A DNA stretch of 64,000 nt from Euryarchaeota archaeon RBG_19FT_COMBO_56_21 (GTDB lineage: Archaea; Thermoplasmatota; Thermoplasmata; UBA10834), in NCBI GenBank assembly GCA_001800815.1, contig MGWC01000061.1, forward strand, positions 11,193 to 75,192, given 5' to 3'. Below are positions 1 through 64,000 of this stretch, piece by piece (position 1 is the first letter of the stretch; the number at the start of each line of letters is the position of its first letter). The position numbers and the translations under genes were made by a program. Under the pieces are notes generated by a model. That model saw only the letters and a list, made by a program, of their open reading frames with translations, was not told where the DNA came from and did not search any database.

Positions 1-1
1 A

Positions 2-574
2 GGATACGGGACGACGACCCTCACGAGGAAATTCATAGAATCGCAGGATGAGGAGGACGTCCTGTGGGTCTCCCTGAATCCCAATACCTCGGCCAGGGAT
101 CTGGAATCCAAGATGATCGAATTCGGCCGGAAGGTCAAGAAACAGGTTGAGGGGCTCAAGGATGTGCTCGCGATTGAGAACTTGGTCATTGTGCTCGATG
201 ACTACTACACGGTTACTGAGGAAGTTGTGGAGTTCTTCGCGCGGCTAGTCGAGAACGGCGGGGGGGCCAAGATAATCGTCGACGCGAGACAGGAGACGCC
301 CGCGTATAACAGATTCTACCAGCGGAAGCACGTGGAAGGAGGCATGGTCTCCGAGCTGGCAATGAAAGGACTTGATGATGCTAGCGCCAAGAGACTCCTT
401 GGGAACGACAAGATCGAGAATGATGCGCTGCGGAGGATCATCATGATCACGCATGCCCAGCCGAGCGTCCTGAGGATGTTGAAGGAAAACGACTTCAGCG
501 GACTGAAGGAGAACACCGTCTTCACTCCTGAGGAGATTAGATATCTGTTTTTCCTCAAGGACAAGTGCCAGTAG
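2..574 (+). CDS. AAA/STAND-type ATPase-like protein, 3' fragment (5' end outside window)
   Basis: The frame is open from base 2 (GYGTTTLTRKFIESQDEEDVLWVSL...), upstream of the tracked Met at 113. A P-loop-like G-Y-G-T-T-T-L sits at the window edge, with Thr where the Walker A Lys is expected. LVIVLDDY is a Walker-B-like strand. Family assigned by eye only. Confidence 0.4.
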   Translation, partial: GYGTTTLTRKFIESQDEEDVLWVSLNPNTSARDLESKMIEFGRKVKKQVEGLKDVLAIENLVIVLDDYYTVTEEVVEFFARLVENGGGAKIIVDARQETPAYNRFYQRKHVEGGMVSELAMKGLDDASAKRLLGNDKIENDALRRIIMITHAQPSVLRMLKENDFSGLKENTVFTPEEIRYLFFLKDKCQ

Positions 575-580
575 CAATGC

Positions 581-1126
581 CTACCACTCGATGCCTTTCC
601 TGGCCTCGAGGCCCTGGTCGAACGGGTGCTTCTTGCTCTCGATTATTGACACGTAGTCTGCATACTCGACGAATTCGATGGGCGCGTTCCTCCCCGTGAG
701 GACGACCTCGATGCCCTTGGAACGATCTCTGAGGAGCCTCAGCACCTCCCCTGCGGATACGAGTCCGAAGGAGACGGCGGGGTTGATCTCATCGAGAATG
801 AGTAGCTCGCATTCGCCTTTCTCGATAACCACCTTGGCGACCGCCATTGCGTCGGCTGCAGCCTTCTTGTCGCCATCAGAGACTTCTCTAGGGTTCACGA
901 ATCTGCCGGTCCCGAACTGTTCGACTCTGATGCCCTCCAGCTTCCTGGCGGCAAGTACCTCGCCTGTAGTCTCTCCCGTCTTCATGAACTGTATCACATG
1001 CACTCTCAGCCCGTGACCAACCGCCCTTAACGCGAGGCCGAAGGCAGCTGTTGTTTTCCCTTTGCCTGGTCCGGTTATGAGGTGTATTTTGCCTAATTCG
1101 TCCCGCATTTCTACCGCGTACCACAA
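581..1126 (-). CDS. cobO: corrinoid (cob(I)yrinic acid a,c-diamide) adenosyltransferase, CobA/CobO/BtuR family
   Basis: GPGKGKTTAAFGLALRA P-loop, VIQFMK, LLILDEI and C-terminal KKHPFDQG are typical of the family. The start may be the internal Met at 1108. Confidence 0.85.
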   Translation of the reverse strand: MWYAVEMRDELGKIHLITGPGKGKTTAAFGLALRAVGHGLRVHVIQFMKTGETTGEVLAARKLEGIRVEQFGTGRFVNPREVSDGDKKAAADAMAVAKVVIEKGECELLILDEINPAVSFGLVSAGEVLRLLRDRSKGIEVVLTGRNAPIEFVEYADYVSIIESKKHPFDQGLEARKGIEW

Positions 1127-1150
1127 GGGCGTGCTACTAGAAAAACGGCT

Positions 1151-1669
1151 CTAGCCCGAGCCGCCCTGGCTGGGGACACGACCGTTCTCGCTAGGGAGCG
1201 AGAACTCCCTCTCGAGCAGGCCGAGCTGCGTAGTCTCGAAAGTCCTAGGGTCGATGGGCACGATCAGGAAAGAGCCCGACATCGCCACCTCTTCGTTGGT
1301 CAACTGAATCGCCTTCATGACCGCCCCGAAACCGTTCTCGGTCACGAGGTATTCCAGCCCGTCGAGCAGTACTGCGGCTCCCGCGTTAGCCTTGATGAAA
1401 TCGGATATGGTCCCGTGGATCTTCATGAGCCTTGTAGGCTCGAGGCTGATGACTCCCCCTGTCGGCTTCGAAGCCTTCGCGATCCACATGATTGGGCAGT
1501 CTAAGCCGTGCACTTGCTGAACCCTGTTCGGGTGGCTCCGGGTTATCACGAGACCTCTATGGCCTTCGGCTAGGAGTTTTTTGAAGGCCGCATATGCTCG
1601 TACAACCCCCTTGTCGGTGTAGAGGTACGAGCTCCCGCCCTTCAGGATTGTCTCCTCCGTGTCGCTCAT
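1151..1669 (-). CDS. DUF835 domain protein (P-loop-less RecA/KaiC-like partner protein)
   Basis: Shows the DUF835 pattern SSYLYTD...GLVITRSHP...IMWI...LEPTRL...VLLDGLEYLVTENGF...LIVPIDP...LEREF. A GGAG sits just upstream of the ATG, and the gap to the upstream KaiC-like gene is 9 nt. Confidence 0.7.
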   Translation of the reverse strand: MSDTEETILKGGSSYLYTDKGVVRAYAAFKKLLAEGHRGLVITRSHPNRVQQVHGLDCPIMWIAKASKPTGGVISLEPTRLMKIHGTISDFIKANAGAAVLLDGLEYLVTENGFGAVMKAIQLTNEEVAMSGSFLIVPIDPRTFETTQLGLLEREFSLPSENGRVPSQGGSG

Positions 1670-1678
1670 AGCTCCTGT

Positions 1679-2353
1679 CTACCTCAGGCCCGCCTGGACC
1701 GCCAGCCCCTCGTCAGTAATGTCGATCAATTGCCTTCCGGTCGTGTGCTTCGTCCCCCTCATCTTGAGGACCTCGAGGAACTTGCGCCTCACCTTCTCCT
1801 CTTCTGGGTATGATAGCATGATGACGCCGTCGACCATATAGGATTCCTGGCTGTGGGAGATGTCCTCGTACGACATCTCGGCCGTGACGAGTGTGACGCA
1901 ATTGAACGCCTTCAGGTATGCGAACAGCTCGTGCATGAACTCCCTGGTCTCGCCCCGCCACTGCAACATGTCTGTCATGGGTGTGATCGGGTCGATAGCT
2001 ATCCTCTGGGGTTGGTACTGCTCGATCTTCTTCTTGATAATGTTCAACATCTCGCCAGGGTTCTTCAGCAGCGTCGGGCCAATGTCGATGAAGCTCACCA
2101 TGCCCCTCTCGACCTGCTCCTGGCTGTAAAACGAGAACGATGACAAGAACTTCTGGACGAGCCACTGAGGCTCGGATATGGCAGTGATGTAGAGGCCCTT
2201 CTCACTCTGCTTGGCCCCGTGGAATAGGCTCTGGACCGCGAATGTGGTCTTCCCGGTACCTGGCTCTCCGGCGACGAGGATGGCGGCCGGGAACGGAAAC
2301 CCACCCTGGAGCATGCCGTCCAAACCAGGGATGCCAGTCGTCTTGCGGGTCAT
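1679..2353 (-). CDS. KaiC-like / RecA-superfamily ATPase
   Basis: GIPGLDGMLQGGFP, Walker A GEPGTGKTTF, Walker B RIAIDPIT and C-terminal LKMRGTKH match the single-domain archaeal KaiC-like family. The tracked ORF extends to 2434. The Met at 2353 (MTRKTTGIPGLD) lies 1 nt after the V4R gene stop, so that start is preferred. Confidence 0.8.
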   Translation of the reverse strand: MTRKTTGIPGLDGMLQGGFPFPAAILVAGEPGTGKTTFAVQSLFHGAKQSEKGLYITAISEPQWLVQKFLSSFSFYSQEQVERGMVSFIDIGPTLLKNPGEMLNIIKKKIEQYQPQRIAIDPITPMTDMLQWRGETREFMHELFAYLKAFNCVTLVTAEMSYEDISHSQESYMVDGVIMLSYPEEEKVRRKFLEVLKMRGTKHTTGRQLIDITDEGLAVQAGLR

Positions 2354-2354
2354 C

Positions 2355-2762
2355 TCAGAGCACCTCTGTGTCGATGACGAACACGCATCGGTCATCTCCC
2401 TTCGACACGCACTTCCGCTCGTGACAGTAGACATCCTTCCCTGTGCGCTCCTCGAAGACCTTGGCCAGTATTCCTCTCAACATATGACAGGTTGGGGAAT
2501 CGGCGCTCGAAGCCTCGACGGCGCCCACGACGGAGATTGTGTCGCCCTCGAACGATATGTCCGTGGCCCAGCCTTCCTTGATAAGCACTTCTCTGATCCT
2601 TACGAGCTCTGTGCCTGCAGACCTGAGCAGACTGTCACCGATTATGCGACCGCTCCGGTAGAACATGCCATGGGACGCAAATGTCATGACGGTCTCAAAC
2701 AGTCGTTTGATTTCCAAGAGCTCTTCCCTGCGAAGCTTGATGCTGCGCTCTGGTTGCTCCAT
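2355..2762 (-). CDS. V4R (4-vinyl reductase-like) small-molecule-binding domain protein
   Basis: About 135 aa. The C-terminal C-x-E-x-x-C-x-x-x-G-D-x-x-C pattern (CHERKCVSKGDDRCVFV) and the preceding GWATDISFEGD...V segment are typical of V4R domains. Confidence 0.7.
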   Translation of the reverse strand: MEQPERSIKLRREELLEIKRLFETVMTFASHGMFYRSGRIIGDSLLRSAGTELVRIREVLIKEGWATDISFEGDTISVVGAVEASSADSPTCHMLRGILAKVFEERTGKDVYCHERKCVSKGDDRCVFVIDTEVL

Positions 2763-2888
2763 AATAACACCTGGTCGGGGTTGGCATCTATCTGTAAGTC
2801 GAGACTTATATCTTTTGGTTTGGGACTCTCCCTGTGATATTGGCTGGCTCGGACAGGTTAATCTACTTCCAGGCTCTTCCGAGTTGTC

Positions 2889-3434
2889 GTGTTAGAGGTC
2901 GAGGTCAAGTATCGTTCGCCAGGTAACGACATGGTTGAGAAGGCCTTGGTACGGCTGGGGGCGAAGAAGATCTCGGAAGGGGTCATGGAGGACCTTTATT
3001 TTGCACATCCGAACAAGGATTTCGGCAAGAGCGACGAGGCCCTCAGGCTAAGGAAGAGGTCGGACGGGGCGGAGCTCACGTACAAGGGCGCGCGGATGGC
3101 GATGCAACACACAAAGGCAAGAGAAGAGGTCACGCTGAGGACCGACAGCCCGCTGACAGTTCAACGGATCCTCGAAAGGCTCGGTTTCAAAGAAGCCTAT
3201 GTGGTTCGGAAGTCGCGAACCACTTATCAGCTCGACAAGCTCAGGGTCGAAATCGACAACGTTGAAGGCCTAGGCGAGTTCATCGAGCTCGAGGTGATGA
3301 CAGAGGCGCCCGAGAGGGGCGCAGCGCTGATGGAGATCGCTAGGAAGGAGCTGGTGCTTGACAAGATCGAGCCCAAGACCTATCTGGAACTCCTGATTGA
3401 GAAGGGCATTCCTAAGGAAACGGACAAGAAATGA
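2889..3434 (+). CDS. CYTH domain protein (class IV adenylate cyclase / triphosphatase, CyaB-like)
   Basis: N-terminal EVEVKY (the ExExK CYTH signature), LRLR...G..LTYKG and GEFIELEV. GTG start. Divergent from the V4R operon. Confidence 0.75.
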   Translation: MLEVEVKYRSPGNDMVEKALVRLGAKKISEGVMEDLYFAHPNKDFGKSDEALRLRKRSDGAELTYKGARMAMQHTKAREEVTLRTDSPLTVQRILERLGFKEAYVVRKSRTTYQLDKLRVEIDNVEGLGEFIELEVMTEAPERGAALMEIARKELVLDKIEPKTYLELLIEKGIPKETDKK

Positions 3435-3505
3435 TCTCCAGGCGAGGTGGACTCCTCGCCTATGGTTTCGGATACGGCTGTGATCCGTGCCCTATAAGGA
3501 CGATA

Positions 3506-3781
3506 TCAGAGTTTGTTGATCTTCTCCGTGACGAACGCCTTGATGGCTGGGTCGTCAGGAATCGTTATCGACTTCTTGTACTTCTCGCTTCCGTCCGGAA
3601 GGAAGTATCCCCTGGACACCGAGATGAACTCGCTGACTCCTTCGTCGGTTATTGCCTTCTTTCGCGCCACCTCTAGGAAGTTGTTCTTCCCAAATGGGAT
3701 CTTCTCAGCGCTCAGCGTCTCGAATTGTACCTTTGTTTCCTTCTCATCATCCATTAGGTTGCCCCCATGCGAAGTAGGCAT
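3506..3781 (-). CDS. small conserved hypothetical protein, possibly PC4/YdbC-like ssDNA-binding fold
   Basis: 91 aa. The pattern FGKNNFLEVARK...FISVSRGYFLPDGSEKYKKSITIP resembles PC4-like proteins by eye only. Confidence 0.35.
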   Translation of the reverse strand: MPTSHGGNLMDDEKETKVQFETLSAEKIPFGKNNFLEVARKKAITDEGVSEFISVSRGYFLPDGSEKYKKSITIPDDPAIKAFVTEKINKL

Positions 3782-3954
3782 CCCTCGAATATTGTCTCTT
3801 GATATAAACGTTCGTCACTGATTCGAGCATTGGAACGACGAATTGCCTCATCTGGACGTACGTGCAAGCCGCGAATTCAACGTACGCTGAAACGATTCGA
3901 CGAGAGATGTTTCCCACAGGAATGAGATAATGTAATATAGAGACGAGAATCTAC

Positions 3955-5325
3955 TTGCGACCAGTGTCAGAATCTACTGTGCCCCAGCAAGGACCAATCT
4001 CTCAGGAGTTCTGCAGATTCTGTGGGGCTCAGACACCCACATCTGGCAACTATTGCTCCAGATGCGGGGCGATGAGCGGACAAGCGATGCAGTTGGGCAT
4101 GCCACCTGCCGGAAATCGACAGATATTCAACTACATGGGGCCCGTGAAGAAGACCGATTTTCGGCTCGTGGTCAAGACCATCTCCGCATTCATCATGCTC
4201 ACATTCCTCGCCCAGCTCGCGCTTTCTCTCGGTACGCTGCTCTACGGGGCAAACCTGGTCGTCCCTGATATCCTGGACACCTGGTCAGGATTCACGCTGT
4301 TCATAGTCGTGCCGGTTATGGTAGATCTCTTCACAATCTCTGGCTACGTCCTGCTCTCATACTACATGTTTCTAGTGTTCGCCATATTCGTGAGCTGTGT
4401 CTGGATATTCTTGACCAGCTTTCAAAGGTTCAAGAACGAACTGACTATGAAGGCGAAATCACGCGAACACAGTGCTCTATTTGATACAGTAGGCCTTCTG
4501 TTCGCAACGGTATTCTTCTCGGCCATCATCGGTCTCATCGTGAACCCGTCCCCCGAGGATTTACCGAGCACGGACTCGGTCTCGGAGATGCTTTTCGTGC
4601 TGGCCAACGCATCGGTCTGGGAAGAGATCGCGGTGAGGGTGCTGTTCATCGGACTTCCGCTCGTGCTCGTGGATCTCGCGAGGAGAGAGCGCCAGAAATA
4701 CTGGTACTCATACGCCATCGGCGGTGGAATGTCCATCGGGACACCGGAGACAATCCTCATCGTGGTCTCATCTTTGATTTTCGGCGTTGGTCATTTCACG
4801 GGTGGATGGGGCGCCTGGAAGATACTGCCGGCCACGGTCGGAGGGATCGCATTCGGCTACCTATTCCTGAAGTTCGGAATCGCAGCCTCGATCATGATGC
4901 ATTTCGGAACCGACTACTTGTCGATGCCCTCCGAGGTGACAGGCTCTACAGCGCTCCTTATCCTGACCGGAATCGGAATCCTGGTTTGGCTAGGGGTTGG
5001 CGCTGGATTCTTCGTTTACTACACCACGAGAATACTTGAGTTCTTGACTGGAAGGACTTTCTTCGGACCGAAACCGGAGATTTATCCTCAGCCATGGGGA
5101 TTTCCACCCGCATATCCGTACACACAAACACAGCAATATCCGCCGCAGGCACCATCGGGCGCGTGGCAACAACCTCCTGGTGCTCCGCAGTATCAGCCAG
5201 GCCCTTACAGTCATCCTGTGCAATCTTGGTTCACAGACGGATATGTGTGCCCCGCATGCGGGTTCGCACAGGCTCGCTGGGTCAACGGTAGATTCCAGTG
5301 CATGAGGTGCGGGAGACTATCATAG
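3955..5325 (+). CDS. CPBP-family (CAAX-type) intramembrane metalloprotease with N- and C-terminal zinc ribbons
   Basis: Multi-TM core with CPBP motifs EEIAVR (EExxxR), FGVGH (FxxxH) and HFGTD (HxxxD/N). It has an N-terminal CRFCG...CSRCG and a C-terminal CPACG...CMRCG, with a P/Q/Y-rich linker before the last ribbon. Confidence 0.7.
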   Translation: MRPVSESTVPQQGPISQEFCRFCGAQTPTSGNYCSRCGAMSGQAMQLGMPPAGNRQIFNYMGPVKKTDFRLVVKTISAFIMLTFLAQLALSLGTLLYGANLVVPDILDTWSGFTLFIVVPVMVDLFTISGYVLLSYYMFLVFAIFVSCVWIFLTSFQRFKNELTMKAKSREHSALFDTVGLLFATVFFSAIIGLIVNPSPEDLPSTDSVSEMLFVLANASVWEEIAVRVLFIGLPLVLVDLARRERQKYWYSYAIGGGMSIGTPETILIVVSSLIFGVGHFTGGWGAWKILPATVGGIAFGYLFLKFGIAASIMMHFGTDYLSMPSEVTGSTALLILTGIGILVWLGVGAGFFVYYTTRILEFLTGRTFFGPKPEIYPQPWGFPPAYPYTQTQQYPPQAPSGAWQQPPGAPQYQPGPYSHPVQSWFTDGYVCPACGFAQARWVNGRFQCMRCGRLS

Positions 5326-6075
5326 GAGAGGCTCGAGGACACTCTTGCTCTCGGCCCCGCTCTCCAGATCCGTCGCCTCGATGATGATATTGCCCTTGTA
5401 GGAAAGCTTGAGCACGGAGACGATTTCATCGAGGTTCGCAGAACCTTCGTCAATCCTGTTGTGCTGATCCCACTGGCCGTCGTTGTTGTGCAAATGGACA
5501 TTCGTGAACCTGTCCGCTAGCTTCAGCATTTCCTCCAGCTCGCCCACAGTGTTCGCGTGTCCCATGTCGAAGCATATCCCCAAGCCGGAGCCTTGAACGA
5601 CCTCTAGTAGCTCGCTCGCATGCGTGCATGTGGCATTGATGTTAGCTGGCATGTTCTCGACAGCCACGGCAACGCCCAGGTCCTCCGCCGTTCGTGAGAT
5701 GTCCATGATGGATTCCCTGGTCTTCACGACCGCCCTCTTCTTGTCGAGGAAGGCAATCCCCTGAATGAACCCCGGGTGAATGGTGACCAATGGAATCTCG
5801 AGCTGCCTGCACAGGACAAGAGTCTGCTTTATCTCGTTGACCGCTGCGATCCTCATCGGCTCGTGGACGCTGCCAACGTTCACATCACTCAAAGGCGCAT
5901 GCACTTGAAATTGTAGGTCAAAGGATTCGCGCGCGTGCTTTATGTCGCCCCTGATCAGTTCGAGCTGATCCTCGCCTTCGGACAGTATCTCCCACAACTC
6001 GAAGTGTTTGGATATCTCCCCGAGCATATCCAAGAAGGGAGTCTGACAGAATGCTGGAGAGCCAATACCGATCAT
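5320..6075 (-). CDS. sugar phosphate isomerase/epimerase (xylose isomerase-like TIM barrel)
   Basis: The HAP...TIHPG...VENM...CFDMGHA...HLHNNDG metal-ligand pattern is typical of AP endonuclease 2 / xylose isomerase-like TIM barrels. Confidence 0.7.
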   Translation of the reverse strand: MIGIGSPAFCQTPFLDMLGEISKHFELWEILSEGEDQLELIRGDIKHARESFDLQFQVHAPLSDVNVGSVHEPMRIAAVNEIKQTLVLCRQLEIPLVTIHPGFIQGIAFLDKKRAVVKTRESIMDISRTAEDLGVAVAVENMPANINATCTHASELLEVVQGSGLGICFDMGHANTVGELEEMLKLADRFTNVHLHNNDGQWDQHNRIDEGSANLDEIVSVLKLSYKGNIIIEATDLESGAESKSVLEPLL

Positions 6076-6452
6076 GATGCATCAATCCTGCGAGTGTCTG
6101 GTGCGACAGATTCGATGAGTGCGTCGATGTCGTCCGATTCGAAGGCGACCTCGATGTCCCCTAGAGCGTGGCTTTCCTGGGAGAACGATATTTTGCCGAC
6201 CGCTGCGACCTGCTTGTTGAGTTTGAAGACTGTTGTCCTATTGATAGTGCCTCGTCTGAGCACAGCGCGCGCGGCGTTCCTGATCCGCTGTCGCTTGAGC
6301 AGTTCGGAGAACATCTCGATTGAAGAGGAGGTCCCGTGAATTGGGTCATCTCCCTCGAACTTCACATTTGGGAAGATGCTTCTGATGGCTTTCTCGACTT
6401 TGTCCTTGCTCTCGGTCGGATAACACCTTGCGCTGAGCCGGACTATCAACAT
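6072..6452 (-). CDS. UPF0201/COG1931-type predicted RNA-binding protein
   Basis: About 125 aa. The segment TTVFKLNKQVAAVGKISF and the overall layout resemble the archaeal UPF0201 family. There is a 4-nt overlap with the downstream gene. Confidence 0.55.
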   Translation of the reverse strand: MLIVRLSARCYPTESKDKVEKAIRSIFPNVKFEGDDPIHGTSSSIEMFSELLKRQRIRNAARAVLRRGTINRTTVFKLNKQVAAVGKISFSQESHALGDIEVAFESDDIDALIESVAPDTRRIDAS

Positions 6453-6473
6453 CAGCCAGCCATGTTAGAAAAG

Positions 6474-6481
6474 ATATTTAA
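6474..6481 (+). promoter_or_regulatory. TATA box (ATATTTAA, preceded by purine-rich BRE-like GAAAAG) for polB
   Basis: Lies about 29 nt upstream of the ATG at 6507, which implies a leaderless or near-leaderless mRNA. Confidence 0.5.
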
Positions 6482-6506
6482 AGACGTCCGCGCTAGGTTT
6501 TGCGAA

Positions 6507-7961
6507 ATGAAGAAGCGCATTTTGAAGATCTTCGAGGACAAGGGGATTCTCCTCGACCCAGGCGCGATCGACGAACTCTCAGCCGCCAAGGACGCGATGA
6601 AGTGCGTGGACGCGATCCTCAGCGATCCCGAAAGGCCGCTCGTTGTTACCAAGGCAGATGTGCAGTACTATCTCACGTGTCAGCCAGTTAAGCCGAAGGC
6701 CACGCCGCCGAAGACAGCCCCTGAGCCAAGGGTCGCATTGCCGTCCATTGAGGCCGAGCCAGGAGAGATCAGGATTCTCAAAGACATCACGGGAGACTCG
6801 ACCTGCGTTGGAAATGTCATCGACTTCGCCAAGCTGTTCAACGACCGGTTCCAGACCCTGAAGAAGATACTCGCTCGACGAAGAGAGCTCGCAGGGATGA
6901 TGTCCATCGACAGGGCGAGGAAGATTCAGAAGGATGTGCGCTTCGTGGGCATAGTGAACGATTCGCGGACGACCAAGAACGGCCACACCATACTCGACAT
7001 CGAAGATGAGGATGATAGGATCCAGGTGCTCATCATGAAGGGCGCCAAGAAGGGCATGGACGCCTTCATCAAGGACGAAGTCCTCGGCATAGTAGGTTCC
7101 TTGAGCAAAGATGGGGAACTTGTGATAGCGAAGGATGTCATCCGGCCAGAAGTACCGTTGAACAACTCAATGGCGCCGAACGGGTCGAACGCGATCGTTG
7201 CCTTCGTTTCCGACATCCATGTCGGAAGCTCTGAGTTTCTCCCTGATGCGTGGAACCGGTTCGTGGCGTGGCTGAACAAAAACCCAGTTGCAAAGGGCAT
7301 CGCGTACATCATCATGCCCGGGGACCTCGTAGACGGAATAGGGATCTACCCCGGACAGGAGGATGAGCTATCAATCGAGGACGTCTACGAACAGTACCAG
7401 GAGTTTGCCAGGCTCGTGGCCGCCGTCCCGCATAGGATCAAGATCGTCATGATGCCGGGTAACCACGATGCGGTCAGACTTGCGGAGCCCCAGCCCGCCC
7501 TGCCGAAGGAGGTGAGCTCGATGTTCGATTCGAGAGTGACATTCGTAGGCAATCCGTGCTACATGGAGATCGAGGGGAGGACGATCCTCGCGTACCACGG
7601 CAGGAGCATGGATGACTTCGCGGGCAACATCCCCAACATGTCCCAGATGCGGCCGGCGGAGATAATGAAGGAGATGCTCCGGAGAAGGCACTTGGCGCCC
7701 ATCTATGGCGACAGAACGGCCCTCGCGCCTGAGCAACGAGACTACCTGGTAATCGACCGCGTCCCTGACATCTTCGTCACGGGACATGTCCACCGGTGCG
7801 CCATCGGGGAGTACCGGGGAATCAAGATGATCAACGCGTCTGCATGGCAGGGGCAGACGGAGTACCAGCGGATGAGAAACCAGGTCCCAGAGCCAGCAAG
7901 GGTGCCGATGATCGACCTAGGCACTGGGGATATATGGGTTGAGGACTTCTCCTCTTCGTAG
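6507..7961 (+). CDS. polB: DNA polymerase II (PolD) small subunit DP1
   Basis: Calcineurin-like phosphoesterase motifs FVSDIHVGS, GDLVDG, GNHD and GHVH, plus an OB region. The tracked ORF starts at 6336 but overlaps the divergent gene. The Met at 6507 (MKKRILKIFEDKGILLDPGA) has a TATA box at -29. The Met at 6462 is an alternative. Confidence 0.85.
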   Translation: MKKRILKIFEDKGILLDPGAIDELSAAKDAMKCVDAILSDPERPLVVTKADVQYYLTCQPVKPKATPPKTAPEPRVALPSIEAEPGEIRILKDITGDSTCVGNVIDFAKLFNDRFQTLKKILARRRELAGMMSIDRARKIQKDVRFVGIVNDSRTTKNGHTILDIEDEDDRIQVLIMKGAKKGMDAFIKDEVLGIVGSLSKDGELVIAKDVIRPEVPLNNSMAPNGSNAIVAFVSDIHVGSSEFLPDAWNRFVAWLNKNPVAKGIAYIIMPGDLVDGIGIYPGQEDELSIEDVYEQYQEFARLVAAVPHRIKIVMMPGNHDAVRLAEPQPALPKEVSSMFDSRVTFVGNPCYMEIEGRTILAYHGRSMDDFAGNIPNMSQMRPAEIMKEMLRRRHLAPIYGDRTALAPEQRDYLVIDRVPDIFVTGHVHRCAIGEYRGIKMINASAWQGQTEYQRMRNQVPEPARVPMIDLGTGDIWVEDFSSS

Positions 7962-7996
7962 GTTCCTGTGAGAGATTTGATATCCGACGACGGGAA

Positions 7997-9403
7997 TTGA
8001 CCGGCGTGAACGACCTGGACCTTTTCTTCAGACCGAAGTCCGTCGCGGTGATAGGTGCAACTCCGAGCTCGGGGAAGATAGGGAACATCATCATCGAGAA
8101 CCTCCTCGGAGAGGGCTTCAAGGGCAAGATATTCTTCGTGAACCCGAACTACAAGGAGATCCTTGGGATACCCTGCTACTCGTCTATCCTCGACTGTCCA
8201 GGACCCGTAGACATGGCGGTAATCGTCGTTCCAGCGCCGCTCGTGCCCGATGTGATGGAGCAGGTCGGAAAGAAGGGCACGAAAGCCGCGACAATCATCT
8301 CAGCAGGATTCTCAGAGGGCAGCGAGGAAGGAAAGGAGAGAGAGAAGGCGGTGTCCGAGATTGCGAGTAAGTACGGCATGCGCTTCGTCGGCCCGAACTC
8401 GCTCGGGGTGATTTCCCCCCACTCGAACCTGAACGCATCGTTCGCGAGGGCCTCGCCCATAGCTGGTCCGATCGCTTTCTTCTCTCAGAGCGGCGCGTTC
8501 TGCACCGCCGCGATCGAGTACTCCCTTGGAGAGAAGTTTGGGTTCTCCGCATTCGTGAGCTCAGGCAACAAGGCCAATATCGATGACGCCGACCTGGTGT
8601 CCTACTTCGCCAGGGATGCGAAGTCCAAGTGCATCGCAGCGTACATGGAATCCACGCGACGGGGGCAAGACCTGTTCAAGGCACTGGACAAAGCCTCCAA
8701 GAAGAAACCGATTGTGATCCTGAAAGCTGGTCGGTCAAAACGGGGAGCTAAGGCTGCGAGCTCTCACACGGGAGCGCTTGCAGGGTCGGATGCCTCTTTC
8801 GACGCCGTCTTCAAGCAGACGGGGGTCTACAGGGCGAAGACAATGTTCGAGCTGTTCGATGCTGCCCAGGCCCTCGCACATCAGCCACCCATGGTCGAGG
8901 ACGGTCTCGCAATAGTCACGAACGCAGGAGGCATGGGAGTGATCGCGACCGATTACGCGGAGGAGCTCGGGCTGGAGCTGTCAGAGCTGTCCAAGACGAC
9001 CCTGGATGAGATCGGCAAGGCCTGTCCCCCGACCTGGAGCTGGGGAAACCCAATCGACATCATAGGGGACGCGGACACAGCGAGGTATGCGAACGTTCTG
9101 AAGGTCGTCGGGCAAGCACCCGAGGTGAAAGGGATAATGGTCATAGCGGCGCGACAGGCCGCGACCAATCTTTACGAAACCGCAAAATGGATAGCTATCA
9201 CGGCGAAGCTGAGCGGAAAACCCACGGTCGCGTGCTTCGCGGGCATAGAGGACCCCGAATCCGAGAACTTCCTGGATTCGAGAGGCATCCCAGTCATGCC
9301 AGTCCCCGAGAGGGCGGTCACCGCACTCCACGCGCTCCGAGTCAGAGGAAGCTACCTGAGCAAGAAAGGGCTGCTCGACACTCCTCAACCGAACAGGTCC
9401 TGA
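7997..9403 (+). CDS. ADP-forming acetyl-CoA synthetase, alpha-type subunit (CoA-binding + CoA-ligase domains)
   Basis: PKSVAVIGAT..SGKIGN CoA-binding Rossmann fold, FFSQSGAF, and the phosphohistidine loop ASSHTGALAGS. The start is uncertain (TTG at 7997 or GTG at 8006). Confidence 0.8.
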   Translation: MTGVNDLDLFFRPKSVAVIGATPSSGKIGNIIIENLLGEGFKGKIFFVNPNYKEILGIPCYSSILDCPGPVDMAVIVVPAPLVPDVMEQVGKKGTKAATIISAGFSEGSEEGKEREKAVSEIASKYGMRFVGPNSLGVISPHSNLNASFARASPIAGPIAFFSQSGAFCTAAIEYSLGEKFGFSAFVSSGNKANIDDADLVSYFARDAKSKCIAAYMESTRRGQDLFKALDKASKKKPIVILKAGRSKRGAKAASSHTGALAGSDASFDAVFKQTGVYRAKTMFELFDAAQALAHQPPMVEDGLAIVTNAGGMGVIATDYAEELGLELSELSKTTLDEIGKACPPTWSWGNPIDIIGDADTARYANVLKVVGQAPEVKGIMVIAARQAATNLYETAKWIAITAKLSGKPTVACFAGIEDPESENFLDSRGIPVMPVPERAVTALHALRVRGSYLSKKGLLDTPQPNRS

Positions 9404-9514
9404 AGGATTATCACAGCGCCTATGGCGATGAAGACCAAGCTGGAGATGAAGGCGACCAAGACGAGCTTCATCATAGTCTGTCGGTCGTGAAGCATATCAA
9501 TGAGCGCCATTCGT

Positions 9515-10156
9515 TCAGACCTCTGCCCTGGCCTCCGCTTTGTTCTTGATCCGCTTCAGTCGGAAGATGTTGTCTCTCTCCATCTCCTCGAGCCTGAATG
9601 TGATGAAGCGTTCGATCTCCTCGAGCTCCGGTAGGATCTTGTATTCGAGCGCGTTGACCCGGCGTTTCGTGCGCTCGATCTCCTCCAGCAGCTTCTTCAT
9701 GGTGGTCTCAAGCTCGGCTGCTTTCACGACCGTCTCGACGAGGTTCTCGTAGGCCTCAGTAGCCTCGTCGATCCTCGGGGAAGTGCCTATGATGCCGTAA
9801 CCACGTTCCGTGAGAGGCGCGACGATCTTGCTCGACTTGATGTCAGGGACCACGACACCCATCAGGTTCCTGCTCCTGAGCTGTATCTCTGGATGGCCGG
9901 TGAGGGCATAGGATGCGGAGCGCACCGCGATGACACCATCGACCGCGCTCGCAATCGCTATCTTCTCGCTGGCTTCCTTGTACCTCCTGGCGATCTCAAC
10001 TCTGAGGTCCTTTGCCTGGTCGAGTATCTTGAAGAACTCGAGGATGAGCCCGTCCCGCTTCAGCTTGAGGATCTTGTAGCCATTCTGGGTCAACCTGATC
10101 TTCTTCTTGACCTCGAGCAGCTCTGACCTGGTTGGCTGTATCTCTCTGACCGGCAT
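9515..10156 (-). CDS. atpD: A-type ATP synthase subunit D
   Basis: The N-terminal PTRSELLEVKKKI...GYKILKLKRDGL coiled-coil pattern and its last position in the atp operon. Confidence 0.9.
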   Translation of the reverse strand: MPVREIQPTRSELLEVKKKIRLTQNGYKILKLKRDGLILEFFKILDQAKDLRVEIARRYKEASEKIAIASAVDGVIAVRSASYALTGHPEIQLRSRNLMGVVVPDIKSSKIVAPLTERGYGIIGTSPRIDEATEAYENLVETVVKAAELETTMKKLLEEIERTKRRVNALEYKILPELEEIERFITFRLEEMERDNIFRLKRIKNKAEARAEV

Positions 10157-10163
10157 TGTGTGC

Positions 10164-11543
10164 TCACTTCTTCTTCACAGTCGGGTGATACTTCTCGATG
10201 AACTTCCTGTCGATCTTCGTGAGTGAGTCCAAGGGCAACATTGATAGAAGCTCCCAGCCGAGTTCGAGTGTCTGCTCGATCGTGCGGTCCTCATCCTTGC
10301 CCTGGCGAACGAACCTGTCCTCGAATGCATCCGCGAAGTCCAGGAACTTCCTATCCCTATCTGACAGGGCCTCCTTGCCGACGATCGCGACCAGACCACG
10401 CAGATCTCTACCCTCCGCGTATCCGGCATACAACTGGTCCGAAACTGCCCTGTGATCCTCGCGAGTGCGGCCTGGGCCGATCCCTTGCCCCATTAGTCTC
10501 GATAGGGAGCGCTCGACGGCGATCGGTGGGAATATTCCTTTCCTGTGAAGGTCTCTGGACGCGACAATCTGTCCCTCCGTGATGTATCCGGTAAGGTCGG
10601 GAATGGGGTGCGTGATGTCGTCTCCCGGCATTGAGAGGATCGGGAACTGAGTGATTGAACCTTTCTTGTCCTTGATTCTCCCAGCCCGCTCGTACATGGA
10701 CGCCAGGTCGGTGTACATGTATCCAGGGTAACCCCGTCTCGCGGGTACTTCCTCTCTCGCGGCCCCGATCTGTCGCAGTGCCTCCGAGTAGTTCGTGATA
10801 TCTGTGAGTATCACGAGGACGTGCATCCCGAGATCGAAAGCGAGGTACTCCGCGGTGGTGAGCGCGAGTCTTGGAGTCAGCAGCCTCTCGATCGCAGGAT
10901 CGTCCGCGAGGTTGAGGAACACGACCGCCCTCTTCAGAGCGCCCGTCCTCTCGAAGTCCTTCATGAAGTATTGGGCCTCCTCGCTCGTAATGCCCATGGC
11001 GGCGAATACGACCGCGAACTCCTCCTTCCCGCCTAGGACCTTGGCCTGTCTCGCGATCTGTAACGCGATGTCGTTGTGCGGCAGACCAGCACCCGAGAAT
11101 ATCGGAAGCTTCTGACCGCGGACGAGCGTATTCATCCCGTCTATCGACGAGATTCCCGTCTGGATGAACTCCTGGGGGTTGTCCCTGGCCCACGGGTTGA
11201 TGGCTGCACCGATGATCTCCAGCCGCTTCTCCGGGATGATAGGGGGGCCGTTATCGAGTGGATCTCCAGAGCCGTTCAGTATCCTGCCGAGCATGTCCTT
11301 CGCAACGGGCATCTTGACGGTCTCTCCGAGGAACTTCACTCCCGAAGCCCTGTCGATGCCTCCCGTCCCCTCGAACACCTGGACAACCACGACCTCATCA
11401 GAGGTATCCAAGACCTGTCCTCTCTTCGTGCTCCCGTCTGGAAGCGTGATCTGCACGAGCTCGCCGAAGCCAATGGGTTCCGTCTTCTCTACGAAGACAA
11501 GCGGTCCTGCAATCTGGTTGATGGTGTGGTATTCCTTGGCCAT
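10164..11543 (-). CDS. atpB: A-type ATP synthase subunit B
   Basis: [20 protein letters not shown]... and strong overall A1 B-subunit similarity. The tracked ORF (to 11972) is an out-of-gene 5' extension overlapping atpA. AGGAGG lies 9 nt upstream of the ATG at 11543. Confidence 0.95.
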
Positions 11544-11548
11544 CTGTC

Positions 11549-13285
11549 TCATCCTCCTAGAGAGGCGAACTGCTTGTCCATTTCTGCGGTGACCTTCTTC
11601 AGGTCGGCATCGATCGTCTCCTCGAACTTCAGCTTCCCGAGGTCCGCCCTGCACGGGAGCGTGGAAATCCTCTCGAGGGGGACCTCGAGAGATATCGCCT
11701 TCTTCGCGTGCTCGGAAAACCTCTTGATCGCGCTCATGTATTCGTACTGCCTCTTGAGTGGGCTGTATGTGTCTACTGCGTGGTACGCGCTCTGCTGCAG
11801 GAAGAACTCCCTTATCATTCTGGCGACATCGAGCGTCAACCTCTGCTCCTCGGGCAGCGCATCCGAACCGACGAGCTGGACAATCTCCTGCAGCTCCGAC
11901 TCCTTCTGTAGCGTCTCCATCGCCCAGAGCCGCACCTGGTTCCAGTCCTCGGCGACGTTCTTCCTGTACCAATCCTCGAGAATCGGGCTATAGAGGCTGT
12001 ACGAGGTCAGCCAGTTAATCGCTGGGAAGTGCCTTCTCTCTCTGAGTTTTGAATCGAGCGCCCAGAACACCTTGACGATCCTGAGGGTATTCTGAGTGAC
12101 GGGCTCGCTGAAGTCGCCTCCCGACGGAGATACCGCACCGATGACCGAAATCGATCCAATCCCTCCTGAGAACACCTTGACGCGGCCGCATCGCTCATAG
12201 AATTCCGAGAGCCTCGCCGCGAGATAGGCGGGATATCCCTCCTCACCGGGCATCTCCTCCAACCGTGACGATATCTCTCTCATGGCCTCAGCCCACCTAG
12301 AGGTTGAGTCGGCCATCAGTGAGACGTCGTAGCCCATATCCCTGTAGTATTCGGCCACTGTGATTCCCGTATAAACGGACGCCTCTCTCGCAGCGACCGG
12401 CATGTTGGAGGTGTTCGCTATGAGAACCGTCCTGCCCATCAGGGGCTTCCCGGTCTTTGGATCCTCCAGCTCGGGGAACGTAGTCAGAACCTCTGTCATC
12501 TCGTTTCCCCTCTCGCCACAACCTACATAGATGACTATCTGCGCATCACTCCACTTTGAGAGCTGTTGCGATGTGACGGTCTTTCCTGTTCCGAACCCGC
12601 CTGGAATCGCCGCCGTGCCGCCCTTGGCGAGCGGGAACAGCAGGTCGAGCACCCGTTGGCCTGTAACGAGCGGAATATCGGGCATCAGCTTCTCGACATA
12701 CGGCCTCGCCTGCCTTACTGGCCACCTCTGCATTAGTCTGAGCTCATACCCAGAATCCAACTGACCGACAACATCCTCCACGGTGAAGTTCCCAGACGAA
12801 ATGTTCTTGACTTTCCCCTTCGCGTCGCTCGGCGCGAGAACTCTGTGGACAATATTGCCCTCCGGGACCTCGCCGAGTATTGCGCCGCGACCTATCTCGT
12901 CACCCTTTTTGACGAGGGGGGTGAACTCCCACTTCTTCTTCCTGTCAAGGCCGGGAGCTGTGATGCCTCGTGATACGAAGTCGCCCTGATTCTCCCTCAG
13001 GACAGGCAGAGGCCTCTGAACTCCATCGTACACGCTCGATAGCAGTCCCGGCCCGAGCTCGACCTGGAGCGGAGCCCCAGTATCGACGACTTCTTCGCCA
13101 GGCCTGATTCCTGAGGTGTCTTCGTAGACCTGGATGACTGTCTTCTTGCCAACGAGCTTGATCACTTCGCCCATGAGCTTGAGCTCGCCAACCAAGACGA
13201 CGTCGTACATCCTCGGGGAAATGCCCTCCGCCGTGACGACCGGCCCTGCGACTCTGCTTATCCTTCCCGTTTCCTTCGTAGCCAT
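11549..13285 (-). CDS. atpA: A-type ATP synthase catalytic subunit A
   Basis: Walker A GGFGTGKT and the non-homologous-region layout. At 578 aa there is no intein. The ATG at 13285 is preceded by GGGAG. The GTG at 13300 is an alternative. Confidence 0.95.
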
Positions 13286-13299
13286 ATGACCAGCTCCCA

Positions 13300-13599
13300 C
13301 TACTTTGACTTGTAAAGGTCGATACCCATCGCCCTTCGAACCTTATCTCTCATATCGCCTTCGTCGAGCCCGACTGGTATGACGACGGGGTCGACGCTCT
13401 CCATCATCTTTGTCCTCAGCTGAGCCGGCAACCCCTCGAGGTCCTTCGTGTAGACCGCGAGTATGCCGACATCCTGTTCATCCATGACCTTGACGACCGT
13501 CTCCATCAGTTTGTCCGGTGTGACGGCGTACACTTTTCTGATGCCTGCCAGGCGGAACCCCGTCACGAACTCCTCAGTGCCCACGACAGCGATCTGCAT
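13300..13599 (-). CDS. atpF: A-type ATP synthase subunit F
   Basis: 99 aa, [20 protein letters not shown]..., plus operon position. Confidence 0.9.
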
Positions 13600-13600
13600 C

Positions 13601-14671
13601 TCACACCACCAGCAGGTCCTCGATGACCTTTGTCGAGAGGCTGCTTGCCTTGCCTCTCGTGATTATCCTTATGTTGTCCACTTCCACCTTCTTGCGTATC
13701 ATGTAGTTGACTATCGGCAGGACCGAGAGCGGGTAGAAGTGGGCGAATTTCTCGCTCTTGCCTATCAGCGCCCTGTCCAACGCGATCGTGATGCCCGAGA
13801 GCTTCCTGTCCGTCTTGAAGCGCTCGAGTGGCTCCCTTATGTCGGTGTACATTGAGGACTTCTCGAGCTCCTCGATGACCGGTGGCATCCCCTCCGCCTG
13901 TGCGAGCGCGCGCAGTTTCTCGATGCTGTAGTCCATGCCGCCCGGTATCAGATACTTCGCGATCTTGTCCTCGGGGATGCGCTCGGCCTTCAGTTTCAGG
14001 AGCACTTTGAGATTCGTCACGTCAATTTCCTCCCTGACGAAATCTCTGAGCAGTTTGTCTGCGCTGACTGCCTCCTTGACCACTTTGAGGAGATCGTAGT
14101 ACATCCTCTGGTCCAGGTGGTCCTCCAAGGGTGCCAGTCTCCCCGCATCCACGACTTCCCTGACGAGTTCGGGGGTGATCGCGAGTGCGGGGTCCGCGGC
14201 GAGTGCGTCCATGATCTCGGAGACCGAGCCTAGCTGCACCAAGGACTTCAAGTATGTCTCTGAGTAGGCGCCTGCCGGGACGAATGTGTCGACAATCTCG
14301 TCGACCTTGACATTCGTTATCTTGCCTCTGAGCAGCGTCTTGACGTTGTAGATGTCCCAGCGCTTCAGGTAGTTCCCGACCATCTCTCTCAGGTGGCCAG
14401 TTGTGAAGCTGAGTATGTCGGAATATGTGTTCGCGAGGTTTCGCGTGACCGCCACCTCAACCAGGTTGGCACCCAAATACCCAGCAGCGTACTTCGCCAT
14501 CTCCTCACGGTACTGGGTCTCTCCGAGGAACCTGCCCACTTCGTGCACGTCCATGACGAGAAGGCGGGAGTAGACATCCTTCGAAAGGAGGAATCTCTTC
14601 TTCGCCTTCACGCGAGTACACGCGTATGCATAATTGCCCCGGTTGCCCGCAAACCACATGTTCCAAATCAC
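13601..14671 (-). CDS. atpC: A-type ATP synthase subunit C
   Basis: 356 aa helical protein starting NYAYACTRVKAKK..LL, plus operon position. Confidence 0.9.
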   Translation of the reverse strand: MIWNMWFAGNRGNYAYACTRVKAKKRFLLSKDVYSRLLVMDVHEVGRFLGETQYREEMAKYAAGYLGANLVEVAVTRNLANTYSDILSFTTGHLREMVGNYLKRWDIYNVKTLLRGKITNVKVDEIVDTFVPAGAYSETYLKSLVQLGSVSEIMDALAADPALAITPELVREVVDAGRLAPLEDHLDQRMYYDLLKVVKEAVSADKLLRDFVREEIDVTNLKVLLKLKAERIPEDKIAKYLIPGGMDYSIEKLRALAQAEGMPPVIEELEKSSMYTDIREPLERFKTDRKLSGITIALDRALIGKSEKFAHFYPLSVLPIVNYMIRKKVEVDNIRIITRGKASSLSTKVIEDLLVV

Positions 14672-15225
14672 CCGAACAGCTTAGTGTATATCTCCCGCAT
14701 CTGCCCGTTCCAGACATCGTTCAGAACGCTCTCGAACCGGTAGTCTAGACGCACGCTCCTGTCCTTGCTCTCGAATATGAGCCCGCCTGCGCAGTCAATG
14801 ACTCCTCCATTGGTCATTCCCGAGGGCAGCTGCAGCATCGACTTGTCCGCCTTGTTCGAGTACACGTAGCAGTCCCCAAGCTCCTTCTTCGCCTTAGCGA
14901 TGAGCTTCGAATAGATCTTCTTGCGTTTGTCCGAAGGGTAGCTGGCCAGCTCCTCGAGCGACTGCGACCTGAGATCCTCCATGACCTTCCGCTGTGCGGC
15001 CAGGTGCGTCTTCTTCGATTCCAGCTCTGCGCTCGAGAGTTCCTGCTGTTCCATCTGGATGACCGCGGTTTCGGCCTTCTTCTCGCTCTTCCTCCGGTTC
15101 TCCTCGATCCTCTTGTCTGCCTGGAGCAACTGCTCGTCCCGCTCCTTCTCTCCGAGTCGGATGATCTCCTGCTTCTTCTCCTCCCCGCGTCGGAGGATAT
15201 CCTCAACTACCTTGTTCAGGCTCAT
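14668..15225 (-). CDS. atpE: A-type ATP synthase subunit E
   Basis: 185 aa with a charged N-terminal coiled coil and a globular C-terminus. It overlaps atpC by 4 nt. Confidence 0.85.
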   Translation of the reverse strand: MSLNKVVEDILRRGEEKKQEIIRLGEKERDEQLLQADKRIEENRRKSEKKAETAVIQMEQQELSSAELESKKTHLAAQRKVMEDLRSQSLEELASYPSDKRKKIYSKLIAKAKKELGDCYVYSNKADKSMLQLPSGMTNGGVIDCAGGLIFESKDRSVRLDYRFESVLNDVWNGQMREIYTKLFG

Positions 15226-15284
15226 AGCCTCTCAGCTCCTTGGTGGACCGCCGCGTCCCGATATCACCGGTTCGATCTCCATGC

Positions 15285-15524
15285 TCACGTCTTGCCCAGC
15301 AACAGGAACGCCACGACGAACCCGAGGATGACGATCGTCTCGGGCAAGACCATCAGGATCATGCCCTTTCCGAACATCTTGGGGTCTTCTGCCGTCGCGC
15401 CCACTGCCGCTGCACCAATCTGGGCCTGCGCGATACCCGTGCCGAGGCCCGCGACACCAATCGCGATGCCTGCACCGATCAACGCAAGGCCGGCTCCTAC
15501 CGCTGTTCCCGGATCTAGTGCCAT
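15285..15524 (-). CDS. atpK: A-type ATP synthase proteolipid subunit K (c)
   Basis: 79 aa with two Gly/Ala-rich TM helices and the ion-binding Glu in LPETIVILG. Confidence 0.9.
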   Translation of the reverse strand: MALDPGTAVGAGLALIGAGIAIGVAGLGTGIAQAQIGAAAVGATAEDPKMFGKGMILMVLPETIVILGFVVAFLLLGKT

Positions 15525-15537
15525 TCTTTCTTGCCTC

Positions 15538-17529
15538 CTATTTTGTTGCGACTGAGTGTTTCCTTTCGTAGCTCAAGGGCTGGAAGTCAGTGCCTCCGCC
15601 CTCGAAGAACTTGAGGAAGAACTCCACATAGTTCAACCTGATAGCCTGGATACCCGCTGATAGGGCTCCCAGGAAGAACACGAAGAACATCTGGGTGACG
15701 AATAGCGCGAGTGCGCCCAGAATAGCGACGCCGATGTTCCCGCTGTCGAATATGAGCGGGAACAGAATCGTGTTGAACGCAAGCGCCATGGCGCCCTTGC
15801 CTACCGCTAGGGCGGCCAATCTTGCGTATGACACGAGGTTTGTGAACAGTCCGATGACCTCTGTCAGTGCCAGCGGACCTTCTGTGAAGGGAAGTGCGAT
15901 TACCCCGAGCAGTATCAACACGACTGCTGGGATTGAGATATCGACACCTATCAGGGACATTGACGAGTCTGGCATGAAACCGTAGATGGTCGCATTGACG
16001 AATGTGCTGGTCTCCGTTGCATTGCCCGCGATGACCATGATCTCCTCGAATAATCCGAAGAGTATGACCGCCCACGCGATCTTGCCGAACGCGTGCTTCC
16101 TGTTGTGATGATAGTGATTATAGAATCCGAACACGAGTCCCAGGGTCAGGTGAATCCAGCCCACGAAAAGCGAAATGCCCAGCATCTCCTGCGTGTCGTG
16201 CATCTTGTCAAGAATCGGGTGTATCGGGATGTTGGCAACGACCTCCCAGGAGGCTTCGTCGTGAGCTTCAGCCGGCGGATGGAAGGGAACCCCGAACGCC
16301 TCAGCGAACAGGAAGACCCCGAAGACGCTGGCCAATAACCCGCCTGCGAGCACGATTGTTCCGAGCTTGTACAGGTCGGGGCTCGACTTCATCTTCCAGC
16401 GCATGATCGCGCCTAACGCCATCAGGCCGAGACCGAAGCCAAGGTCGCCGATCATGAACCCGAAGAAGAGCGGGAACGTGATGAACAGGACCAAGGTAGG
16501 GTCTATCTCCTCGTACTTTGGAGTCGACACGAGGTTGATGAAGAACTCGAAAGGCTTGACAGGCTTTGGGTTCTTGAGCTTCACCGGGGGTTCCTCGTGC
16601 TTCTCGGGACTCACGGTCTCGATGAACGCGAGGCCGCAACACATGGTGTCCAGGGCCGTCGTTATCTCTTCTACACGGGAGGTCGGAACCCACCCGTCGA
16701 TGACGAAGGAGTTTGCCGATGTGGCGACGCGAAGGGGCGTCTCCGCCTTGAGTATCTCGATTGAGAGGTGCTCCTCCGAGCTGATGATGAAGTCTGCGAA
16801 CTGCTTCCGGATAGCATCGAGGTCGGCCTCGATTCTTGCCAGGTCCGCATCGAGTTCTTTTATCTGCTTGCGCAGTTGGACCACTATCTCGTCGGGATCG
16901 CCCTTCACTTTTGGCAGTTTGAGCTCCTGAAAGGCGTGCTCTGCCAGTATCTTCATGGCTTCAGTCCGATCCTCGTTCCTGACGAACGCTGCGATGACGA
17001 CATCAGATTTCCTGGAGTCGACGAAGACCTCGCATTCGGACACTTTGCCTTTCAGGGCGGCGCCCGGGTCAGTCCTGCATGTTCCGACGAAGCTCGAGAG
17101 GTTGTCATAACCGTCGTAGAGCTCCACCGCGATCGCGAAAGGGATGATTGGCTCCAGGGCCCTAATCTCTCCTTCTTTCTCCCTAACCAATGCTTGTATC
17201 TTCTGGCGAGAATCTGCCTTGCTAGATGTATTGAGGTCCAGAGTGACGAGTGCTTGATCCATCCGCGACCTGATGTCGTGGACATGCATGGGGTGGATTG
17301 GCTTGTGCTCCTCGATTTCGAGGGACCGCATCATCGCCCTGAGCTTAAGGAGCTTCTGAGAGGTGTCAGATGCTTTCGGGAGCGGCTGACCGATGCTGAA
17401 TTCCTCATCCTGGTCCGTGAAGTCTATCAGATGGAGTATGCCCAACTCGTAGAGGCACTCGATCGTCGTATCGAGGCTTTCTATCGACCCGACGACAACG
17501 GCCCGGGTCATCTCCTCTGGCTTAAGCAT
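15538..17529 (-). CDS. atpI: A-type ATP synthase subunit I (a)
   Basis: About 663 aa from MLKPEEMTRAVVVG, with a soluble N-terminal half and a multi-TM C-terminal half containing the conserved YARLAALAV Arg. The tracked 5' extension (to 17631) overlaps atpH. Confidence 0.9.
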   Translation of the reverse strand: MLKPEEMTRAVVVGSIESLDTTIECLYELGILHLIDFTDQDEEFSIGQPLPKASDTSQKLLKLRAMMRSLEIEEHKPIHPMHVHDIRSRMDQALVTLDLNTSSKADSRQKIQALVREKEGEIRALEPIIPFAIAVELYDGYDNLSSFVGTCRTDPGAALKGKVSECEVFVDSRKSDVVIAAFVRNEDRTEAMKILAEHAFQELKLPKVKGDPDEIVVQLRKQIKELDADLARIEADLDAIRKQFADFIISSEEHLSIEILKAETPLRVATSANSFVIDGWVPTSRVEEITTALDTMCCGLAFIETVSPEKHEEPPVKLKNPKPVKPFEFFINLVSTPKYEEIDPTLVLFITFPLFFGFMIGDLGFGLGLMALGAIMRWKMKSSPDLYKLGTIVLAGGLLASVFGVFLFAEAFGVPFHPPAEAHDEASWEVVANIPIHPILDKMHDTQEMLGISLFVGWIHLTLGLVFGFYNHYHHNRKHAFGKIAWAVILFGLFEEIMVIAGNATETSTFVNATIYGFMPDSSMSLIGVDISIPAVVLILLGVIALPFTEGPLALTEVIGLFTNLVSYARLAALAVGKGAMALAFNTILFPLIFDSGNIGVAILGALALFVTQMFFVFFLGALSAGIQAIRLNYVEFFLKFFEGGGTDFQPLSYERKHSVATK

Positions 17530-17857
17530 CAATCGTCCTCTCAAACTCGGAAAGAACGAACTCCTTTGCCGTGCCCATGCGATTCTGGGCGGTGGCGGCC
17601 AGTGCGGCGGCCTTCTTCTCCCCTTCGGCAAGGACCGTCCTCTTCTTCTGGTCGATCCGCGATTGGGCCTCGGCCATCCTGGCGTCCAGCTGCTTCCTGA
17701 GAGTCGCTTCCGCGCCGTCTGTTCTCAAAATCGCCGCACGCTTCCCCTCGGCCTGGAGCTGCCGCCTCTTCTCCTCGGCCTCCTTCGTCAATGAGCGGAC
17801 TTTTTCTTCCGCATCCTTTATTTGGCGGAGTATGTCGGCCTTGCCCAAGTCAGACAC
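17522..17857 (-). CDS. atpH: A-type ATP synthase subunit H
   Basis: About 111-aa charged helical protein (VSDLGKADILRQIKDAEEK...). The GTG at 17857 lies about 29 nt downstream of a TATA box. The tracked Met at 17938 would begin upstream of the predicted promoter. Confidence 0.7.
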   Translation of the reverse strand: MSDLGKADILRQIKDAEEKVRSLTKEAEEKRRQLQAEGKRAAILRTDGAEATLRKQLDARMAEAQSRIDQKKRTVLAEGEKKAAALAATAQNRMGTAKEFVLSEFERTIDA

Positions 17858-17881
17858 GTCCAGTCGCTGATGCGGGTTTCG

Positions 17882-17890
17882 ATATAAATA
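17882..17890 (-). promoter_or_regulatory. TATA box (TATTTATAT on the minus strand) of the atpHIKECFABD operon
   Basis: Located about 29 nt upstream of the atpH GTG. The spacing matches the other predicted leaderless promoters in this window. Confidence 0.45.
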
Positions 17891-17984
17891 GCCTACGGGG
17901 TTCGGATTTTTCGATTTATTTCTACGATAATTCGACAATCAACGACAAACCGGGTCCTGATTCGATGATAGCGAGGCTGCTTCG

Positions 17985-18485
17985 CTACTTCCGCAGCTTC
18001 TCCGCGAACAGTCTTTTGTCCATCCTAGTGACCTTGATCCCGGCCTGCTTGAGCAGCTCGACCCCCGTCAAATCCGAGTAATCATCGATGTAGACTACTC
18101 GGGCGACCTGAGCATTCAGGATCATGCGCGCGCAGATCGGGCACGGGACGATTGTCGAGTACATTGTGGATGCGCGCGCGTTCGTACCTGCTTGTATCAA
18201 GGCGTTCTGCTCCGCGTGAACGGCCGTACAAGTCTCCAGTCTAGTGCCCGAAGGGATTCCGAGCTTGTCTCTGATGCACCCGATCTCATGGCAATGCGGG
18301 AGACCCCTTGGGTTCCCGTTGTATCCCGAACTCTTGATCTCACCGACATCGCTGACAACAATGGCGCCTATCTGCCTTCGGGTGCAGGTGCTCCTCCGGG
18401 AGACCTCGATCGCGATGTTCATGAAGTACTCGTCTTTCGATATGCGAGCGTTCTTCCCGTGGGTCTTCTCCGCTGCCACCTGCAA
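17985..18485 (-). CDS. dCMP deaminase (ComEB-type cytidine/deoxycytidylate deaminase)
   Basis: DEYFMNIA..S.RSTC, HAEQNA and PCPICARM zinc-ligand motifs. Confidence 0.85.
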   Translation of the reverse strand: MQVAAEKTHGKNARISKDEYFMNIAIEVSRRSTCTRRQIGAIVVSDVGEIKSSGYNGNPRGLPHCHEIGCIRDKLGIPSGTRLETCTAVHAEQNALIQAGTNARASTMYSTIVPCPICARMILNAQVARVVYIDDYSDLTGVELLKQAGIKVTRMDKRLFAEKLRK

Positions 18486-18619
18486 CCCCGCGGCCTCAAT
18501 CCCATATTGGCATTTCTAGCTTTGCCTCGGATTGCAGCGTGCGCCAGCGCCCCCGCATGCATGGGAAAGGGTAGAAATAGAGATGGGACTCTACGAAACG
18601 CCGTTCAAAGGCAATTCGA

Positions 18620-19195
18620 ATGAGCAAGTGGGTCAAGATAGCTGCCGGGATTATCGCCGCCGTCGCGGTAGTTCTTCTAGTGTACGCTTTGCTCACCCCA
18701 GAAGACACGACCGACTCGACCGACCACATGGGCATGAATGGTCACATGATCTATAGCTCCAGCAACGTCGGGATCATCGCCATCGCGATAGTGCTGATAG
18801 TCGGAGCCGTGATGGTAGTCGCCCTTTGGAACGAGTACGAGCCCTTGCCGTCGAACATGGTCCCTCCACCTACGCATCCGGAGCGGATGACGGAGGTGGC
18901 CAACAAATCCGAGCTGCATGCTGCAGTCACGAAGGAAATGACCTGTATCCCCTCCGAGGAGGAGGCGGCTAGCAAGAATTACCTGGTCCTTCGGCTGTTG
19001 ACCGGGGACGAGCGCACGATGTTCAAGTCGATCATGGATTCTGGTGGAGAGGCGCTACAGAAGGACCTGATAACCAGGACCAAGATGTCGAACGCGAAAG
19101 TATCCCGAGTCCTGGACAGGCTCTTGCAGAAGGGCGTCATAACAAAGGAACGGTTCGGGGCGACCAACAAGGTCACAATTAAACCCGAACCTTGA
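18620..19195 (+). CDS. membrane-anchored winged-helix transcription regulator (COG2512-like)
   Basis: Two N-terminal TM helices followed by a C-terminal wHTH (ERTMFKSIMDSGGEALQKDLITRTKMSNAKVSRVLDRLLQKGVITKER). Confidence 0.6.
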   Translation: MSKWVKIAAGIIAAVAVVLLVYALLTPEDTTDSTDHMGMNGHMIYSSSNVGIIAIAIVLIVGAVMVVALWNEYEPLPSNMVPPPTHPERMTEVANKSELHAAVTKEMTCIPSEEEAASKNYLVLRLLTGDERTMFKSIMDSGGEALQKDLITRTKMSNAKVSRVLDRLLQKGVITKERFGATNKVTIKPEP

Positions 19196-19205
19196 ATTCA
19201 GCCGT

Positions 19206-19277
19206 GTTTTCAGTCACTTTTCACCCCGGTGAAAAGGTTTAGGCCGCTTTTCAGGATAGGTCCAAGTACCATTTCAC
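19206..19277. promoter_or_regulatory. cluster of five YTTTTCAS boxes including a 9-bp-arm palindrome (19217-19236)
   Basis: gTTTTCAg at 19206, cTTTTCAc at 19217, inverted gTGAAAAg at 19229, cTTTTCAg at 19247 and cATTTCAc at 19270. CTTTTCACC-cc-GGTGAAAAG forms a perfect hairpin/palindrome. GAAAAGGTTTAGG resembles the BRE/TATA pattern seen at other promoters in this window. Confidence 0.4.
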
Positions 19278-19334
19278 CCAAGTAGTCATCCACGGGCTTT
19301 GAGAGCACAAAGCGCGTGCGGAGGTGAATCAAGA

Positions 19335-19703
19335 ATGAAGACTTCAGCGATGGTCGCAATAGTGGCGGTTGTCGGAGTCATTGCGGTTGCAGGTCTAGCT
19401 GCGGCGGCGTCCCCTACGGTAGCCAATGCCATGGGCCTCGGGTCTAGATCCGGGGACGGATACGGTGGTATGGGTGGTATGGGAGGTATGGGCGGTATGG
19501 GAGGAATGGGCGGGATGCACGGATGGTACCACCAGTCGTCGTACCAAGACGCGGACCGGAACGACACCTACCCGATGCACGACTACGACTGGGAACACAA
19601 TTGCAACTACAGCTACTCAGACGGTCAGGGCGGCGATCCCAACGAGTACAACTGGAACAACAGCTACGACCGTGAGTACGGTGGCTGCCCAGGAATGGGC
19701 TGA
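19335..19703 (+). CDS. small secreted protein with (GGM)6 repeat and Y/N/D/H-rich tail
   Basis: GGAGGTGA lies 8 nt upstream of the ATG at 19335. The signal/anchor is MKTSAMVAIVAVVGVIAVAGLAAAA, followed by GYGGMGGMGGMGGMGGMGGMHGWYH and a low-complexity Tyr/Asn/Asp tail with two Cys. Confidence 0.6.
   Translation: MKTSAMVAIVAVVGVIAVAGLAAAASPTVANAMGLGSRSGDGYGGMGGMGGMGGMGGMGGMHGWYHQSSYQDADRNDTYPMHDYDWEHNCNYSYSDGQGGDPNEYNWNNSYDREYGGCPGMG
19464..19517 (+). repeat. six tandem 9-nt units (ggt ggt atg variants) encoding (GGM)6
   Basis: Read directly: ggtggtatg ggtggtatg ggaggtatg ggcggtatg ggaggaatg ggcgggatg. Confidence 0.95.
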
Positions 19704-19746
19704 TCGGGCGACTCCTTATCGAGCCTTCAAAACCTCTTACCCTGCG

Positions 19747-19760
19747 TCTTTTTTCATTCC
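19747..19760 (+). terminator. oligo-T tract (T6 followed by a T-rich run), candidate archaeal terminator
   Basis: gcgtcTTTTTTcattcctgttcttg lies about 45 nt after the stop of the GGM-protein gene. Confidence 0.35.
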
Positions 19761-19845
19761 TGTTCTTGCCTCTTATGAGCAGTTTGATACCCGCGACAAG
19801 CGATGCGGGGGCCGGCATCAGACCAACTAGATAGAGGGAACACAC

Positions 19846-21297
19846 ATGCCGGTTCACGAACCGATAGGCGGCCAACTAGATATCTTCACGAGAGGCGAGA
19901 TTCAGAAGATTCACGGCGCGACGATGGATATTCTCAAGAGGCTTGGCGTCAAGGTCTGGTCTGAGGACGGACGGAAGCTTTTCGCGGATGCTGGTGCGGA
20001 AGTTGACAACAAGACCATGATTGTGAGAATGGATGAGAGTCTCGTCATGGACACGATACACAAAGCTCCATCATCGTTCAACTACTACGGCCGAGACCCG
20101 AGCTACAAGCTGCTCATGGGCAAGAAAAGGGTCCATTTCTCGCTCTGTGGCCAGGGAGTGAAGGTGCAGGATCTGGACGGCGTGATCCGCCTCGCAACTC
20201 AGCGTGACCTGGAGAATATGGCACTGATTGGGGACTACTGCGAGAACATACACCACATATCGATGATGACCACCCCGATGGACGTTCCGCCAGAGACCAT
20301 GCACATCTGGGCGCTTTGGGGCATCCTGAAGAACTCCGTGAAGACCGTTGACGGATACATTCACGGGACCAGGTGGGCGGAGGAGACGATTCAACTCGGA
20401 TCATTGATTCGAGGGTCCACAGACGAACTCGTGAAGAAACCGTTGTTGCTTGGCTTCACAAATCCAGTGAGCCCGATGCAGCTCTCGAAGGAGCTTGTGG
20501 ACGGATCGATTGTGTACGCGAAGTACAAGCAGCCTGTGCTATACGCTCCTGAGGCACTCGCGGGAGGGACCGCTCCCGCAACCCTGGCCGGACTAATGGT
20601 CCAGCAGACTGCGGAGGTGCTGTCGGGGATCATGGTCTCCCAGTTGGCGAACCCAGGTGCTCCGGTGTTCTTCGGCACGGTCTCGGCAGCGATGGATATG
20701 AAGACAGGCGCGCCAGCTCTGGGTGGGCCCGAAGTGGGCCTACTAAACCTGGCAACGGCCCAGCTGGCAAGGCACTACAAGCTGCCGTGCAGGGGGACTG
20801 GTGGCAACTCAGATTCGAAGGTAGTCGATGCCCAGGCAGGCATCGAGACAGCGATAAGCATCCTGCAAGCGAGTTACGCGGGAGTCAACTTCATGTACGA
20901 CTCCGCGGGCTCGTTGGACGGTTCCATCACAACGTCGTACGAGAAGATAGTGATGGACAACGAGATCTGCGGCATGGTCTCGAGAATACTCAGAGGAATA
21001 GAGGTCACCGACGAGACGCTCGCAGTCGATGAGATAATCCGGATCGGACCTGCTGCAAGCTATCTGGGCACGCCCTACACGTTAAGCCATTTCAGGAAAG
21101 AGCACTACATTCCAGAACTGCTTGACAGGAAGTCAAGAGACTCGTGGGAGGCGGCTGGCCGAAAGGACTTGGCGCAGGTTGCGAGGGAGAAGGCTAGATG
21201 GATCCTTGCGAACCACACGCCCAGGCCTCTTGATAAGGATGTCTTCAGAGAATGCGACGAATACGTCAAGAAGGTAGTCAAGGGCTACGGTCACTGA
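19846..21297 (+). CDS. MttB-superfamily (trimethylamine methyltransferase-like) protein, non-pyrrolysine type
   Basis: 483 aa. The N-terminal F..GEIQKIHGATMDILKRLGVKV and overall TIM-barrel MttB/COG5598 layout. The ORF is uninterrupted, with no in-frame TAG. Confidence 0.75.
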   Translation: MPVHEPIGGQLDIFTRGEIQKIHGATMDILKRLGVKVWSEDGRKLFADAGAEVDNKTMIVRMDESLVMDTIHKAPSSFNYYGRDPSYKLLMGKKRVHFSLCGQGVKVQDLDGVIRLATQRDLENMALIGDYCENIHHISMMTTPMDVPPETMHIWALWGILKNSVKTVDGYIHGTRWAEETIQLGSLIRGSTDELVKKPLLLGFTNPVSPMQLSKELVDGSIVYAKYKQPVLYAPEALAGGTAPATLAGLMVQQTAEVLSGIMVSQLANPGAPVFFGTVSAAMDMKTGAPALGGPEVGLLNLATAQLARHYKLPCRGTGGNSDSKVVDAQAGIETAISILQASYAGVNFMYDSAGSLDGSITTSYEKIVMDNEICGMVSRILRGIEVTDETLAVDEIIRIGPAASYLGTPYTLSHFRKEHYIPELLDRKSRDSWEAAGRKDLAQVAREKARWILANHTPRPLDKDVFRECDEYVKKVVKGYGH

Positions 21298-21318
21298 CCC
21301 GAGGACGATGACTAGCGA

Positions 21319-22299
21319 GTGACCATATCCATTTTATACGCGTCTTCCACTCTAAGCGTTGTGGCTGAAAGCAAGCTCAAAGGTATCAGAATACCCAGGA
21401 AGTATCGTGGCGTATTGTTGTTCCTGAGGGACGCCGGTATCGCGTTCCTTTTCGTATGCCTGGTGCTTCTGACGATGTTCGCGTACACAGGTATGTGGCC
21501 GCCACTAGTCGTTGTAGAGTCGAACAGCATGATGCACGGCGAGGACAATCTCAGCGACATCGGCACCATCGACACCGGTGACCTCGTTCTCGTGAAGAAG
21601 GTAGACCAGGCTTCGGATATCGAAACCTATCTCGAGGGTTATGTCTCGGGATACCGAAGCTACGGGGACTACGGGGATGTCATCGTCTACGAGCGAGGAG
21701 GCGTGTCAGCAGCCACCCCGATCATTCACCGCGCGATGATGTATTTGGAGATCAACCCGGACAACAGTGGCTATAAATGTGCGGCCCTCAAGAACGTCCC
21801 GCAGACAAAATGGTCGACCCTCAACACGGCCGACACCTGGGACAATCTGACGAGTGTACTAATCATTCACGACGTTGGGTGGGGTGGACAGTCTGTCACG
21901 ATCGACATACGAGCCATGACAACATCCGACAGAAGCGGTTTCATCACGAAAGGGGATCACAATTCTGCCATCGACCAGATGTACGGTGCTGCAGGGCCTG
22001 TCAATGTTGACTGGGTGGTGGGAAAGGCTCGCGGCGAGATCCCGTGGTTCGGCCTCCTCAAGCTGTGGTCGACTGACACCCTTGGGAGCCCCGCACCGCC
22101 CAACAGCGTTCGCAACCTGTGGATCACCATCGCCATGATCGTCATAGCGCCCGTCGTCATGGACATTGTTCTCACGCACCGAGAGAAGAAGCGAATCGAG
22201 CGGAGACGGGCCCTGTACGCGGCGAACACGGAAGACCGTTCGAAAGTGGAGAAAAGGGTGGAAGGCGAGGAGCAGAAGGACCCCCCGAGCCGCCCATGA
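21319..22299 (+). CDS. archaeal-type signal peptidase I (S26B/Sec11-like)
   Basis: An N-terminal TM, the ESNSMMH Ser box, GDLVLVKK, ITKGDHN, then a C-terminal TM and a charged tail. GTG start. Confidence 0.75.
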   Translation: MTISILYASSTLSVVAESKLKGIRIPRKYRGVLLFLRDAGIAFLFVCLVLLTMFAYTGMWPPLVVVESNSMMHGEDNLSDIGTIDTGDLVLVKKVDQASDIETYLEGYVSGYRSYGDYGDVIVYERGGVSAATPIIHRAMMYLEINPDNSGYKCAALKNVPQTKWSTLNTADTWDNLTSVLIIHDVGWGGQSVTIDIRAMTTSDRSGFITKGDHNSAIDQMYGAAGPVNVDWVVGKARGEIPWFGLLKLWSTDTLGSPAPPNSVRNLWITIAMIVIAPVVMDIVLTHREKKRIERRRALYAANTEDRSKVEKRVEGEEQKDPPSRP

Positions 22300-22311
22300 A
22301 GCTGGCTCAGA

Positions 22312-23547
22312 TCACATCAGTGTCGTCTGGTAGCGCAGCTTGTAGTTCTTGAGCTGGCTCAGTATCTCGTCCTCTTCGAGTATTTTCCTCGCTTCCACAA
22401 CGGGCACACTGGGCTCTATCTCCTTCGTTCTCCCCCCTCTCCCGAAGGACTTCACCCGAGCGTGTATTATGCCGAGCATATCGAGTTCCGAAATCAGGTC
22501 CGTGATTCTTCGCTGAGTCAGTATGGCAATCGAGGTGCACTGGCAGAGCTCCTTGTATGTCTCGTACAAATCTCCGGTAGTGAGCTTTCCATCACCCCTC
22601 TCCGTGTTGAGGAACACCCCCATCAGCACCATCTTCGATTGGATGGGCAAGGTTCTGATTGCCTCGCTGATGCAGTCGAGCTCGATCCTGTTCTTCGCCT
22701 TGATGACGTCCGATTCTGTAATGACCGACACCTGGTTCCGCTCGGCGATCTCAGCGGCCACCCTGAGAAGGTCAAGGGCCCTTCTTGCGTCTCCGTGCTC
22801 TTGAGCTGCCAGCGCTGCGCAGAGTGGTATCACCGAGGACTCGAGCGAACCCGCCTCCAGCACCAACTTGCTCCTCTGATCCAAGATATCTTTCAATTGC
22901 TCCGCGTTGTACGGCGGGAACACCATCTTCTCCTCGCTGAGCGAGCTCTTCACCCGCGGGTCGAGGAACTCCATGAATCGCAGGTCATTCGATATCCCAA
23001 TCACGCTCACCTTGGCGTTTTTGAGGTCGTCGTTGATTCTGCACAGGTGATACAGCACATCGTCGCCGCTCTTCGAGACGAGCTGATCAACTTCGTCGAG
23101 AGCGATGACGATCACGCGTTTCTCCTCGTCGATCTTCTCCCTGAGTATGTTGTACACCCGTTCGGTGCTCCAACCAGTAAAAGGAATGCGGGCCTCAAAA
23201 TCCTCGATGAATCTATTGCCTATGTTCTGAAGAATGCCGTACTGCGTGTCCACGACCTCGCAGTTCATGTAGATGAAATGGACCTTGTTCAATCCAGAGT
23301 TAGCGCGCTCGATCTCCTTGCCGATGTACTTCATGCAGGCGGTCTTGCCTGTCCCCGTCTTCCCGAAAAGCAACACGTTCGAGGGTCTGTTCCCCTCGAG
23401 CGCGGTCACTAGGATCCTCGCCAGCTCCCTAATCTGCTCCTCCCTGTGAGGGAGTACATCAGGGATGTATGATGACCTCAGAATGTCCCTATCACCCTTG
23501 AAGATGGACTGCGATCTGATGTACTGCTGGAATATGGTATCCTGCAT
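22312..23547 (-). CDS. orc1: Orc1/Cdc6 replication initiator
   Basis: LPHREEQIREL, Walker A GKTGTGKTAC, Walker B VIALDEVD and a C-terminal wHTH. GGAGG lies 7-8 nt upstream of the ATG at 23547. The tracked 5' extension (to 23619) runs into an ORB-like repeat. Confidence 0.9.
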   Translation of the reverse strand: MQDTIFQQYIRSQSIFKGDRDILRSSYIPDVLPHREEQIRELARILVTALEGNRPSNVLLFGKTGTGKTACMKYIGKEIERANSGLNKVHFIYMNCEVVDTQYGILQNIGNRFIEDFEARIPFTGWSTERVYNILREKIDEEKRVIVIALDEVDQLVSKSGDDVLYHLCRINDDLKNAKVSVIGISNDLRFMEFLDPRVKSSLSEEKMVFPPYNAEQLKDILDQRSKLVLEAGSLESSVIPLCAALAAQEHGDARRALDLLRVAAEIAERNQVSVITESDVIKAKNRIELDCISEAIRTLPIQSKMVLMGVFLNTERGDGKLTTGDLYETYKELCQCTSIAILTQRRITDLISELDMLGIIHARVKSFGRGGRTKEIEPSVPVVEARKILEEDEILSQLKNYKLRYQTTLM

Positions 23548-23582
23548 CTCGTTCCTCCGCAGAAGCAAAAGGCTCCTTCCCT

Positions 23583-23604
23583 CCCCTTGTTTCCGATGGA
23601 AGCC
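23583..23604 (+). repeat. ORB-like repeat 1 (CCCCTTGTTTCCGATGGAAGCC)
   Basis: Shares the core TTTCCGATGGA with repeats 2 and 3. The core resembles the dyad TTCCA-N-TGGAA of archaeal origin recognition boxes. Confidence 0.6.
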
Positions 23605-23799
23605 GCTCTCGGAATCCACACGAAACTGAGGAAAAAGTGGAATGATGTAGAAGCTACTTAAGTGTTAATATTATCGCGAGAACTCATTTTACCTACAGCC
23701 CCGAAATTTTGATGAATCGAGCGAGCCAGTATTTCGAGTAAATGCAAGGGGGCGAATAATAAGAATCGATGCACAAGCATGCGCATTTCTGAAGGGGGA

Positions 23800-23822
23800 C
23801 CCCTTGATTTCCGATGGAACCC
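23800..23822 (+). repeat. ORB-like repeat 2 (CCCCTTGATTTCCGATGGAACCC)
   Basis: Near-identical to repeat 1 apart from a 1-nt indel. It is flanked by a GGGGG run at 23795-23799. Confidence 0.6.
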
Positions 23823-23854
23823 CACGAAAAGTGAGCGCGGTCCTCGGGAATCGT

Positions 23855-23876
23855 GTGTGTCCATCGGAAAACATGG
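23855..23876 (-). repeat. ORB-like repeat 3, inverted (CCATGTTTTCCGATGGACACAC on the minus strand)
   Basis: Same 11-nt core in the opposite orientation, about 35 bp from repeat 2. Confidence 0.55.
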
Positions 23877-23951
23877 TTTCGAGGTATGGAATGTGCTGGA
23901 TTTCGTTAACGCATATCATTATCTCTCAACATGGCCTAAGCAACATAGCAG

Positions 23952-25274
23952 ATGAAAAAGGCAATCCTTCTATCCATCACAGAGGACACCGCGGAGATGC
24001 GCTCGCTGCTGGACACACTCGGAGTGCGAGTCATCAGCGAGTTCCATCAGAACCTGAGATATCCCCACAAGGTGAGTTTTCTCGGACCCGGAAAGATCGA
24101 GGAGATACACAAGGAGTTGGAGGAATCAGAATTTGATCTCGCAGTGGTGAACGGGACCCTCAGACCTTCACAGCATCACTATCTTGAAATGAAGTTTCAG
24201 AGGGAGTTCATCGACAGGCCAGGGGTCATACTTCGGATCTTCTCAGAACATGCACACACTCAAGAGGCGATCGCTCAAGTCACTCTCGCCAAGCTGAGGT
24301 ATGAGCAGCCATTCCTCAGAGAGTGGATTCACAAAGCGAAGAGCGGAGATCGACCAGGGTTCCTGGCTGGCGGAGCCTACGCAACAGATGTCTACTATGA
24401 ACACGCGAAGACCCACGCAAGGAGAATTGAAAAAGGGTTACGGGAGTTATCGAAGCAGAGGGAAATCACAAGAGCGAAAAGAAGAGAGCAAGGATACAGT
24501 CTCGTCTCCCTCGCGGGCTATACCAACGCTGGAAAATCGGCTCTGTTAAATAGACTGTGTGAGGCGTCGGTAGAGGTAGATGATAGATTGTTCTCTACTC
24601 TATCTACTACTACAAGACGGCTCAAAGGCAGCAGGGCGAACATTCTGGTGTCGGATACGGTAGGTTTCATCAGAGACCTTCCACCCGATCTAATAGACGC
24701 ATTCAATTCAACGCTAGAAGAGATATTCTATGCTGATATGATTCTTCTGTTGTTCGATTCCAGCGAAAACGATGAAGAGATCAAATCGAAACTTCGAACC
24801 TCACTAGATATCCTCCTTCCGAAAACCGAGAGACGATCTCTCATCGTGGTAGGTAACAAGATTGATTTGATTGATGATGAAAGGAAGAAGAATATCGTCT
24901 GCTTCGTTCAATCGATGATAGAGCCTCATGAGCTGCAGATGATTTCGACTGTTGAGGAGGAAGGGTTGGACACGCTCAGGGAGCGAATAGGCGCGATTCA
25001 GAAGCTGTCGGCAGTTCTCAGTGTGGTACTCCCGTTGAAGGATGAGTCGATGGGTCTTCTTTCTAGGCTAAGAGTGTCATGCGATGTCAGTGAGGAGATT
25101 GTCGGCACCCGCGTGGAGGCAACAATCCAGTGCAGATCGGAAGATCTCGGCAAAGTCGTCGGGTGGTTGGAGGCAGCAGGCGCCCTCAAGATAATCTCGA
25201 ACGACGGGCCGCGGGCAGAGGGGGCACAGAAGTCCGAGGCCTCCAGCGGAAGTGAAGGGGCCCCCCTTACATGA
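23952..25274 (+). CDS. hflX: GTPase HflX
   Basis: An HflX N-domain followed by G1 GYTNAGKSAL, G3 DTVGF and G4 NKID. Confidence 0.85.
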   Translation: MKKAILLSITEDTAEMRSLLDTLGVRVISEFHQNLRYPHKVSFLGPGKIEEIHKELEESEFDLAVVNGTLRPSQHHYLEMKFQREFIDRPGVILRIFSEHAHTQEAIAQVTLAKLRYEQPFLREWIHKAKSGDRPGFLAGGAYATDVYYEHAKTHARRIEKGLRELSKQREITRAKRREQGYSLVSLAGYTNAGKSALLNRLCEASVEVDDRLFSTLSTTTRRLKGSRANILVSDTVGFIRDLPPDLIDAFNSTLEEIFYADMILLLFDSSENDEEIKSKLRTSLDILLPKTERRSLIVVGNKIDLIDDERKKNIVCFVQSMIEPHELQMISTVEEEGLDTLRERIGAIQKLSAVLSVVLPLKDESMGLLSRLRVSCDVSEEIVGTRVEATIQCRSEDLGKVVGWLEAAGALKIISNDGPRAEGAQKSEASSGSEGAPLT

Positions 25275-25280
25275 GAGCGC

Positions 25281-25697
25281 CTAGAGCTTGAACTCCCTCT
25301 TCTTCGAAATGACCTTGTCCTCGAATCGCTGAGGCAAGGACCAAGCCAGATACTCGATGTCGTCCAGGTTCCTGACAAACTTCGCCTTGCTCGGAGTGTC
25401 GATGAGGTCGGCGAGTTCTCTGGTCTTCTTGACAAAATCGTAAAGCCACCACGCGCAGACGATCAATCCGATGGGCGCCGCGACTGCGATCCAGGTGACC
25501 CAGGTCCCCAACGGATCCAGGAAGGATTCAAAGAACGAGATGAAGTCAGGGAGGTTGAAGATCACCTTTCCGCTTTCGTCGGTCGCCATTTCCATGTACC
25601 AGACGCCTACGATCGAGATCATCGTGAGAAAGGCGAACAGTAACGTGAGCAGGGTGCTGAGCTCGAGCCTGTACTCCGTCAGAATCGATTTGCCCAT
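25281..25697 (-). CDS. hypothetical membrane protein (2-3 TM)
   Basis: Hydrophobic helices (LSTLLTLLFAFLTMISIVGVWY; VTWIAVAAPIGLIVCAWWLY) and a charged C-terminus. No family recognised. Confidence 0.45.
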   Translation of the reverse strand: MGKSILTEYRLELSTLLTLLFAFLTMISIVGVWYMEMATDESGKVIFNLPDFISFFESFLDPLGTWVTWIAVAAPIGLIVCAWWLYDFVKKTRELADLIDTPSKAKFVRNLDDIEYLAWSLPQRFEDKVISKKREFKL

Positions 25698-25810
25698 TCG
25701 TTCACCTAGCTGACGGATAAAAGAGGAGCCCGTTAAAATGATTTCCTATGGTTTGGGCAGGATACATGTAGCCGTCGTCAGCATGTTTCTCTCTGGTCGA
25801 TCGGCCTCGG

Positions 25811-26464
25811 ATGCTCTGCACGAGGTCGCGTCGGCGAATTCTGGCGGCGACAAGCGCGATCACTTTATGTCTCGTGGTCCTCGTGGGTTTCGGCTCTTCG
25901 GTGCCCGTCGTGTCGATTGCCGCCCTTGAGTCAGTCGATGATGGTTCCACTGTGGAGACAATCGGGCTTGTGGCCGAGTTTTGGGCATGGGATGATGGGA
26001 CCGAGAATCTGTTGTTGGTGGAAACCACCTCGGGCTGTACCGTCATCATCATCTGTTCCCCAGGGATCCATGCCCAGCCAGGTACATATGTCCACCTCGG
26101 GGACGAGGTCAAGGTCGTTGGGAAGGTGTTCGGGTTACATTCTCCGAGGAGGCTCTATTCCGACAGTGATCGTGTGACCCTTCTTCGACGGTGCGAGTTC
26201 GTTCTGACTGTGGATGCATTGGCGAATTGCTGGAGACTGTTCGAAGGAGATGAGATCAAGGTGAGAGGGATTCTCTTCATGACGGATGGTGAGAGCGGAT
26301 TCGCTCTGAGGGGCATGATGGGGGGAAGTACCCTTTCGTTGGATTCTACTTACGAGATCCAGCCGACGTTGCTGGGAAGGGAGGTGGTGATTGCTGGATG
26401 TCTTGTATTCGAGGAGGCCACTCTGACCGTGGTGCTTCATGCTGACTCAGTGGTCGCATCCTGA
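25811..26464 (+). CDS. hypothetical membrane-anchored protein with two OB-fold-like repeats
   Basis: An N-terminal anchor (ILAATSAITLCLVVLVGFG) and two internally similar segments (GDEVKVVGKV.. / GDEIKVRGIL..). Preferred over the antisense ORF 25702-26112. Confidence 0.4.
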   Translation: MLCTRSRRRILAATSAITLCLVVLVGFGSSVPVVSIAALESVDDGSTVETIGLVAEFWAWDDGTENLLLVETTSGCTVIIICSPGIHAQPGTYVHLGDEVKVVGKVFGLHSPRRLYSDSDRVTLLRRCEFVLTVDALANCWRLFEGDEIKVRGILFMTDGESGFALRGMMGGSTLSLDSTYEIQPTLLGREVVIAGCLVFEEATLTVVLHADSVVAS

Positions 26465-26494
26465 CAACAACAACCCTTTTCTTGGGGCCCTGCG

Positions 26495-27832
26495 ATGGCC
26501 TTCAGCGTGAGCGGTACTCTGCTTGCCTTCGACGATACTGATTCCCCGGACGGCATGTGCACGACATACCTGGCGTCTCTCATGATCGAGGAGCTCAAGA
26601 ACTATGACCTGATCGGCCTTCCGCGCTTGGTGCGGCTCGATCCCAACGTGCCTTGGAAGACCAGGGGGAACGCCGCCATATGCTTGCGGTTCGGAGAAGG
26701 TACGGGCGTCTCAAGACTCTGCGGCTTGCTTCCGGGACGGGAGGTCAGATACTATGAGAGCGGCCGCGCTGTCGAGAAGGGAAGCCTCCTGGAAGAGGCA
26801 TCGCTCGTGCTCGAAAGAGTTGCCCAGTTCGACTGTGAGAAGACGAACCCGGGCATCGTTGTGTCAGACCGGAGGCCCTCGCAAGGGCTGTACTGGGAAG
26901 CGGTGCGCGAAGTCGTCCCAATCAGGCGCGTCGAGAAGTCACTGAGCGAATGCGGCGCGGAGTGGAGAAAGTACAAGAGCGGGAGGGGAATAATCGGTGC
27001 AGCTTCCGCGATGGCGTGGCGCCCCAGAGATAGAACCTGGGAGGTGATCGCATATCGCCATCCCAAGATGTTCGGCAAACCACGAAGAGTTGATCCGAAG
27101 AGCGTGATCACCATGGACAAAACCACTAGGCACACTTTCAATAACTACGATTATGAGAGTGACCACATCGCCATCACTCCGGGGTCGCCTTGCCCCATCC
27201 TTTTCGGCATCAGGGGGGACTCAGCGGCCGAGCTCCTGAAGGCCAAGGACATGATAAGAGGGGAAAGGCCAGACAGGTGGCTTCTATTCCTCACCAACCA
27301 GGGTACGGATGACCACATCGCAAAGAGGAGGATTGGTGCGCTCAAGCCCATGGACTCCGCGAGAATCGAGGCCAGTGTCATCTCGCCGCCAGTCACGGTT
27401 CCTGGGAAGCACGTCATCCTCCGCGTATCTGACGGGGACGAAATCGACGCTGCCTTCTACGAGCCCTCTCGCAGTTTCCGTCAGGTGGGGCGGGCGCTCC
27501 TGCCAGGCGATGGAGTGACCATCTTTGGCTCCGTGCGCGAGGATAGAATGACACTCAACGTCGAGAAGATACACGTCAGGAGGCTCGTAAAGGATATCCG
27601 GAAGGTACACAACCCCGTCTGCAAGCGCTGCGGGAAGCGCATGGGCTCGATGGGATTCGGTCAGGGCTTCAGATGCAAGAGATGCGGTGCGAAGGCTTCT
27701 GGGTCAGCCGCGATGTCAAGAACCTTCGCGCGCTCCATCAGGCCTGGATGGTTCGAGCCGCCAGTCGCATCGCGAAGACACCTTCACAAGCCACTTCGGC
27801 GAATGTCGAGGGTGAACATAGACAATCTATAA
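26495..27832 (+). CDS. tiaS: tRNA(Ile2) 2-agmatinylcytidine synthetase
   Basis: The FDDTDSPDGMCTTYL signature, an OB domain and a C-terminal zinc ribbon CKRCG...CKRCG. Confidence 0.85.
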   Translation: MAFSVSGTLLAFDDTDSPDGMCTTYLASLMIEELKNYDLIGLPRLVRLDPNVPWKTRGNAAICLRFGEGTGVSRLCGLLPGREVRYYESGRAVEKGSLLEEASLVLERVAQFDCEKTNPGIVVSDRRPSQGLYWEAVREVVPIRRVEKSLSECGAEWRKYKSGRGIIGAASAMAWRPRDRTWEVIAYRHPKMFGKPRRVDPKSVITMDKTTRHTFNNYDYESDHIAITPGSPCPILFGIRGDSAAELLKAKDMIRGERPDRWLLFLTNQGTDDHIAKRRIGALKPMDSARIEASVISPPVTVPGKHVILRVSDGDEIDAAFYEPSRSFRQVGRALLPGDGVTIFGSVREDRMTLNVEKIHVRRLVKDIRKVHNPVCKRCGKRMGSMGFGQGFRCKRCGAKASGSAAMSRTFARSIRPGWFEPPVASRRHLHKPLRRMSRVNIDNL

Positions 27833-27904
27833 ATACGCTCCTGCGAATCATCAGCCTACCCTCCGCAAGGTGTTATCCAGCGCGCTGGGCAGGTGTGTAT
27901 GTTC

Positions 27905-29080
27905 ATGAAGGAAGCTGTCATCGTTAGCGCTACTAGGACTCCGATCGGCAAGTTCGGCGGAGCTCTCAAGGACCTGAGCGCTCCAAAACTAGGTTCCATT
28001 GCGGTGAGAGAGGCGGTCCTAAGGGCGAAAGTCTCCCCCAAGGAAGTCGAGGAGTGCATCATGGGGAACGTCCTCGCGGCAGGTCTTGGGCAGAACCCAG
28101 CGAGGCAAGCAGCTCTTCACGGAGGCCTGACCGAAGAGGTCGCCGCTCTGACCGTGAACAAGGTCTGCGGTTCAGGCCTCAAGGCGGTTATGCTGGCCTC
28201 TGACGCGATCCTGGCAGGAAAGGAACGGATAATCGTCGCCGGCGGTATGGAGAGCATGAGCAACGCCCCGTACCTCCTTGAGAAGGCGCGTTTCGGGTAC
28301 AAAATGTTCGATTCCCAGATAATCGATTCGATGGTCAGGGACGGTCTCTGGGATGTCTTCAACAACTTCCACATGGGCAACACGGGCGAGATATGTGCTC
28401 AGCGGAACGCCATCACGAGACAGGACGCGGACAAATTCTCGCTCTGGAGCCAGCAGAAGGCCGTCCAGGCGATTAAGAGCGGCGCGTTCAAGGACGAGAT
28501 AGTCCAGGTCGAGATCGAGTCCAAGAAGGAGAAGATCGTGGTCTCCGTCGACGAGGGACCGAGGGAGGACAGCACACTCGAAGGCCTCGCGAAGCTCAAG
28601 CCGGTTTTCAAGAACGACGGAGTCCTCACCGCGGGCAATTCCTCTACCATCAACGATGGGGCGTCTGCGACGGTCGTCATGGATTCCGAGCTCGCCAAGG
28701 AGAAGGGTCTGAAACCACTTGTGAGGATTGTGGACTATTTGACAGTAGGGGTCAGGCCTGAGCTGCTCATGGAGGCGCCGATACACGCCACCAAGAAGTT
28801 GCTCAACAGGAACAATCTTCAGATGGGCGATATAGACCTCATCGAGCACAACGAGGCCTTCTCAACGGCGTCCATCGCTACGATGCGCTCTCTCGTCATC
28901 CCAGAATCGCGATTCAATGTGAACGGCGGGGCGGTCGCTCTCGGACACCCAATCGGATGCAGTGGTGCGCGTGTCCTCACAACTCTGATCTATGCGATGA
29001 AGGCCAGAGAGGCGAAGAGAGGCATCGCAACACTCTGTCTGGGCGGCGGGAACGCTGTCGCGATGCTTGTTGAACAATAG
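27905..29080 (+). CDS. acetyl-CoA C-acetyltransferase (bacterial-type thiolase II)
   Basis: MKEAVIVSATRTPIGKFGG, active-site VCGSGLKAV, NEAFS and GHPIGCSGAR. About 391 aa from the ATG at 27905. Confidence 0.9.
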   Translation: MKEAVIVSATRTPIGKFGGALKDLSAPKLGSIAVREAVLRAKVSPKEVEECIMGNVLAAGLGQNPARQAALHGGLTEEVAALTVNKVCGSGLKAVMLASDAILAGKERIIVAGGMESMSNAPYLLEKARFGYKMFDSQIIDSMVRDGLWDVFNNFHMGNTGEICAQRNAITRQDADKFSLWSQQKAVQAIKSGAFKDEIVQVEIESKKEKIVVSVDEGPREDSTLEGLAKLKPVFKNDGVLTAGNSSTINDGASATVVMDSELAKEKGLKPLVRIVDYLTVGVRPELLMEAPIHATKKLLNRNNLQMGDIDLIEHNEAFSTASIATMRSLVIPESRFNVNGGAVALGHPIGCSGARVLTTLIYAMKAREAKRGIATLCLGGGNAVAMLVEQ

Positions 29081-29139
29081 TCCGGTTGTTGTCAAGCAAA
29101 GAAATATACTACTTCCAACTACACCGAGTGTCAACTCCA

Positions 29140-30390
29140 ATGGGCGATAGCATGAATGCGAAAGAGCTGATGCAAACCGTAGCCGAGGACAGGGACGAGC
29201 TCGTCGGCAATTTCTGTGAGATGCTCCGGATCAGCGCCGTGGGCCCAGAGAGCGGTGGCGAGGGCGAGACGGAGAGAGCGAAGTACCTTACCAAGCTGGT
29301 CAGGGATCTCGGATTCAAGTCCGTCGAAGTGTTGGAATCGCGTGACCCGCGGGTTCCCTCGGGCAAGAGGCCGAACATTATCATAAGGCTCAGGGGGAGT
29401 TCAGACAGGAACCTCTGGGTCGTCACGCACATGGATACTGTTCCCGTTGGGGACCTGAGCGCGTGGAAATCACCTCCACTCGAGCCGAGGGTCGAGGAAG
29501 GCAGGATATTCGCAAGAGGTTCCGAGGACAACGGACAGGCGCTGATTGCCTCGCTGTACGGGCTCAAGGCCCTCGTGAAGAATGGGATTACCCCTGAGTG
29601 CAACATAGGGCTCGTATTCGTCGCGGACGAGGAAATGGGGAACGTGCATGGCATTGATTTTCTACTGTCGAAAGGGGTCTTTCGAAAGGATGACATTGCT
29701 GTAGTGCCCGATCATGGCGAAAAGGACGGATCAGGCATCGTGGTGGTGGAGAAAGGAATCGCATGGATTGAGGTCGAGGTCGTTGGAGTCCAAACCCACG
29801 CGAGCACACCGGAGAAAGGTGTGAATGCCTTCGAGGCGGCTGCACGGTTCATGTTGCTGGCACTTGAGCGCGTGAGGAAGCGGTTCGACCTGTGCGATCC
29901 TCTTTTCGACCCGCCTTGCAGCACATTCGCTCCGACGAGATGCGAGGCGAACGGCCCGAACGTAAACACCGTCCCCGGTCGGCAGCGCTTCGCATTCGAT
30001 TTTCGGGTTCTTCCTGAATATGGGCTGGACGATGTGTTTTCGGAGGTAAGAGCAGCAGCAAACGATATCGAGAAATCGACTGGAGCTAAGATAAACCTGA
30101 AACTAGATCAAAGGGCGGATGCTGCTCCGAGAACGAAATCGGATGCCGAAATCGTTAGGAGGCTCTCAACTGCCATTGAAGTGGTTCGTGGCGTCAAAGC
30201 TCGTCCGATGGGAATCGGCGGAGGCACGTGCGCCGCGCCTTTCAGACGCTTGGGGATTCAGGCAGCCGTTTGGTCCACATCGACGCAGACCGCGCACGAC
30301 GCGAACGAAAACTGCAAAGTGGATGATGTGATAGCTGACGCCCAGGTTTACGCGTTGCTCTTCGCCGGGGATAATCTCGATAGGAACTAG
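29140..30390 (+). CDS. M20-family metallohydrolase (ArgE/DapE-like)
   Basis: HMDTV, RGSEDNG and ADEEMG metal-ligand motifs plus a dimerisation-domain layout. The start is at 29140 or 29152. Confidence 0.75.
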   Translation: MGDSMNAKELMQTVAEDRDELVGNFCEMLRISAVGPESGGEGETERAKYLTKLVRDLGFKSVEVLESRDPRVPSGKRPNIIIRLRGSSDRNLWVVTHMDTVPVGDLSAWKSPPLEPRVEEGRIFARGSEDNGQALIASLYGLKALVKNGITPECNIGLVFVADEEMGNVHGIDFLLSKGVFRKDDIAVVPDHGEKDGSGIVVVEKGIAWIEVEVVGVQTHASTPEKGVNAFEAAARFMLLALERVRKRFDLCDPLFDPPCSTFAPTRCEANGPNVNTVPGRQRFAFDFRVLPEYGLDDVFSEVRAAANDIEKSTGAKINLKLDQRADAAPRTKSDAEIVRRLSTAIEVVRGVKARPMGIGGGTCAAPFRRLGIQAAVWSTSTQTAHDANENCKVDDVIADAQVYALLFAGDNLDRN

Positions 30391-31352
30391 AGGGTCTCCG
30401 TCGACTTCGCCTGGGGTTCGTTGAAGATCCTGGCCACCATCCACTCAGGGTCGAATCTTCTGAACTCATCGTACTCTTGGCCTATGCTAACATAGGCGAT
30501 AGGCTTGCCGATGGTTTTGGCGATGGAGAGCGCAGCGCCTCCTTTGGCGTCCGCATCCACCTTGGTGAGAATCACACCATCTATGCCGACCGCGTCATCG
30601 AATCTCTTCGCCTGCTCCACAGCATCCGAGCCAGCCAGCGCATCTCCTACGAAGAAGACTATGTCCGGCTTCGCAACGCGCCTAATCTTCTTCATCTCGT
30701 CCATGAGGTTCGTGTTCGTCTGCATTCTGCCAGCCGTGTCGACCAGGACGATATCCTTCTTCCTCGCTTTCGCATGGTCAATCGCGTCGTAAGCCACAGC
30801 AGCGGGGTCGCTCCCTTCTTGATGCTTGATCACTTTGCATCCGAGCTTCTCCGAATGCAGAGTGAGCTGCTCGATGGCACCCGCGCGAAATGTGTCTCCC
30901 GCGGCGAGAACAATCGATAGCCCGTGCTTCTGCATCCTGTAGGCGAGCTTTGCGATTGCCGTGGTCTTTCCGCCGCCGTTGATCCCCACGAACATGATCA
31001 CGAAAGGCGGCGGTTTCTTCTTGATGAGGTCCATCAACGCAAACGGCTTCTGTTCAAGAATCTCCTTGACCGCCGCCCTCAGGGCGAGCCTTACGGCCTC
31101 GTCGATGTCAAAGGATTTGTCAATCCGCTTTCCGAGCAGCGAGGCCTTGACGCTCTTGGTCAGTTCCTCGGCCACCGGAAGGGCAACATCTGCCTCGAGA
31201 AGTCCCAGCTGGAGTTCCATGAGGAGATCATCCAGCATGCTCTCCTTCAGACGTCTTCCGGATTCGTCGACGACCTCCGAGATGTCCTCGATGCTCTTCG
31301 TCTTCGCCTCTTTCGAGACCGAGGAAAAACGCTCCCTGAGTCCCTTGAACAT
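30387..31352 (-). CDS. ftsY: signal recognition particle receptor FtsY
   Basis: NG domain with GINGGGKTT, DTAGR and TKVD. Confidence 0.9.
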   Translation of the reverse strand: MFKGLRERFSSVSKEAKTKSIEDISEVVDESGRRLKESMLDDLLMELQLGLLEADVALPVAEELTKSVKASLLGKRIDKSFDIDEAVRLALRAAVKEILEQKPFALMDLIKKKPPPFVIMFVGINGGGKTTAIAKLAYRMQKHGLSIVLAAGDTFRAGAIEQLTLHSEKLGCKVIKHQEGSDPAAVAYDAIDHAKARKKDIVLVDTAGRMQTNTNLMDEMKKIRRVAKPDIVFFVGDALAGSDAVEQAKRFDDAVGIDGVILTKVDADAKGGAALSIAKTIGKPIAYVSIGQEYDEFRRFDPEWMVARIFNEPQAKSTETL

Positions 31353-31361
31353 TTGCCGCCC

Positions 31362-31808
31362 TCAGATTTTGCCAGCGGACCGAAGCGCCTCAACCTGTGA
31401 CTGCACCTTCTCCGACAGCTCCTGAATCAGCGCCTCCGTCTGGGCTGCTCTGTCAACAATGGATTTGAACGCGCGCGACAGCTCGTCGATCTTCTCGTCT
31501 AGGAATTTCTCCGCCTCTTCTGGACTCCTTCTCACGGTGACGCCAGAGCCGATTCCCAATACCGCGGTCTTGTTATCCGAGACCTTGGCATGAATGAACG
31601 AGTCAGCGCCAATCGGGACGAGAACATCGTCGCCCGGGGAGCCCTTAGTCAACGACTTCACTGTCTCTCTTGCCCTCACATGCTCCTCGACCGCGAGCTG
31701 GATTAGCTGCTGCTGTTTCGAAAGGCCCTCGATCTGAGCCTTTGCCGTTTCGAGCATCATGTAGTCTTCTTGCAGCTTCCTGTCGTCGACGGCCTGAGGC
31801 GGGGTCAC
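31362..31808 (-). CDS. pfdA: prefoldin alpha subunit
   Basis: 148 aa with coiled-coil, beta-hairpin and coiled-coil layout (VLVPIGADSFIHAKV...). It sits in the classical LX-pfdA-ftsY cluster. Confidence 0.85.
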   Translation of the reverse strand: MTPPQAVDDRKLQEDYMMLETAKAQIEGLSKQQQLIQLAVEEHVRARETVKSLTKGSPGDDVLVPIGADSFIHAKVSDNKTAVLGIGSGVTVRRSPEEAEKFLDEKIDELSRAFKSIVDRAAQTEALIQELSEKVQSQVEALRSAGKI

Positions 31809-32038
31809 TTCTTCGCCTCCAGGATATGCCTCACTGCGTGGTCGGTTACCTCCTCGACCCTGAGAGACTTGACATTCTCGATCTGTATGAACTTCCGTTT
31901 GACCTTGTGTCTACTCCCCATCAGGGCGAGAGTCTTCTCCTTCGCCGCCGACTCATCTGCGGCAGCCACCTCTAACGCGAACGGCTGCCATTTGCGATGA
32001 GATTCAATGAACTGACCGCTAACTTCGAACGCCTTCAT
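31805..32038 (-). CDS. rplX: 50S ribosomal protein LX (L18Ae/L20A family)
   Basis: 77 aa, MKAFEVSGQF...WQPF..EV...ESAAKEKTLALMGSRHKVKR. It overlaps pfdA by 4 nt. Confidence 0.85.
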   Translation of the reverse strand: MKAFEVSGQFIESHRKWQPFALEVAAADESAAKEKTLALMGSRHKVKRKFIQIENVKSLRVEEVTDHAVRHILEAKK

Positions 32039-32151
32039 CGTGACCAGCTCGCCCTACAGCGGGCACTTGGGATAAAGCTTTTGCCCGCAACTAGGGGACC
32101 GCATGAAGGCTGCACAAGATTCATTACGCACGCTCACAATGTGAAAGGTTC

Positions 32152-32997
32152 GTGGCACGGACGATCGAGTGCTTCTACCCGGGGAACAGCTTCCCAGCGA
32201 TTTCGATTACAGGCAGAGCCTGCTCTCTGAATTGCAGGCACTGCGGAAAGAAGTACCTTGAGGGCATGATTCCGGCCGCGACTCCGGGCGACCTACTCGA
32301 GATCGCTGAGGCGCTCGCGCAGCGGGGAGCGAGCGGTTTCCTACTGAGCGGAGGGGCGGATTCTGTGGGCAAGGTCAAACTCGCAGACTATGCGGGCGTC
32401 ATCAAGGAGATCAAGTCCTCGACCGATCTCAAAGTCAACGCGCATATAGGCCTCACATCAGCAGACGACATCAGCAAACTCGTCGAATCGGGGATTGACG
32501 CGTTTTCCGTGGACATCTACGGCTCCGACGAGACGATTCATGAGGTGCTTGGGCTCAATGCCCGAGTTCGCGACTATCTCACAGTCTTGGAGAATCTCGA
32601 GCGGGTGGGTGCGAAGATGGTCGCGCCCCACATCTGCATCGGAATCCACGCGGGAGAGCTCAGGGGTGAGTTCGATGCGATCAAGGCGCTCAAGCCCCAC
32701 GCCCCGAAGACGCTCGTTCTGATGTCCCTGATACCCACGAGAGGGACTGCATACCAAGACATCGCGCCCCCAGCCGCTGAGGACATCCTCTCGGTCGTCC
32801 GGAATGCCAGAGAATCCCTTCCAGGGACCAGGCTGATGTTGGGCTGCATGCGCTCGAAGCTGGATCGGTCGCATGAATGCAGCCTTGTCGATGCAGGCTT
32901 AGATGGCATCGTGTTGCCGGCAAGCAGCACAGTCGAGAGGCTGATTGCAGAAGGATACAAGATCCGCAAGCGGTCAGTGTGCTGCTCCCTGATCTAA
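32152..32997 (+). CDS. radical SAM protein (COG2516-like)
   Basis: CSLNCRHC (the CX3CX2C cluster motif) near the N-terminus, plus LLSGG. GTG start. Confidence 0.7.
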   Translation: MARTIECFYPGNSFPAISITGRACSLNCRHCGKKYLEGMIPAATPGDLLEIAEALAQRGASGFLLSGGADSVGKVKLADYAGVIKEIKSSTDLKVNAHIGLTSADDISKLVESGIDAFSVDIYGSDETIHEVLGLNARVRDYLTVLENLERVGAKMVAPHICIGIHAGELRGEFDAIKALKPHAPKTLVLMSLIPTRGTAYQDIAPPAAEDILSVVRNARESLPGTRLMLGCMRSKLDRSHECSLVDAGLDGIVLPASSTVERLIAEGYKIRKRSVCCSLI

Positions 32998-32998
32998 G

Positions 32999-33844
32999 TC
33001 ATCTGTAGATGGAGCCAGCGGAGTATTTCCTCTCGATTGGTATGAGGTATGCGACCCAGGCAACATTCGTCACAACGAATGCGATCAGAAGTAGTGAGGT
33101 GACGCCAGTGAATGTGCCAGACACTTCTTTGATCAGTGTGACAACCGCGCTTGTGCTTATTTCGTCCATGCCGTTTATGACGATGTAGAATCTCGTGAAT
33201 TTGTCCAATTTGGGGATCTTGATCAAGAGCTCGTTGTCGACCGTGATGTAGTCATTCGTATTCAGCCGATATGAGGAGAGAGTGTTCAGTGAATCCGGTC
33301 CGTTATAGTACTGTCGGAATGCCTGCTCGACAATGATGTAGACTTGGACCTGCCTTGGCGCAGTGACATGGACACTAGCAGTCTCCATGAGAGAGAGCAC
33401 ATCGGACGAGTAGAAGTACGGAGGGTAGGTGCCAGGGGTGACATAGACCGATTCGTTCCTCGATTCCTCTATTCCACCGATTATCGACGGTACCGTCATG
33501 GTCATGACTACGATCGCGGCAACTGCGGCCATCATGATGGAGCGTTTCATCGACCGCTTCGCCATGAGGTGGCGCGCGCTGGAGCTGCGAGCGAAGCGGA
33601 GTTCAAGCATCCTGAAGAAGAAACTCTCGAGGCAGATAATCAGGAGCAGCAGGACTAGGACACCGAAGAACGCGTCGAGAGGGATATACACATACGGCTC
33701 GATGGTCGCACCGCCGAAGACGAATATGGTCAGGACCGCAAGGGCGACTAGCATTACTGCCTGCACGGCGTAGAGCGTCAGCTTGATCCTGTGGATCCTG
33801 CTGAGGCGTATGGAATCCTCAAGGACTTTGCCAGAGGCAGGCAT
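32999..33844 (-). CDS. hypothetical membrane protein (about 4 TM with an extracytoplasmic domain)
   Basis: Hydrophobicity pattern only. No family recognised. Confidence 0.4.
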   Translation of the reverse strand: MPASGKVLEDSIRLSRIHRIKLTLYAVQAVMLVALAVLTIFVFGGATIEPYVYIPLDAFFGVLVLLLLIICLESFFFRMLELRFARSSSARHLMAKRSMKRSIMMAAVAAIVVMTMTVPSIIGGIEESRNESVYVTPGTYPPYFYSSDVLSLMETASVHVTAPRQVQVYIIVEQAFRQYYNGPDSLNTLSSYRLNTNDYITVDNELLIKIPKLDKFTRFYIVINGMDEISTSAVVTLIKEVSGTFTGVTSLLLIAFVVTNVAWVAYLIPIERKYSAGSIYR

Positions 33845-33952
33845 CGTCTGTAAAAATGCTGAGGTCTCATTAAATAGTTTTGTGCCTCGGTCAGCTCTGT
33901 GAAAATGACGATGGCTGCAAAAGACTGGCGGACATGAGTTCTCCCGACGTGC

Positions 33953-35188
33953 CTATCCCTCCGCTCCCATCCTAGCCAACTTCCTGCACAGGAGGTATAC
34001 AGCGGCGAATTCAGGAACTGAGTTGCTGCCAGAATCCAAGGATAGCTTGCTCCCTTTCATACTCACATCGCATGGCTTGTCGCATTGGACAATCACCTCT
34101 TCTTCTCCGAAGGCTTCAGACACTGCATCTTCGAACGGGTCGAATCCGGTGAGATCTTGTCTCGTCAGTGGGATGACCTCGAATCCAGTCTTCCCGTGGA
34201 GCGATGTGGGCAGCCTAATCAGCCTCTTGATATCGGATGTGACGGGCTCGTCGGTCTCGCCTTTCATCCTTCCCCTGACGCGCTTGTCCACGAGATCAAG
34301 GAATGCATCGGAGTGTCGTTTTTCCGAGAACACCTCGAAGGTATTCTCCGCCCTCATTCTGTCAACCCCGCGCTTGCCGCTCCTCCCACCGAACAGATCC
34401 GTATAGAGCCCTTCCACAGTCTTCTTTCCAATCTCCCGTTTCGATTCCTTGAAGAGCTCCGCTAGTTTCGCATGCGCGTCAGCTGGTTCCATCGACTCTA
34501 TCTCGTCGAGGAGCGTGTTGATCCCCTTTCTGATGCGCCTCCGCCAACCGCCGTCATCGAGAGAAGGCATCGTTCTCTTCTTGTCGGAGTCCACCCTATC
34601 TTTGAACCGGCCTATCTCGAATGGTCTGGGAGGGAATACCCAGTCAATGTCAAGATCCGTGCCGGTGACATAGTCCACGATTTCGCGTCTCTCGTGACTG
34701 GTTAACCGCAAGACCTTGGGGGAGTTGATGTGCACATGGTATCCCCTGCCCCCCGAGAACGCTATCTTGAGCTCGTCCTCTGGCACCCCAAGGTCTCCGA
34801 GCAGGAACTCGTCGACCAGTCTCGTGACCTCCTCCTTGACCCTCTCGAGCATCTTCTCATAAGGCATGTTCTGCGCGCCCTCAACATGATCCGCGTCTAA
34901 ATCGAAGATCAGATCAGCACCCAGCCATTTTTTCTCGGGCATGGTCTGAGCGTCGGGTTTCTCGTAGTACGCGCACGAGTAGTATACGTGCGCGGGGGTC
35001 TGCTCTATGAGGTACTTCTTCAAGGATGCTCTCGTTGGGAATGCGGTATGTCGCACCATACCTTGGCGGTCGAAGAACATGAATCCGAACTCTCTTTTCG
35101 AAAACCTATCGGGCATGGCCAGGGCGGTCTGCCTGTAGTGTTTCGAGAACATCTTCATGATGAATCGGGTCGATGCGTCCAAGGCCAT
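33953..35188 (-). CDS. priS: DNA primase catalytic (small) subunit PriS
   Basis: DLIFDLDADH and FSGGRGYHVHI catalytic motifs. Confidence 0.9.
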   Translation of the reverse strand: MALDASTRFIMKMFSKHYRQTALAMPDRFSKREFGFMFFDRQGMVRHTAFPTRASLKKYLIEQTPAHVYYSCAYYEKPDAQTMPEKKWLGADLIFDLDADHVEGAQNMPYEKMLERVKEEVTRLVDEFLLGDLGVPEDELKIAFSGGRGYHVHINSPKVLRLTSHERREIVDYVTGTDLDIDWVFPPRPFEIGRFKDRVDSDKKRTMPSLDDGGWRRRIRKGINTLLDEIESMEPADAHAKLAELFKESKREIGKKTVEGLYTDLFGGRSGKRGVDRMRAENTFEVFSEKRHSDAFLDLVDKRVRGRMKGETDEPVTSDIKRLIRLPTSLHGKTGFEVIPLTRQDLTGFDPFEDAVSEAFGEEEVIVQCDKPCDVSMKGSKLSLDSGSNSVPEFAAVYLLCRKLARMGAEG

Positions 35189-35310
35189 CGTATTGAGTCA
35201 TCCAAGTGGCCAGTATATTAAACTCTCATCAGCGAGTTGCATGCATGTAACCCCTCAGAGAAAGCATAAAAAACCCACAGGGGCATCATATCGCAAGCCA
35301 GGTCGATGCA

Positions 35311-36195
35311 ATGATTAAGACCTACATCCGAGTCGAGCTCAGCAGCGAGGGCGAATCCCCAAAGCAGATAATAGAGCGAATGAGGAGGATTGGCGCGGTC
35401 CCGATGGTAGGGGACTACGATTTTGAGCTGAGGCTCACTGAGGATGAGAGGCTGTTCGACAAACTCGAGGAGATACACCACGCTCTGAAAGGTTCGAACG
35501 TGAGGTACGCCCTGACAACGAGGACGGACGCGGAGGCCGAGGACATGGTCAGGAGCAAGCGCGAGATCACCCACTATGTCGGCGAGAAGCCGGTCGAGCT
35601 GAAGAAGGCGCTCTACAAGGCGAAACTGGACCGATGGAGGGAGATGGGTCTTGATGTTTCGGAGCTAGAGGAACTCTTGGAGAAGGACATCGAGTCCTTC
35701 AAAACGGCTAGCAAGCAGTTCCTGCGCACGCACCTCGATCAAATGGTCGTGAAGGACAAGAGCCCCGCAAACAACGTCATCGACATGCATGTGCTCGCTG
35801 TGCTTGACGAGAAAGGAAAGGATATCCGCGACCTCGCGCAGCGGACAAAATACACGGAAGAGCAGGTCACGCTCTCGCTCGGAAGGTTGATATCCGCAGG
35901 AAGCGCGGTAAGATCTCAGAACGGTGACAATGAGCTATTCTCTGTCACGCAGCCGCCCGCGCCGCCCAGCCACTTCAGAAAGACCGTTACAATCCTGCCC
36001 GCGAAGAGCGAAGCAGAAGCGGAGGATAGGATATTCGGCTCCATTCCCGTAGAAGGCATCTCGTCAAGAGATCTGATACGATCGGCGAAGCTGCCCCGCG
36101 ACCAGTTCGTGAGGGCCTTGAAGAATCTCCAGAAGGGCGGGAAGGTCAAGATCATCAAGAAGAATCAGAAGGAATTCTACTACATGAAGGCTTGA
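35311..36195 (+). CDS. hypothetical protein with charged coiled-coil middle and two C-terminal winged-helix-like modules
   Basis: The wHTH-like segments are VLAVLDEKGKDIRDLAQRTKYTEEQVTLSLGRLISAG and ISSRDLIRSAKLPRDQFVRALKNLQKGGKV. Divergent from priS. An A-rich TATA-like box (aaagcataaaaaa) lies about 45 nt upstream. Confidence 0.45.
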   Translation: MIKTYIRVELSSEGESPKQIIERMRRIGAVPMVGDYDFELRLTEDERLFDKLEEIHHALKGSNVRYALTTRTDAEAEDMVRSKREITHYVGEKPVELKKALYKAKLDRWREMGLDVSELEELLEKDIESFKTASKQFLRTHLDQMVVKDKSPANNVIDMHVLAVLDEKGKDIRDLAQRTKYTEEQVTLSLGRLISAGSAVRSQNGDNELFSVTQPPAPPSHFRKTVTILPAKSEAEAEDRIFGSIPVEGISSRDLIRSAKLPRDQFVRALKNLQKGGKVKIIKKNQKEFYYMKA

Positions 36196-36233
36196 ACCGT
36201 AGCCCGAGTTCGGTTTTCGCTGGCTCTGCCTCC

Positions 36234-36245
36234 AAAGGTTTAATA
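36234..36245 (+). promoter_or_regulatory. BRE/TATA-like box AAAGGTTTAATA upstream of the ECF operon
   Basis: Lies about 45 nt upstream of the ATG at 36287, with AGGTGA about 4 nt upstream of the start. Confidence 0.4.
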
Positions 36246-36286
36246 GAGAACCGCCCGATTGAGCGATTCCTCTCCGCAGGTGACCG

Positions 36287-37156
36287 ATGAAGGCGCTCGA
36301 GCTCAAGGATGTTCGATTCAAGTATCGTGGTTCCGATAACTGGGCACTGGACTCAGTCTCTCTGGTGGTCGAGAAGGGTGAGTTCATCACCGTCTTGGGC
36401 TGCAACGGCTCAGGCAAATCGACGATATGTCTTCTTGCGAACGGGCTCGTACCACATGCGATCCAGGGCGATTTCGAAGGGAGCGTCGAAATCTTCGAGA
36501 AGCCAGTGATGGGCCGAACAGTTGCTGAGATAGCCACCAAGGTTGGGATCGTATTCCAGGAGCCGGAGAGCCAGCTCTTCTGCATGAGCGTCGAGGAAGA
36601 GGTGGCCTTCGGCCCAGAAAACCTCGCAGTGCCGAGACACGAGATCAGAGAAAGGGTCGAATGGGCACTTGAGCTGGTCGGAATGAAGGGCTACAACGAT
36701 CGCTCGCCCTTCAGCCTCTCGGGCGGACAGAAGCAGCGGGTGGCGATTGCCGCCTCGTTGTCCATGCATCCAGATATGCTCGTCTTGGACGAGCCCGCGT
36801 ATGCACTGGACCCGATCGGAAGGCATGATCTGTACTCGGTCCTCCGTGAACTCAAAGGAAAGCACGGGATGACCGTCATCCTCGCCGAGCGCGACGCCGA
36901 AGAAGCCGCGGCTTTCTCTGACAGAATAGTCATCATGAACAAGGGAAAGGTAGTGGACGTTGGCCCGCCACGAGACACATTGCGCAACCCTGACAAGCTC
37001 AAGAGAATGGGCATCCAGCCTCCGCAGCTCTCGGAAGTCGCCTCTTTGCTGAACGCGCGCCTGTCTACCTCGAAGTACTCGTTCCTCACAGTCGACGAGG
37101 CCGAGAGCACGATCACGAGAGAGATCATAGGCAGAGGAGGGGTGGTCAGGAAGTGA
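36287..37156 (+). CDS. ecfA1: ECF transporter ATPase component
   Basis: Walker A GCNGSGKST, signature LSGGQKQR and Walker B MLVLDEP. Confidence 0.85.
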   Translation: MKALELKDVRFKYRGSDNWALDSVSLVVEKGEFITVLGCNGSGKSTICLLANGLVPHAIQGDFEGSVEIFEKPVMGRTVAEIATKVGIVFQEPESQLFCMSVEEEVAFGPENLAVPRHEIRERVEWALELVGMKGYNDRSPFSLSGGQKQRVAIAASLSMHPDMLVLDEPAYALDPIGRHDLYSVLRELKGKHGMTVILAERDAEEAAAFSDRIVIMNKGKVVDVGPPRDTLRNPDKLKRMGIQPPQLSEVASLLNARLSTSKYSFLTVDEAESTITREIIGRGGVVRK

Positions 37157-38010
37157 TTCCCGCTCCTTCGCCTGGCCAAGGTGATGACAAAATCATCTCC
37201 GTTCGCAACCTCAGGTTCACCTACGAGGGGGGTGTCGTGGCAATCACGGATTTGTCCATCGACATCCGCAAGGGGGACTACGTCGCTTTGGTCGGAGGGA
37301 ACGGCTCCGGGAAGACCACATTCGCGAAGAACTTGAATGGCCTCCTCAGACCCTCCAGCGGGATTGTGACCATCAGAGGAAGGGATGCCGCAAGAACGGC
37401 GGTCCCGGAGCTCGCCAAGATCGTGGGGTACGCGTTCCAGAACCCGGACTACCAGCTATTTTGCGCTACGGTCGAGGAAGAGGTCAGGTTCGGGCCGTTG
37501 AACCTAGGCTACTCCGAGGATGACATTCGGAGGAAGGTCGAACGTGCGCTCGACGCGATGAACCTCCAGCACCTCCGAGACAAGCCTCCGCTCTCGCTCA
37601 GGCTGGGCGAGAGGCGACGCGTGTCCATTGCATCCGTTATTGCGATGGACCCGGATATCTTCATCCTGGACGAGCCGACAACGGGCCTCGACACTGAGGA
37701 GTCGGACATGCTCATGCAGAAGCTTCAGAACCTCAACGTCGAGGGAAAGACAATCATCCTGATAACACACGACATGAGGCTGGTCTCTGAGCACGCCAAG
37801 CGTGTGGTCGTGATGTCCGTGGGCAGGATAATCCTCGACTCGGATCCACGCGGCGCGTTCTCCGATTTGGAGATACTCAGGAGGAGCAATCTCGAGCCAC
37901 CAGCCGTGACCAAACTCGCGCACGCTCTGAAGGACAAGGGCATCCCGGCAGACGTGATCTCGCCCCAAGAACTCGTCTTCCACCTGCTGAGGGGAGGGGA
38001 GTCAAGATGA
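37153..38010 (+). CDS. ecfA2: ECF transporter ATPase component (second)
   Basis: Walker A GGNGSGKTT and Walker B IFILDEPTTGLD. The signature region reads LSLRLGERRRV, which is atypical. It overlaps its neighbours by 4 nt on each side. Confidence 0.85.
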   Translation: MIPAPSPGQGDDKIISVRNLRFTYEGGVVAITDLSIDIRKGDYVALVGGNGSGKTTFAKNLNGLLRPSSGIVTIRGRDAARTAVPELAKIVGYAFQNPDYQLFCATVEEEVRFGPLNLGYSEDDIRRKVERALDAMNLQHLRDKPPLSLRLGERRRVSIASVIAMDPDIFILDEPTTGLDTEESDMLMQKLQNLNVEGKTIILITHDMRLVSEHAKRVVVMSVGRIILDSDPRGAFSDLEILRRSNLEPPAVTKLAHALKDKGIPADVISPQELVFHLLRGGESR

Positions 38011-38795
38011 CGGGATTCGTGGACCTGTACACCGAGGGGAACACATTCCTCCACCGAGTCGACCCTCGCGTCAAGATCACAGCGGTCATCCTGTTGAGTA
38101 TCCTGGCGTTCGTGCTCAGCAGCCTCGAAGCCCTCGCGGTGCTGTTGGCCTTCATCATGGTCCTCGTGGTTCTCTCGAGGACACCTCTTGCGAAGACGGC
38201 CTTCTCGTTCAAGTTCGTCTTCAGGCTTATGTTGCTCATAGTCATCCTCTGGCCGCTTTTTGACAGGTCTGGAGAACCCGTCATCGCATCGTTCGGGCCG
38301 CTGGTGCTTACTGAGCCAGCGCTCCTCAGGGGCGTCACATCCGCCACGAGGATCGGCTGCCTCGCGACGGTGTGGTACATCCTCATGTTCACGACGCAGC
38401 AGAGGGACATCGTGAGGGCGCTCGTGAAGCTCGGCATAAGGTTCGACTTCGGCCTGACGCTAGCGATATCGCTCAGGTTCTTCCCAACATTCAGTGCCAC
38501 GATCGGGTCCATCATGGATGCGCAGAGGGCGAGAGGCCTCGAGTTCGGAAAGGGAGGCCCGCTCAAGAGAACGCGCAACTACGTCGCAGTCCTGATCCCG
38601 GCCATCGTTTCTGCCATGCGTACGGCGGACGGGCTTTCCTGGGCACTCCAGTCACGCGCCTATGGTGCTCGCCTCGACAGGACGTACCTGAGAGATTTCA
38701 AGATGAAATGGTCAGATTATCTGGCCCTAGCAGCTGTGGTGCTGGTGCTCGTCCTGCCTCTCACCGCGAAGTACGTGTTCGGCATGGAACTGTAG
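38007..38795 (+). CDS. ecfT: ECF transporter transmembrane component EcfT (CbiQ family)
   Basis: FLHRVDPRVKI at the N-terminus, a multi-TM body and the conserved ARG..F loop (AQRARGLEF). Confidence 0.85.
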   Translation: MTGFVDLYTEGNTFLHRVDPRVKITAVILLSILAFVLSSLEALAVLLAFIMVLVVLSRTPLAKTAFSFKFVFRLMLLIVILWPLFDRSGEPVIASFGPLVLTEPALLRGVTSATRIGCLATVWYILMFTTQQRDIVRALVKLGIRFDFGLTLAISLRFFPTFSATIGSIMDAQRARGLEFGKGGPLKRTRNYVAVLIPAIVSAMRTADGLSWALQSRAYGARLDRTYLRDFKMKWSDYLALAAVVLVLVLPLTAKYVFGMEL

Positions 38796-38871
38796 GATAT
38801 CGTGCTGGCGCCCTCGTCATGAAGGGTTTAAGTATGGCCTGCACTTTCTCAAGTCGGAGGTCTTCGATACG

Positions 38872-39921
38872 GTGGCCAGCACTTCGGAGGACAAAGCAAA
38901 ATCTGTCCGCCCACAGAGTAGAGAACTCATGGCGTTTAGCGCTGTGGCAGTCGTTCTGATAGCCGTTCTTGTGTTGGCAGGCGTTTTATCATTCGTTCTC
39001 AAGGAGGAGCTGCCTTACTACGGCCCATCATGGACCGAGCAGGACGATATCCCTGGCGACGTAGTCGCAGTCGCTGGTGAGAACCAGACCGTCAAAGTCG
39101 GGGACGAGGTCTCATTTGATGCCACGGGTTCGACGACAGGTCTGGAATACTCATACTCATGGCGGTTCCACTACGTAGAGGGCAATGAGACCGTCTTCGG
39201 TATGCAGGCTTCCTATCAGTTCGACAGGCCCGGTGAGTATGTCGTCACACTGGTCGTCCTGGAGTCCAGGGATGTATGGGCTGCTGATAACGTCACTATA
39301 ACGGTCGAGGAGAAGACATTCGTCGAGCAGTATTGGCTGGCACTGGTCGTAGGCGCCTTCGTGGCAATCATGCTCGTCCAGTACATATCGGTCCTCAAAA
39401 AGGCAAAGTTCGTGTCCCCGAAGGTCGTCGCGCTTTATGGCGTCCTCGGAGCCCTCACTGCTGCAATAACGATGTCCACTGTGGTCCCGTTCGCCCCGAC
39501 GAAAGGATACTTCAACCTCGGGGATGCGGTCGTGTTCTTCTCAGCGCTCACATTCGGGTGGCGGACGGGCGCGATCTGTGGTGGCTTCGGATCCGCAGCG
39601 GCCGACATCCTGCTCGGATCGGGGTATTTCGCCCCGCTTACCCTCGTGGCCAAGGGCTCTGAGGGACTGGTCGCGGGATTCATTGGCAGATTGGGCGGAG
39701 GCAAGAGACTGGCAGTCGTCGTCGGCATAGTCGCCGGGGGCGCGTGCATGGTCGCCACCTACTTCTTCGGGGAGCTGCTCCTGCTCGACGTGGGCCTAGG
39801 CGCAGCGCTTCTAGAATCGGCAGGCAACGCCATCCAGGTAGCTGTTGGCGGAACCCTGGGCTCCCTGCTGTCGATAGCCGTTAAGAAGAGCTATCCGTCG
39901 ATCGTCTCTTCGCAGGAGTGA
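38872..39921 (+). CDS. ECF S-component-like membrane protein fused to an N-terminal TM anchor and extracellular PKD domain
   Basis: TM1 (aa ~20-42), then the PKD pattern VGDEVSFDATGS...YSWRF...ASYQFDRPGEYVVTLVV...NVTITV, then TM2, then an S-component-like core (YFNLGDAVVFFSALTFGWRTGAICGGFGSAAADILLG..YFAPLTLVAKGSEGLVAG). The start is GTG 38872 or ATG 38929. Confidence 0.65.
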   Translation: MASTSEDKAKSVRPQSRELMAFSAVAVVLIAVLVLAGVLSFVLKEELPYYGPSWTEQDDIPGDVVAVAGENQTVKVGDEVSFDATGSTTGLEYSYSWRFHYVEGNETVFGMQASYQFDRPGEYVVTLVVLESRDVWAADNVTITVEEKTFVEQYWLALVVGAFVAIMLVQYISVLKKAKFVSPKVVALYGVLGALTAAITMSTVVPFAPTKGYFNLGDAVVFFSALTFGWRTGAICGGFGSAAADILLGSGYFAPLTLVAKGSEGLVAGFIGRLGGGKRLAVVVGIVAGGACMVATYFFGELLLLDVGLGAALLESAGNAIQVAVGGTLGSLLSIAVKKSYPSIVSSQE

Positions 39922-39925
39922 ACGC

Positions 39926-41413
39926 TCACTTCCTGTCGAGCTTCGATAGTTCCTTCTCGCCGATCTTGTCCCTGGGGAGGATCCTCTTCATCGAGCCCAT
40001 CATGTGCATTCCGAAGTTCATCAGGAACGCAGGCATCGAGATGCCATAGCGCGTGCCCGTCTGGACCATCTTCCCGGGGTTCATGATGCCGTACGGGTCG
40101 AGGAGGTCCTTCATCTTCCGAATCAGCTCGGCCCCGTGCTTCCCGCGGTACTTGCTGAGGTTGCCCGCGAAGAATATGCCCAGACCGACCGCGCGGCCGC
40201 CGTTGTCCGAGGCCAGGTCACCCAGCCTCTTGGCAAAACCCATAGCTGCGGTCGAGGCCACGAGCTTGTGCTCGTCCGTGAGGTAATAGGGCATGAGCAT
40301 GACAGTGTTCTGGTCGGCGACTGTGCCGATCAGGGGAGCCTTCAGCTTGAGGTCCTTGATGAGCTTCGCCGTGCCCTGGAGCACCAGGTTCAGCTTGTCC
40401 ATTGGGACTAGTATTTCTCCCGGAATTGCGCCAACGCCTAGCTCCCGGACCCTGAACTCGTAATTCCTCTCCTCCCATTCGTGCGTCGCCAGCTCTTGAG
40501 GCTCCTTCTTTCCTCCGGCGCTCTTCATTATCTCGTCCAGCAGCTGCTCCTCCATGTCGACCGAGGCCTTGGACCCGGTCAGCATGCAGGTCACAAGGCA
40601 CCCGACCTGAGGCGCGTGCTTCCCGATGGCCCTGAGGTAATCGTAGTGCAGCTTGTCGCCGAACATGATGTGCATCGGCCTCACTTCAGAGCGGGCCAGC
40701 TTCACGAAAGCGGGCTGCATCTTCATGACGTCGTCGAACGAGTATGTTAGAGGTCTCATCTCCTCCGGCTTGGGCAGGACAGAGAGGGTAATCTCGGTGA
40801 TTATTCCAAAGGTGCCCTCGGCGCCGATGAACAGCCAGTTCAGGTTTGGGCCGGCGCCGTTCTGAGGCACGTACTTGTCGCCCGTGTGTATGACCTCGGT
40901 TGTGGGCAGGACGACCTCCATATCGCGAACGATGTCCCCTGCGGTGCCGTACTTGTAGGCGCCGATGCCGGTCCCTCCTGTGCTAACCCAACCGCCAATG
41001 GTGGCTGAGGGAGCGCTGCTAGGGTAGCATGGCAGGAACAGTCCCTTGGCGTCGAGCGCGTCGGAGAGTGCCTTCCATGTGATCCCTGGTTGCACGCGGG
41101 CTATCAGGTTGACAGGGTCGATCTCGAGTATCTTGTTCATCGCGGTCATGTCGAGAACGCGTCCGCCCTTCACCGGCACGGAACCCCCTAGGCCCCATGT
41201 GCCCGCGCCTCTGGGCACCAGGGGCGAGTTGGTCGAGATCGCCTTCGTTACCAGCTGCACAACATCCTGTGTGTACTGCGGCCTGTCGACATGATCAGGC
41301 ATGGTCTTGAAAATCAGGTCCATCTCCTTCGGGAGTGGCGCGAGGTCGTGGCTGTACAGTCTCCTTTCCATCTTGTCGTCTGTGGTCTCCATCTTGAACA
41401 CCTGCCGTGGCAC
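39926..41413 (-). CDS. FAD-linked oxidase (GlcD / D-lactate dehydrogenase-like)
   Basis: FAD_binding_4-type segment VPRGAGTWGLGG...VLDMTAMNKILEIDPVNLIARVQPGITW and a C-terminal FAD-oxidase domain. Confidence 0.8.
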   Translation of the reverse strand: MPRQVFKMETTDDKMERRLYSHDLAPLPKEMDLIFKTMPDHVDRPQYTQDVVQLVTKAISTNSPLVPRGAGTWGLGGSVPVKGGRVLDMTAMNKILEIDPVNLIARVQPGITWKALSDALDAKGLFLPCYPSSAPSATIGGWVSTGGTGIGAYKYGTAGDIVRDMEVVLPTTEVIHTGDKYVPQNGAGPNLNWLFIGAEGTFGIITEITLSVLPKPEEMRPLTYSFDDVMKMQPAFVKLARSEVRPMHIMFGDKLHYDYLRAIGKHAPQVGCLVTCMLTGSKASVDMEEQLLDEIMKSAGGKKEPQELATHEWEERNYEFRVRELGVGAIPGEILVPMDKLNLVLQGTAKLIKDLKLKAPLIGTVADQNTVMLMPYYLTDEHKLVASTAAMGFAKRLGDLASDNGGRAVGLGIFFAGNLSKYRGKHGAELIRKMKDLLDPYGIMNPGKMVQTGTRYGISMPAFLMNFGMHMMGSMKRILPRDKIGEKELSKLDRK

Positions 41414-41544
41414 GATGTGTGTGAGGCCGGAGAGCCTCCCCCGCGGATGGTAACCTCTGCACCCAATTAAATCCTTACGTCATAACACCGAGAAGGGCCC
41501 TGTGAACAGCGCCAGGATTCGTCGGATAGTCTTGGCTTCACGTC

Positions 41545-41557
41545 GAAAGGTACTTAT
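41545..41557 (+). promoter_or_regulatory. BRE/TATA-like box GAAAGGTACTTAT upstream of htpX
   Basis: Lies about 65 nt upstream of the ATG at 41621. It has the same GAAAGGT-TATA pattern as the other predicted promoters. Confidence 0.35.
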
Positions 41558-41620
41558 CGATGGGGATTGTGAACACTACCTTGCTCTAGTCGACTTCTAG
41601 TCGGAAGAGGGGGGCGGAAA

Positions 41621-42490
41621 ATGCAGACCACACTCAGACTGATGGCGCTCTTCGGCGCGCTAATCGGGCTCTTCATGCTGATAGGTTGGGTAGTCGGGGG
41701 CCTGTTCTTCGACGATTGGGTAACAGGCACGATAGTCTTCGCGGCTCTTGCCGCTGTCATCAACTTCGCGAGCTACTTCTACAGCCACAAGATCGTCATG
41801 TGGTCGTACAAGGCGAAGGTGGTCACGCAGGCCGATTCGCCGAGGTTGTACAACGTGGTCAACAAGGTCTGCCTGAAGGCCAACATGCCAATGCCAAAGA
41901 TCGCAATTGTCCCTACGCCGACTCCGAACGCGTTCGCGACGGGCAGGAACGAGAAAACCGCGGTAGTTGCAGCCACTGAGGGGCTGCTCACTGCGCTCAC
42001 GGACGACGAGCTAGAGGGAGTGCTAGCTCACGAGATGGCGCACATCAAGGACAAGGACATGCTCCTGATGACCGTTGCCGCGACGATCGCTGGTGCGATA
42101 TCTTTTGCAGCCAGGATGGCTTGGTGGGGGTCTCTCGGCAGCAGGAGGGGCAACGGGAACGCACTTCTGCTGGCCGTCATAGCCATAACCGTGCCCATAG
42201 CTGCGATACTGATCAGGCTCGCAATCTCGAGGAGCCGAGAGTACAAGGCCGACAAGGAGGGCGCGCTCATGATACAGAGACCGTTGGCGCTGGCTCGTGC
42301 CCTTGAGAAGCTCGAGGACGCGAACAGGAGAAGGCCGCTCACTCAGGGCAACCCTGCATCCGCCTCGTTGTTCATCGTGAACCCGTTCAGAGGGGGCGGG
42401 CTGATGACAGTCTTCATGACGCACCCGCCGATTGCGACCCGTGTCAGAAAGCTGGAGCAGCTGGCCGACCAAACTGGATTCATCGGCTGA
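41621..42490 (+). CDS. htpX: zinc metalloprotease HtpX (M48)
   Basis: N-terminal TM helices, HEMAHI (HExxH) and REYKAD. Confidence 0.9.
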   Translation: MQTTLRLMALFGALIGLFMLIGWVVGGLFFDDWVTGTIVFAALAAVINFASYFYSHKIVMWSYKAKVVTQADSPRLYNVVNKVCLKANMPMPKIAIVPTPTPNAFATGRNEKTAVVAATEGLLTALTDDELEGVLAHEMAHIKDKDMLLMTVAATIAGAISFAARMAWWGSLGSRRGNGNALLLAVIAITVPIAAILIRLAISRSREYKADKEGALMIQRPLALARALEKLEDANRRRPLTQGNPASASLFIVNPFRGGGLMTVFMTHPPIATRVRKLEQLADQTGFIG

Positions 42491-42503
42491 GCGAAGAGAA
42501 GGC

Positions 42504-43796
42504 TCAACCAACCTTTTCCCATTTCTCCAATTTCATCACGCTTGAAAGAGTGCCGCCCTTCTTGATCTCTTCCCGGAGCCTGTTCTCTCTCTCGAGCACA
42601 TCAAGGGCTCGGTTCGCGACCTCGACGGCGCTCTCCTGTGGGATGACGACAACACCACTCTCATCGCCGATTATCCAGTCGCCCGTCTTGACCGTGATGC
42701 CGCCACAGACTATCTCGTGGCCTATCCCGCCGTAACCCTTCGGCTCTCCCGCGTTTGACGCGATGTATCTTGAAAAGCACGGGAAGCCCAGCTCGATAAT
42801 GGAATCAATGTCCCTTGCAGCTCCGTCGATGACGACTCCAGTCACACCTTTGGTCTTGCAGCTCCATGATGCGAGTTCGCCCCAGACCGCGATCTCACCG
42901 CCGCATGCGTCGATGACTATGATGTCCCCTGGCTTCGCCCGATCGATGGCCTCAACTGGCTTCGCCCAGTCGCCGTTGATCGTATGAACCGTAAGCGCCT
43001 TCCCGACCATCTTCACGCCGTGGGCGATCCTGGGATGGATCCCCTTCATCGCCCCCTTTTTGTGCTGGGCGTCAGCAACATTGGGGGAAGATACCTTTGA
43101 GAATGCGGTGAATAGGTCCTTCTCGGAGTACTTCTTGAACAGCTCCGTCTTGACCTTCTTCCCGCTCGTGATTGCCTTCTTGACGTTTCTCGCTGCCTTC
43201 GTGACGTCCTTGGCCTTGATGATGGCGCCGCCAACGATTATGATGGACGCTCCGGCCCGGACAACATCAGGAGCGGTCTCGCTGTTGATTCCTCCAGCCG
43301 CTGCGATCGGTATGTTGACGGCATCTACGAGCCCCTTGAGTTCGGACAGAGGGGTACCCCCGACCATCTGCTCGTCGACCCCGACATGTATGCAGATGTA
43401 GTCCGCGCCCATCCTCTCGATCTCCTTCGCTCGCGCTTCCTTGTCTCGCACGTTGAAGAGATCGACCATGACTTTGGAGCCATACTGCCGCGCGCTGAGA
43501 ATCGCCTCAGTTATGGTAGGGTCCGAGGAGATGCCGAGTATGACGACCACGTCAGCCCCGGACTTGGCGGCCATCTCGACCTCCGCCCCACCCACATCGA
43601 TGGTCTTCATGTCGGCAACGACCGTGTGGGTCGGAAAAGTCTTCTTGAGCAGCCGAACGATCTCCATGCCTTCGCTCTTGATCAAAGGCGTGCCGGCCTC
43701 GATCCAGTCTACTCCTCCCTTGACCGCGTCTCTCGCGATCTCAATGGCGCGGTCCCCGTGAACGAGGTCGAGTGCTACCTGCAGGACGGGTTTCAT
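42504..43796 (-). CDS. fusion protein: 3-hexulose-6-phosphate synthase-like (OMP decarboxylase fold) + RraA-like domain
   Basis: The N-terminal half has LQVALD...VADMKTID...GADYICIHVG. The C-terminal half has GVVIDGAARD...GFPCFSR...GDWIIGDESGVVVIP, which is the RraA / HMG-aldolase pattern. Confidence 0.75.
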   Translation of the reverse strand: MKPVLQVALDLVHGDRAIEIARDAVKGGVDWIEAGTPLIKSEGMEIVRLLKKTFPTHTVVADMKTIDVGGAEVEMAAKSGADVVVILGISSDPTITEAILSARQYGSKVMVDLFNVRDKEARAKEIERMGADYICIHVGVDEQMVGGTPLSELKGLVDAVNIPIAAAGGINSETAPDVVRAGASIIIVGGAIIKAKDVTKAARNVKKAITSGKKVKTELFKKYSEKDLFTAFSKVSSPNVADAQHKKGAMKGIHPRIAHGVKMVGKALTVHTINGDWAKPVEAIDRAKPGDIIVIDACGGEIAVWGELASWSCKTKGVTGVVIDGAARDIDSIIELGFPCFSRYIASNAGEPKGYGGIGHEIVCGGITVKTGDWIIGDESGVVVIPQESAVEVANRALDVLERENRLREEIKKGGTLSSVMKLEKWEKVG

Positions 43797-43886
43797 CTTC
43801 GTTAAGACCTCACTGCACCGATAAAAACGTGTCGCACATGCTCACTGACCTGTGCGGACAGAGCCTGCGTTCCAGCGTAAGAAACC

Positions 43887-43894
43887 CTAATATC
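43887..43894 (+). promoter_or_regulatory. TATA box (CTAATATC) for the KaiC-like trio
   Basis: Lies about 29 nt upstream of the ATG at 43920, consistent with a leaderless mRNA. Confidence 0.4.
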
Positions 43895-43919
43895 GGTTCC
43901 ATTGCATACTCGAAGAGTG

Positions 43920-44669
43920 ATGGTGGCTAAGACTGCCGAAAGGGACCGCTGCGTCACGGGCGTCGAGGGCCTCGACACAATCCTCTACGGCGGCATCCCC
44001 CGGTCCAACACAGTGCTTCTGACTGGCAGCTGCGGCACTGGCAAGACATCGCTGGCGCTCGAGTTCCTGATGCATGGGGCCGTCAAGGACGAGAACTCGC
44101 TTTTCGTGAGCGTCACCGAGAATTCCGAGAAGCTGCTGCAGAACATCATCCCGTACAAGTTCTTCGACAAGAGCTTGATCAAGTCCGGCCGGCTCGTGTT
44201 CGTGGACATGCCTGTGATGTATGAGCGTCTTGGGCTCACGAAGGCGGAGCTGAGCATGGAAGAGATAGAGCTGCTGGTCAACTCGCTCGCGAGCCTGGCC
44301 AAGGAGCTCCAGACCAAGCGCCTAGTGATAGACTCCATCACATCCGTCTGTTACAAGCTGAAGACCTCGGAGAAGATCCGGGATTTCATCCTGAAGCTGT
44401 CCAAGGCCCTGTCTGACCTCGGGTGCACTTCGATATTGGTGGGAGAGGTGACCGCCGATTCGGCTTCGTACTCCACATTCGGAGTGGAGGAGGCAATCGC
44501 AGACGGCATCATACTTATGGCGAACATGGAGAGGCGCGGGGACCTCCTCCGTACGCTTCAAGTGATAAAGATGCGTGGCACGATGCATTCTCGGGCCAAG
44601 TACGTGCTCGACCTCACACCGGTCGGCGTGCTACTTGTCCCGCTCCTGAAGGGAGGTAGCACAGGATGA
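43920..44669 (+). CDS. KaiC-like / RecA-superfamily ATPase (intact P-loop)
   Basis: GVEGLDTILYGGIP, Walker A GSCGTGKTS, Walker B RLVIDSIT and C-terminal IKMRGTMH. Confidence 0.8.
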   Translation: MVAKTAERDRCVTGVEGLDTILYGGIPRSNTVLLTGSCGTGKTSLALEFLMHGAVKDENSLFVSVTENSEKLLQNIIPYKFFDKSLIKSGRLVFVDMPVMYERLGLTKAELSMEEIELLVNSLASLAKELQTKRLVIDSITSVCYKLKTSEKIRDFILKLSKALSDLGCTSILVGEVTADSASYSTFGVEEAIADGIILMANMERRGDLLRTLQVIKMRGTMHSRAKYVLDLTPVGVLLVPLLKGGSTG

Positions 44670-45259
44670 GCCCGGAGATGGTGAGTGCTCAGCAGATAGC
44701 GTCAGAGTTGAACGAGACGCCACCCTCGTCCGCCGTATCGCTCCAGATGAGCGTGGACAACTACCTGGATGTCATCCGCGGAGTGGTCGACCTTTTCGCC
44801 AACAAGAGGCAGATGGACACGATCTACGTCGCCGCGACGATCTCATCGGACGCGATCAAGCGGGTGCTCCAGGCGCTGGACATCGACGACTCGCGGGTGT
44901 ACTTCGTGGACTGCATATCCCACATCATGTTGGGCGCGACCGCAACTCAGCAGGACGAGCAGACTACCTTGGTCGAGAGTCCTACGATGCTCGAGAACAT
45001 CATGCTGAAGGTCGAGTACCTCATTCGTAGGTCGCAGTCGAAGGACAAGCTGGTCGTCATAGATTCCATCAATTCGCTGGCGATCCACAACAACAACTGG
45101 ATCCTGTCCGAATTCCTGCATGTTCTGGTCTCTGGTCTTCGGTCCAGGGACGCATATACTGTCATTCTCACAGTGGAAGAACACTCGACCCCCGAGCTGA
45201 ACAACATGGTGAGCCTCGTGTGCGATCACGGCATACACGCGGGCAAGAAGGAGGGATGA
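44666..45259 (+). CDS. P-loop-less KaiC/DUF835-like protein
   Basis: It has no GxxGxGK[ST] motif but keeps a Walker-B-like strand, KLVVIDSINSL. By eye it is collinear with the DUF835 protein at 1151-1669 (VLLDGLEYL vs VVIDSINSL; LIVPIDP vs VILTVEE). ATGA start/stop overlap with the upstream gene. Confidence 0.55.
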   Translation: MSPEMVSAQQIASELNETPPSSAVSLQMSVDNYLDVIRGVVDLFANKRQMDTIYVAATISSDAIKRVLQALDIDDSRVYFVDCISHIMLGATATQQDEQTTLVESPTMLENIMLKVEYLIRRSQSKDKLVVIDSINSLAIHNNNWILSEFLHVLVSGLRSRDAYTVILTVEEHSTPELNNMVSLVCDHGIHAGKKEG

Positions 45260-45260
45260 G

Positions 45261-45995
45261 GTGAATTTCACTAGCATCGGGATACCTGCGCTGGACGAGC
45301 ACCTTGGAGGAGGGATACACAAGGGCTCGACTGTCCTGGTCATGGGCAGCCCGGGCTCGGGCACGGAGTTCTTCGCGAAGCAGTTCGCCTCGACTGGCCG
45401 GGAGGCCGTGACCTACTTCACGTCGACCGAGAGGGACGAGGACGTCTTGTCCGTCATGCGCGAGTACGGGTGGAGGACGGACATGAAGATAATCAACGTG
45501 GGCACGAAGTACTACGAGCGCGTGCTCGCGAAGAAGCTAGAGATCAGCAGGTTCAGGCAGGAGGGGATCACCCTCGGGGACATCAGGAAATTCAAGGAGG
45601 GTGACGCCGCGAAGGAAGAGAACTTCTTGACCTTCCTAGCGTACGAGATATCGAAGCTCAACCCTCCGTTCCGGGTCGTCATCAACTCCTTGGACTTCTT
45701 CCTCGAGAACTATGAGAGCCCTGAGGTGCTCATGGCGATGCGGACGATCAAGGCCCACACGCAGCACTCCGAGAGCGTGACGCTCATGACCATGCTCAAG
45801 GGAGTGCACGAATCCCGCATTCAGAGCAGCATCGAGGATTTATCAGATGTGATAATAGAATTGGACCGCGAGAAGGTCGGCCACGAGTTCAAGAAGTACA
45901 TCATTGTCCAAAAGGTGAGGAACAGGCCCTCGCAGGTGGGCATCATACCGGCTGTCTACGACAAGACGGGGATCCGGCCGGCACAGGCCCCTTAG
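45261..45995 (+). CDS. KaiC-like protein with degenerate Walker A and B (predicted pseudo-ATPase)
   Basis: GIPALDEHLGGGI, then GSPGSGTEF in place of GxxGxGKT, and VVINSLD in place of hhhhDS. The GTG start is 1 nt after the upstream stop and is preceded by AGGAGGGA. Confidence 0.6.
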   Translation: MNFTSIGIPALDEHLGGGIHKGSTVLVMGSPGSGTEFFAKQFASTGREAVTYFTSTERDEDVLSVMREYGWRTDMKIINVGTKYYERVLAKKLEISRFRQEGITLGDIRKFKEGDAAKEENFLTFLAYEISKLNPPFRVVINSLDFFLENYESPEVLMAMRTIKAHTQHSESVTLMTMLKGVHESRIQSSIEDLSDVIIELDREKVGHEFKKYIIVQKVRNRPSQVGIIPAVYDKTGIRPAQAP

Positions 45996-46157
45996 GTCAG
46001 TAGTCGCTTCTTTCGGGATAATTGTCGTTTTCTGCCGAAGATGCTCCTAAACAAGAAGACTACGTCTTCTTGCCCTGGCCAGCAAATGCGACATAGCCAG
46101 ATGTGTCACTTCGACAATCGGCGAAACGACTAACACTCAATTCTGATAATCGGCCGA

Positions 46158-46170
46158 AAAGGTATTTAAG
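46158..46170 (+). promoter_or_regulatory. BRE/TATA box GAAAAGGTATTTAAG for the pilin-like gene
   Basis: Lies about 60 nt upstream of the ATG at 46229. The 5' UTR contains AGGAGG at 46215-46220. Confidence 0.5.
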
Positions 46171-46228
46171 CTCAGCTCGGGCGTATTACAGTCCAAGCGG
46201 GCCGAAAGGTCCGCAGGAGGACTAAACA

Positions 46229-46759
46229 ATGAAGAAGATTTGGGCAATCCGAAAGGATGCCGAGGCGGTGTCCCCCGTCATTGCGACCATCCTGATGGTC
46301 GCGATCACCGTCGTTCTAGCGGCCGTGCTATATGTCATGGTCCTGGGCTTCGGAGGGACATCGACTACAACCCCAGCCGCGACGTATGCGAAGACGACCG
46401 CAACGAACGGTCAGAAAATCAGCATCCTGTCAATAACGAAGACGGATGTACCATGGGACGACGTGAAGGTGCAGCTTTCTGATGGAACCAACTTCGCCGA
46501 GTGGGACACAGTGACAACTGACCTAGACGGCGGAGGCGCATTAACGAAGAACTACACCACGGACACCCTTGGATCGCTGACCGTATGCTTGCTTGTGACT
46601 GATGTGAGCGGTAATGGATTCGTGAGTGGCACTGACTACTTCGTCGTGTACACCTACGGTGGCGCGACCGGCTTCTCAGCTGGCTCTTCGTACAGTGCAG
46701 CGCTGATATACACGGTCACTGGCGAAAAGATGGGCACTGGTCAGACCTTCACAGGCTAG
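46229..46759 (+). CDS. archaeal type IV pilin-like protein (class III signal peptide, DUF1628/Pilin_N type)
   Basis: MKKIWAIRKDAEA|VSPVIATILMVAITVVLAAVLYVMV is a canonical prepilin-peptidase-type N-terminus. It is followed by a Thr-rich, beta-rich domain. Confidence 0.75.
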   Translation: MKKIWAIRKDAEAVSPVIATILMVAITVVLAAVLYVMVLGFGGTSTTTPAATYAKTTATNGQKISILSITKTDVPWDDVKVQLSDGTNFAEWDTVTTDLDGGGALTKNYTTDTLGSLTVCLLVTDVSGNGFVSGTDYFVVYTYGGATGFSAGSSYSAALIYTVTGEKMGTGQTFTG

Positions 46760-46823
46760 ACCTAGTGTTACTAACTCGCGGTCGGACTGAGCACAAACCC
46801 TTTCTTTCACTTTTCATTCTCTG

Positions 46824-47138
46824 ATGCGTGCGAAAGCCACGTCTCATTTCTCCAGTCCATCGATGGAAAGTCATATCACCGCCCAAGTGATGGCTCTCTC
46901 CATGAAGGGCGGCGAGGGCCCGCTCGTGATGAGCGGCGATGAGGCGGAGAAGTTCGTCATATCTCTGCTGAGAGAACGGGGTCCGCTCACGACCATGCAA
47001 ATCGAGCAGCTCGCTCGGAATGAGCACAAGCGCTGCCCCGACCAGACGGTCATCTTTCTGACGAAGATGAAGCGAAAGGGCCTCATAAAGGGGGAGGCCT
47101 CGCTCGAGAAGAGGGGTTGGCTCTGGTGGGCTCCCTGA
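46824..47138 (+). CDS. small winged-helix-like hypothetical protein
   Basis: EAEKFVISLLRERGPLTTMQIEQLARNEH...VIFLTKMKRKGLIKGE looks like a wHTH. The true start is uncertain because several in-frame Met codons follow. Confidence 0.4.
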   Translation: MRAKATSHFSSPSMESHITAQVMALSMKGGEGPLVMSGDEAEKFVISLLRERGPLTTMQIEQLARNEHKRCPDQTVIFLTKMKRKGLIKGEASLEKRGWLWWAP

Positions 47139-47150
47139 AGTGAGGTCGGC

Positions 47151-47573
47151 CTAGTGCAGCATCACGGATGTCCTCGCCATCTGGTCTGACCACTTCTGTC
47201 TGGGATCCTGCGAGTCTATCGCCAGGCCGATGATCCAATCGAGGAGCAGCAGCGGCCAGAATATCTTGGAGATGTTCCTCATCAAGGCCTGGGCAATGTC
47301 CAGCTTCCCTGAGGTCCCGACGACCTTCAGCCTCATGAGCATCTTGCCCACCGTGCCGCCGATCAAGTACTCGAAGAATGCGCAGTAGAGGAAGAAGAGA
47401 GCTCCTTGCGTGCCGATGGACCAGATGGACAGCCAACCGAAGCTCAACACGCTGAAGAACAGCGTGAATGGAAGCCAAATGATCAGCGCGTCAATGATCA
47501 AGGCTACGAACCTTCTCAGCCAATGCTCCTGAAGGGCCTTGTCCCGGCTCAGGTAGTCAAATCCTGTTACCAT
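47151..47573 (-). CDS. RDD-family membrane protein
   Basis: The N-terminal R-D...WLRRFVALIIDALIIWLP pattern and three TM helices. Confidence 0.55.
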   Translation of the reverse strand: MVTGFDYLSRDKALQEHWLRRFVALIIDALIIWLPFTLFFSVLSFGWLSIWSIGTQGALFFLYCAFFEYLIGGTVGKMLMRLKVVGTSGKLDIAQALMRNISKIFWPLLLLDWIIGLAIDSQDPRQKWSDQMARTSVMLH

Positions 47574-47758
47574 GGTTCTGCAACTCCGCCATCCCTCGGA
47601 TGCCTCGCCCCTCTATATTATTTTCTGGGGGCGGCTACCACTCAGATCGCCCGTCTTTCATCACATGTCAGCAGGAATGTTCTCTTCACGGTGGCGGACG
47701 CATATCTACGCCTTACCTTATGAATAGTGAGGCCAGGTTTGTGTCTCTCTCCCGTACT

Positions 47759-47767
47759 CCTATATAC
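47759..47767 (+). promoter_or_regulatory. TATA box (CCTATATAC) for tsr3
   Basis: Lies about 27 nt upstream of the ATG at 47790, consistent with a leaderless mRNA. Confidence 0.4.
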
Positions 47768-47789
47768 TGGCTCGGCCACTCTTGTGCCG

Positions 47790-48335
47790 ATGCCGGCATT
47801 CAAGCTCTATGCACTCCTGGAACATGAGGACGACCCCAAGAAGTGCACAGCAGCGAAGCTGGTGCGCCTTAGGGAGATCTCGGAGGTGAGGGGTCTGGAG
47901 CGCGTGCCCAGGCGGGTCATCGTGCTCGACCCAGAATCGGAAAGAGCCCTGTCCAGGGAGGACGCAGATTCGGCGGAGCGGTTCGGGGTGCTCGTCCTGG
48001 ACTGCTCATGGAACAAGCTCGCCAAGTTCCCGAGGCTCAGAGCGGGGATGCAGCACAGGGCGCTGCCCTTCATGATCGCCGCGAACCCGACCAACTTCGG
48101 GAAGGCCCAGAAGCTGTCGAGCGCGGAAGCCCTCGCAGCAGCAACCTACATTCTTGGGGACAAGGCGCGCGCAGAGCAGCTGATGAACAGATTCAAGTGG
48201 GGGCCCACATTCATCGACATCAACAGAGAGCGACTCGACGAGTACGCAGCGGCGGCCACGAGCGGAGAGGTCGTGTCCGCGCAGAACCGTATGCTAGATG
48301 CAGTCAAAAGGAGCAAGGATGCGCACACCGACTAG
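47790..48335 (+). CDS. tsr3: 16S rRNA aminocarboxypropyltransferase Tsr3
   Basis: EDDPKKCTAAKL, VLDCSWNK and FMIAANPTNFGK...LSSAEALAAATYILG are typical of Tsr3 (DUF367). About 181 aa from the Met at 47790. Confidence 0.8.
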   Translation: MPAFKLYALLEHEDDPKKCTAAKLVRLREISEVRGLERVPRRVIVLDPESERALSREDADSAERFGVLVLDCSWNKLAKFPRLRAGMQHRALPFMIAANPTNFGKAQKLSSAEALAAATYILGDKARAEQLMNRFKWGPTFIDINRERLDEYAAAATSGEVVSAQNRMLDAVKRSKDAHTD

Positions 48336-48504
48336 TCTTATGTATCACATTGTTGATTCCCTTTCCCCTTTTCCCAAGCCTTCGTCACGGGGGAGGGCAT
48401 CGACTTTGATTTGCGGGGGGAACTGAACGCCTAAGGAGTATACGCCCGAGGACCTTGTCGCCATCTGGGAGGAGTTCCTTGGTGGGCAAGAGCGGAGGCA
48501 CCAG

Positions 48505-50550
48505 GTGACGGCGATAGCCGATCTGTACCCAGATGTGAGAAGCATCTATGTTTCGTTCTCCGACGTCGATAGGTTCGACCCCGACCTCGCCAACTACACG
48601 CTTCAGAACCCGACGCAGTCTCTCAGGTCTGCCGAGGACGCTCTCAAGCACATGATTTCGCACGCGCTCACCAACCCGTTCGTCCACTTCAGGATCAAGG
48701 AGCTTCCGCGCGACTCGAGGATTGAGATCCGGAAGCTCAGGGCAAAGCATCTAGGCACATTCGTGTCCATCGAGGGCCTTGTCCGGAAGGCCACCGAGGT
48801 CAGACCGAGGGTGACCATCGCGGAGTTCGAGTGCGTGAGGTGCGGCCACAGAATCGTGATAGAACAGGAGGGCATGCAGTTCCACGAGCCACTCGAGTGC
48901 TCGAAGGACGATGGTGGCTGCGGCAGGGGCACGGGGTCCACGAAGTTCAGACTCTTGACGGACCCATCCAAGTTCGTCGACACTCAGAAGATCGAGATCC
49001 AGGAACCCCCAGAGGGCCTCAGAGGGGGCTCGCAGCCGGAACGGTTGACGGGGTACATCGAAGACGATCTGTCAGGGAAGATATCGCCTGGAGACAGAGT
49101 GAACATCAACGGGATCCTCAGGAGCCAGCAGAAGGGAACGCAGGTCAAGTCCACTCTGTTCGAGATTCATCTCGATATCAACGCCATAGAGTTCGAGGAG
49201 AAGGAGTACGAGGAAGTGCTCATCACGCCCGAGGACGAGCTCAAGATACGCGAGTTCGCCGAAGCTCCCGACGCCATGGACAGGATAATCGCATCCATTT
49301 CTCCGACCATCTACGGCTATGATCAGGAAAAGGAAGCACTGGCCCTTCAGCTGTTCGGCGGGGTGAGCAAGACGATGGACGATGGCACTCGCATACGAGG
49401 GGATATCCACATCGCGCTCATAGGAGACCCTGGTACCGCGAAGTCCCAGATACTCCGCTACATGGCCACGTTGGCGCCGAGAGGCATATACACCTCCGGG
49501 AAATCTTCTTCCGCCGCCGGGCTCACCGCAGCAGCGGTGAAGGACGAGTTCGGAGAAGGTCGCTGGACGCTCGAGGCAGGAGCGCTCGTGCTGGCGGACA
49601 AGGGTCTGGCATGCATCGACGAGTTGGACAAGATGACGGACCAGGACAGGTCGAGCATACACGAGAGCCTGGAGCAGGGAACGATATCAGTCGCGAAGGC
49701 GGGGATCACTGCCACGCTGCAATCACGCTGCGCGGTGCTAGGGGCTGCCAACCCCAAATATGGAAGGTTTGACGACAACCAGCCAGTCGCTGACCAGATC
49801 GACCTTCCCCCGGCCCTGCTTTCGAGGTTTGATGCGATCTTCACGATGACTGACAAGCCCGATGCAGAGAAGGACAGGAACTTGGCGGTACATCTGCTGC
49901 GCGTGCACAGGCGTGGCGAGGTCAGGCTGCAAGAGTCACCAGAATCCATAACCGCGGTAGACACGAGAGAGATACTGAGGGACAGCGCAGGTCTGATCCC
50001 TGCGATGGACCGTGAGTTCCTCAGAAAGTACGTGGCCTACAGCAAGCGCATAATACCGATCATGAGCGACGAAGCCATGCGCACGCTCGAGAACTACTAT
50101 GTCAACATCAGGAAGCTGGGTGAAGGCGAAGAGGCCTCCGTGCCCATCACCCCAAGGCAGCTCGAAGCACTGATACGGCTATCGGAGTCGAGCGCGAGGG
50201 CGGGCCTGAACCAGATCGTCAGCGGCGATGATGCCGCCAGGGCGATCAAGATCGTCGAGTACTACTTGAGCAAGGTCGCGAGCGAGAGCGGCAAGTTGGA
50301 CATCGACCTCATAGCGACGGGCACTAGCAGGAGCCAGCGCGAACAGATATACGTTGTCCGGAACATGATCCAGCAGATGTCGGACGAGAAGCGGGGCGTG
50401 AGCGAGGAAGCCCTGATTCAGAGAGCGTCCGCCGAGAACATACCAGAGGACAGGGTGAGGGCGCTCCTCAAGAGGCTGAGCGAGGGGGGAGAGGTGTACC
50501 GTCCACAGCCTGGATACTACAGGCTGACCAGTGAGGAGCGCGTCGGATGA
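48505..50550 (+). CDS. mcm: MCM replicative helicase
   Basis: Zinc motif CVRCGH...C....C, Walker A GDPGTAKSQ, Walker B CIDELDKM, arginine finger SRFD and a C-terminal wHTH. There is no intein. The start is unresolved: MCM-like sequence continues upstream to 48427 with no canonical start codon (see findings). Confidence 0.9.
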   Translation: MTAIADLYPDVRSIYVSFSDVDRFDPDLANYTLQNPTQSLRSAEDALKHMISHALTNPFVHFRIKELPRDSRIEIRKLRAKHLGTFVSIEGLVRKATEVRPRVTIAEFECVRCGHRIVIEQEGMQFHEPLECSKDDGGCGRGTGSTKFRLLTDPSKFVDTQKIEIQEPPEGLRGGSQPERLTGYIEDDLSGKISPGDRVNINGILRSQQKGTQVKSTLFEIHLDINAIEFEEKEYEEVLITPEDELKIREFAEAPDAMDRIIASISPTIYGYDQEKEALALQLFGGVSKTMDDGTRIRGDIHIALIGDPGTAKSQILRYMATLAPRGIYTSGKSSSAAGLTAAAVKDEFGEGRWTLEAGALVLADKGLACIDELDKMTDQDRSSIHESLEQGTISVAKAGITATLQSRCAVLGAANPKYGRFDDNQPVADQIDLPPALLSRFDAIFTMTDKPDAEKDRNLAVHLLRVHRRGEVRLQESPESITAVDTREILRDSAGLIPAMDREFLRKYVAYSKRIIPIMSDEAMRTLENYYVNIRKLGEGEEASVPITPRQLEALIRLSESSARAGLNQIVSGDDAARAIKIVEYYLSKVASESGKLDIDLIATGTSRSQREQIYVVRNMIQQMSDEKRGVSEEALIQRASAENIPEDRVRALLKRLSEGGEVYRPQPGYYRLTSEERVG

Positions 50551-50843
50551 TCTCCCTGAGGGTTCACAGCCGGGGAGGCGAGACGCTTCTGGCAGCCTGC
50601 GACAAGGACATTCTTGGCAAGACTTTCAAGGGCAAGGGGCTGAAGATCACGGTCTCCGAGGGCTTCTACCGGGGCGAGGACGCCGACGAGGAGATGCTCG
50701 TGAACAGGCTGCAGCTCGCGACCGTCGCCAATCTCGTCGGCAAGAGGACTCTGGAGATCGCGATCAGGCACGGCTTCGTCGATCCAGACTGCGTTCTGGA
50801 TATCGGGGGCGTCCCGCACGCGCAGATGGCGAGGATGATGTAG
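50547..50843 (+). CDS. DUF424 family protein
   Basis: 98 aa, LLAACDKDILGKTF..G...I.VSEGFYRG. ATGA overlap with the mcm stop. Confidence 0.65.
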   Translation: MISLRVHSRGGETLLAACDKDILGKTFKGKGLKITVSEGFYRGEDADEEMLVNRLQLATVANLVGKRTLEIAIRHGFVDPDCVLDIGGVPHAQMARMM

Positions 50844-51878
50844 TTGTTCTGCGTCGAATGTGGCAGAGAGGGTGAACTCATAGGCGCCCTGTGTCAGGAC
50901 TGTTACTCCAAGAAGCACGTCCAGCCTACGATCGCCGACCATGTTGACCTGACAATATGCGCCCACTGCCAATCCATGCAGACCGACAAGGGTTGGGAGG
51001 ATGTCGGGTCTATCAGGCAGGCGGCGGAAACCGCGATCGAGGATTCACTGGTGCTCCCGAAGGACGCCAAGGTGTCGGACTTCAGGGTACGCCTGTCGGA
51101 GAAGGACGAGCGCAACCTCGAGGCGAAGGTCGATGTCATGCTGGTGGTCCAAGGACACGAGTTCACGCGCGAGCTCCAGACAATAGTCAGGATCAAGCGC
51201 GGGTCGTGCACTGAGTGCTCTAAGCAGCAGGGGAGCTACTACGAGGCGATCCTACAGGTGAGGGGTCCTGAACGCACGCTGCCGAAGCAACTTGAGGCGG
51301 AGGTAGAGCGTGTGGTGAGGAGTCGGGTCGGCGCCATGAGGAAGTCGAGCAGAGAAGTGTTCTTGAGCAAGGTCGAGAAGGTGAAGGGCGGGCTCGACTT
51401 CTACTTCAGCACTGTGAGCTCGGCCAGGAGCGTGTCCAGGGAGTTGCAGGAGACATACTGCGCGGAGTTCAAGGAGTCATCGAGCCTCTGGGGCAGGAGG
51501 GACGGCAAGGAGGTCTACAGGATGACCTATCTGGTCCGCCTGCCGGGCATCTTCAGAGGAGACATCGTCACTCTCGGCGGAAGGGAGTTCTACGTCCGCG
51601 GGATGTCGAGGGGCATGTTGCATGGTATCGATCTCTTGACCGGCGAGGAGCGCGCCATCAAGTTCACCGATCGCACGGAGTGTTCGCTCTCACAGTCGAG
51701 GCCTGAGATCGTGAGTGCGGTGGTCCTCACTGAGAAGGAGCGCGAGATGCAGGTCCTCGACCCCGAGACGATGAAGCCGCTGGAGGTCAGGAAACCCATT
51801 GGGTTTTCTCGAAAAGGCGAACAGATACGCCTCGTGAAGACGAAGCTCGGAACATATGTCCTAAGCGACAGCTGGTAA
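50844..51878 (+). CDS. NMD3-family (60S export adaptor homolog) protein
   Basis: N-terminal CVECG...CQDC...CAHC zinc clusters and NMD3 length and layout. A TTG start lies immediately after the upstream stop. Confidence 0.75.
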   Translation: MFCVECGREGELIGALCQDCYSKKHVQPTIADHVDLTICAHCQSMQTDKGWEDVGSIRQAAETAIEDSLVLPKDAKVSDFRVRLSEKDERNLEAKVDVMLVVQGHEFTRELQTIVRIKRGSCTECSKQQGSYYEAILQVRGPERTLPKQLEAEVERVVRSRVGAMRKSSREVFLSKVEKVKGGLDFYFSTVSSARSVSRELQETYCAEFKESSSLWGRRDGKEVYRMTYLVRLPGIFRGDIVTLGGREFYVRGMSRGMLHGIDLLTGEERAIKFTDRTECSLSQSRPEIVSAVVLTEKEREMQVLDPETMKPLEVRKPIGFSRKGEQIRLVKTKLGTYVLSDSW

Positions 51879-51954
51879 TCGTCCACATTTTGTCAGCTCG
51901 CATCAAAAGGGATTAATCCTGAGGTCGCCTTCACAGGCCCGAGGTCGGAGAGTA

Positions 51955-52827
51955 ATGGTCACCGAGCAGGATGTTACGAACGCAGTGGTCGAGCTGCTCC
52001 GGAAGACCGTCGTCAGGCTCCCGCAGGATGTCGAGGATGCCCTGCGAAAGGCGTACGCCAGCGAGACTGACGAGGTCCCTAAGATGCAGCTGAAGGCAAT
52101 CGTGGACAACATAGACATGGCGATCAAGGGCAACACGCCCATGTGTCAGGACACCGGTGTGACGATCTTCTACGCCGCTCTGCCCAAGGACTGCAAGGTG
52201 GATGTCGGGAAAGGGATCGTCGAGGGCGTCCGCAAAGCCACGAAGGAGGTTCCTCTGAGACCGAACGCGGTCCACCCGGTCACAAGAAAGAACCCGGGTG
52301 ACAACGTCGGCGAGAAGATGCCGTACATCAACTGGCGGATCCACGACAAGGACTACATCGAGATAACGGTCATGACGAAGGGCGCGGGCTCCGAGAACAT
52401 GAGCCAGCTCGCGATGCTTACGCCCAGCCAGGGCCTGAAGGGGATCAAGGAGTTCGTGCTCAACGCGGTGCTCAGGGCGGGCAGTAACCCGTGCCCTCCC
52501 ACGATATTGGGTGTCGGCATTGGCGGCTCGAGCGACATCGCGATGAAGCTTGCAAAGGAGGCGCTCCTCCGGCCAATCAATGAGAGGCACAAAGACCCCG
52601 AGATGGCCAAGCTGGAGACCGAGCTGCTGGAGGCAATCAACATGTTGGGGATCGGGCCAATGGGCTTGGGAGGCAAGACCACGTGCCTCGGCCTCAACAT
52701 CGAATACGCGTACTGCCACACCGCAAGCCTCCCAGTCGGATTGAACGTACAGTGCTGGGCGGGAAGGCGAGGAACCGTCAGGATACATCCCGACGGCAAG
52801 TTGGCCTATCCGACGCACGAGAGGTGA
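51955..52827 (+). CDS. class I fumarate hydratase (Fe-S hydro-lyase), alpha subunit
   Basis: The PMCQDTG cluster-ligand motif and a length of about 290 aa. Confidence 0.85.
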   Translation: MVTEQDVTNAVVELLRKTVVRLPQDVEDALRKAYASETDEVPKMQLKAIVDNIDMAIKGNTPMCQDTGVTIFYAALPKDCKVDVGKGIVEGVRKATKEVPLRPNAVHPVTRKNPGDNVGEKMPYINWRIHDKDYIEITVMTKGAGSENMSQLAMLTPSQGLKGIKEFVLNAVLRAGSNPCPPTILGVGIGGSSDIAMKLAKEALLRPINERHKDPEMAKLETELLEAINMLGIGPMGLGGKTTCLGLNIEYAYCHTASLPVGLNVQCWAGRRGTVRIHPDGKLAYPTHER

Positions 52828-52832
52828 TTTGG

Positions 52833-53432
52833 ATGCCCAAGAGAATCAAGACACCGATCTCCGAGGCGGACGCGCGCGCGCTGAAGGTCGGCGAGACCAT
52901 CTACGTCGACGGGATAGTGCTGACAGGCAGGGACGAAGTGCACATTCACGCCCTCGAGTACTTGGAGAAGGGCAAGCAGATCCCGGTCGAGTTCAAGGGC
53001 GCGGCCCTCTTCCACTGTGGTCCAATAATGAAGAAGGTCGGCGAGAAATGGGTTGCGGTGGCAGCCGGCCCAACGACTTCGTCCAGGATGAACTCGCTCG
53101 AGCCGGGGTTCATCGAGAAGTTCAGGCCGGGAGCGATAATCGGCAAAGGCGGCATGTCCCAGCCGACTGTGGACGCAATGAAGGAATTCGGATGCGTCTA
53201 CCTCGCCTTCACAGGCGGGGCGGCGGTCCTGGCCGCAAAGGGCATCAAGAGCGTTGAAGGCGTCGAGTGGTTCGAGCTCGGGATGCCAGAAGCCATCTGG
53301 ATACTGAACTGCGACAACTTCGGTCCCCTGACCGTTGCGATCGACGCGCACGGGAACAGCCTGTTCGCGGACGTGAATGTCAAGGTCAAGGAGAACGAGA
53401 AGAAGGCGCGTGCGAGACTGGGCCTGAGCTAG
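52833..53432 (+). CDS. class I fumarate hydratase, beta subunit
   Basis: GRDEVH, GPTTSSRM and GKGGM motifs. The Met at 52833 is preceded by GAGAGGTGA. The tracked ORF start at 52683 overlaps the alpha subunit. Confidence 0.85.
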   Translation: MPKRIKTPISEADARALKVGETIYVDGIVLTGRDEVHIHALEYLEKGKQIPVEFKGAALFHCGPIMKKVGEKWVAVAAGPTTSSRMNSLEPGFIEKFRPGAIIGKGGMSQPTVDAMKEFGCVYLAFTGGAAVLAAKGIKSVEGVEWFELGMPEAIWILNCDNFGPLTVAIDAHGNSLFADVNVKVKENEKKARARLGLS

Positions 53433-53443
53433 AACGTAAACGA

Positions 53444-53459
53444 GCGGCCTTCGGGCCGC
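53444..53459. terminator. GC hairpin GCGGCC-TTCG-GGCCGC between convergent genes
   Basis: A perfect 6-bp stem with a TTCG loop lying exactly in the 28-nt gap between the fumarase beta stop and the surface-protein stop. T-rich sequence follows on both strands. Confidence 0.5.
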
Positions 53460-53460
53460 T

Positions 53461-55131
53461 TTACTTCAGTTTTCTCACTTTCTTGTTTTTGAAGCCGCTT
53501 TCGATGTCCTCTGAGGCGGAGTCATCGTCTTCGAGCTCCGCTTCATCTGGTTTCTCACCGGCTTTCTCTTCCTCGGACTGGTCATAGACCGCCGGCGTGG
53601 TGGACGGGGAGATGAAGGTCCGGATCCGGAGCACCAACGCGACCCCGAATATGATGAATGTGAGGGCGAGGGCGAGCAGCATCATCGAGTGCGCCATGTC
53701 AAGCCCTTCGATGAAGCCCTCGAATGTCTGGCGCAGAGGAGTCAACTGGAACTCAATTATCTCAGTGGAGCCCTCGACCGCCTCCACCTTGCTGATCTCG
53801 AGGGGCATGTATCCAGTCTTCTCGAACCTGAGCGTGTAGTTGTCTGCTGGAAGCGCGGGGAACTCGAACTCGCCGTTGATGTCCGTGAAGACCGAACGAG
53901 GTTGGGGAGATAGGTCGATGACTGTGACAAGGACGTTCGCGAGCGGGGCGTTTGTCCGAGTATCCTTGACCGTCCCTCGGAGTCTGGCTCCTGGGAGTCC
54001 CGTCATGTTGAAGTTGAGCTGGGTGTCACTGCCAGGCAGGATTTCGACACTAGGGATTGTCTGGGTCTCATAACCTTGGATCGTTGCCGCAACGACATAG
54101 GCTCCAGCAGTCAGGTTCCTGATCTCGTAGTTGCCGTCAGCGCCTGACAATGTGAAGATATCGGTTCCCACGATGCTCACGTTGGCGCCTACTAGAAGGA
54201 CCTGGCCAGATCTAATCACTCCATAGAGTCGCGTCGGTCTCTCCGTGAGGTTCAGGTCTACTCCCAGTGTGCTACTACCTCTGGTGACCTTTACACCAGT
54301 AACGCTCGCGGGGAAAAACCCGTCGCGGGATGCTGTGACAGTATAGATCCCTTCTGGGACGTTGTTAGTGAAGTTATAGAAACCATCTGCATCGCTCGGT
54401 ACAGTGACAGTGATTCCCCCAATTTCGATGGAGACGTTGGTCGCATTAAGTGGGGTATGTAGCGCTGCGTGATATGTGCGTCCTGAGATTGATCCGCTCT
54501 GTGTGAGAAGCTCGAAGTTGGCCAATGAACTGTTCGCTATCGCCACGAAGACGTCCAGCGAGTGGGAAACGTATCCCTGCGCGCTCGCGGTCACGGAGTG
54601 GGTTCCTGCAGGCAGTCCGTCCAGCCTATACTCGCCAGTTGTTGGAGACGCAGAAGCAGAATACCCGAGGGAGATGATTGAGACGGTTGCACCGGAGATG
54701 TACCCGGTCGGACTAGTGACCGATCCGAGGATCGTGCTTCCATGGATGGTCAGTGTCACGTTCGTAGTCTGATTCTCGATTACTGCATCATAGCTGGGTA
54801 GGCTGTCCGAGTAGTTCGATTTGCTGGCAGAGAGTGTGTACGGTTTGTCCGTCTCGTTGGGAGCCAGGTTTTCGATCAGATAAGTCCCGTCCGTGTCCGT
54901 GACTCCAACAATGCTGCCGTTGAGCCTCACCGTCGCACCGGTCACAAGTCTCCCAACATTGTCTACGACAGTGACATTGATCGCTCCCAGGCCCGGGGTC
55001 TGCAGCATCGAAGCCGTTCTATGCTCGACGCCGGTCGGCGAAATGAGAATTCCAGCTCCGGTCGCTCCAAGAATGAGGACCAGTGCTGCAATCACCATTA
55101 TCAGGGGGCTCGAAATCACTTGTCTGGCCAT
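53461..55131 (-). CDS. cell-surface (S-layer-like) glycoprotein candidate with tandem carboxypeptidase-regulatory-like beta-sandwich repeats
   Basis: An N-terminal signal/anchor, then five or more repeats of the type GATV.L.G...T.DG.Y.I..L..G.Y.V.AS..GY. About 15 N-x-S/T sequons. A C-terminal TM helix and an acidic tail. Confidence 0.6.
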   Translation of the reverse strand: MARQVISSPLIMVIAALVLILGATGAGILISPTGVEHRTASMLQTPGLGAINVTVVDNVGRLVTGATVRLNGSIVGVTDTDGTYLIENLAPNETDKPYTLSASKSNYSDSLPSYDAVIENQTTNVTLTIHGSTILGSVTSPTGYISGATVSIISLGYSASASPTTGEYRLDGLPAGTHSVTASAQGYVSHSLDVFVAIANSSLANFELLTQSGSISGRTYHAALHTPLNATNVSIEIGGITVTVPSDADGFYNFTNNVPEGIYTVTASRDGFFPASVTGVKVTRGSSTLGVDLNLTERPTRLYGVIRSGQVLLVGANVSIVGTDIFTLSGADGNYEIRNLTAGAYVVAATIQGYETQTIPSVEILPGSDTQLNFNMTGLPGARLRGTVKDTRTNAPLANVLVTVIDLSPQPRSVFTDINGEFEFPALPADNYTLRFEKTGYMPLEISKVEAVEGSTEIIEFQLTPLRQTFEGFIEGLDMAHSMMLLALALTFIIFGVALVLRIRTFISPSTTPAVYDQSEEEKAGEKPDEAELEDDDSASEDIESGFKNKKVRKLK

Positions 55132-55264
55132 CGGAGATCCGTGTTCGTTCCTATCGGTTCGTTTACATAAATACATTTCCCGCTGCAAGAGCTTTTTCGG
55201 CCTCTTCTGAAAACGTATTAATATGTACGAAGGATAAGGAAATGGAATTTGACGGTCAGTTCAC

Positions 55265-58200
55265 ATGGTCACCAGAATTGAGGATAAGGGAACCACGGAC
55301 CAGGTAATGTCCCTGATGCATCCGACTGTGTCAGACTGGTTCAGGTCGAAGTTCGAGGAGGTCACCGAGGCCCAGGGCATGGCAGTGCCCCTCATCCATG
55401 CCCGCAGAAATGTCGTCGTGTCGTCCCCGACGGGGTCAGGCAAGACACTGACCGCATTCCTCTCCATACTCAACGAGCTGATACTGCTGGCAGAGAGGGG
55501 GCAGCTGGAGGACAGGATCTACGCGGTCTATGTGTCACCTCTCAAGGCTCTGGCTAACGACATCAACGAGAACCTCATCAAGCCCTTGTCGGAGATATCC
55601 GAGCTCTTCAGGACAAAGGGCCTGGCGCCTCCAGATGTTAAGGTGGCCGTCAGGACGGGCGATACCCTTCCGAGCGAGAGGCAGAGACAGGCGCGCTCTC
55701 CCCCTCACATATTCATCACAACTCCGGAGTCCCTGTCCCTCGTACTGGCAAGTCCGGTATTCAGCACCAAATTCGCCGGTGTGGACTATGTCATCGTGGA
55801 CGAGGTGCACGAGATATGCGATTCGAAGCGGGGTGTGGCTCTCTCGCTCGCCCTCGAGCGGCTCCAAAATCTGTGCAAGAAGGAGTTCGTCAGAATTGGA
55901 CTCTCTGCGACGGTTGCCCCGCTCGAGCAGGTCGCGGAGTACCTGGCGGGACTCAGCGGCGGCAGACCCCGGGAGATCAACATAGTCGAGGTGTTCAAAC
56001 AGCGCGACCTCGACCTGAAGGTGCTCTGCCCGACCAAGGATATGACCGCCCTCTCGTTCGAAGTGGTCAACTCGAAGATGTACGACATGCTGAAGGACAT
56101 GATCAACCAGCACAAGACCACCCTGGTTTTCACGAACACCAGGAGCGGGGCCGAGAGCGTTGTGTACAAGCTCAAGGAGCGGGGGCTCGAAGACATAGGT
56201 ACGCATCACGGGAGCTTGAGCAGAGAGACCAGGATGGATGTAGAGGGAAGCCTGAGGAACGGGCTTCTGAAGGCAGTGGTCTCCTCCACGTCTCTGGAAC
56301 TCGGAATCGACATCGGTTCCATCGACCTCGTTGTCCAGATAGGATCACCCAAGTCGGTAGCAAAGGGCTTGCAGCGGGTCGGCAGGGCAGGTCACCAATA
56401 CGGTGGCACATCGACAGGTAGGATGGTGGTCTTCGAGAGTGACGACTTGGTTGAGTGCGCTGTGCTCTGCAGGGCGGCTCACAGGAAGATGATAGACCGG
56501 GTGACGATCCCGGTCAATTCGTTGGATGTGCTCGCTCAGACTCTCGTGGGGATGTCCATTGAGCGCCGGTGGAAGGTCGAGGATGCTTTCGACCTGATCA
56601 GGCGCTCGTACTGTTACAGGGACTTGTCGCTGGAGCGGTTCGACAGCGTCCTGAATTACCTTGGCGGGAAGGAGCAGTTCGAGGGCATCTACTCGAAACT
56701 CTGGTACGACGACAAGGAACGCGTGTTCGGCAAGAAGCGCGGGGCCAGGATGATCTACTACCTCAACCAGGGAACGATCCCCGAGGAGGCGGACTATCAG
56801 GTCTACTCTGAGCGCGGCTCGCCTGTGGGCTCCCTCTCCGAGAAATTCGTGGAGCGCCTCTCACAGGGCGACATCTTCGTCCTTGGAGGGAGGAGCTACG
56901 AGTTCATCAAGTCCAAAGCGGCCAAGGTGTTCGTCAAGAGCGCCAGCGGGCGCAAGCCAACGGTCCCTTCCTGGACCGGTGAGATGCTGCCCAGGAGCTT
57001 CGACCTATCTGTGGCCATCGGCCAATTCCGTGGGGAGATGGAGCAACGCCTCGGGACGATGCCCGAGCAGGCAATCGCAGGATGGCTGAGAGAGGAATTC
57101 GACCTGGACGAGGGTTCATCGACGACTATTGTCAACTACTTCAAGGAGCAGAAGGCAGTCGCGATAGTGCCGACGGACTCGAGGCTTCTGGTTGAAGGCT
57201 ACGTCGACGCAACAGGCAACAAGAGCGCCATCTTCCACTTCCCATTCGGCAGGCGTGTGAACGACGCCCTCAGCAGGGCCTACGCATCGGTCCTATCAGA
57301 CAGGTTGCGGTCTAACGTGACCGTATCGGTGACGGACGACAGCTTCATGGTCACGGTGCCCAGGAGCTTCAAGCTTGAGGAGCTTGGCGACATGCTGCGC
57401 TCAGAGAGCTTGGAGAAGATTCTGAGAAACGCAGTTCGAGATTCCGAACTGTTCTCACAGCGTTTCAGACACGTCGCGACCAGGAGCTTCATGGTCCTCA
57501 GGAACTACAAGGGAAAGGTACTCTCTGTGTCCAGACAACAGCTCCGGTCGAGCCGCCTCCTGGACGCTCTCCACGAACTCGAGAAGTTCCCTGTCATTGC
57601 TGAGACCTATGAGGAGATACTCACCGAGGTCATGGACATGGAGCACGCGAGGGAGGTGCTCGCATCCATAGAGAGAGGAGAGAGGAGGATCGAGTATCTG
57701 CCATTCTCGGGCGTGCCCTCCCCATTCGCGCACAATGTGATCCTCGTGGGCGTGTCCGACATCGTGCTCATGGAGGACAGGAGCATGCTGCTCAGGGAGC
57801 TCCACAGGAAGGTGCTCGAACGGGCTCTCGGGGAAGAGGCGGTATCCGAGTATCAGTTCGATCCAGATGTTGTCGAGGAGTACTACGCTGCGAAGTTCCC
57901 CCGGATCGAATCCAAGGAGGACATCATCGGGGCACTCCGTATGGTCGGACCGATGAACATCTTCAGGGAAAAGGGGGAGAACATCTTCTCGCATTCGAAG
58001 ATGTCGTTCGACAAGCTGAGATCATGGGGGACAGAGCTTCTCAGGGAAGGCAGGATACGTTCGGTCTGGATAGGAGAGGATCTGTACGTCTCGTCAGAGG
58101 AGTATCCGCTCTACGCGTGCCTTCACTCGCGCCAGGTCGACCAGAGCCCGAGCGAGAAGGCGATCGTAGACGAACTCAGGAATTCTCCCAGGACCCAGAG

Positions 58201-60655
58201 CGAACTCATGGGGCTCGTCAAGCTCGATAAGGAAGCGACGAGGGAGTCATTAAGGAAGCTCGAGACCGCGAACATCGTCTTCAGATCGGACATGAAGGGC
58301 CAGGCCGCGGTCTATTCCCTCGGGGAGTTCGAGTCGATGCCCAGGAAGGACTGTCTCACTGAGGCGGTGTCTAGGCATCTCGCATACCATGCCCCGATAA
58401 CGGTCGATGACCTCGCGTACGAGGTCGGAACAACTGAGCAAGAAGCGGAGGAGGCCCTCAACGAACTGGCCATGGACGAAATCGTCGTCTCAGGTCGTTT
58501 CGTTGTGGGCGAGCAACAGCAGTTCATGTTGGCGAGGGACTACCTCCACCTGAAGGCCAAAGGCCAGCCCGTCTACGACAGGGAGACCGTACGAGCGTAT
58601 TCAGAGAGGAAGCAGTTCGGCAAAGTGGGCTCGGTCGGGGAGTTCTTCGACAAGTTCGGCGAGGCCGGGATGATATACGACATCTTCCAGCGGGTCGACG
58701 GATTCGACATGCAGGAGTTCGGAGAGCTCCGCAGCAATGGGGAGATACTGCTCGGGAGGTTCGTGCGAGGTAGGCTGCGTTATGTGCTTGCGGAAGACGC
58801 CCCACACTTCCTAGGCGTGTATCGGCGCACGAAACTGGACAGATACGAATCCGAGATAGTGCGGACCATTGAGAGGCTTGGTTCAGGGACATTCCAGGAG
58901 ATCGCAGAAGCGACTGGCTTTCCCCCAGATCTGATGAGGGAGCACTTTGATTCCCTCGACAGGAAGGGGTATATTCTCAGAGAGTACGACGAGGCCGAGT
59001 CGTGGAGTTCTCGGAACGTGTACACTGTCTGCAAATTGGAGCCGGAGATCGAGAACCCTTACGAGCGCGTCGTCAGGAAATATCTGAGGGGTTTTGGTCC
59101 GGTGACGGTGCTCCAAGCAGCGTCTTATCTGGGTGTCGATCCGAGTGAGGCCGAGACTCTCCTTCGGGGCACTGATGCGAAGAGCATATTCGTGGGCCTC
59201 GAACGGACGGAGATGTTCATCCTGCCTGATGAGCTCAGAGAGCTCGATCATGAGCACGTTCCCGACGAGACGCTGCGGATCCTTTCGCTTTACGATTCGT
59301 TCTTGAGCGACAAATGGACCGAGATAACTTCGAGGTTCGGCGAGGGATGGATATTCCCCCTTGTCAGACATGGCAGAATCGTGGGCATGGTCGAGAAGTG
59401 GCTGCTGGCAGGCTCAGTCGAGATCCGCGAGATCTTGCTGGACGATCCGGACGCACTCCCGCAGCTGATCCATTCGCTGGACTCGATGATGTCATTCTAC
59501 AACGCGCTCGGCGTGGAGATCATACGAGTACGGAGCATACTTGGGACGGACATATCCGAAGTCAAGGACGAGCTCAAGTCTGAGTTTCTCAAGCACGGCT
59601 ACTCCGAATCGAACGGAATGTTGGTCAAGGGCAGGCTGGTCACGGAGTGTTTTGACCTTCAGCAGATTCTGGACGTCGCATTCTCCATGCAACACATGAC
59701 CAGTGCGTCGAAGTTCAAGGACATGAATCAGGCGCTCGAGGCCTACGGAGGTCTGAGGTCAAACCAGGAGGCACTTCTTCGAGTCAAGAAGTTCGAGCCA
59801 CTCCCGAAGCTCCTGAAGCGCGGATTGGTCTTCAGAGGACATCTCATACCGGACCGAGTCGGCTTCTGTCCTCCCCAGGCAGCCAGTTTGTACAGATCGG
59901 CGAGGATCAGGGACCTCAGCGCAGATGAGAAGATCATCATGCGCATCATCAAGGACCAGGAGCCAGTCAAGAGGGACCGACTGCTTGATCTGTCCCCTCT
60001 CGGTCATGACGACACGATCGAGGCGCTCAAGGCGTTGTACAGTTCTTCCAGGGTCTACATCGACAACTCTAATGCGTATGTCTCATCCAAGCGACAGAGG
60101 ACTTCTAGAGAGGCCGCTTGGACAATGGTGATTGGGCGCGTGTTCGACAGCTTCGGGATATTGAGCGCAGAGTCTCTGGCGTTCCTGCTTGGCCACGAGA
60201 TACCGATGCGCGAGCTAAGGCGCTATCTGAGGAAACTCGAGGATGATGGAAGACTGGTCAAAGGCTACATCCTGCGAGGATCTGGGACCTTGCACTGGGC
60301 CAGCGCGAACGCCCTCGAGCTGCTCGGTAAGTCAAGGTTCTCAGAGACATTCGTCCTGTCCCCAGGAGACATGTTCACCCAGTATCTCAGGGCCACCTTC
60401 CGCAACTTGCTGCCTGAAACCGGCAGGTTCGCAATATTCCGCGGCACGGAACTCATCGGATCGTTTGAGGGGAGGCTGAAGGGCGGCACCCTCGAGATAT
60501 CGGGACCGCAGGGCGAGCCCGGATGCGAGAAGATCATATCGGACTATGCGAAGAGGCTCGGCCTCGCCGCCTCTGAGCGCGAGGAGGGACGGATGTCCGA
60601 GTGGGAGATCATCGATTTCTACCAGAGGACTCATCCTGGCATGGGCGCAGACTGA
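55265..60655 (+). CDS. lhr: Lhr-type superfamily 2 helicase with very long C-terminal extension (1796 aa)
   Basis: Motif I SSPTGSGKT, motif II VIVDEVHE, motif III LSATV, motif VI QRVGRAGH, then an Lhr WH / DEAD_assoc-like region (LDVLAQTLVGM...). About 900 further residues contain repeated wHTH-like modules and a YcaQ/AlkZ-like segment (VRKYLRGFGPVTVLQAASYLGV). The start may be the Met at 55307. Confidence 0.8.
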   Translation: MVTRIEDKGTTDQVMSLMHPTVSDWFRSKFEEVTEAQGMAVPLIHARRNVVVSSPTGSGKTLTAFLSILNELILLAERGQLEDRIYAVYVSPLKALANDINENLIKPLSEISELFRTKGLAPPDVKVAVRTGDTLPSERQRQARSPPHIFITTPESLSLVLASPVFSTKFAGVDYVIVDEVHEICDSKRGVALSLALERLQNLCKKEFVRIGLSATVAPLEQVAEYLAGLSGGRPREINIVEVFKQRDLDLKVLCPTKDMTALSFEVVNSKMYDMLKDMINQHKTTLVFTNTRSGAESVVYKLKERGLEDIGTHHGSLSRETRMDVEGSLRNGLLKAVVSSTSLELGIDIGSIDLVVQIGSPKSVAKGLQRVGRAGHQYGGTSTGRMVVFESDDLVECAVLCRAAHRKMIDRVTIPVNSLDVLAQTLVGMSIERRWKVEDAFDLIRRSYCYRDLSLERFDSVLNYLGGKEQFEGIYSKLWYDDKERVFGKKRGARMIYYLNQGTIPEEADYQVYSERGSPVGSLSEKFVERLSQGDIFVLGGRSYEFIKSKAAKVFVKSASGRKPTVPSWTGEMLPRSFDLSVAIGQFRGEMEQRLGTMPEQAIAGWLREEFDLDEGSSTTIVNYFKEQKAVAIVPTDSRLLVEGYVDATGNKSAIFHFPFGRRVNDALSRAYASVLSDRLRSNVTVSVTDDSFMVTVPRSFKLEELGDMLRSESLEKILRNAVRDSELFSQRFRHVATRSFMVLRNYKGKVLSVSRQQLRSSRLLDALHELEKFPVIAETYEEILTEVMDMEHAREVLASIERGERRIEYLPFSGVPSPFAHNVILVGVSDIVLMEDRSMLLRELHRKVLERALGEEAVSEYQFDPDVVEEYYAAKFPRIESKEDIIGALRMVGPMNIFREKGENIFSHSKMSFDKLRSWGTELLREGRIRSVWIGEDLYVSSEEYPLYACLHSRQVDQSPSEKAIVDELRNSPRTQSELMGLVKLDKEATRESLRKLETANIVFRSDMKGQAAVYSLGEFESMPRKDCLTEAVSRHLAYHAPITVDDLAYEVGTTEQEAEEALNELAMDEIVVSGRFVVGEQQQFMLARDYLHLKAKGQPVYDRETVRAYSERKQFGKVGSVGEFFDKFGEAGMIYDIFQRVDGFDMQEFGELRSNGEILLGRFVRGRLRYVLAEDAPHFLGVYRRTKLDRYESEIVRTIERLGSGTFQEIAEATGFPPDLMREHFDSLDRKGYILREYDEAESWSSRNVYTVCKLEPEIENPYERVVRKYLRGFGPVTVLQAASYLGVDPSEAETLLRGTDAKSIFVGLERTEMFILPDELRELDHEHVPDETLRILSLYDSFLSDKWTEITSRFGEGWIFPLVRHGRIVGMVEKWLLAGSVEIREILLDDPDALPQLIHSLDSMMSFYNALGVEIIRVRSILGTDISEVKDELKSEFLKHGYSESNGMLVKGRLVTECFDLQQILDVAFSMQHMTSASKFKDMNQALEAYGGLRSNQEALLRVKKFEPLPKLLKRGLVFRGHLIPDRVGFCPPQAASLYRSARIRDLSADEKIIMRIIKDQEPVKRDRLLDLSPLGHDDTIEALKALYSSSRVYIDNSNAYVSSKRQRTSREAAWTMVIGRVFDSFGILSAESLAFLLGHEIPMRELRRYLRKLEDDGRLVKGYILRGSGTLHWASANALELLGKSRFSETFVLSPGDMFTQYLRATFRNLLPETGRFAIFRGTELIGSFEGRLKGGTLEISGPQGEPGCEKIISDYAKRLGLAASEREEGRMSEWEIIDFYQRTHPGMGAD

Positions 60656-60670
60656 GATTGGACAAGAATA

Positions 60671-61249
60671 ATGTACGTGCCCGCGCTATGCCAATTCGTG
60701 GTCGACATCGCTTTTCTAGCGGACGATCCTGTCCCATCTCTGACGCTTGTCGTGGGGGGCCTGCTGTCTATAGCTATTGCGATGTACGGCCATCGCGAGG
60801 ACTCATACTGGGATGAGGTGGGGACGTTCTTCGCGTTTCTGCTTGGTGCCGCGATGTTCGTCATAGCCTTCGCCGCGTGGTCCGAGGACGCCGTCAATTG
60901 GCTCACGCTTTTGATCATTGTGATTCTTGCCCTGACGCTCTTCCTAAAGCCAATGAGGGAGATACCTTGGGCCGCCATCATGGGGGCGCTCGCGGGCGGT
61001 GCGGTGGCCGCGATAGCGTCCTTCTTCTTGCCTTCAGAGGTTTTCGGAATTGAGGAGTGGATAGTGCTCCTGGTCATCTTTCTGGTGGTTGGAACGATCA
61101 CTCATTTCTTCTTCCACTTCATCGAGGACTTGTTGTTGGTCGCCAGGATGGTCCTTGATTGGAAGCCAACGATGGTGATCGTCGGGCTAGTCGCTATAGC
61201 CGAGGGCATCCTGATACTGATGGACATGTCGATACTATCGTACTTCTGA
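60671..61249 (+). CDS. hypothetical polytopic membrane protein
   Basis: Five or six hydrophobic helices. It starts 15 nt after the lhr stop. No family recognised. Confidence 0.45.
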   Translation: MYVPALCQFVVDIAFLADDPVPSLTLVVGGLLSIAIAMYGHREDSYWDEVGTFFAFLLGAAMFVIAFAAWSEDAVNWLTLLIIVILALTLFLKPMREIPWAAIMGALAGGAVAAIASFFLPSEVFGIEEWIVLLVIFLVVGTITHFFFHFIEDLLLVARMVLDWKPTMVIVGLVAIAEGILILMDMSILSYF

Positions 61250-62089
61250 GAATGCGCATGCGTTCTCGTGAGCTGCGGACCTCTCGTTGAAATACAGATA
61301 CTCTTGAGCGTAGCCTGCATACTCTCCGAACCTCTCGAAGGCAAATTCGCTGAGCTTTCGGTACGATCCTTTTACATGATACAGCCGGCCGAGCGCACGT
61401 ACAATCCAAACGTCAATCGGGAACGCCTCTAGCTTTCCGAAGCCGAACAGCGAAACGCAGTCCGAGACCTTCTCGCCGACACCATGTAGTTCCAGGAGTC
61501 TGTCCTTCAGATCCGGATACTCCAACCTGGTCATGGATTTCAGCTCGTTCGGCGTGAGCGACTCGCACAGTCCAGCAACGTACTTTGCCCGGTACCCGAG
61601 ACCGCATTTCTCGAGATCCTTCTCCGAGGCCTCTCCGAGTCTTCTGATCGTAGGGAATGCGTGTTCTCCGCCACGGATGGGTTCTCCGTAATCCGTGCAG
61701 AGCCTATCGATCATCTTCTTGATACGCGGTATGTTGGCATAGGTCGCCAGCGTGTAGCTGACAAGACATTCCCACTCATCCATCTTGACGATTCTAAGTC
61801 CTCGGTATCTCTTCATCCCTCTGGTCAGGGTCTGATCCTTGGCCAAGGCACGTTGGATTCTGGCGATGTCGTCATCAGCCCGTAGATACCCTCGGACCAG
61901 CCTCACTACATTCTGGTCGTCGGTACATGCGTTGATAGCTACTGATCCGGATGACTGCCGTAAGGTCAGCATGTGTTTTCCGACAACGCCTGTCCAGAAA
62001 CCTTGCTCCAGCTCCTTCCACCGAAAAGCCTGACCGCAATCAAGAGTCAGTGTGAGGTCTAGCGGACGGATATCTGTCTCAAACATCAT
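61235..62089 (-). CDS. ogg: 8-oxoguanine DNA glycosylase / AP lyase (Ogg1-type HhH-GPD)
   Basis: LDCGQAFRW, GLGYRAKYV, the HhH with catalytic Lys LHGVGEKVSDCV, and the Asp in FPIDVW. Confidence 0.8.
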   Translation of the reverse strand: MMFETDIRPLDLTLTLDCGQAFRWKELEQGFWTGVVGKHMLTLRQSSGSVAINACTDDQNVVRLVRGYLRADDDIARIQRALAKDQTLTRGMKRYRGLRIVKMDEWECLVSYTLATYANIPRIKKMIDRLCTDYGEPIRGGEHAFPTIRRLGEASEKDLEKCGLGYRAKYVAGLCESLTPNELKSMTRLEYPDLKDRLLELHGVGEKVSDCVSLFGFGKLEAFPIDVWIVRALGRLYHVKGSYRKLSEFAFERFGEYAGYAQEYLYFNERSAAHENACAFSEVR

Positions 62090-62109
62090 TCAGAAGAACT
62101 TCCCGCAAA

Positions 62110-62592
62110 TCATCTCTTGTATCCAATCATCCGTAGGAACGCTTTCCTGTCGTCAGCGTCCTTCGCCGTCTCGACGCCCTTCGGCCCCTCGCCGTCAATC
62201 ACTCCCAGGATACCTCTTCCTCGTTCGTTCTCAGCGACGATGACGTCAACGGGGTTCGCGGTGGCGCAGAAGATAGAACAGACTTCCTGCAGGTCCTTGA
62301 TCCTGTTGAGCACGTTGATTGGATAGGCGTTCTCGAGTACGATGATGAAGGAATGACCTGCGCCAATCCTCCCGGCGTTATCAGCAGCCACTTTCTTGAG
62401 GCGTTCGTCGTTTCCCTCAACTCGTATCAGGCACGGTCCTGACGCCTCGCAGAATGCCAGCCCGAACTTGGCTCCCGGAACAGTGCTCACGATGGCCTCG
62501 TAGAGGTCCTCTGCAGTCTTGATGAAGTGAGTCTGGCCAATAATCACGTTTGCGTTCTCTGGGATCTCGACCTTCACCGATTTGATGTCCAT
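62110..62592 (-). CDS. adenosine-specific kinase family protein (PF04008-like)
   Basis: NVIIGQTHFIKTAEDLYEAI...KFGLAFCEASGPCLIRVEGND matches this roughly 160-aa family. The Met at 62592 is preferred over the tracked start at 62679. Confidence 0.7.
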   Translation of the reverse strand: MDIKSVKVEIPENANVIIGQTHFIKTAEDLYEAIVSTVPGAKFGLAFCEASGPCLIRVEGNDERLKKVAADNAGRIGAGHSFIIVLENAYPINVLNRIKDLQEVCSIFCATANPVDVIVAENERGRGILGVIDGEGPKGVETAKDADDRKAFLRMIGYKR

Positions 62593-62767
62593 CTCTACCC
62601 CCGTCTCCACAACAACAATCGCGTGGAAATAGATTTCTCCGGACGCCAGTTGTGGTCGTGAACATGCGCTGGAAAACAACCGTTATCGGAAATCGAAATC
62701 AAAACGATTAACTATATATCCAGGCATATCGTAAACCGCATCTGAAATCAGAAGGAGGCCCCTCTAG

Positions 62768-64000
62768 TTGTCAGACTCCAGCGGGGACAAGCTCTGTCCG
62801 ATATGCGATTCCCCCCTACAACCCGGTTCGAAGAAGTGTAGCTTCTGTGGAACTGATCTCTCGATTTTCGATATCGAGATGGAGCCGAGCAGAACCACGT
62901 CGGAACCAGCACCCTCACAACCCAAGGCAACTCTTGAGAGCAAGATCGAAGAGATACTCAGGCCAAGGCCTATGGTGACGACCCCGGTAGCTCCTGTGAC
63001 CCCCTCGCCTCCTCCTGCGAAGAGGGTTGAGCAGCCGAAGCCAGCACCGCCGAAGGTGGAACGAACGATCTCAGAGGTTGTGGAGTCGAAGAGGGTTCCT
63101 GAACCGCCGAAACCGGCTCCTCCTGTTATTGCTGAAGCGCCTAAGGAGTACTTTGAATGCCCACAATGTGGCACCGCGATGGAGATCACCGCGAAGTCGT
63201 GCCCAAAATGCGGAGTGATGTTCGCAGAAGAGGGCGCCGATTCCTTCGAATGTCCTGCATGCAGTAGTCTCGTGCCGCTCGATGCCAAGACGTGCCCAGG
63301 ATGCGGTGCGGTTTTCGTGGAAGAAGAGGAAGCCGCTTCTGCCCCGCCTCCGACGCCTTGGAAACCTCCAGAGAGACCGGTCGCAGAAGTGAGGATTCCT
63401 CCAGCCAAGGCAGAGGTTAAGGAACCGCCGAAGGCAGAGGTAGAGGAAGAGGCGGCTGAGAAGGGCAGGGGCTTCATGGGATTGTTCAAGCGCAAGAAGG
63501 AGCCAGAGCCGACACCTTCTCCGGGGAAACCCGCTCCATCACCAACCGCTCAGGCCCCGAAAGCGCCCGCCCCGGCTCAGAAACCAGCAGAAGCCAAGGT
63601 CATCAGAGAGGTCGCTCCCGCACCTGCACCGAAGCCGCCGGCGAGGCCCGCTGTCTTTGAAGCGCCGGGTGCGAGGGACAAGGGCAAAGACCTCGCGAGG
63701 ATGGTCGCCGAGATGAAGCCTCTTCTCGCCGTCGCTAGGGAGAAGGATGTCGATATCGGCGAGAGCAAGCTCTTGATCGACGAGGCCGCGGTTGCGGGAA
63801 GAGAGCGCCAGCTGGACAAGGCAATCGAGCTCGTTGAGAAGTCCAAGACAGTGCTGATGGGTAAGATCGATGCGCAGCTGGGACAGCTGGTCCTCCAGCT
63901 GAACGATGAGACCAAGGCGGCGAGGGAGTTTGGAGGAGACATCTCCCGCGCCACGACTTACATTCAGGAGCTAGCCAGGGCACGTTCCTCGGGCGATGTC
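62768..64000 (+). CDS. triple zinc-ribbon, Pro-rich protein with helical C-terminal region (3' end outside window)
   Basis: Absent from the ORF track because it has no stop within the window. I translated 411 codons by hand without a stop. AGGAGG lies 9 nt upstream of the TTG at 62768. Three CxxC-N(10-13)-CxxC ribbons are present (CPICD..CSFCG, CPQCG..CPKCG, CPACS..CPGCG). Confidence 0.7.
   Translation, partial: MSDSSGDKLCPICDSPLQPGSKKCSFCGTDLSIFDIEMEPSRTTSEPAPSQPKATLESKIEEILRPRPMVTTPVAPVTPSPPPAKRVEQPKPAPPKVERTISEVVESKRVPEPPKPAPPVIAEAPKEYFECPQCGTAMEITAKSCPKCGVMFAEEGADSFECPACSSLVPLDAKTCPGCGAVFVEEEEAASAPPPTPWKPPERPVAEVRIPPAKAEVKEPPKAEVEEEAAEKGRGFMGLFKRKKEPEPTPSPGKPAPSPTAQAPKAPAPAQKPAEAKVIREVAPAPAPKPPARPAVFEAPGARDKGKDLARMVAEMKPLLAVAREKDVDIGESKLLIDEAAVAGRERQLDKAIELVEKSKTVLMGKIDAQLGQLVLQLNDETKAAREFGGDISRATTYIQELARARSSGDV

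Follow-up and report, generated by a model that had tools for sequence, protein, structure and literature searches.

The KaiC-like component of the archaellum motor, ArlH (FlaH), regulates a type IV filament machine via its nucleotide or phosphorylation state, and archaeal KaiC-like ATPases and their inactivated KaiC (iKaiC) partners were reportedly proposed as signal-transduction hubs by Makarova, Galperin and Koonin in 2017. A hub role is likewise proposed by Galperin et al. (2018; PMC5847659), the partners being DUF835, MEDS and arCOG01175, and inactivated KaiC-like proteins (iKaiC, DUF835, arCOG01175 "inactivated") are already catalogued (PMC5847659; PMC4858521). KaiC-like genes, inactivated ones included, have also been described beside type IV pilus loci and predicted to be regulators (Makarova, Koonin and Albers, 2016; PMC4858521), an example being Archaeoglobus, in which arCOG01175 and the DUF835 family arCOG03793 lie beside FlaI/TadC (PMC4858521). 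In Haloferax volcanii, the KaiC-like protein CirA is associated with pilin-dependent motility control and regulates transcription of surface-filament genes (PMC10983859).

We have analysed a trio of KaiC-like genes within a 64 kb stretch of DNA from an uncultured Thermoplasmata archaeon, referred to here as the window. As in the iKaiC hubs, a single-domain KaiC-fold ATPase is encoded beside KaiC-fold proteins with disrupted Walker motifs. In contrast to the hubs, the trio has a fixed order of active protein, P-loop-less core and full-length protein with a degenerate P-loop, is conserved phylum-wide, evolves as slowly as MCM and includes a second protein lying outside DUF835. The window also holds a textbook iKaiC hub, V4R, KaiC and DUF835 at 1151-2762, and the genome carries several further KaiC or inactivated-KaiC modules. 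The trio resembles the published pilus-linked loci in that KaiC-like proteins, including inactivated ones, adjoin type IV filament genes; however, in those loci the neighbour is ATPase/TadC machinery, whereas the trio adjoins a stand-alone PilA-type pilin, tens of kilobases of surrounding sequence contain no machinery, and the cassette also has an intact ATPase. ArlH shares the single-domain KaiC fold, is the top NCBIfam match of gene 3 and, as FlaH, is matched by the gene 2 model, but the scores are 55.8 and 39.8 bits against an ArlH cut-off of 215, neither arlI nor arlJ is nearby, and ArlH requires its Walker A, which is missing from genes 2 and 3. CirA, likened to the trio by function, is similarly tied to type IV pilins but is a single protein inside the arl cluster and not a hetero-paralog cassette. 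The novelty asserted in the preliminary description is thus weakened, as both inactivated KaiC proteins and their adjacency to pilus genes are published (PMC5847659; PMC4858521). The trio is probably a new arrangement within a known archaeal theme, and the 2017 hub survey may list the same neighbourhood.

Table 1. Features of the KaiC-like cassette and its downstream region (window coordinates).
Feature	Coordinates	Strand	Evidence
Gene 1, single-domain KaiC-like ATPase, catalytic motifs intact	43920..44669	+	Pfam, PDB matches, orthologs
Gene 2, predicted KaiC-fold protein, inactivated KaiC close to DUF7504	44666..45259	+	Pfam, AlphaFold2, Foldseek
Gene 3, full-length KaiC-like protein, degenerate Walker A/B	45261..45995	+	Pfam, PDB, hhalign
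Hairpin and T-run right after gene 3 stop, terminator-like	45996..46035	+	37-locus alignment
Perfect inverted repeat AAGAAGAC-TAC-GTCTTCTT, candidate operator	46053..46071		37-locus alignment
Pilin BRE/TATA-like promoter (CGAAAAGG TATTTAA)	46155..46170	+	Conserved block, 37-locus alignment
5' leader stem-loop GCGGGCC-GAAA-GGTCCGC	46197..46214	+	Covariation, 50 loci
Stand-alone PilA-type type IV pilin, class III signal peptide	46229..46759	+	Pilin_N, TIGR02537
Small conserved protein, core ~69 aa, winged-helix-like	46929..47138	+	Sub-threshold matches, AlphaFold2
RDD-family small membrane protein, convergent	47151..47573	-	Pfam RDD 2.2e-15

The three genes are tightly coupled, as had been proposed. 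The stop of gene 1 and start of gene 2 overlap in ATGA with a GGAGG 10 nt upstream, while the gene 2 stop (45257-45259) is separated by 1 nt from the GTG start of gene 3, which has GGAGGG immediately upstream. Across loci the internal junctions remain start/stop overlaps or gaps of at most ~20 nt and retain internal Shine-Dalgarno sites. The reading frame of gene 1 is open from a TTG at 43902, with the ATG in Table 1 as the likely start, in agreement with ortholog N-termini; position 43887, previously taken as the beginning of the gene, has no start codon.

All three products score above the Pfam KaiC (PF06745) gathering score of 26.6 bits, at 186.6, 31.1 and 80.3 bits for genes 1, 2 and 3, respectively, in agreement with the suggested KaiC/RecA-like paralogy. 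Gene 1 matches Pfam KaiC with E = 5.9e-55 and KaiC and PH0186/PH0284 in the PDB at 1e-33 to 1e-54. Its canonical Walker A (GSCGTGKTS) and Walker B (LVIDS) motifs are read directly, and all 79 orthologs share its catalytic motifs (GxxGTGKT, E67, D138 and KMRG..HS) unchanged. Gene 3 is related to the gene 1 family with 97% probability by hhalign, to Pfam KaiC with E = 1.8e-22 and, over its full length, to PH0186 (residues 6-223, E = 1.4e-10) and PH0284. It carries the altered motifs originally described, GSPGSGTE for Walker A and VVINS for Walker B; none of 69 orthologs has the Walker A Lys, and at the Walker B position D occurs 34 times and N 36 times. Gene 3 still has the equivalent of the catalytic Glu (E57) and the K218/R220 finger region, and both are conserved.

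Gene 2 is more divergent, with neither the glycine-rich P-loop, as first reported, nor the C-terminal Arg-finger segment. It falls below the DUF7504 cut-off (24.0 bits against 27), and profile-profile comparison detected no significant link to gene 1 and a collinear but weak alignment to gene 3 (E = 0.0097). The AlphaFold2 model (pLDDT 85.6, pTM 0.83) nevertheless predicts a KaiC fold, the best Foldseek matches being PH0284, KaiC CI and FlaH (4yds) with TM 0.6-0.68. Thus a RecA-like fold is supported for gene 3 by Pfam and PDB matches and for gene 2 by Pfam and its model. Gene 2 and the DUF835 protein at 1151-1669, noted earlier as collinear, show only weak similarity (BLASTP E = 0.068), and membership of DUF835 is rejected at 15.6 bits against a cut-off of 33.1. 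Gene 2 orthologs share invariant motifs of their own (FVDC, VESPTMLE and DSxN), relatives are present in 299 species genomes, and gene-2-like domains also occur in fusions with DUF835 and with TPR/SNAP giant proteins, a pattern to be expected of a signalling module. RadA or RadB identity is not supported for the trio, matches to these models being far below their cut-offs, and no DNA-binding domain is present in the three proteins.

Downstream of the cassette, the pilin matches Pilin_N (3e-13) and TIGR02537 (1.8e-12) and carries the predicted class III signal, MKKIWAIRKDAEA/VSPVIATILMVAITV. The leader, MKKIWAIRKDAEA/VSPVIATILMVAI, is nearly invariant in 56 other loci, with the pattern MKKIW...RKD.EAVSPVIAT. 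Linkage to a pilin extends well beyond this genome: of the 58 loci whose sequence reaches far enough past the cassette, 52 have a pilin there. Several elements between gene 3 and the pilin are also conserved. The hairpin after gene 3, partly conserved over 37 loci with a consensus of an inverted repeat and then a T-run, may act as a terminator. The candidate operator, which occurs once in the window, ~90 nt upstream of the TATA box of the pilin gene, shows at least 90% sequence conservation over 37 loci, and the promoter block is conserved across the same number of loci, which supports the claim of an own promoter for the pilin alone of the downstream genes; transcription would start at ~46195. 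The leader stem-loop, unique in the window, abuts the pilin Shine-Dalgarno AGGAGGA (46215-46221). Over 50 loci it pairs in 80.5% of cells compared to 23-42% in slid registers, with 29 double-sided changes against 10.4 in shuffles (none of 500 shuffles being as high), and no Rfam family was found for it.

The two genes beyond the pilin are less constant, and whether either belongs to the system is uncertain. The small gene, which may instead start at 46890, occurs in 30 loci, mainly of the close clade, but in only 3 of 37 divergent ones. Its earlier description as winged-helix-like is compatible with sub-threshold matches to Penicillinase_R, MarR, TrmB and Replic_Relax and with a single-sequence AlphaFold2 model (pLDDT 73) of three helices and a wing but is tentative; all identifiable Foldseek matches are winged-helix domains, though with E at least 0.29. 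The convergent RDD gene, as originally identified, is found downstream in 41 loci, including 13 of 37 divergent ones.

Our favoured reading, held with moderate confidence, is that the trio forms one hetero-oligomeric KaiC/RecA-type complex of one catalytic and two non-catalytic subunits with a pilin-directed output. We infer a physical complex, perhaps a mixed ring, in which gene 1 would be the sole subunit with canonical ATP binding and hydrolysis and would possibly autophosphorylate. Gene 3 no longer has the Walker A Lys/Thr but, through the Lys/Arg finger segment that it retains, could act in trans to complete the ATP site in an adjacent gene 1 subunit, whereas gene 2, a stripped core, may provide a spacer or adaptor surface. 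By analogy only, Elp4/5/6 and the A1/V1/F1 A3B3 assemblies consist of paralogous RecA-fold subunits in which catalysis is restricted to a subset of the sites and a finger residue can come from a non-catalytic subunit. The complex would operate as a nucleotide- or phospho-state switch, like ArlH, CirA, GvpD and other archaeal KaiC-like regulators, acting on the adjacent, separately transcribed PilA-type pilin gene(s). It may control either pilin expression, for which the palindrome, promoter and 5' leader hairpin are candidate control points, or pilin assembly by type IV pilus machinery encoded elsewhere.

Across the Thermoplasmatota the three genes co-occur, with almost every one of the 80 species-level loci sampled preserving the order 1-2-3 and ~70 having gene 3. 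Gene 3 is missing from four loci (L061, L062, L069 and L071), suggesting that a strict three-subunit ring is not obligatory. In three of these, gene 1 differs at eight positions that elsewhere show at least 95% conservation, whereas the 41 conserved positions of gene 2 are all unchanged; this provides weak evidence for a complex, as a single event may be responsible. The trio is under purifying selection: dN relative to L006 is 0.087, 0.068 and 0.078 for genes 1-3 compared to 0.106 for MCM and 0.23 for the pilin, and identity with the L001 ortholog is 89% for gene 2 and 85% for MCM. The "dead" copies are therefore functional, and a rate as slow as that of MCM, with the pilin evolving about three times faster, is no less compatible with a core role in the cell than with dedicated regulation of a pilus.

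These rates also favour an alternative which we consider possible, if rather unlikely, in which the trio forms a general KaiC-type signalling or housekeeping complex with a non-pilin target, serving as the hub of some other pathway or acting on DNA in the manner of RadA paralogs (Rad55/aRadC type), and pilin adjacency is inherited gene order with no direct functional link. Consistent with this, the close-clade surroundings are housekeeping genes (primase, MCM, Tsr3 and NMD3), NCBI labels orthologs as "RAD55 family ATPase" or "recombinase RecA", other KaiC and inactivated-KaiC modules exist in the same genome, and in six of the 58 loci (L050, L073, L075, L077, L078 and L079, the last an Aciduliprofundum MAG) the trio remains well conserved although no pilin adjoins it, such that its function cannot depend strictly on one. 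Conversely, of 29 divergent loci for which 900 nt or more of downstream sequence is available, 23 have a pilin, 16 Hps, 13 RDD and one MCM; the linkage to MCM and primase is lost while the pilin, the most persistent neighbour, outlasts Hps, RDD, MCM and the small gene, directly follows gene 2 even where gene 3 is absent, and the RadA and RadB scores noted above oppose the DNA-directed variant.

It is very unlikely that the complex itself serves, perhaps with the RDD protein, as a cytoplasmic engine or chaperone that inserts, extracts or assembles the pilin or senses its membrane pool, replacing a PilB/ArlI-type secretion ATPase in lineages lacking one; to our knowledge a RecA/KaiC-type pilin motor has no precedent. 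The reported absence of machinery was borne out, as no PilB/ArlI, TadC/ArlJ or prepilin peptidase was detected among the 35 window ORFs scanned (four without a Pfam match), no pilus machinery gene in ~10 kb beyond either end of the window and, in the vicinity of the 80 loci, neither a pilus ATPase nor a platform gene. Methanomassiliicoccus species are reported to lack VirB11-family secretion ATPases (Makarova, 2016; PMC4858521) and Methanomassiliicoccales-labelled MAGs carry both cassette and pilin. However, stand-alone pilin genes distant from their machinery are normal in archaea (PMC4858521; PMC12448462). The unusually invariant cytoplasmic pilin leader and the recurrence of RDD downstream would suit an engine, but RDD is present in only 13 of the 29 divergent loci and several lineages have the trio without a pilin.

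More doubtful still is a reading of the trio as the archaeal equivalent of eukaryotic Elp4/5/6, a RecA-like hetero-hexamer, acting on tRNA or RNA. Elp456, reportedly described by Glatt et al. in 2012 as three RecA-fold paralogs with degenerate nucleotide sites, has the architecture of the trio, and gene 3 approaches PAXNEB/Elp4 (27.2 bits against 28) and gene 2 Elong_Iki1/Elp5 (20.5 against 22.5). Both matches are below cut-off, are confined to short stretches generic to the RecA superfamily (residues 3-43 and 92-156) and are far outscored by KaiC models. The conserved neighbour is a pilin, and none of the loci has a linked gene for Elp3 or tRNA modification. Loss of catalytic motifs might suggest that genes 2 and 3 are decaying, functionless duplicates of gene 1, a reading refuted by ORFs intact over the 80 loci, dN as low as or below that of MCM, invariant motifs specific to each family and the closer relationship of gene 1 to another KaiC gene of the window (E = 3e-36) than to gene 3, which indicates that the trio are not recent duplicates.

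Overall, the first interpretation of this locus is partly supported; it holds with respect to fold, co-occurrence and pilin linkage, and is qualified by lineages with the trio but no pilin, by loss of gene 3 and by its lesser novelty. A hetero-oligomeric switch with a pilin-directed output remains our preferred reading, although the pilin-free lineages suggest that the role of the trio may be broader than the pilin.

The three consecutive KaiC-like genes (genes 1, 2 and 3) encode single-domain proteins of 197-249 aa and are tightly coupled: the ATGA overlap of genes 1 and 2 is read at 44666-44669, with GGAGG 10 nt upstream, and genes 2 and 3 are separated by a single nucleotide (TGA-g-GTG at 45257-45263), with GGAGGG immediately upstream. 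The ORF map agrees with the preliminary description of the locus, which is confirmed as a whole. Other ORFs of the window encode, by Pfam, an A-type ATP synthase operon, MttB, Cdc6, HflX, TiaS, Lhr, thiolase, FtsY and MCM. PilB/ArlI, TadC and prepilin peptidase were not found among 35 ORFs of the window compared with Pfam, as had been read from the sequence, and none was found in the ~10 kb past either window end. Anti-phage defence is rejected as the context of the cassette, PADLOC returning only a partial mad8 match for gene 1 and the locus belonging to the syntenic core of the genome rather than to a defence island. A sigma-70 promoter and terminator scan is uninformative for this host, an uncultured Thermoplasmata archaeon. 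Two further features were observed, an Rce1-like CAAX protease at 3955-5325 and, between the RDD and Tsr3 genes, a candidate C/D-box sRNA at 47640-47693 (minus strand), in which the boxes GUGAAGA...CUGA...GUGAUGA...CUGA are visible and which gives a sub-threshold match to Rfam sR2 (27 bits against 42).

Window coordinates of the trio, the elements and genes downstream of it, and the second KaiC module
Feature	Position	Strand	Remarks
Gene 1	43920-44669	+	ATG start; open from TTG 43902; N-terminus from the ATG common to orthologs
Gene 2	44666-45259	+	from the ORF map
Gene 3	45261-45995	+	GTG start
Hairpin and T-run	after gene 3		conserved in 37-locus alignment
Palindrome AAGAAGAC-TAC-GTCTTCTT	46053-46071		perfect; upstream of pilin promoter; at least 90% conserved, 37 loci
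BRE/TATA block	46155-46170		conserved in 37-locus alignment
Stem-loop, GNRA-type loop	46197-46214		abuts Shine-Dalgarno, immediately 5' of it
Pilin gene	46229-46759	+	ATG at 46229; Pilin_N
Small ORF	core 46929-47138		downstream of pilin
RDD gene	47151-47573	-	convergent
V4R domain gene	2355-2762	-	second KaiC module
KaiC-like ATPase	1679 to ~2353	-	second KaiC module
DUF835 inactivated-KaiC	1151-1669	-	second KaiC module; 9-nt spacer

The KaiC/RecA paralogy of the trio is borne out by Pfam PF06745, which scores 186.6, 31.1 and 80.3 bits for genes 1, 2 and 3, respectively, against a gathering threshold of 26.6. Gene 1 matches KaiC and Pyrococcus PH0186 and PH0284 at 1e-33 to 1e-54, with full-length alignment to the latter two, and the ATPase motifs that had been read as intact (GxxGTGKT, E67 and the Walker B D138) are unchanged in 79 orthologs, in which the KMRG..HS finger segment is also invariant. 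Gene 1 is, as judged from these residues, a canonical single-domain KaiC-like ATPase. Gene 3 likewise aligns over its full length with the PH0186 and PH0284 sequences, consistent with a RecA-like fold, and hhalign relates it to the gene 1 family with a probability of 97%. Its Walker A motif is degenerate in 69 of 69 orthologs, the lysine being replaced by T, A, M, V, I or S, and the Ser/Thr after the lysine position is replaced by Glu. The Asn originally described for Walker B is present in 36 orthologs, and Asp is kept in 34. Gene 3 retains the glycine-rich loop, the catalytic-Glu equivalent E57 and the K218-x-R220 finger segment.

Gene 2 is disabled in another way, as both the glycine-rich loop, and with it the P-loop, and the catalytic Glu are absent and the C-terminus stops short of the finger hairpin. 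No match was obtained among PDB sequences. An AlphaFold2 model (pLDDT 85.6, pTM 0.83) was built for gene 2 only, the folds of genes 1 and 3 being taken from sequence alignments, and its best Foldseek matches are PH0284, KaiC CI and FlaH (probability 1.0, TM 0.6-0.68), as expected of a RecA-like fold. Comparison of the gene 2 and gene 1 families by hhalign was not significant and that of the gene 2 family with gene 3 was collinear and weak (E = 0.0097); the fold assignment thus derives from Pfam and Foldseek, not from profile comparison. Aligned by eye with KaiC, gene 2 appears collinear from strand 1 up to the strand that follows Walker B, its FVDC and VVIDS presumably corresponding to ILD and SIDS of KaiC.

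Membership of the trio in better known families was evaluated from model scores and gene context. Bona fide circadian KaiC, a tandem CI-CII protein, is excluded by the single-domain architecture and by scores of at most 153 with the NCBIfam KaiC equivalogs (cut-offs 408 and 546); no KaiB-like gene is found in the locus. ArlH/FlaH is rejected on equivalog scores of 39.8 (gene 1) and 55.8 (gene 3) against 215, arlI and arlJ being found neither in the window nor in the other loci, and RadA/RadB recombinase on gene 1 scores of 28.6 against 278 for RadB and 18.9 against 259 for RadA. Elp4/Elp5/Elp6 are closer to their cut-offs (PAXNEB/Elong_Iki1 27.2 against 28 and 20.5 against 22.5), with no ELP6 match and no Elp3 gene found nearby, and were also rejected. 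Genes 2 and 3 fit the definition of inactivated KaiC-like (iKaiC) proteins, a KaiC fold with disrupted ATPase motifs, in PMC5847659. The collinearity of gene 2 with the DUF835 protein at 1151-1669 noted previously did not hold up as family membership, the two being weakly similar (PF05763 15.6 bits against 33.1; BLASTP E = 0.068). Gene-2-like and DUF835 domains adjoin within single polypeptides elsewhere, indicating that they are distinct inactivated-KaiC families. DUF7504 (PF24336) scores 24.0 bits against 27 with gene 2, and many orthologs have a precomputed PF24336 match. Gene 1 is nearer to the other KaiC of the window (E = 3e-36) than to gene 3, so recent tandem duplication did not give rise to the trio.

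The cassette is widely conserved. For gene 2, database searches gave 924 close relatives and, at 50% identity, 638 clusters, and a third, profile-based search returned essentially the same close relatives with no gain in diversity. A scan of one genome per species with a 9-sequence alignment as query located gene 2 relatives in 299 stretches, the best 80 of which are all MAGs labelled Thermoplasmata, Thermoplasmatota, Methanomassiliicoccales, Methanobacteriota or Euryarchaeota, together with one Aciduliprofundum MAG. Gene 1 immediately precedes gene 2 in all of these 80 best loci that reach far enough, and gene 3 follows gene 2 in ~70 of the 80, with overlaps or gaps of at most ~20 nt. In the nearest species-level genome, "Euryarchaeota archaeon RBG_13_57_23", gene 2 is 98% identical. 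Between the window and a relative, identity is 88-89% for genes 1-3, 85% for MCM, 71% for NMD3, 67-69% for the pilin and 63% for RDD. Values of dN are 0.087, 0.068 and 0.078 for genes 1, 2 and 3, respectively, whereas MCM has 0.106 and the pilin 0.23; dS exceeds 1 and is saturated, which makes dN/dS values unreliable. Identity and dN near those of MCM indicate that purifying selection acts on the two "dead" subunits as strongly as on a replication protein, and the low dN rules out genes 2 and 3 as decaying pseudogenes. Gene 3 is absent in four loci (L061, L062, L069 and L071 of the best 80), in three of which eight otherwise conserved positions of gene 1 are changed, compared with none of 41 conserved positions of gene 2. 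These gene 1 changes are compatible with a putative contact between genes 1 and 3, and may represent a single evolutionary event.

The gene downstream of the trio scores 50.9 bits with Pilin_N (PF07790; 25.2 required) and 46.5 with TIGR02537 (20 required), and the prepilin signal described for it is present, an EA/VS cleavage-type motif followed by PVIATILMVAITVVLAAVLY forming a class III signal peptide with its hydrophobic helix. The linkage extends beyond this genome: of the 58 loci with at least 900 nt of downstream sequence, 52 have a pilin-like ORF that starts within 1.5 kb of the cassette end. A motif search places the pilin 93-394 nt past gene 3 in 56 other loci, where the leader MKKIWAIRKDAEA/VSPVIATILMVAI (slash, cleavage position) is nearly invariant. 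Pilin copy number is 1-3 per locus and, where gene 3 is missing, the pilin directly follows gene 2. Among 29 divergent loci (~50-60% gene 2 identity) the pilin is found in 23, Hps in 16, RDD in 13, the small gene in 3 and MCM in 1. In 14 divergent loci an opposite-strand gene of 84 aa (MLFVT.LK..PGK..EA...) recurs ~2 kb past the cassette, for example at 10399-10653 (minus) of the locus L070; by eye its product resembles a GYD-domain protein.

Alignment of the gene 3-pilin intergenic region over 37 loci revealed five conserved elements, namely the hairpin with its T-run, the palindrome, the BRE/TATA block, the stem-loop and the pilin ATG; the BRE/TATA block supports the separate pilin promoter that had been proposed. 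The palindrome is a candidate operator for a dimeric regulator, possibly the small winged-helix-like protein. This small gene gave only sub-threshold matches to Pfam wHTH families and nothing relevant in a PDB profile search, and its model (pLDDT 73) has identifiable Foldseek matches that are all winged-helix but with E of at least 0.29. The stem-loop, with which the pilin mRNA probably begins, covaries over 50 species-level loci, with 80.5% of cells paired versus 23-42% in slid registers and 29 double-sided changes versus 10.4 in shuffles, none of 500 shuffles reaching as high. It matched no Rfam family and may act as an mRNA stabiliser or translational control element. No further copies of the palindrome or the leader hairpin occur in the window. 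The conserved elements and the covarying stem-loop indicate that the pilin is transcribed and regulated as a unit of its own.

Tight translational coupling, co-inheritance and equally strong constraint are as expected of the subunits of one complex. In such a complex gene 1 would supply the sole canonical ATP site, the trans-acting Lys/Arg segment kept by gene 3 could complete this site from a neighbouring position, and gene 2, with neither site nor finger to offer, would have a structural or adaptor role. On the model of ArlH, CirA and GvpD, such a complex would switch with its nucleotide or phospho state, and the persistence of the pilin gene beside the cassette points to pilin expression or pilus assembly as its output. 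On balance we lean towards this KaiC-type switch complex with a pilin-directed output, and the mixed ring with a pilus-related output put forward in the preliminary description is partly supported.

The main rival reading gives the trio a wider role in KaiC-type signalling or housekeeping and takes the pilin as no more than a frequent neighbour. The trio evolves very slowly, and it is kept without a pilin in six loci (L050, L075, L078, L073, L077 and the Aciduliprofundum MAG L079), both of which favour such a role; we consider it rather unlikely overall, the pilin being present in most loci, including the divergent ones. The genes found downstream of the cassette in the pilin-less loci include a sugar nucleotidyltransferase-like and a mevalonate kinase-like gene (by eye, from N-terminal sequences), and the ORFs downstream in L073, pilin-like by eye, were rejected as pilins as they have no family support. 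Cassettes lacking gene 3 or the pilin represent variants confined to particular lineages. It is very improbable that the hetero-complex is itself a cytoplasmic machine handling the PilA-type pilin (insertion, extraction, assembly or membrane-pool sensing, possibly with the RDD membrane protein) rather than a mere regulator, a proposal that rests on the reported lack of secretion ATPases in Methanomassiliicoccus and in which the complex would take the place of PilB/ArlI-TadC where Thermoplasmata lineages reportedly have no such ATPases.

The region contains a second KaiC module (1151-2762, minus strand), in which an active KaiC precedes an inactive one, as in the pair of genes 1 and 2, and the small-molecule-binding V4R protein is likely its input. 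Just past the left end of the window (12375-15938 of the flanking stretch L084) a 1187-aa adhesin-like protein with a Pilin_N N-terminus and FG-GAP repeats is encoded ~1.9 kb from this module, with a 377-aa HTH and STAND-like AAA gene in between. Both KaiC modules of the region are thus near class III signal proteins. Beyond the right end (5509-7638 of the flanking stretch L085) a 709-aa fusion of a DnaA/IstB-like AAA domain to a C-terminal DUF835 is another sign of inactivated-KaiC module expansion in this genome.

Archaeal KaiC-like ATPases have been proposed to be major signalling hubs; to our knowledge almost none has been characterised, and for their inactivated paralogs we know of no source of knowledge other than comparative genomics. 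The concept itself is known, as inactivated KaiC and the association of KaiC with pili are already published. iKaiC, DUF835 and MEDS are listed as inactivated KaiC-like domains in Galperin et al. 2018 (PMC5847659), citing Makarova et al. 2017. The KaiC families arCOG01171, 01174 and 01175 are strongly associated with type IV pilus systems, arCOG01175 being annotated "inactivated" in Table S4, and in Archaeoglobus arCOG01175 and the DUF835 family arCOG03793 lie beside FlaI/TadC (Makarova et al. 2016, PMC4858521, Table S4). The KaiC-like CirA takes part in pilin-dependent motility control in Haloferax (PMC10983859). In the Archaeoglobus case (PMC4858521) the machinery adjoins the KaiC genes, whereas here the neighbour is a stand-alone pilin. 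In the literature searched, Makarova et al. 2017 excepted, the fixed trio of an active protein, a P-loop-less core and a degenerate P-loop protein, its spread across Thermoplasmatota, its association with a stand-alone pilin rather than with machinery, and the conserved pilin control elements appear to be undescribed.

The cassette is a defined system, conserved phylum-wide, in which one KaiC-fold subunit is live and two are disabled in different ways. All three genes are under strong purifying selection, and the pilin gene, whose promoter, palindrome and leader hairpin are conserved, is a clear candidate for the output. Should the three proteins assemble into a mixed ring, this would be a prokaryotic case of a RecA-fold hetero-oligomer in which certain subunits are given over to non-catalytic roles, and would provide a tractable model for KaiC-type switch control of archaeal surface structures.
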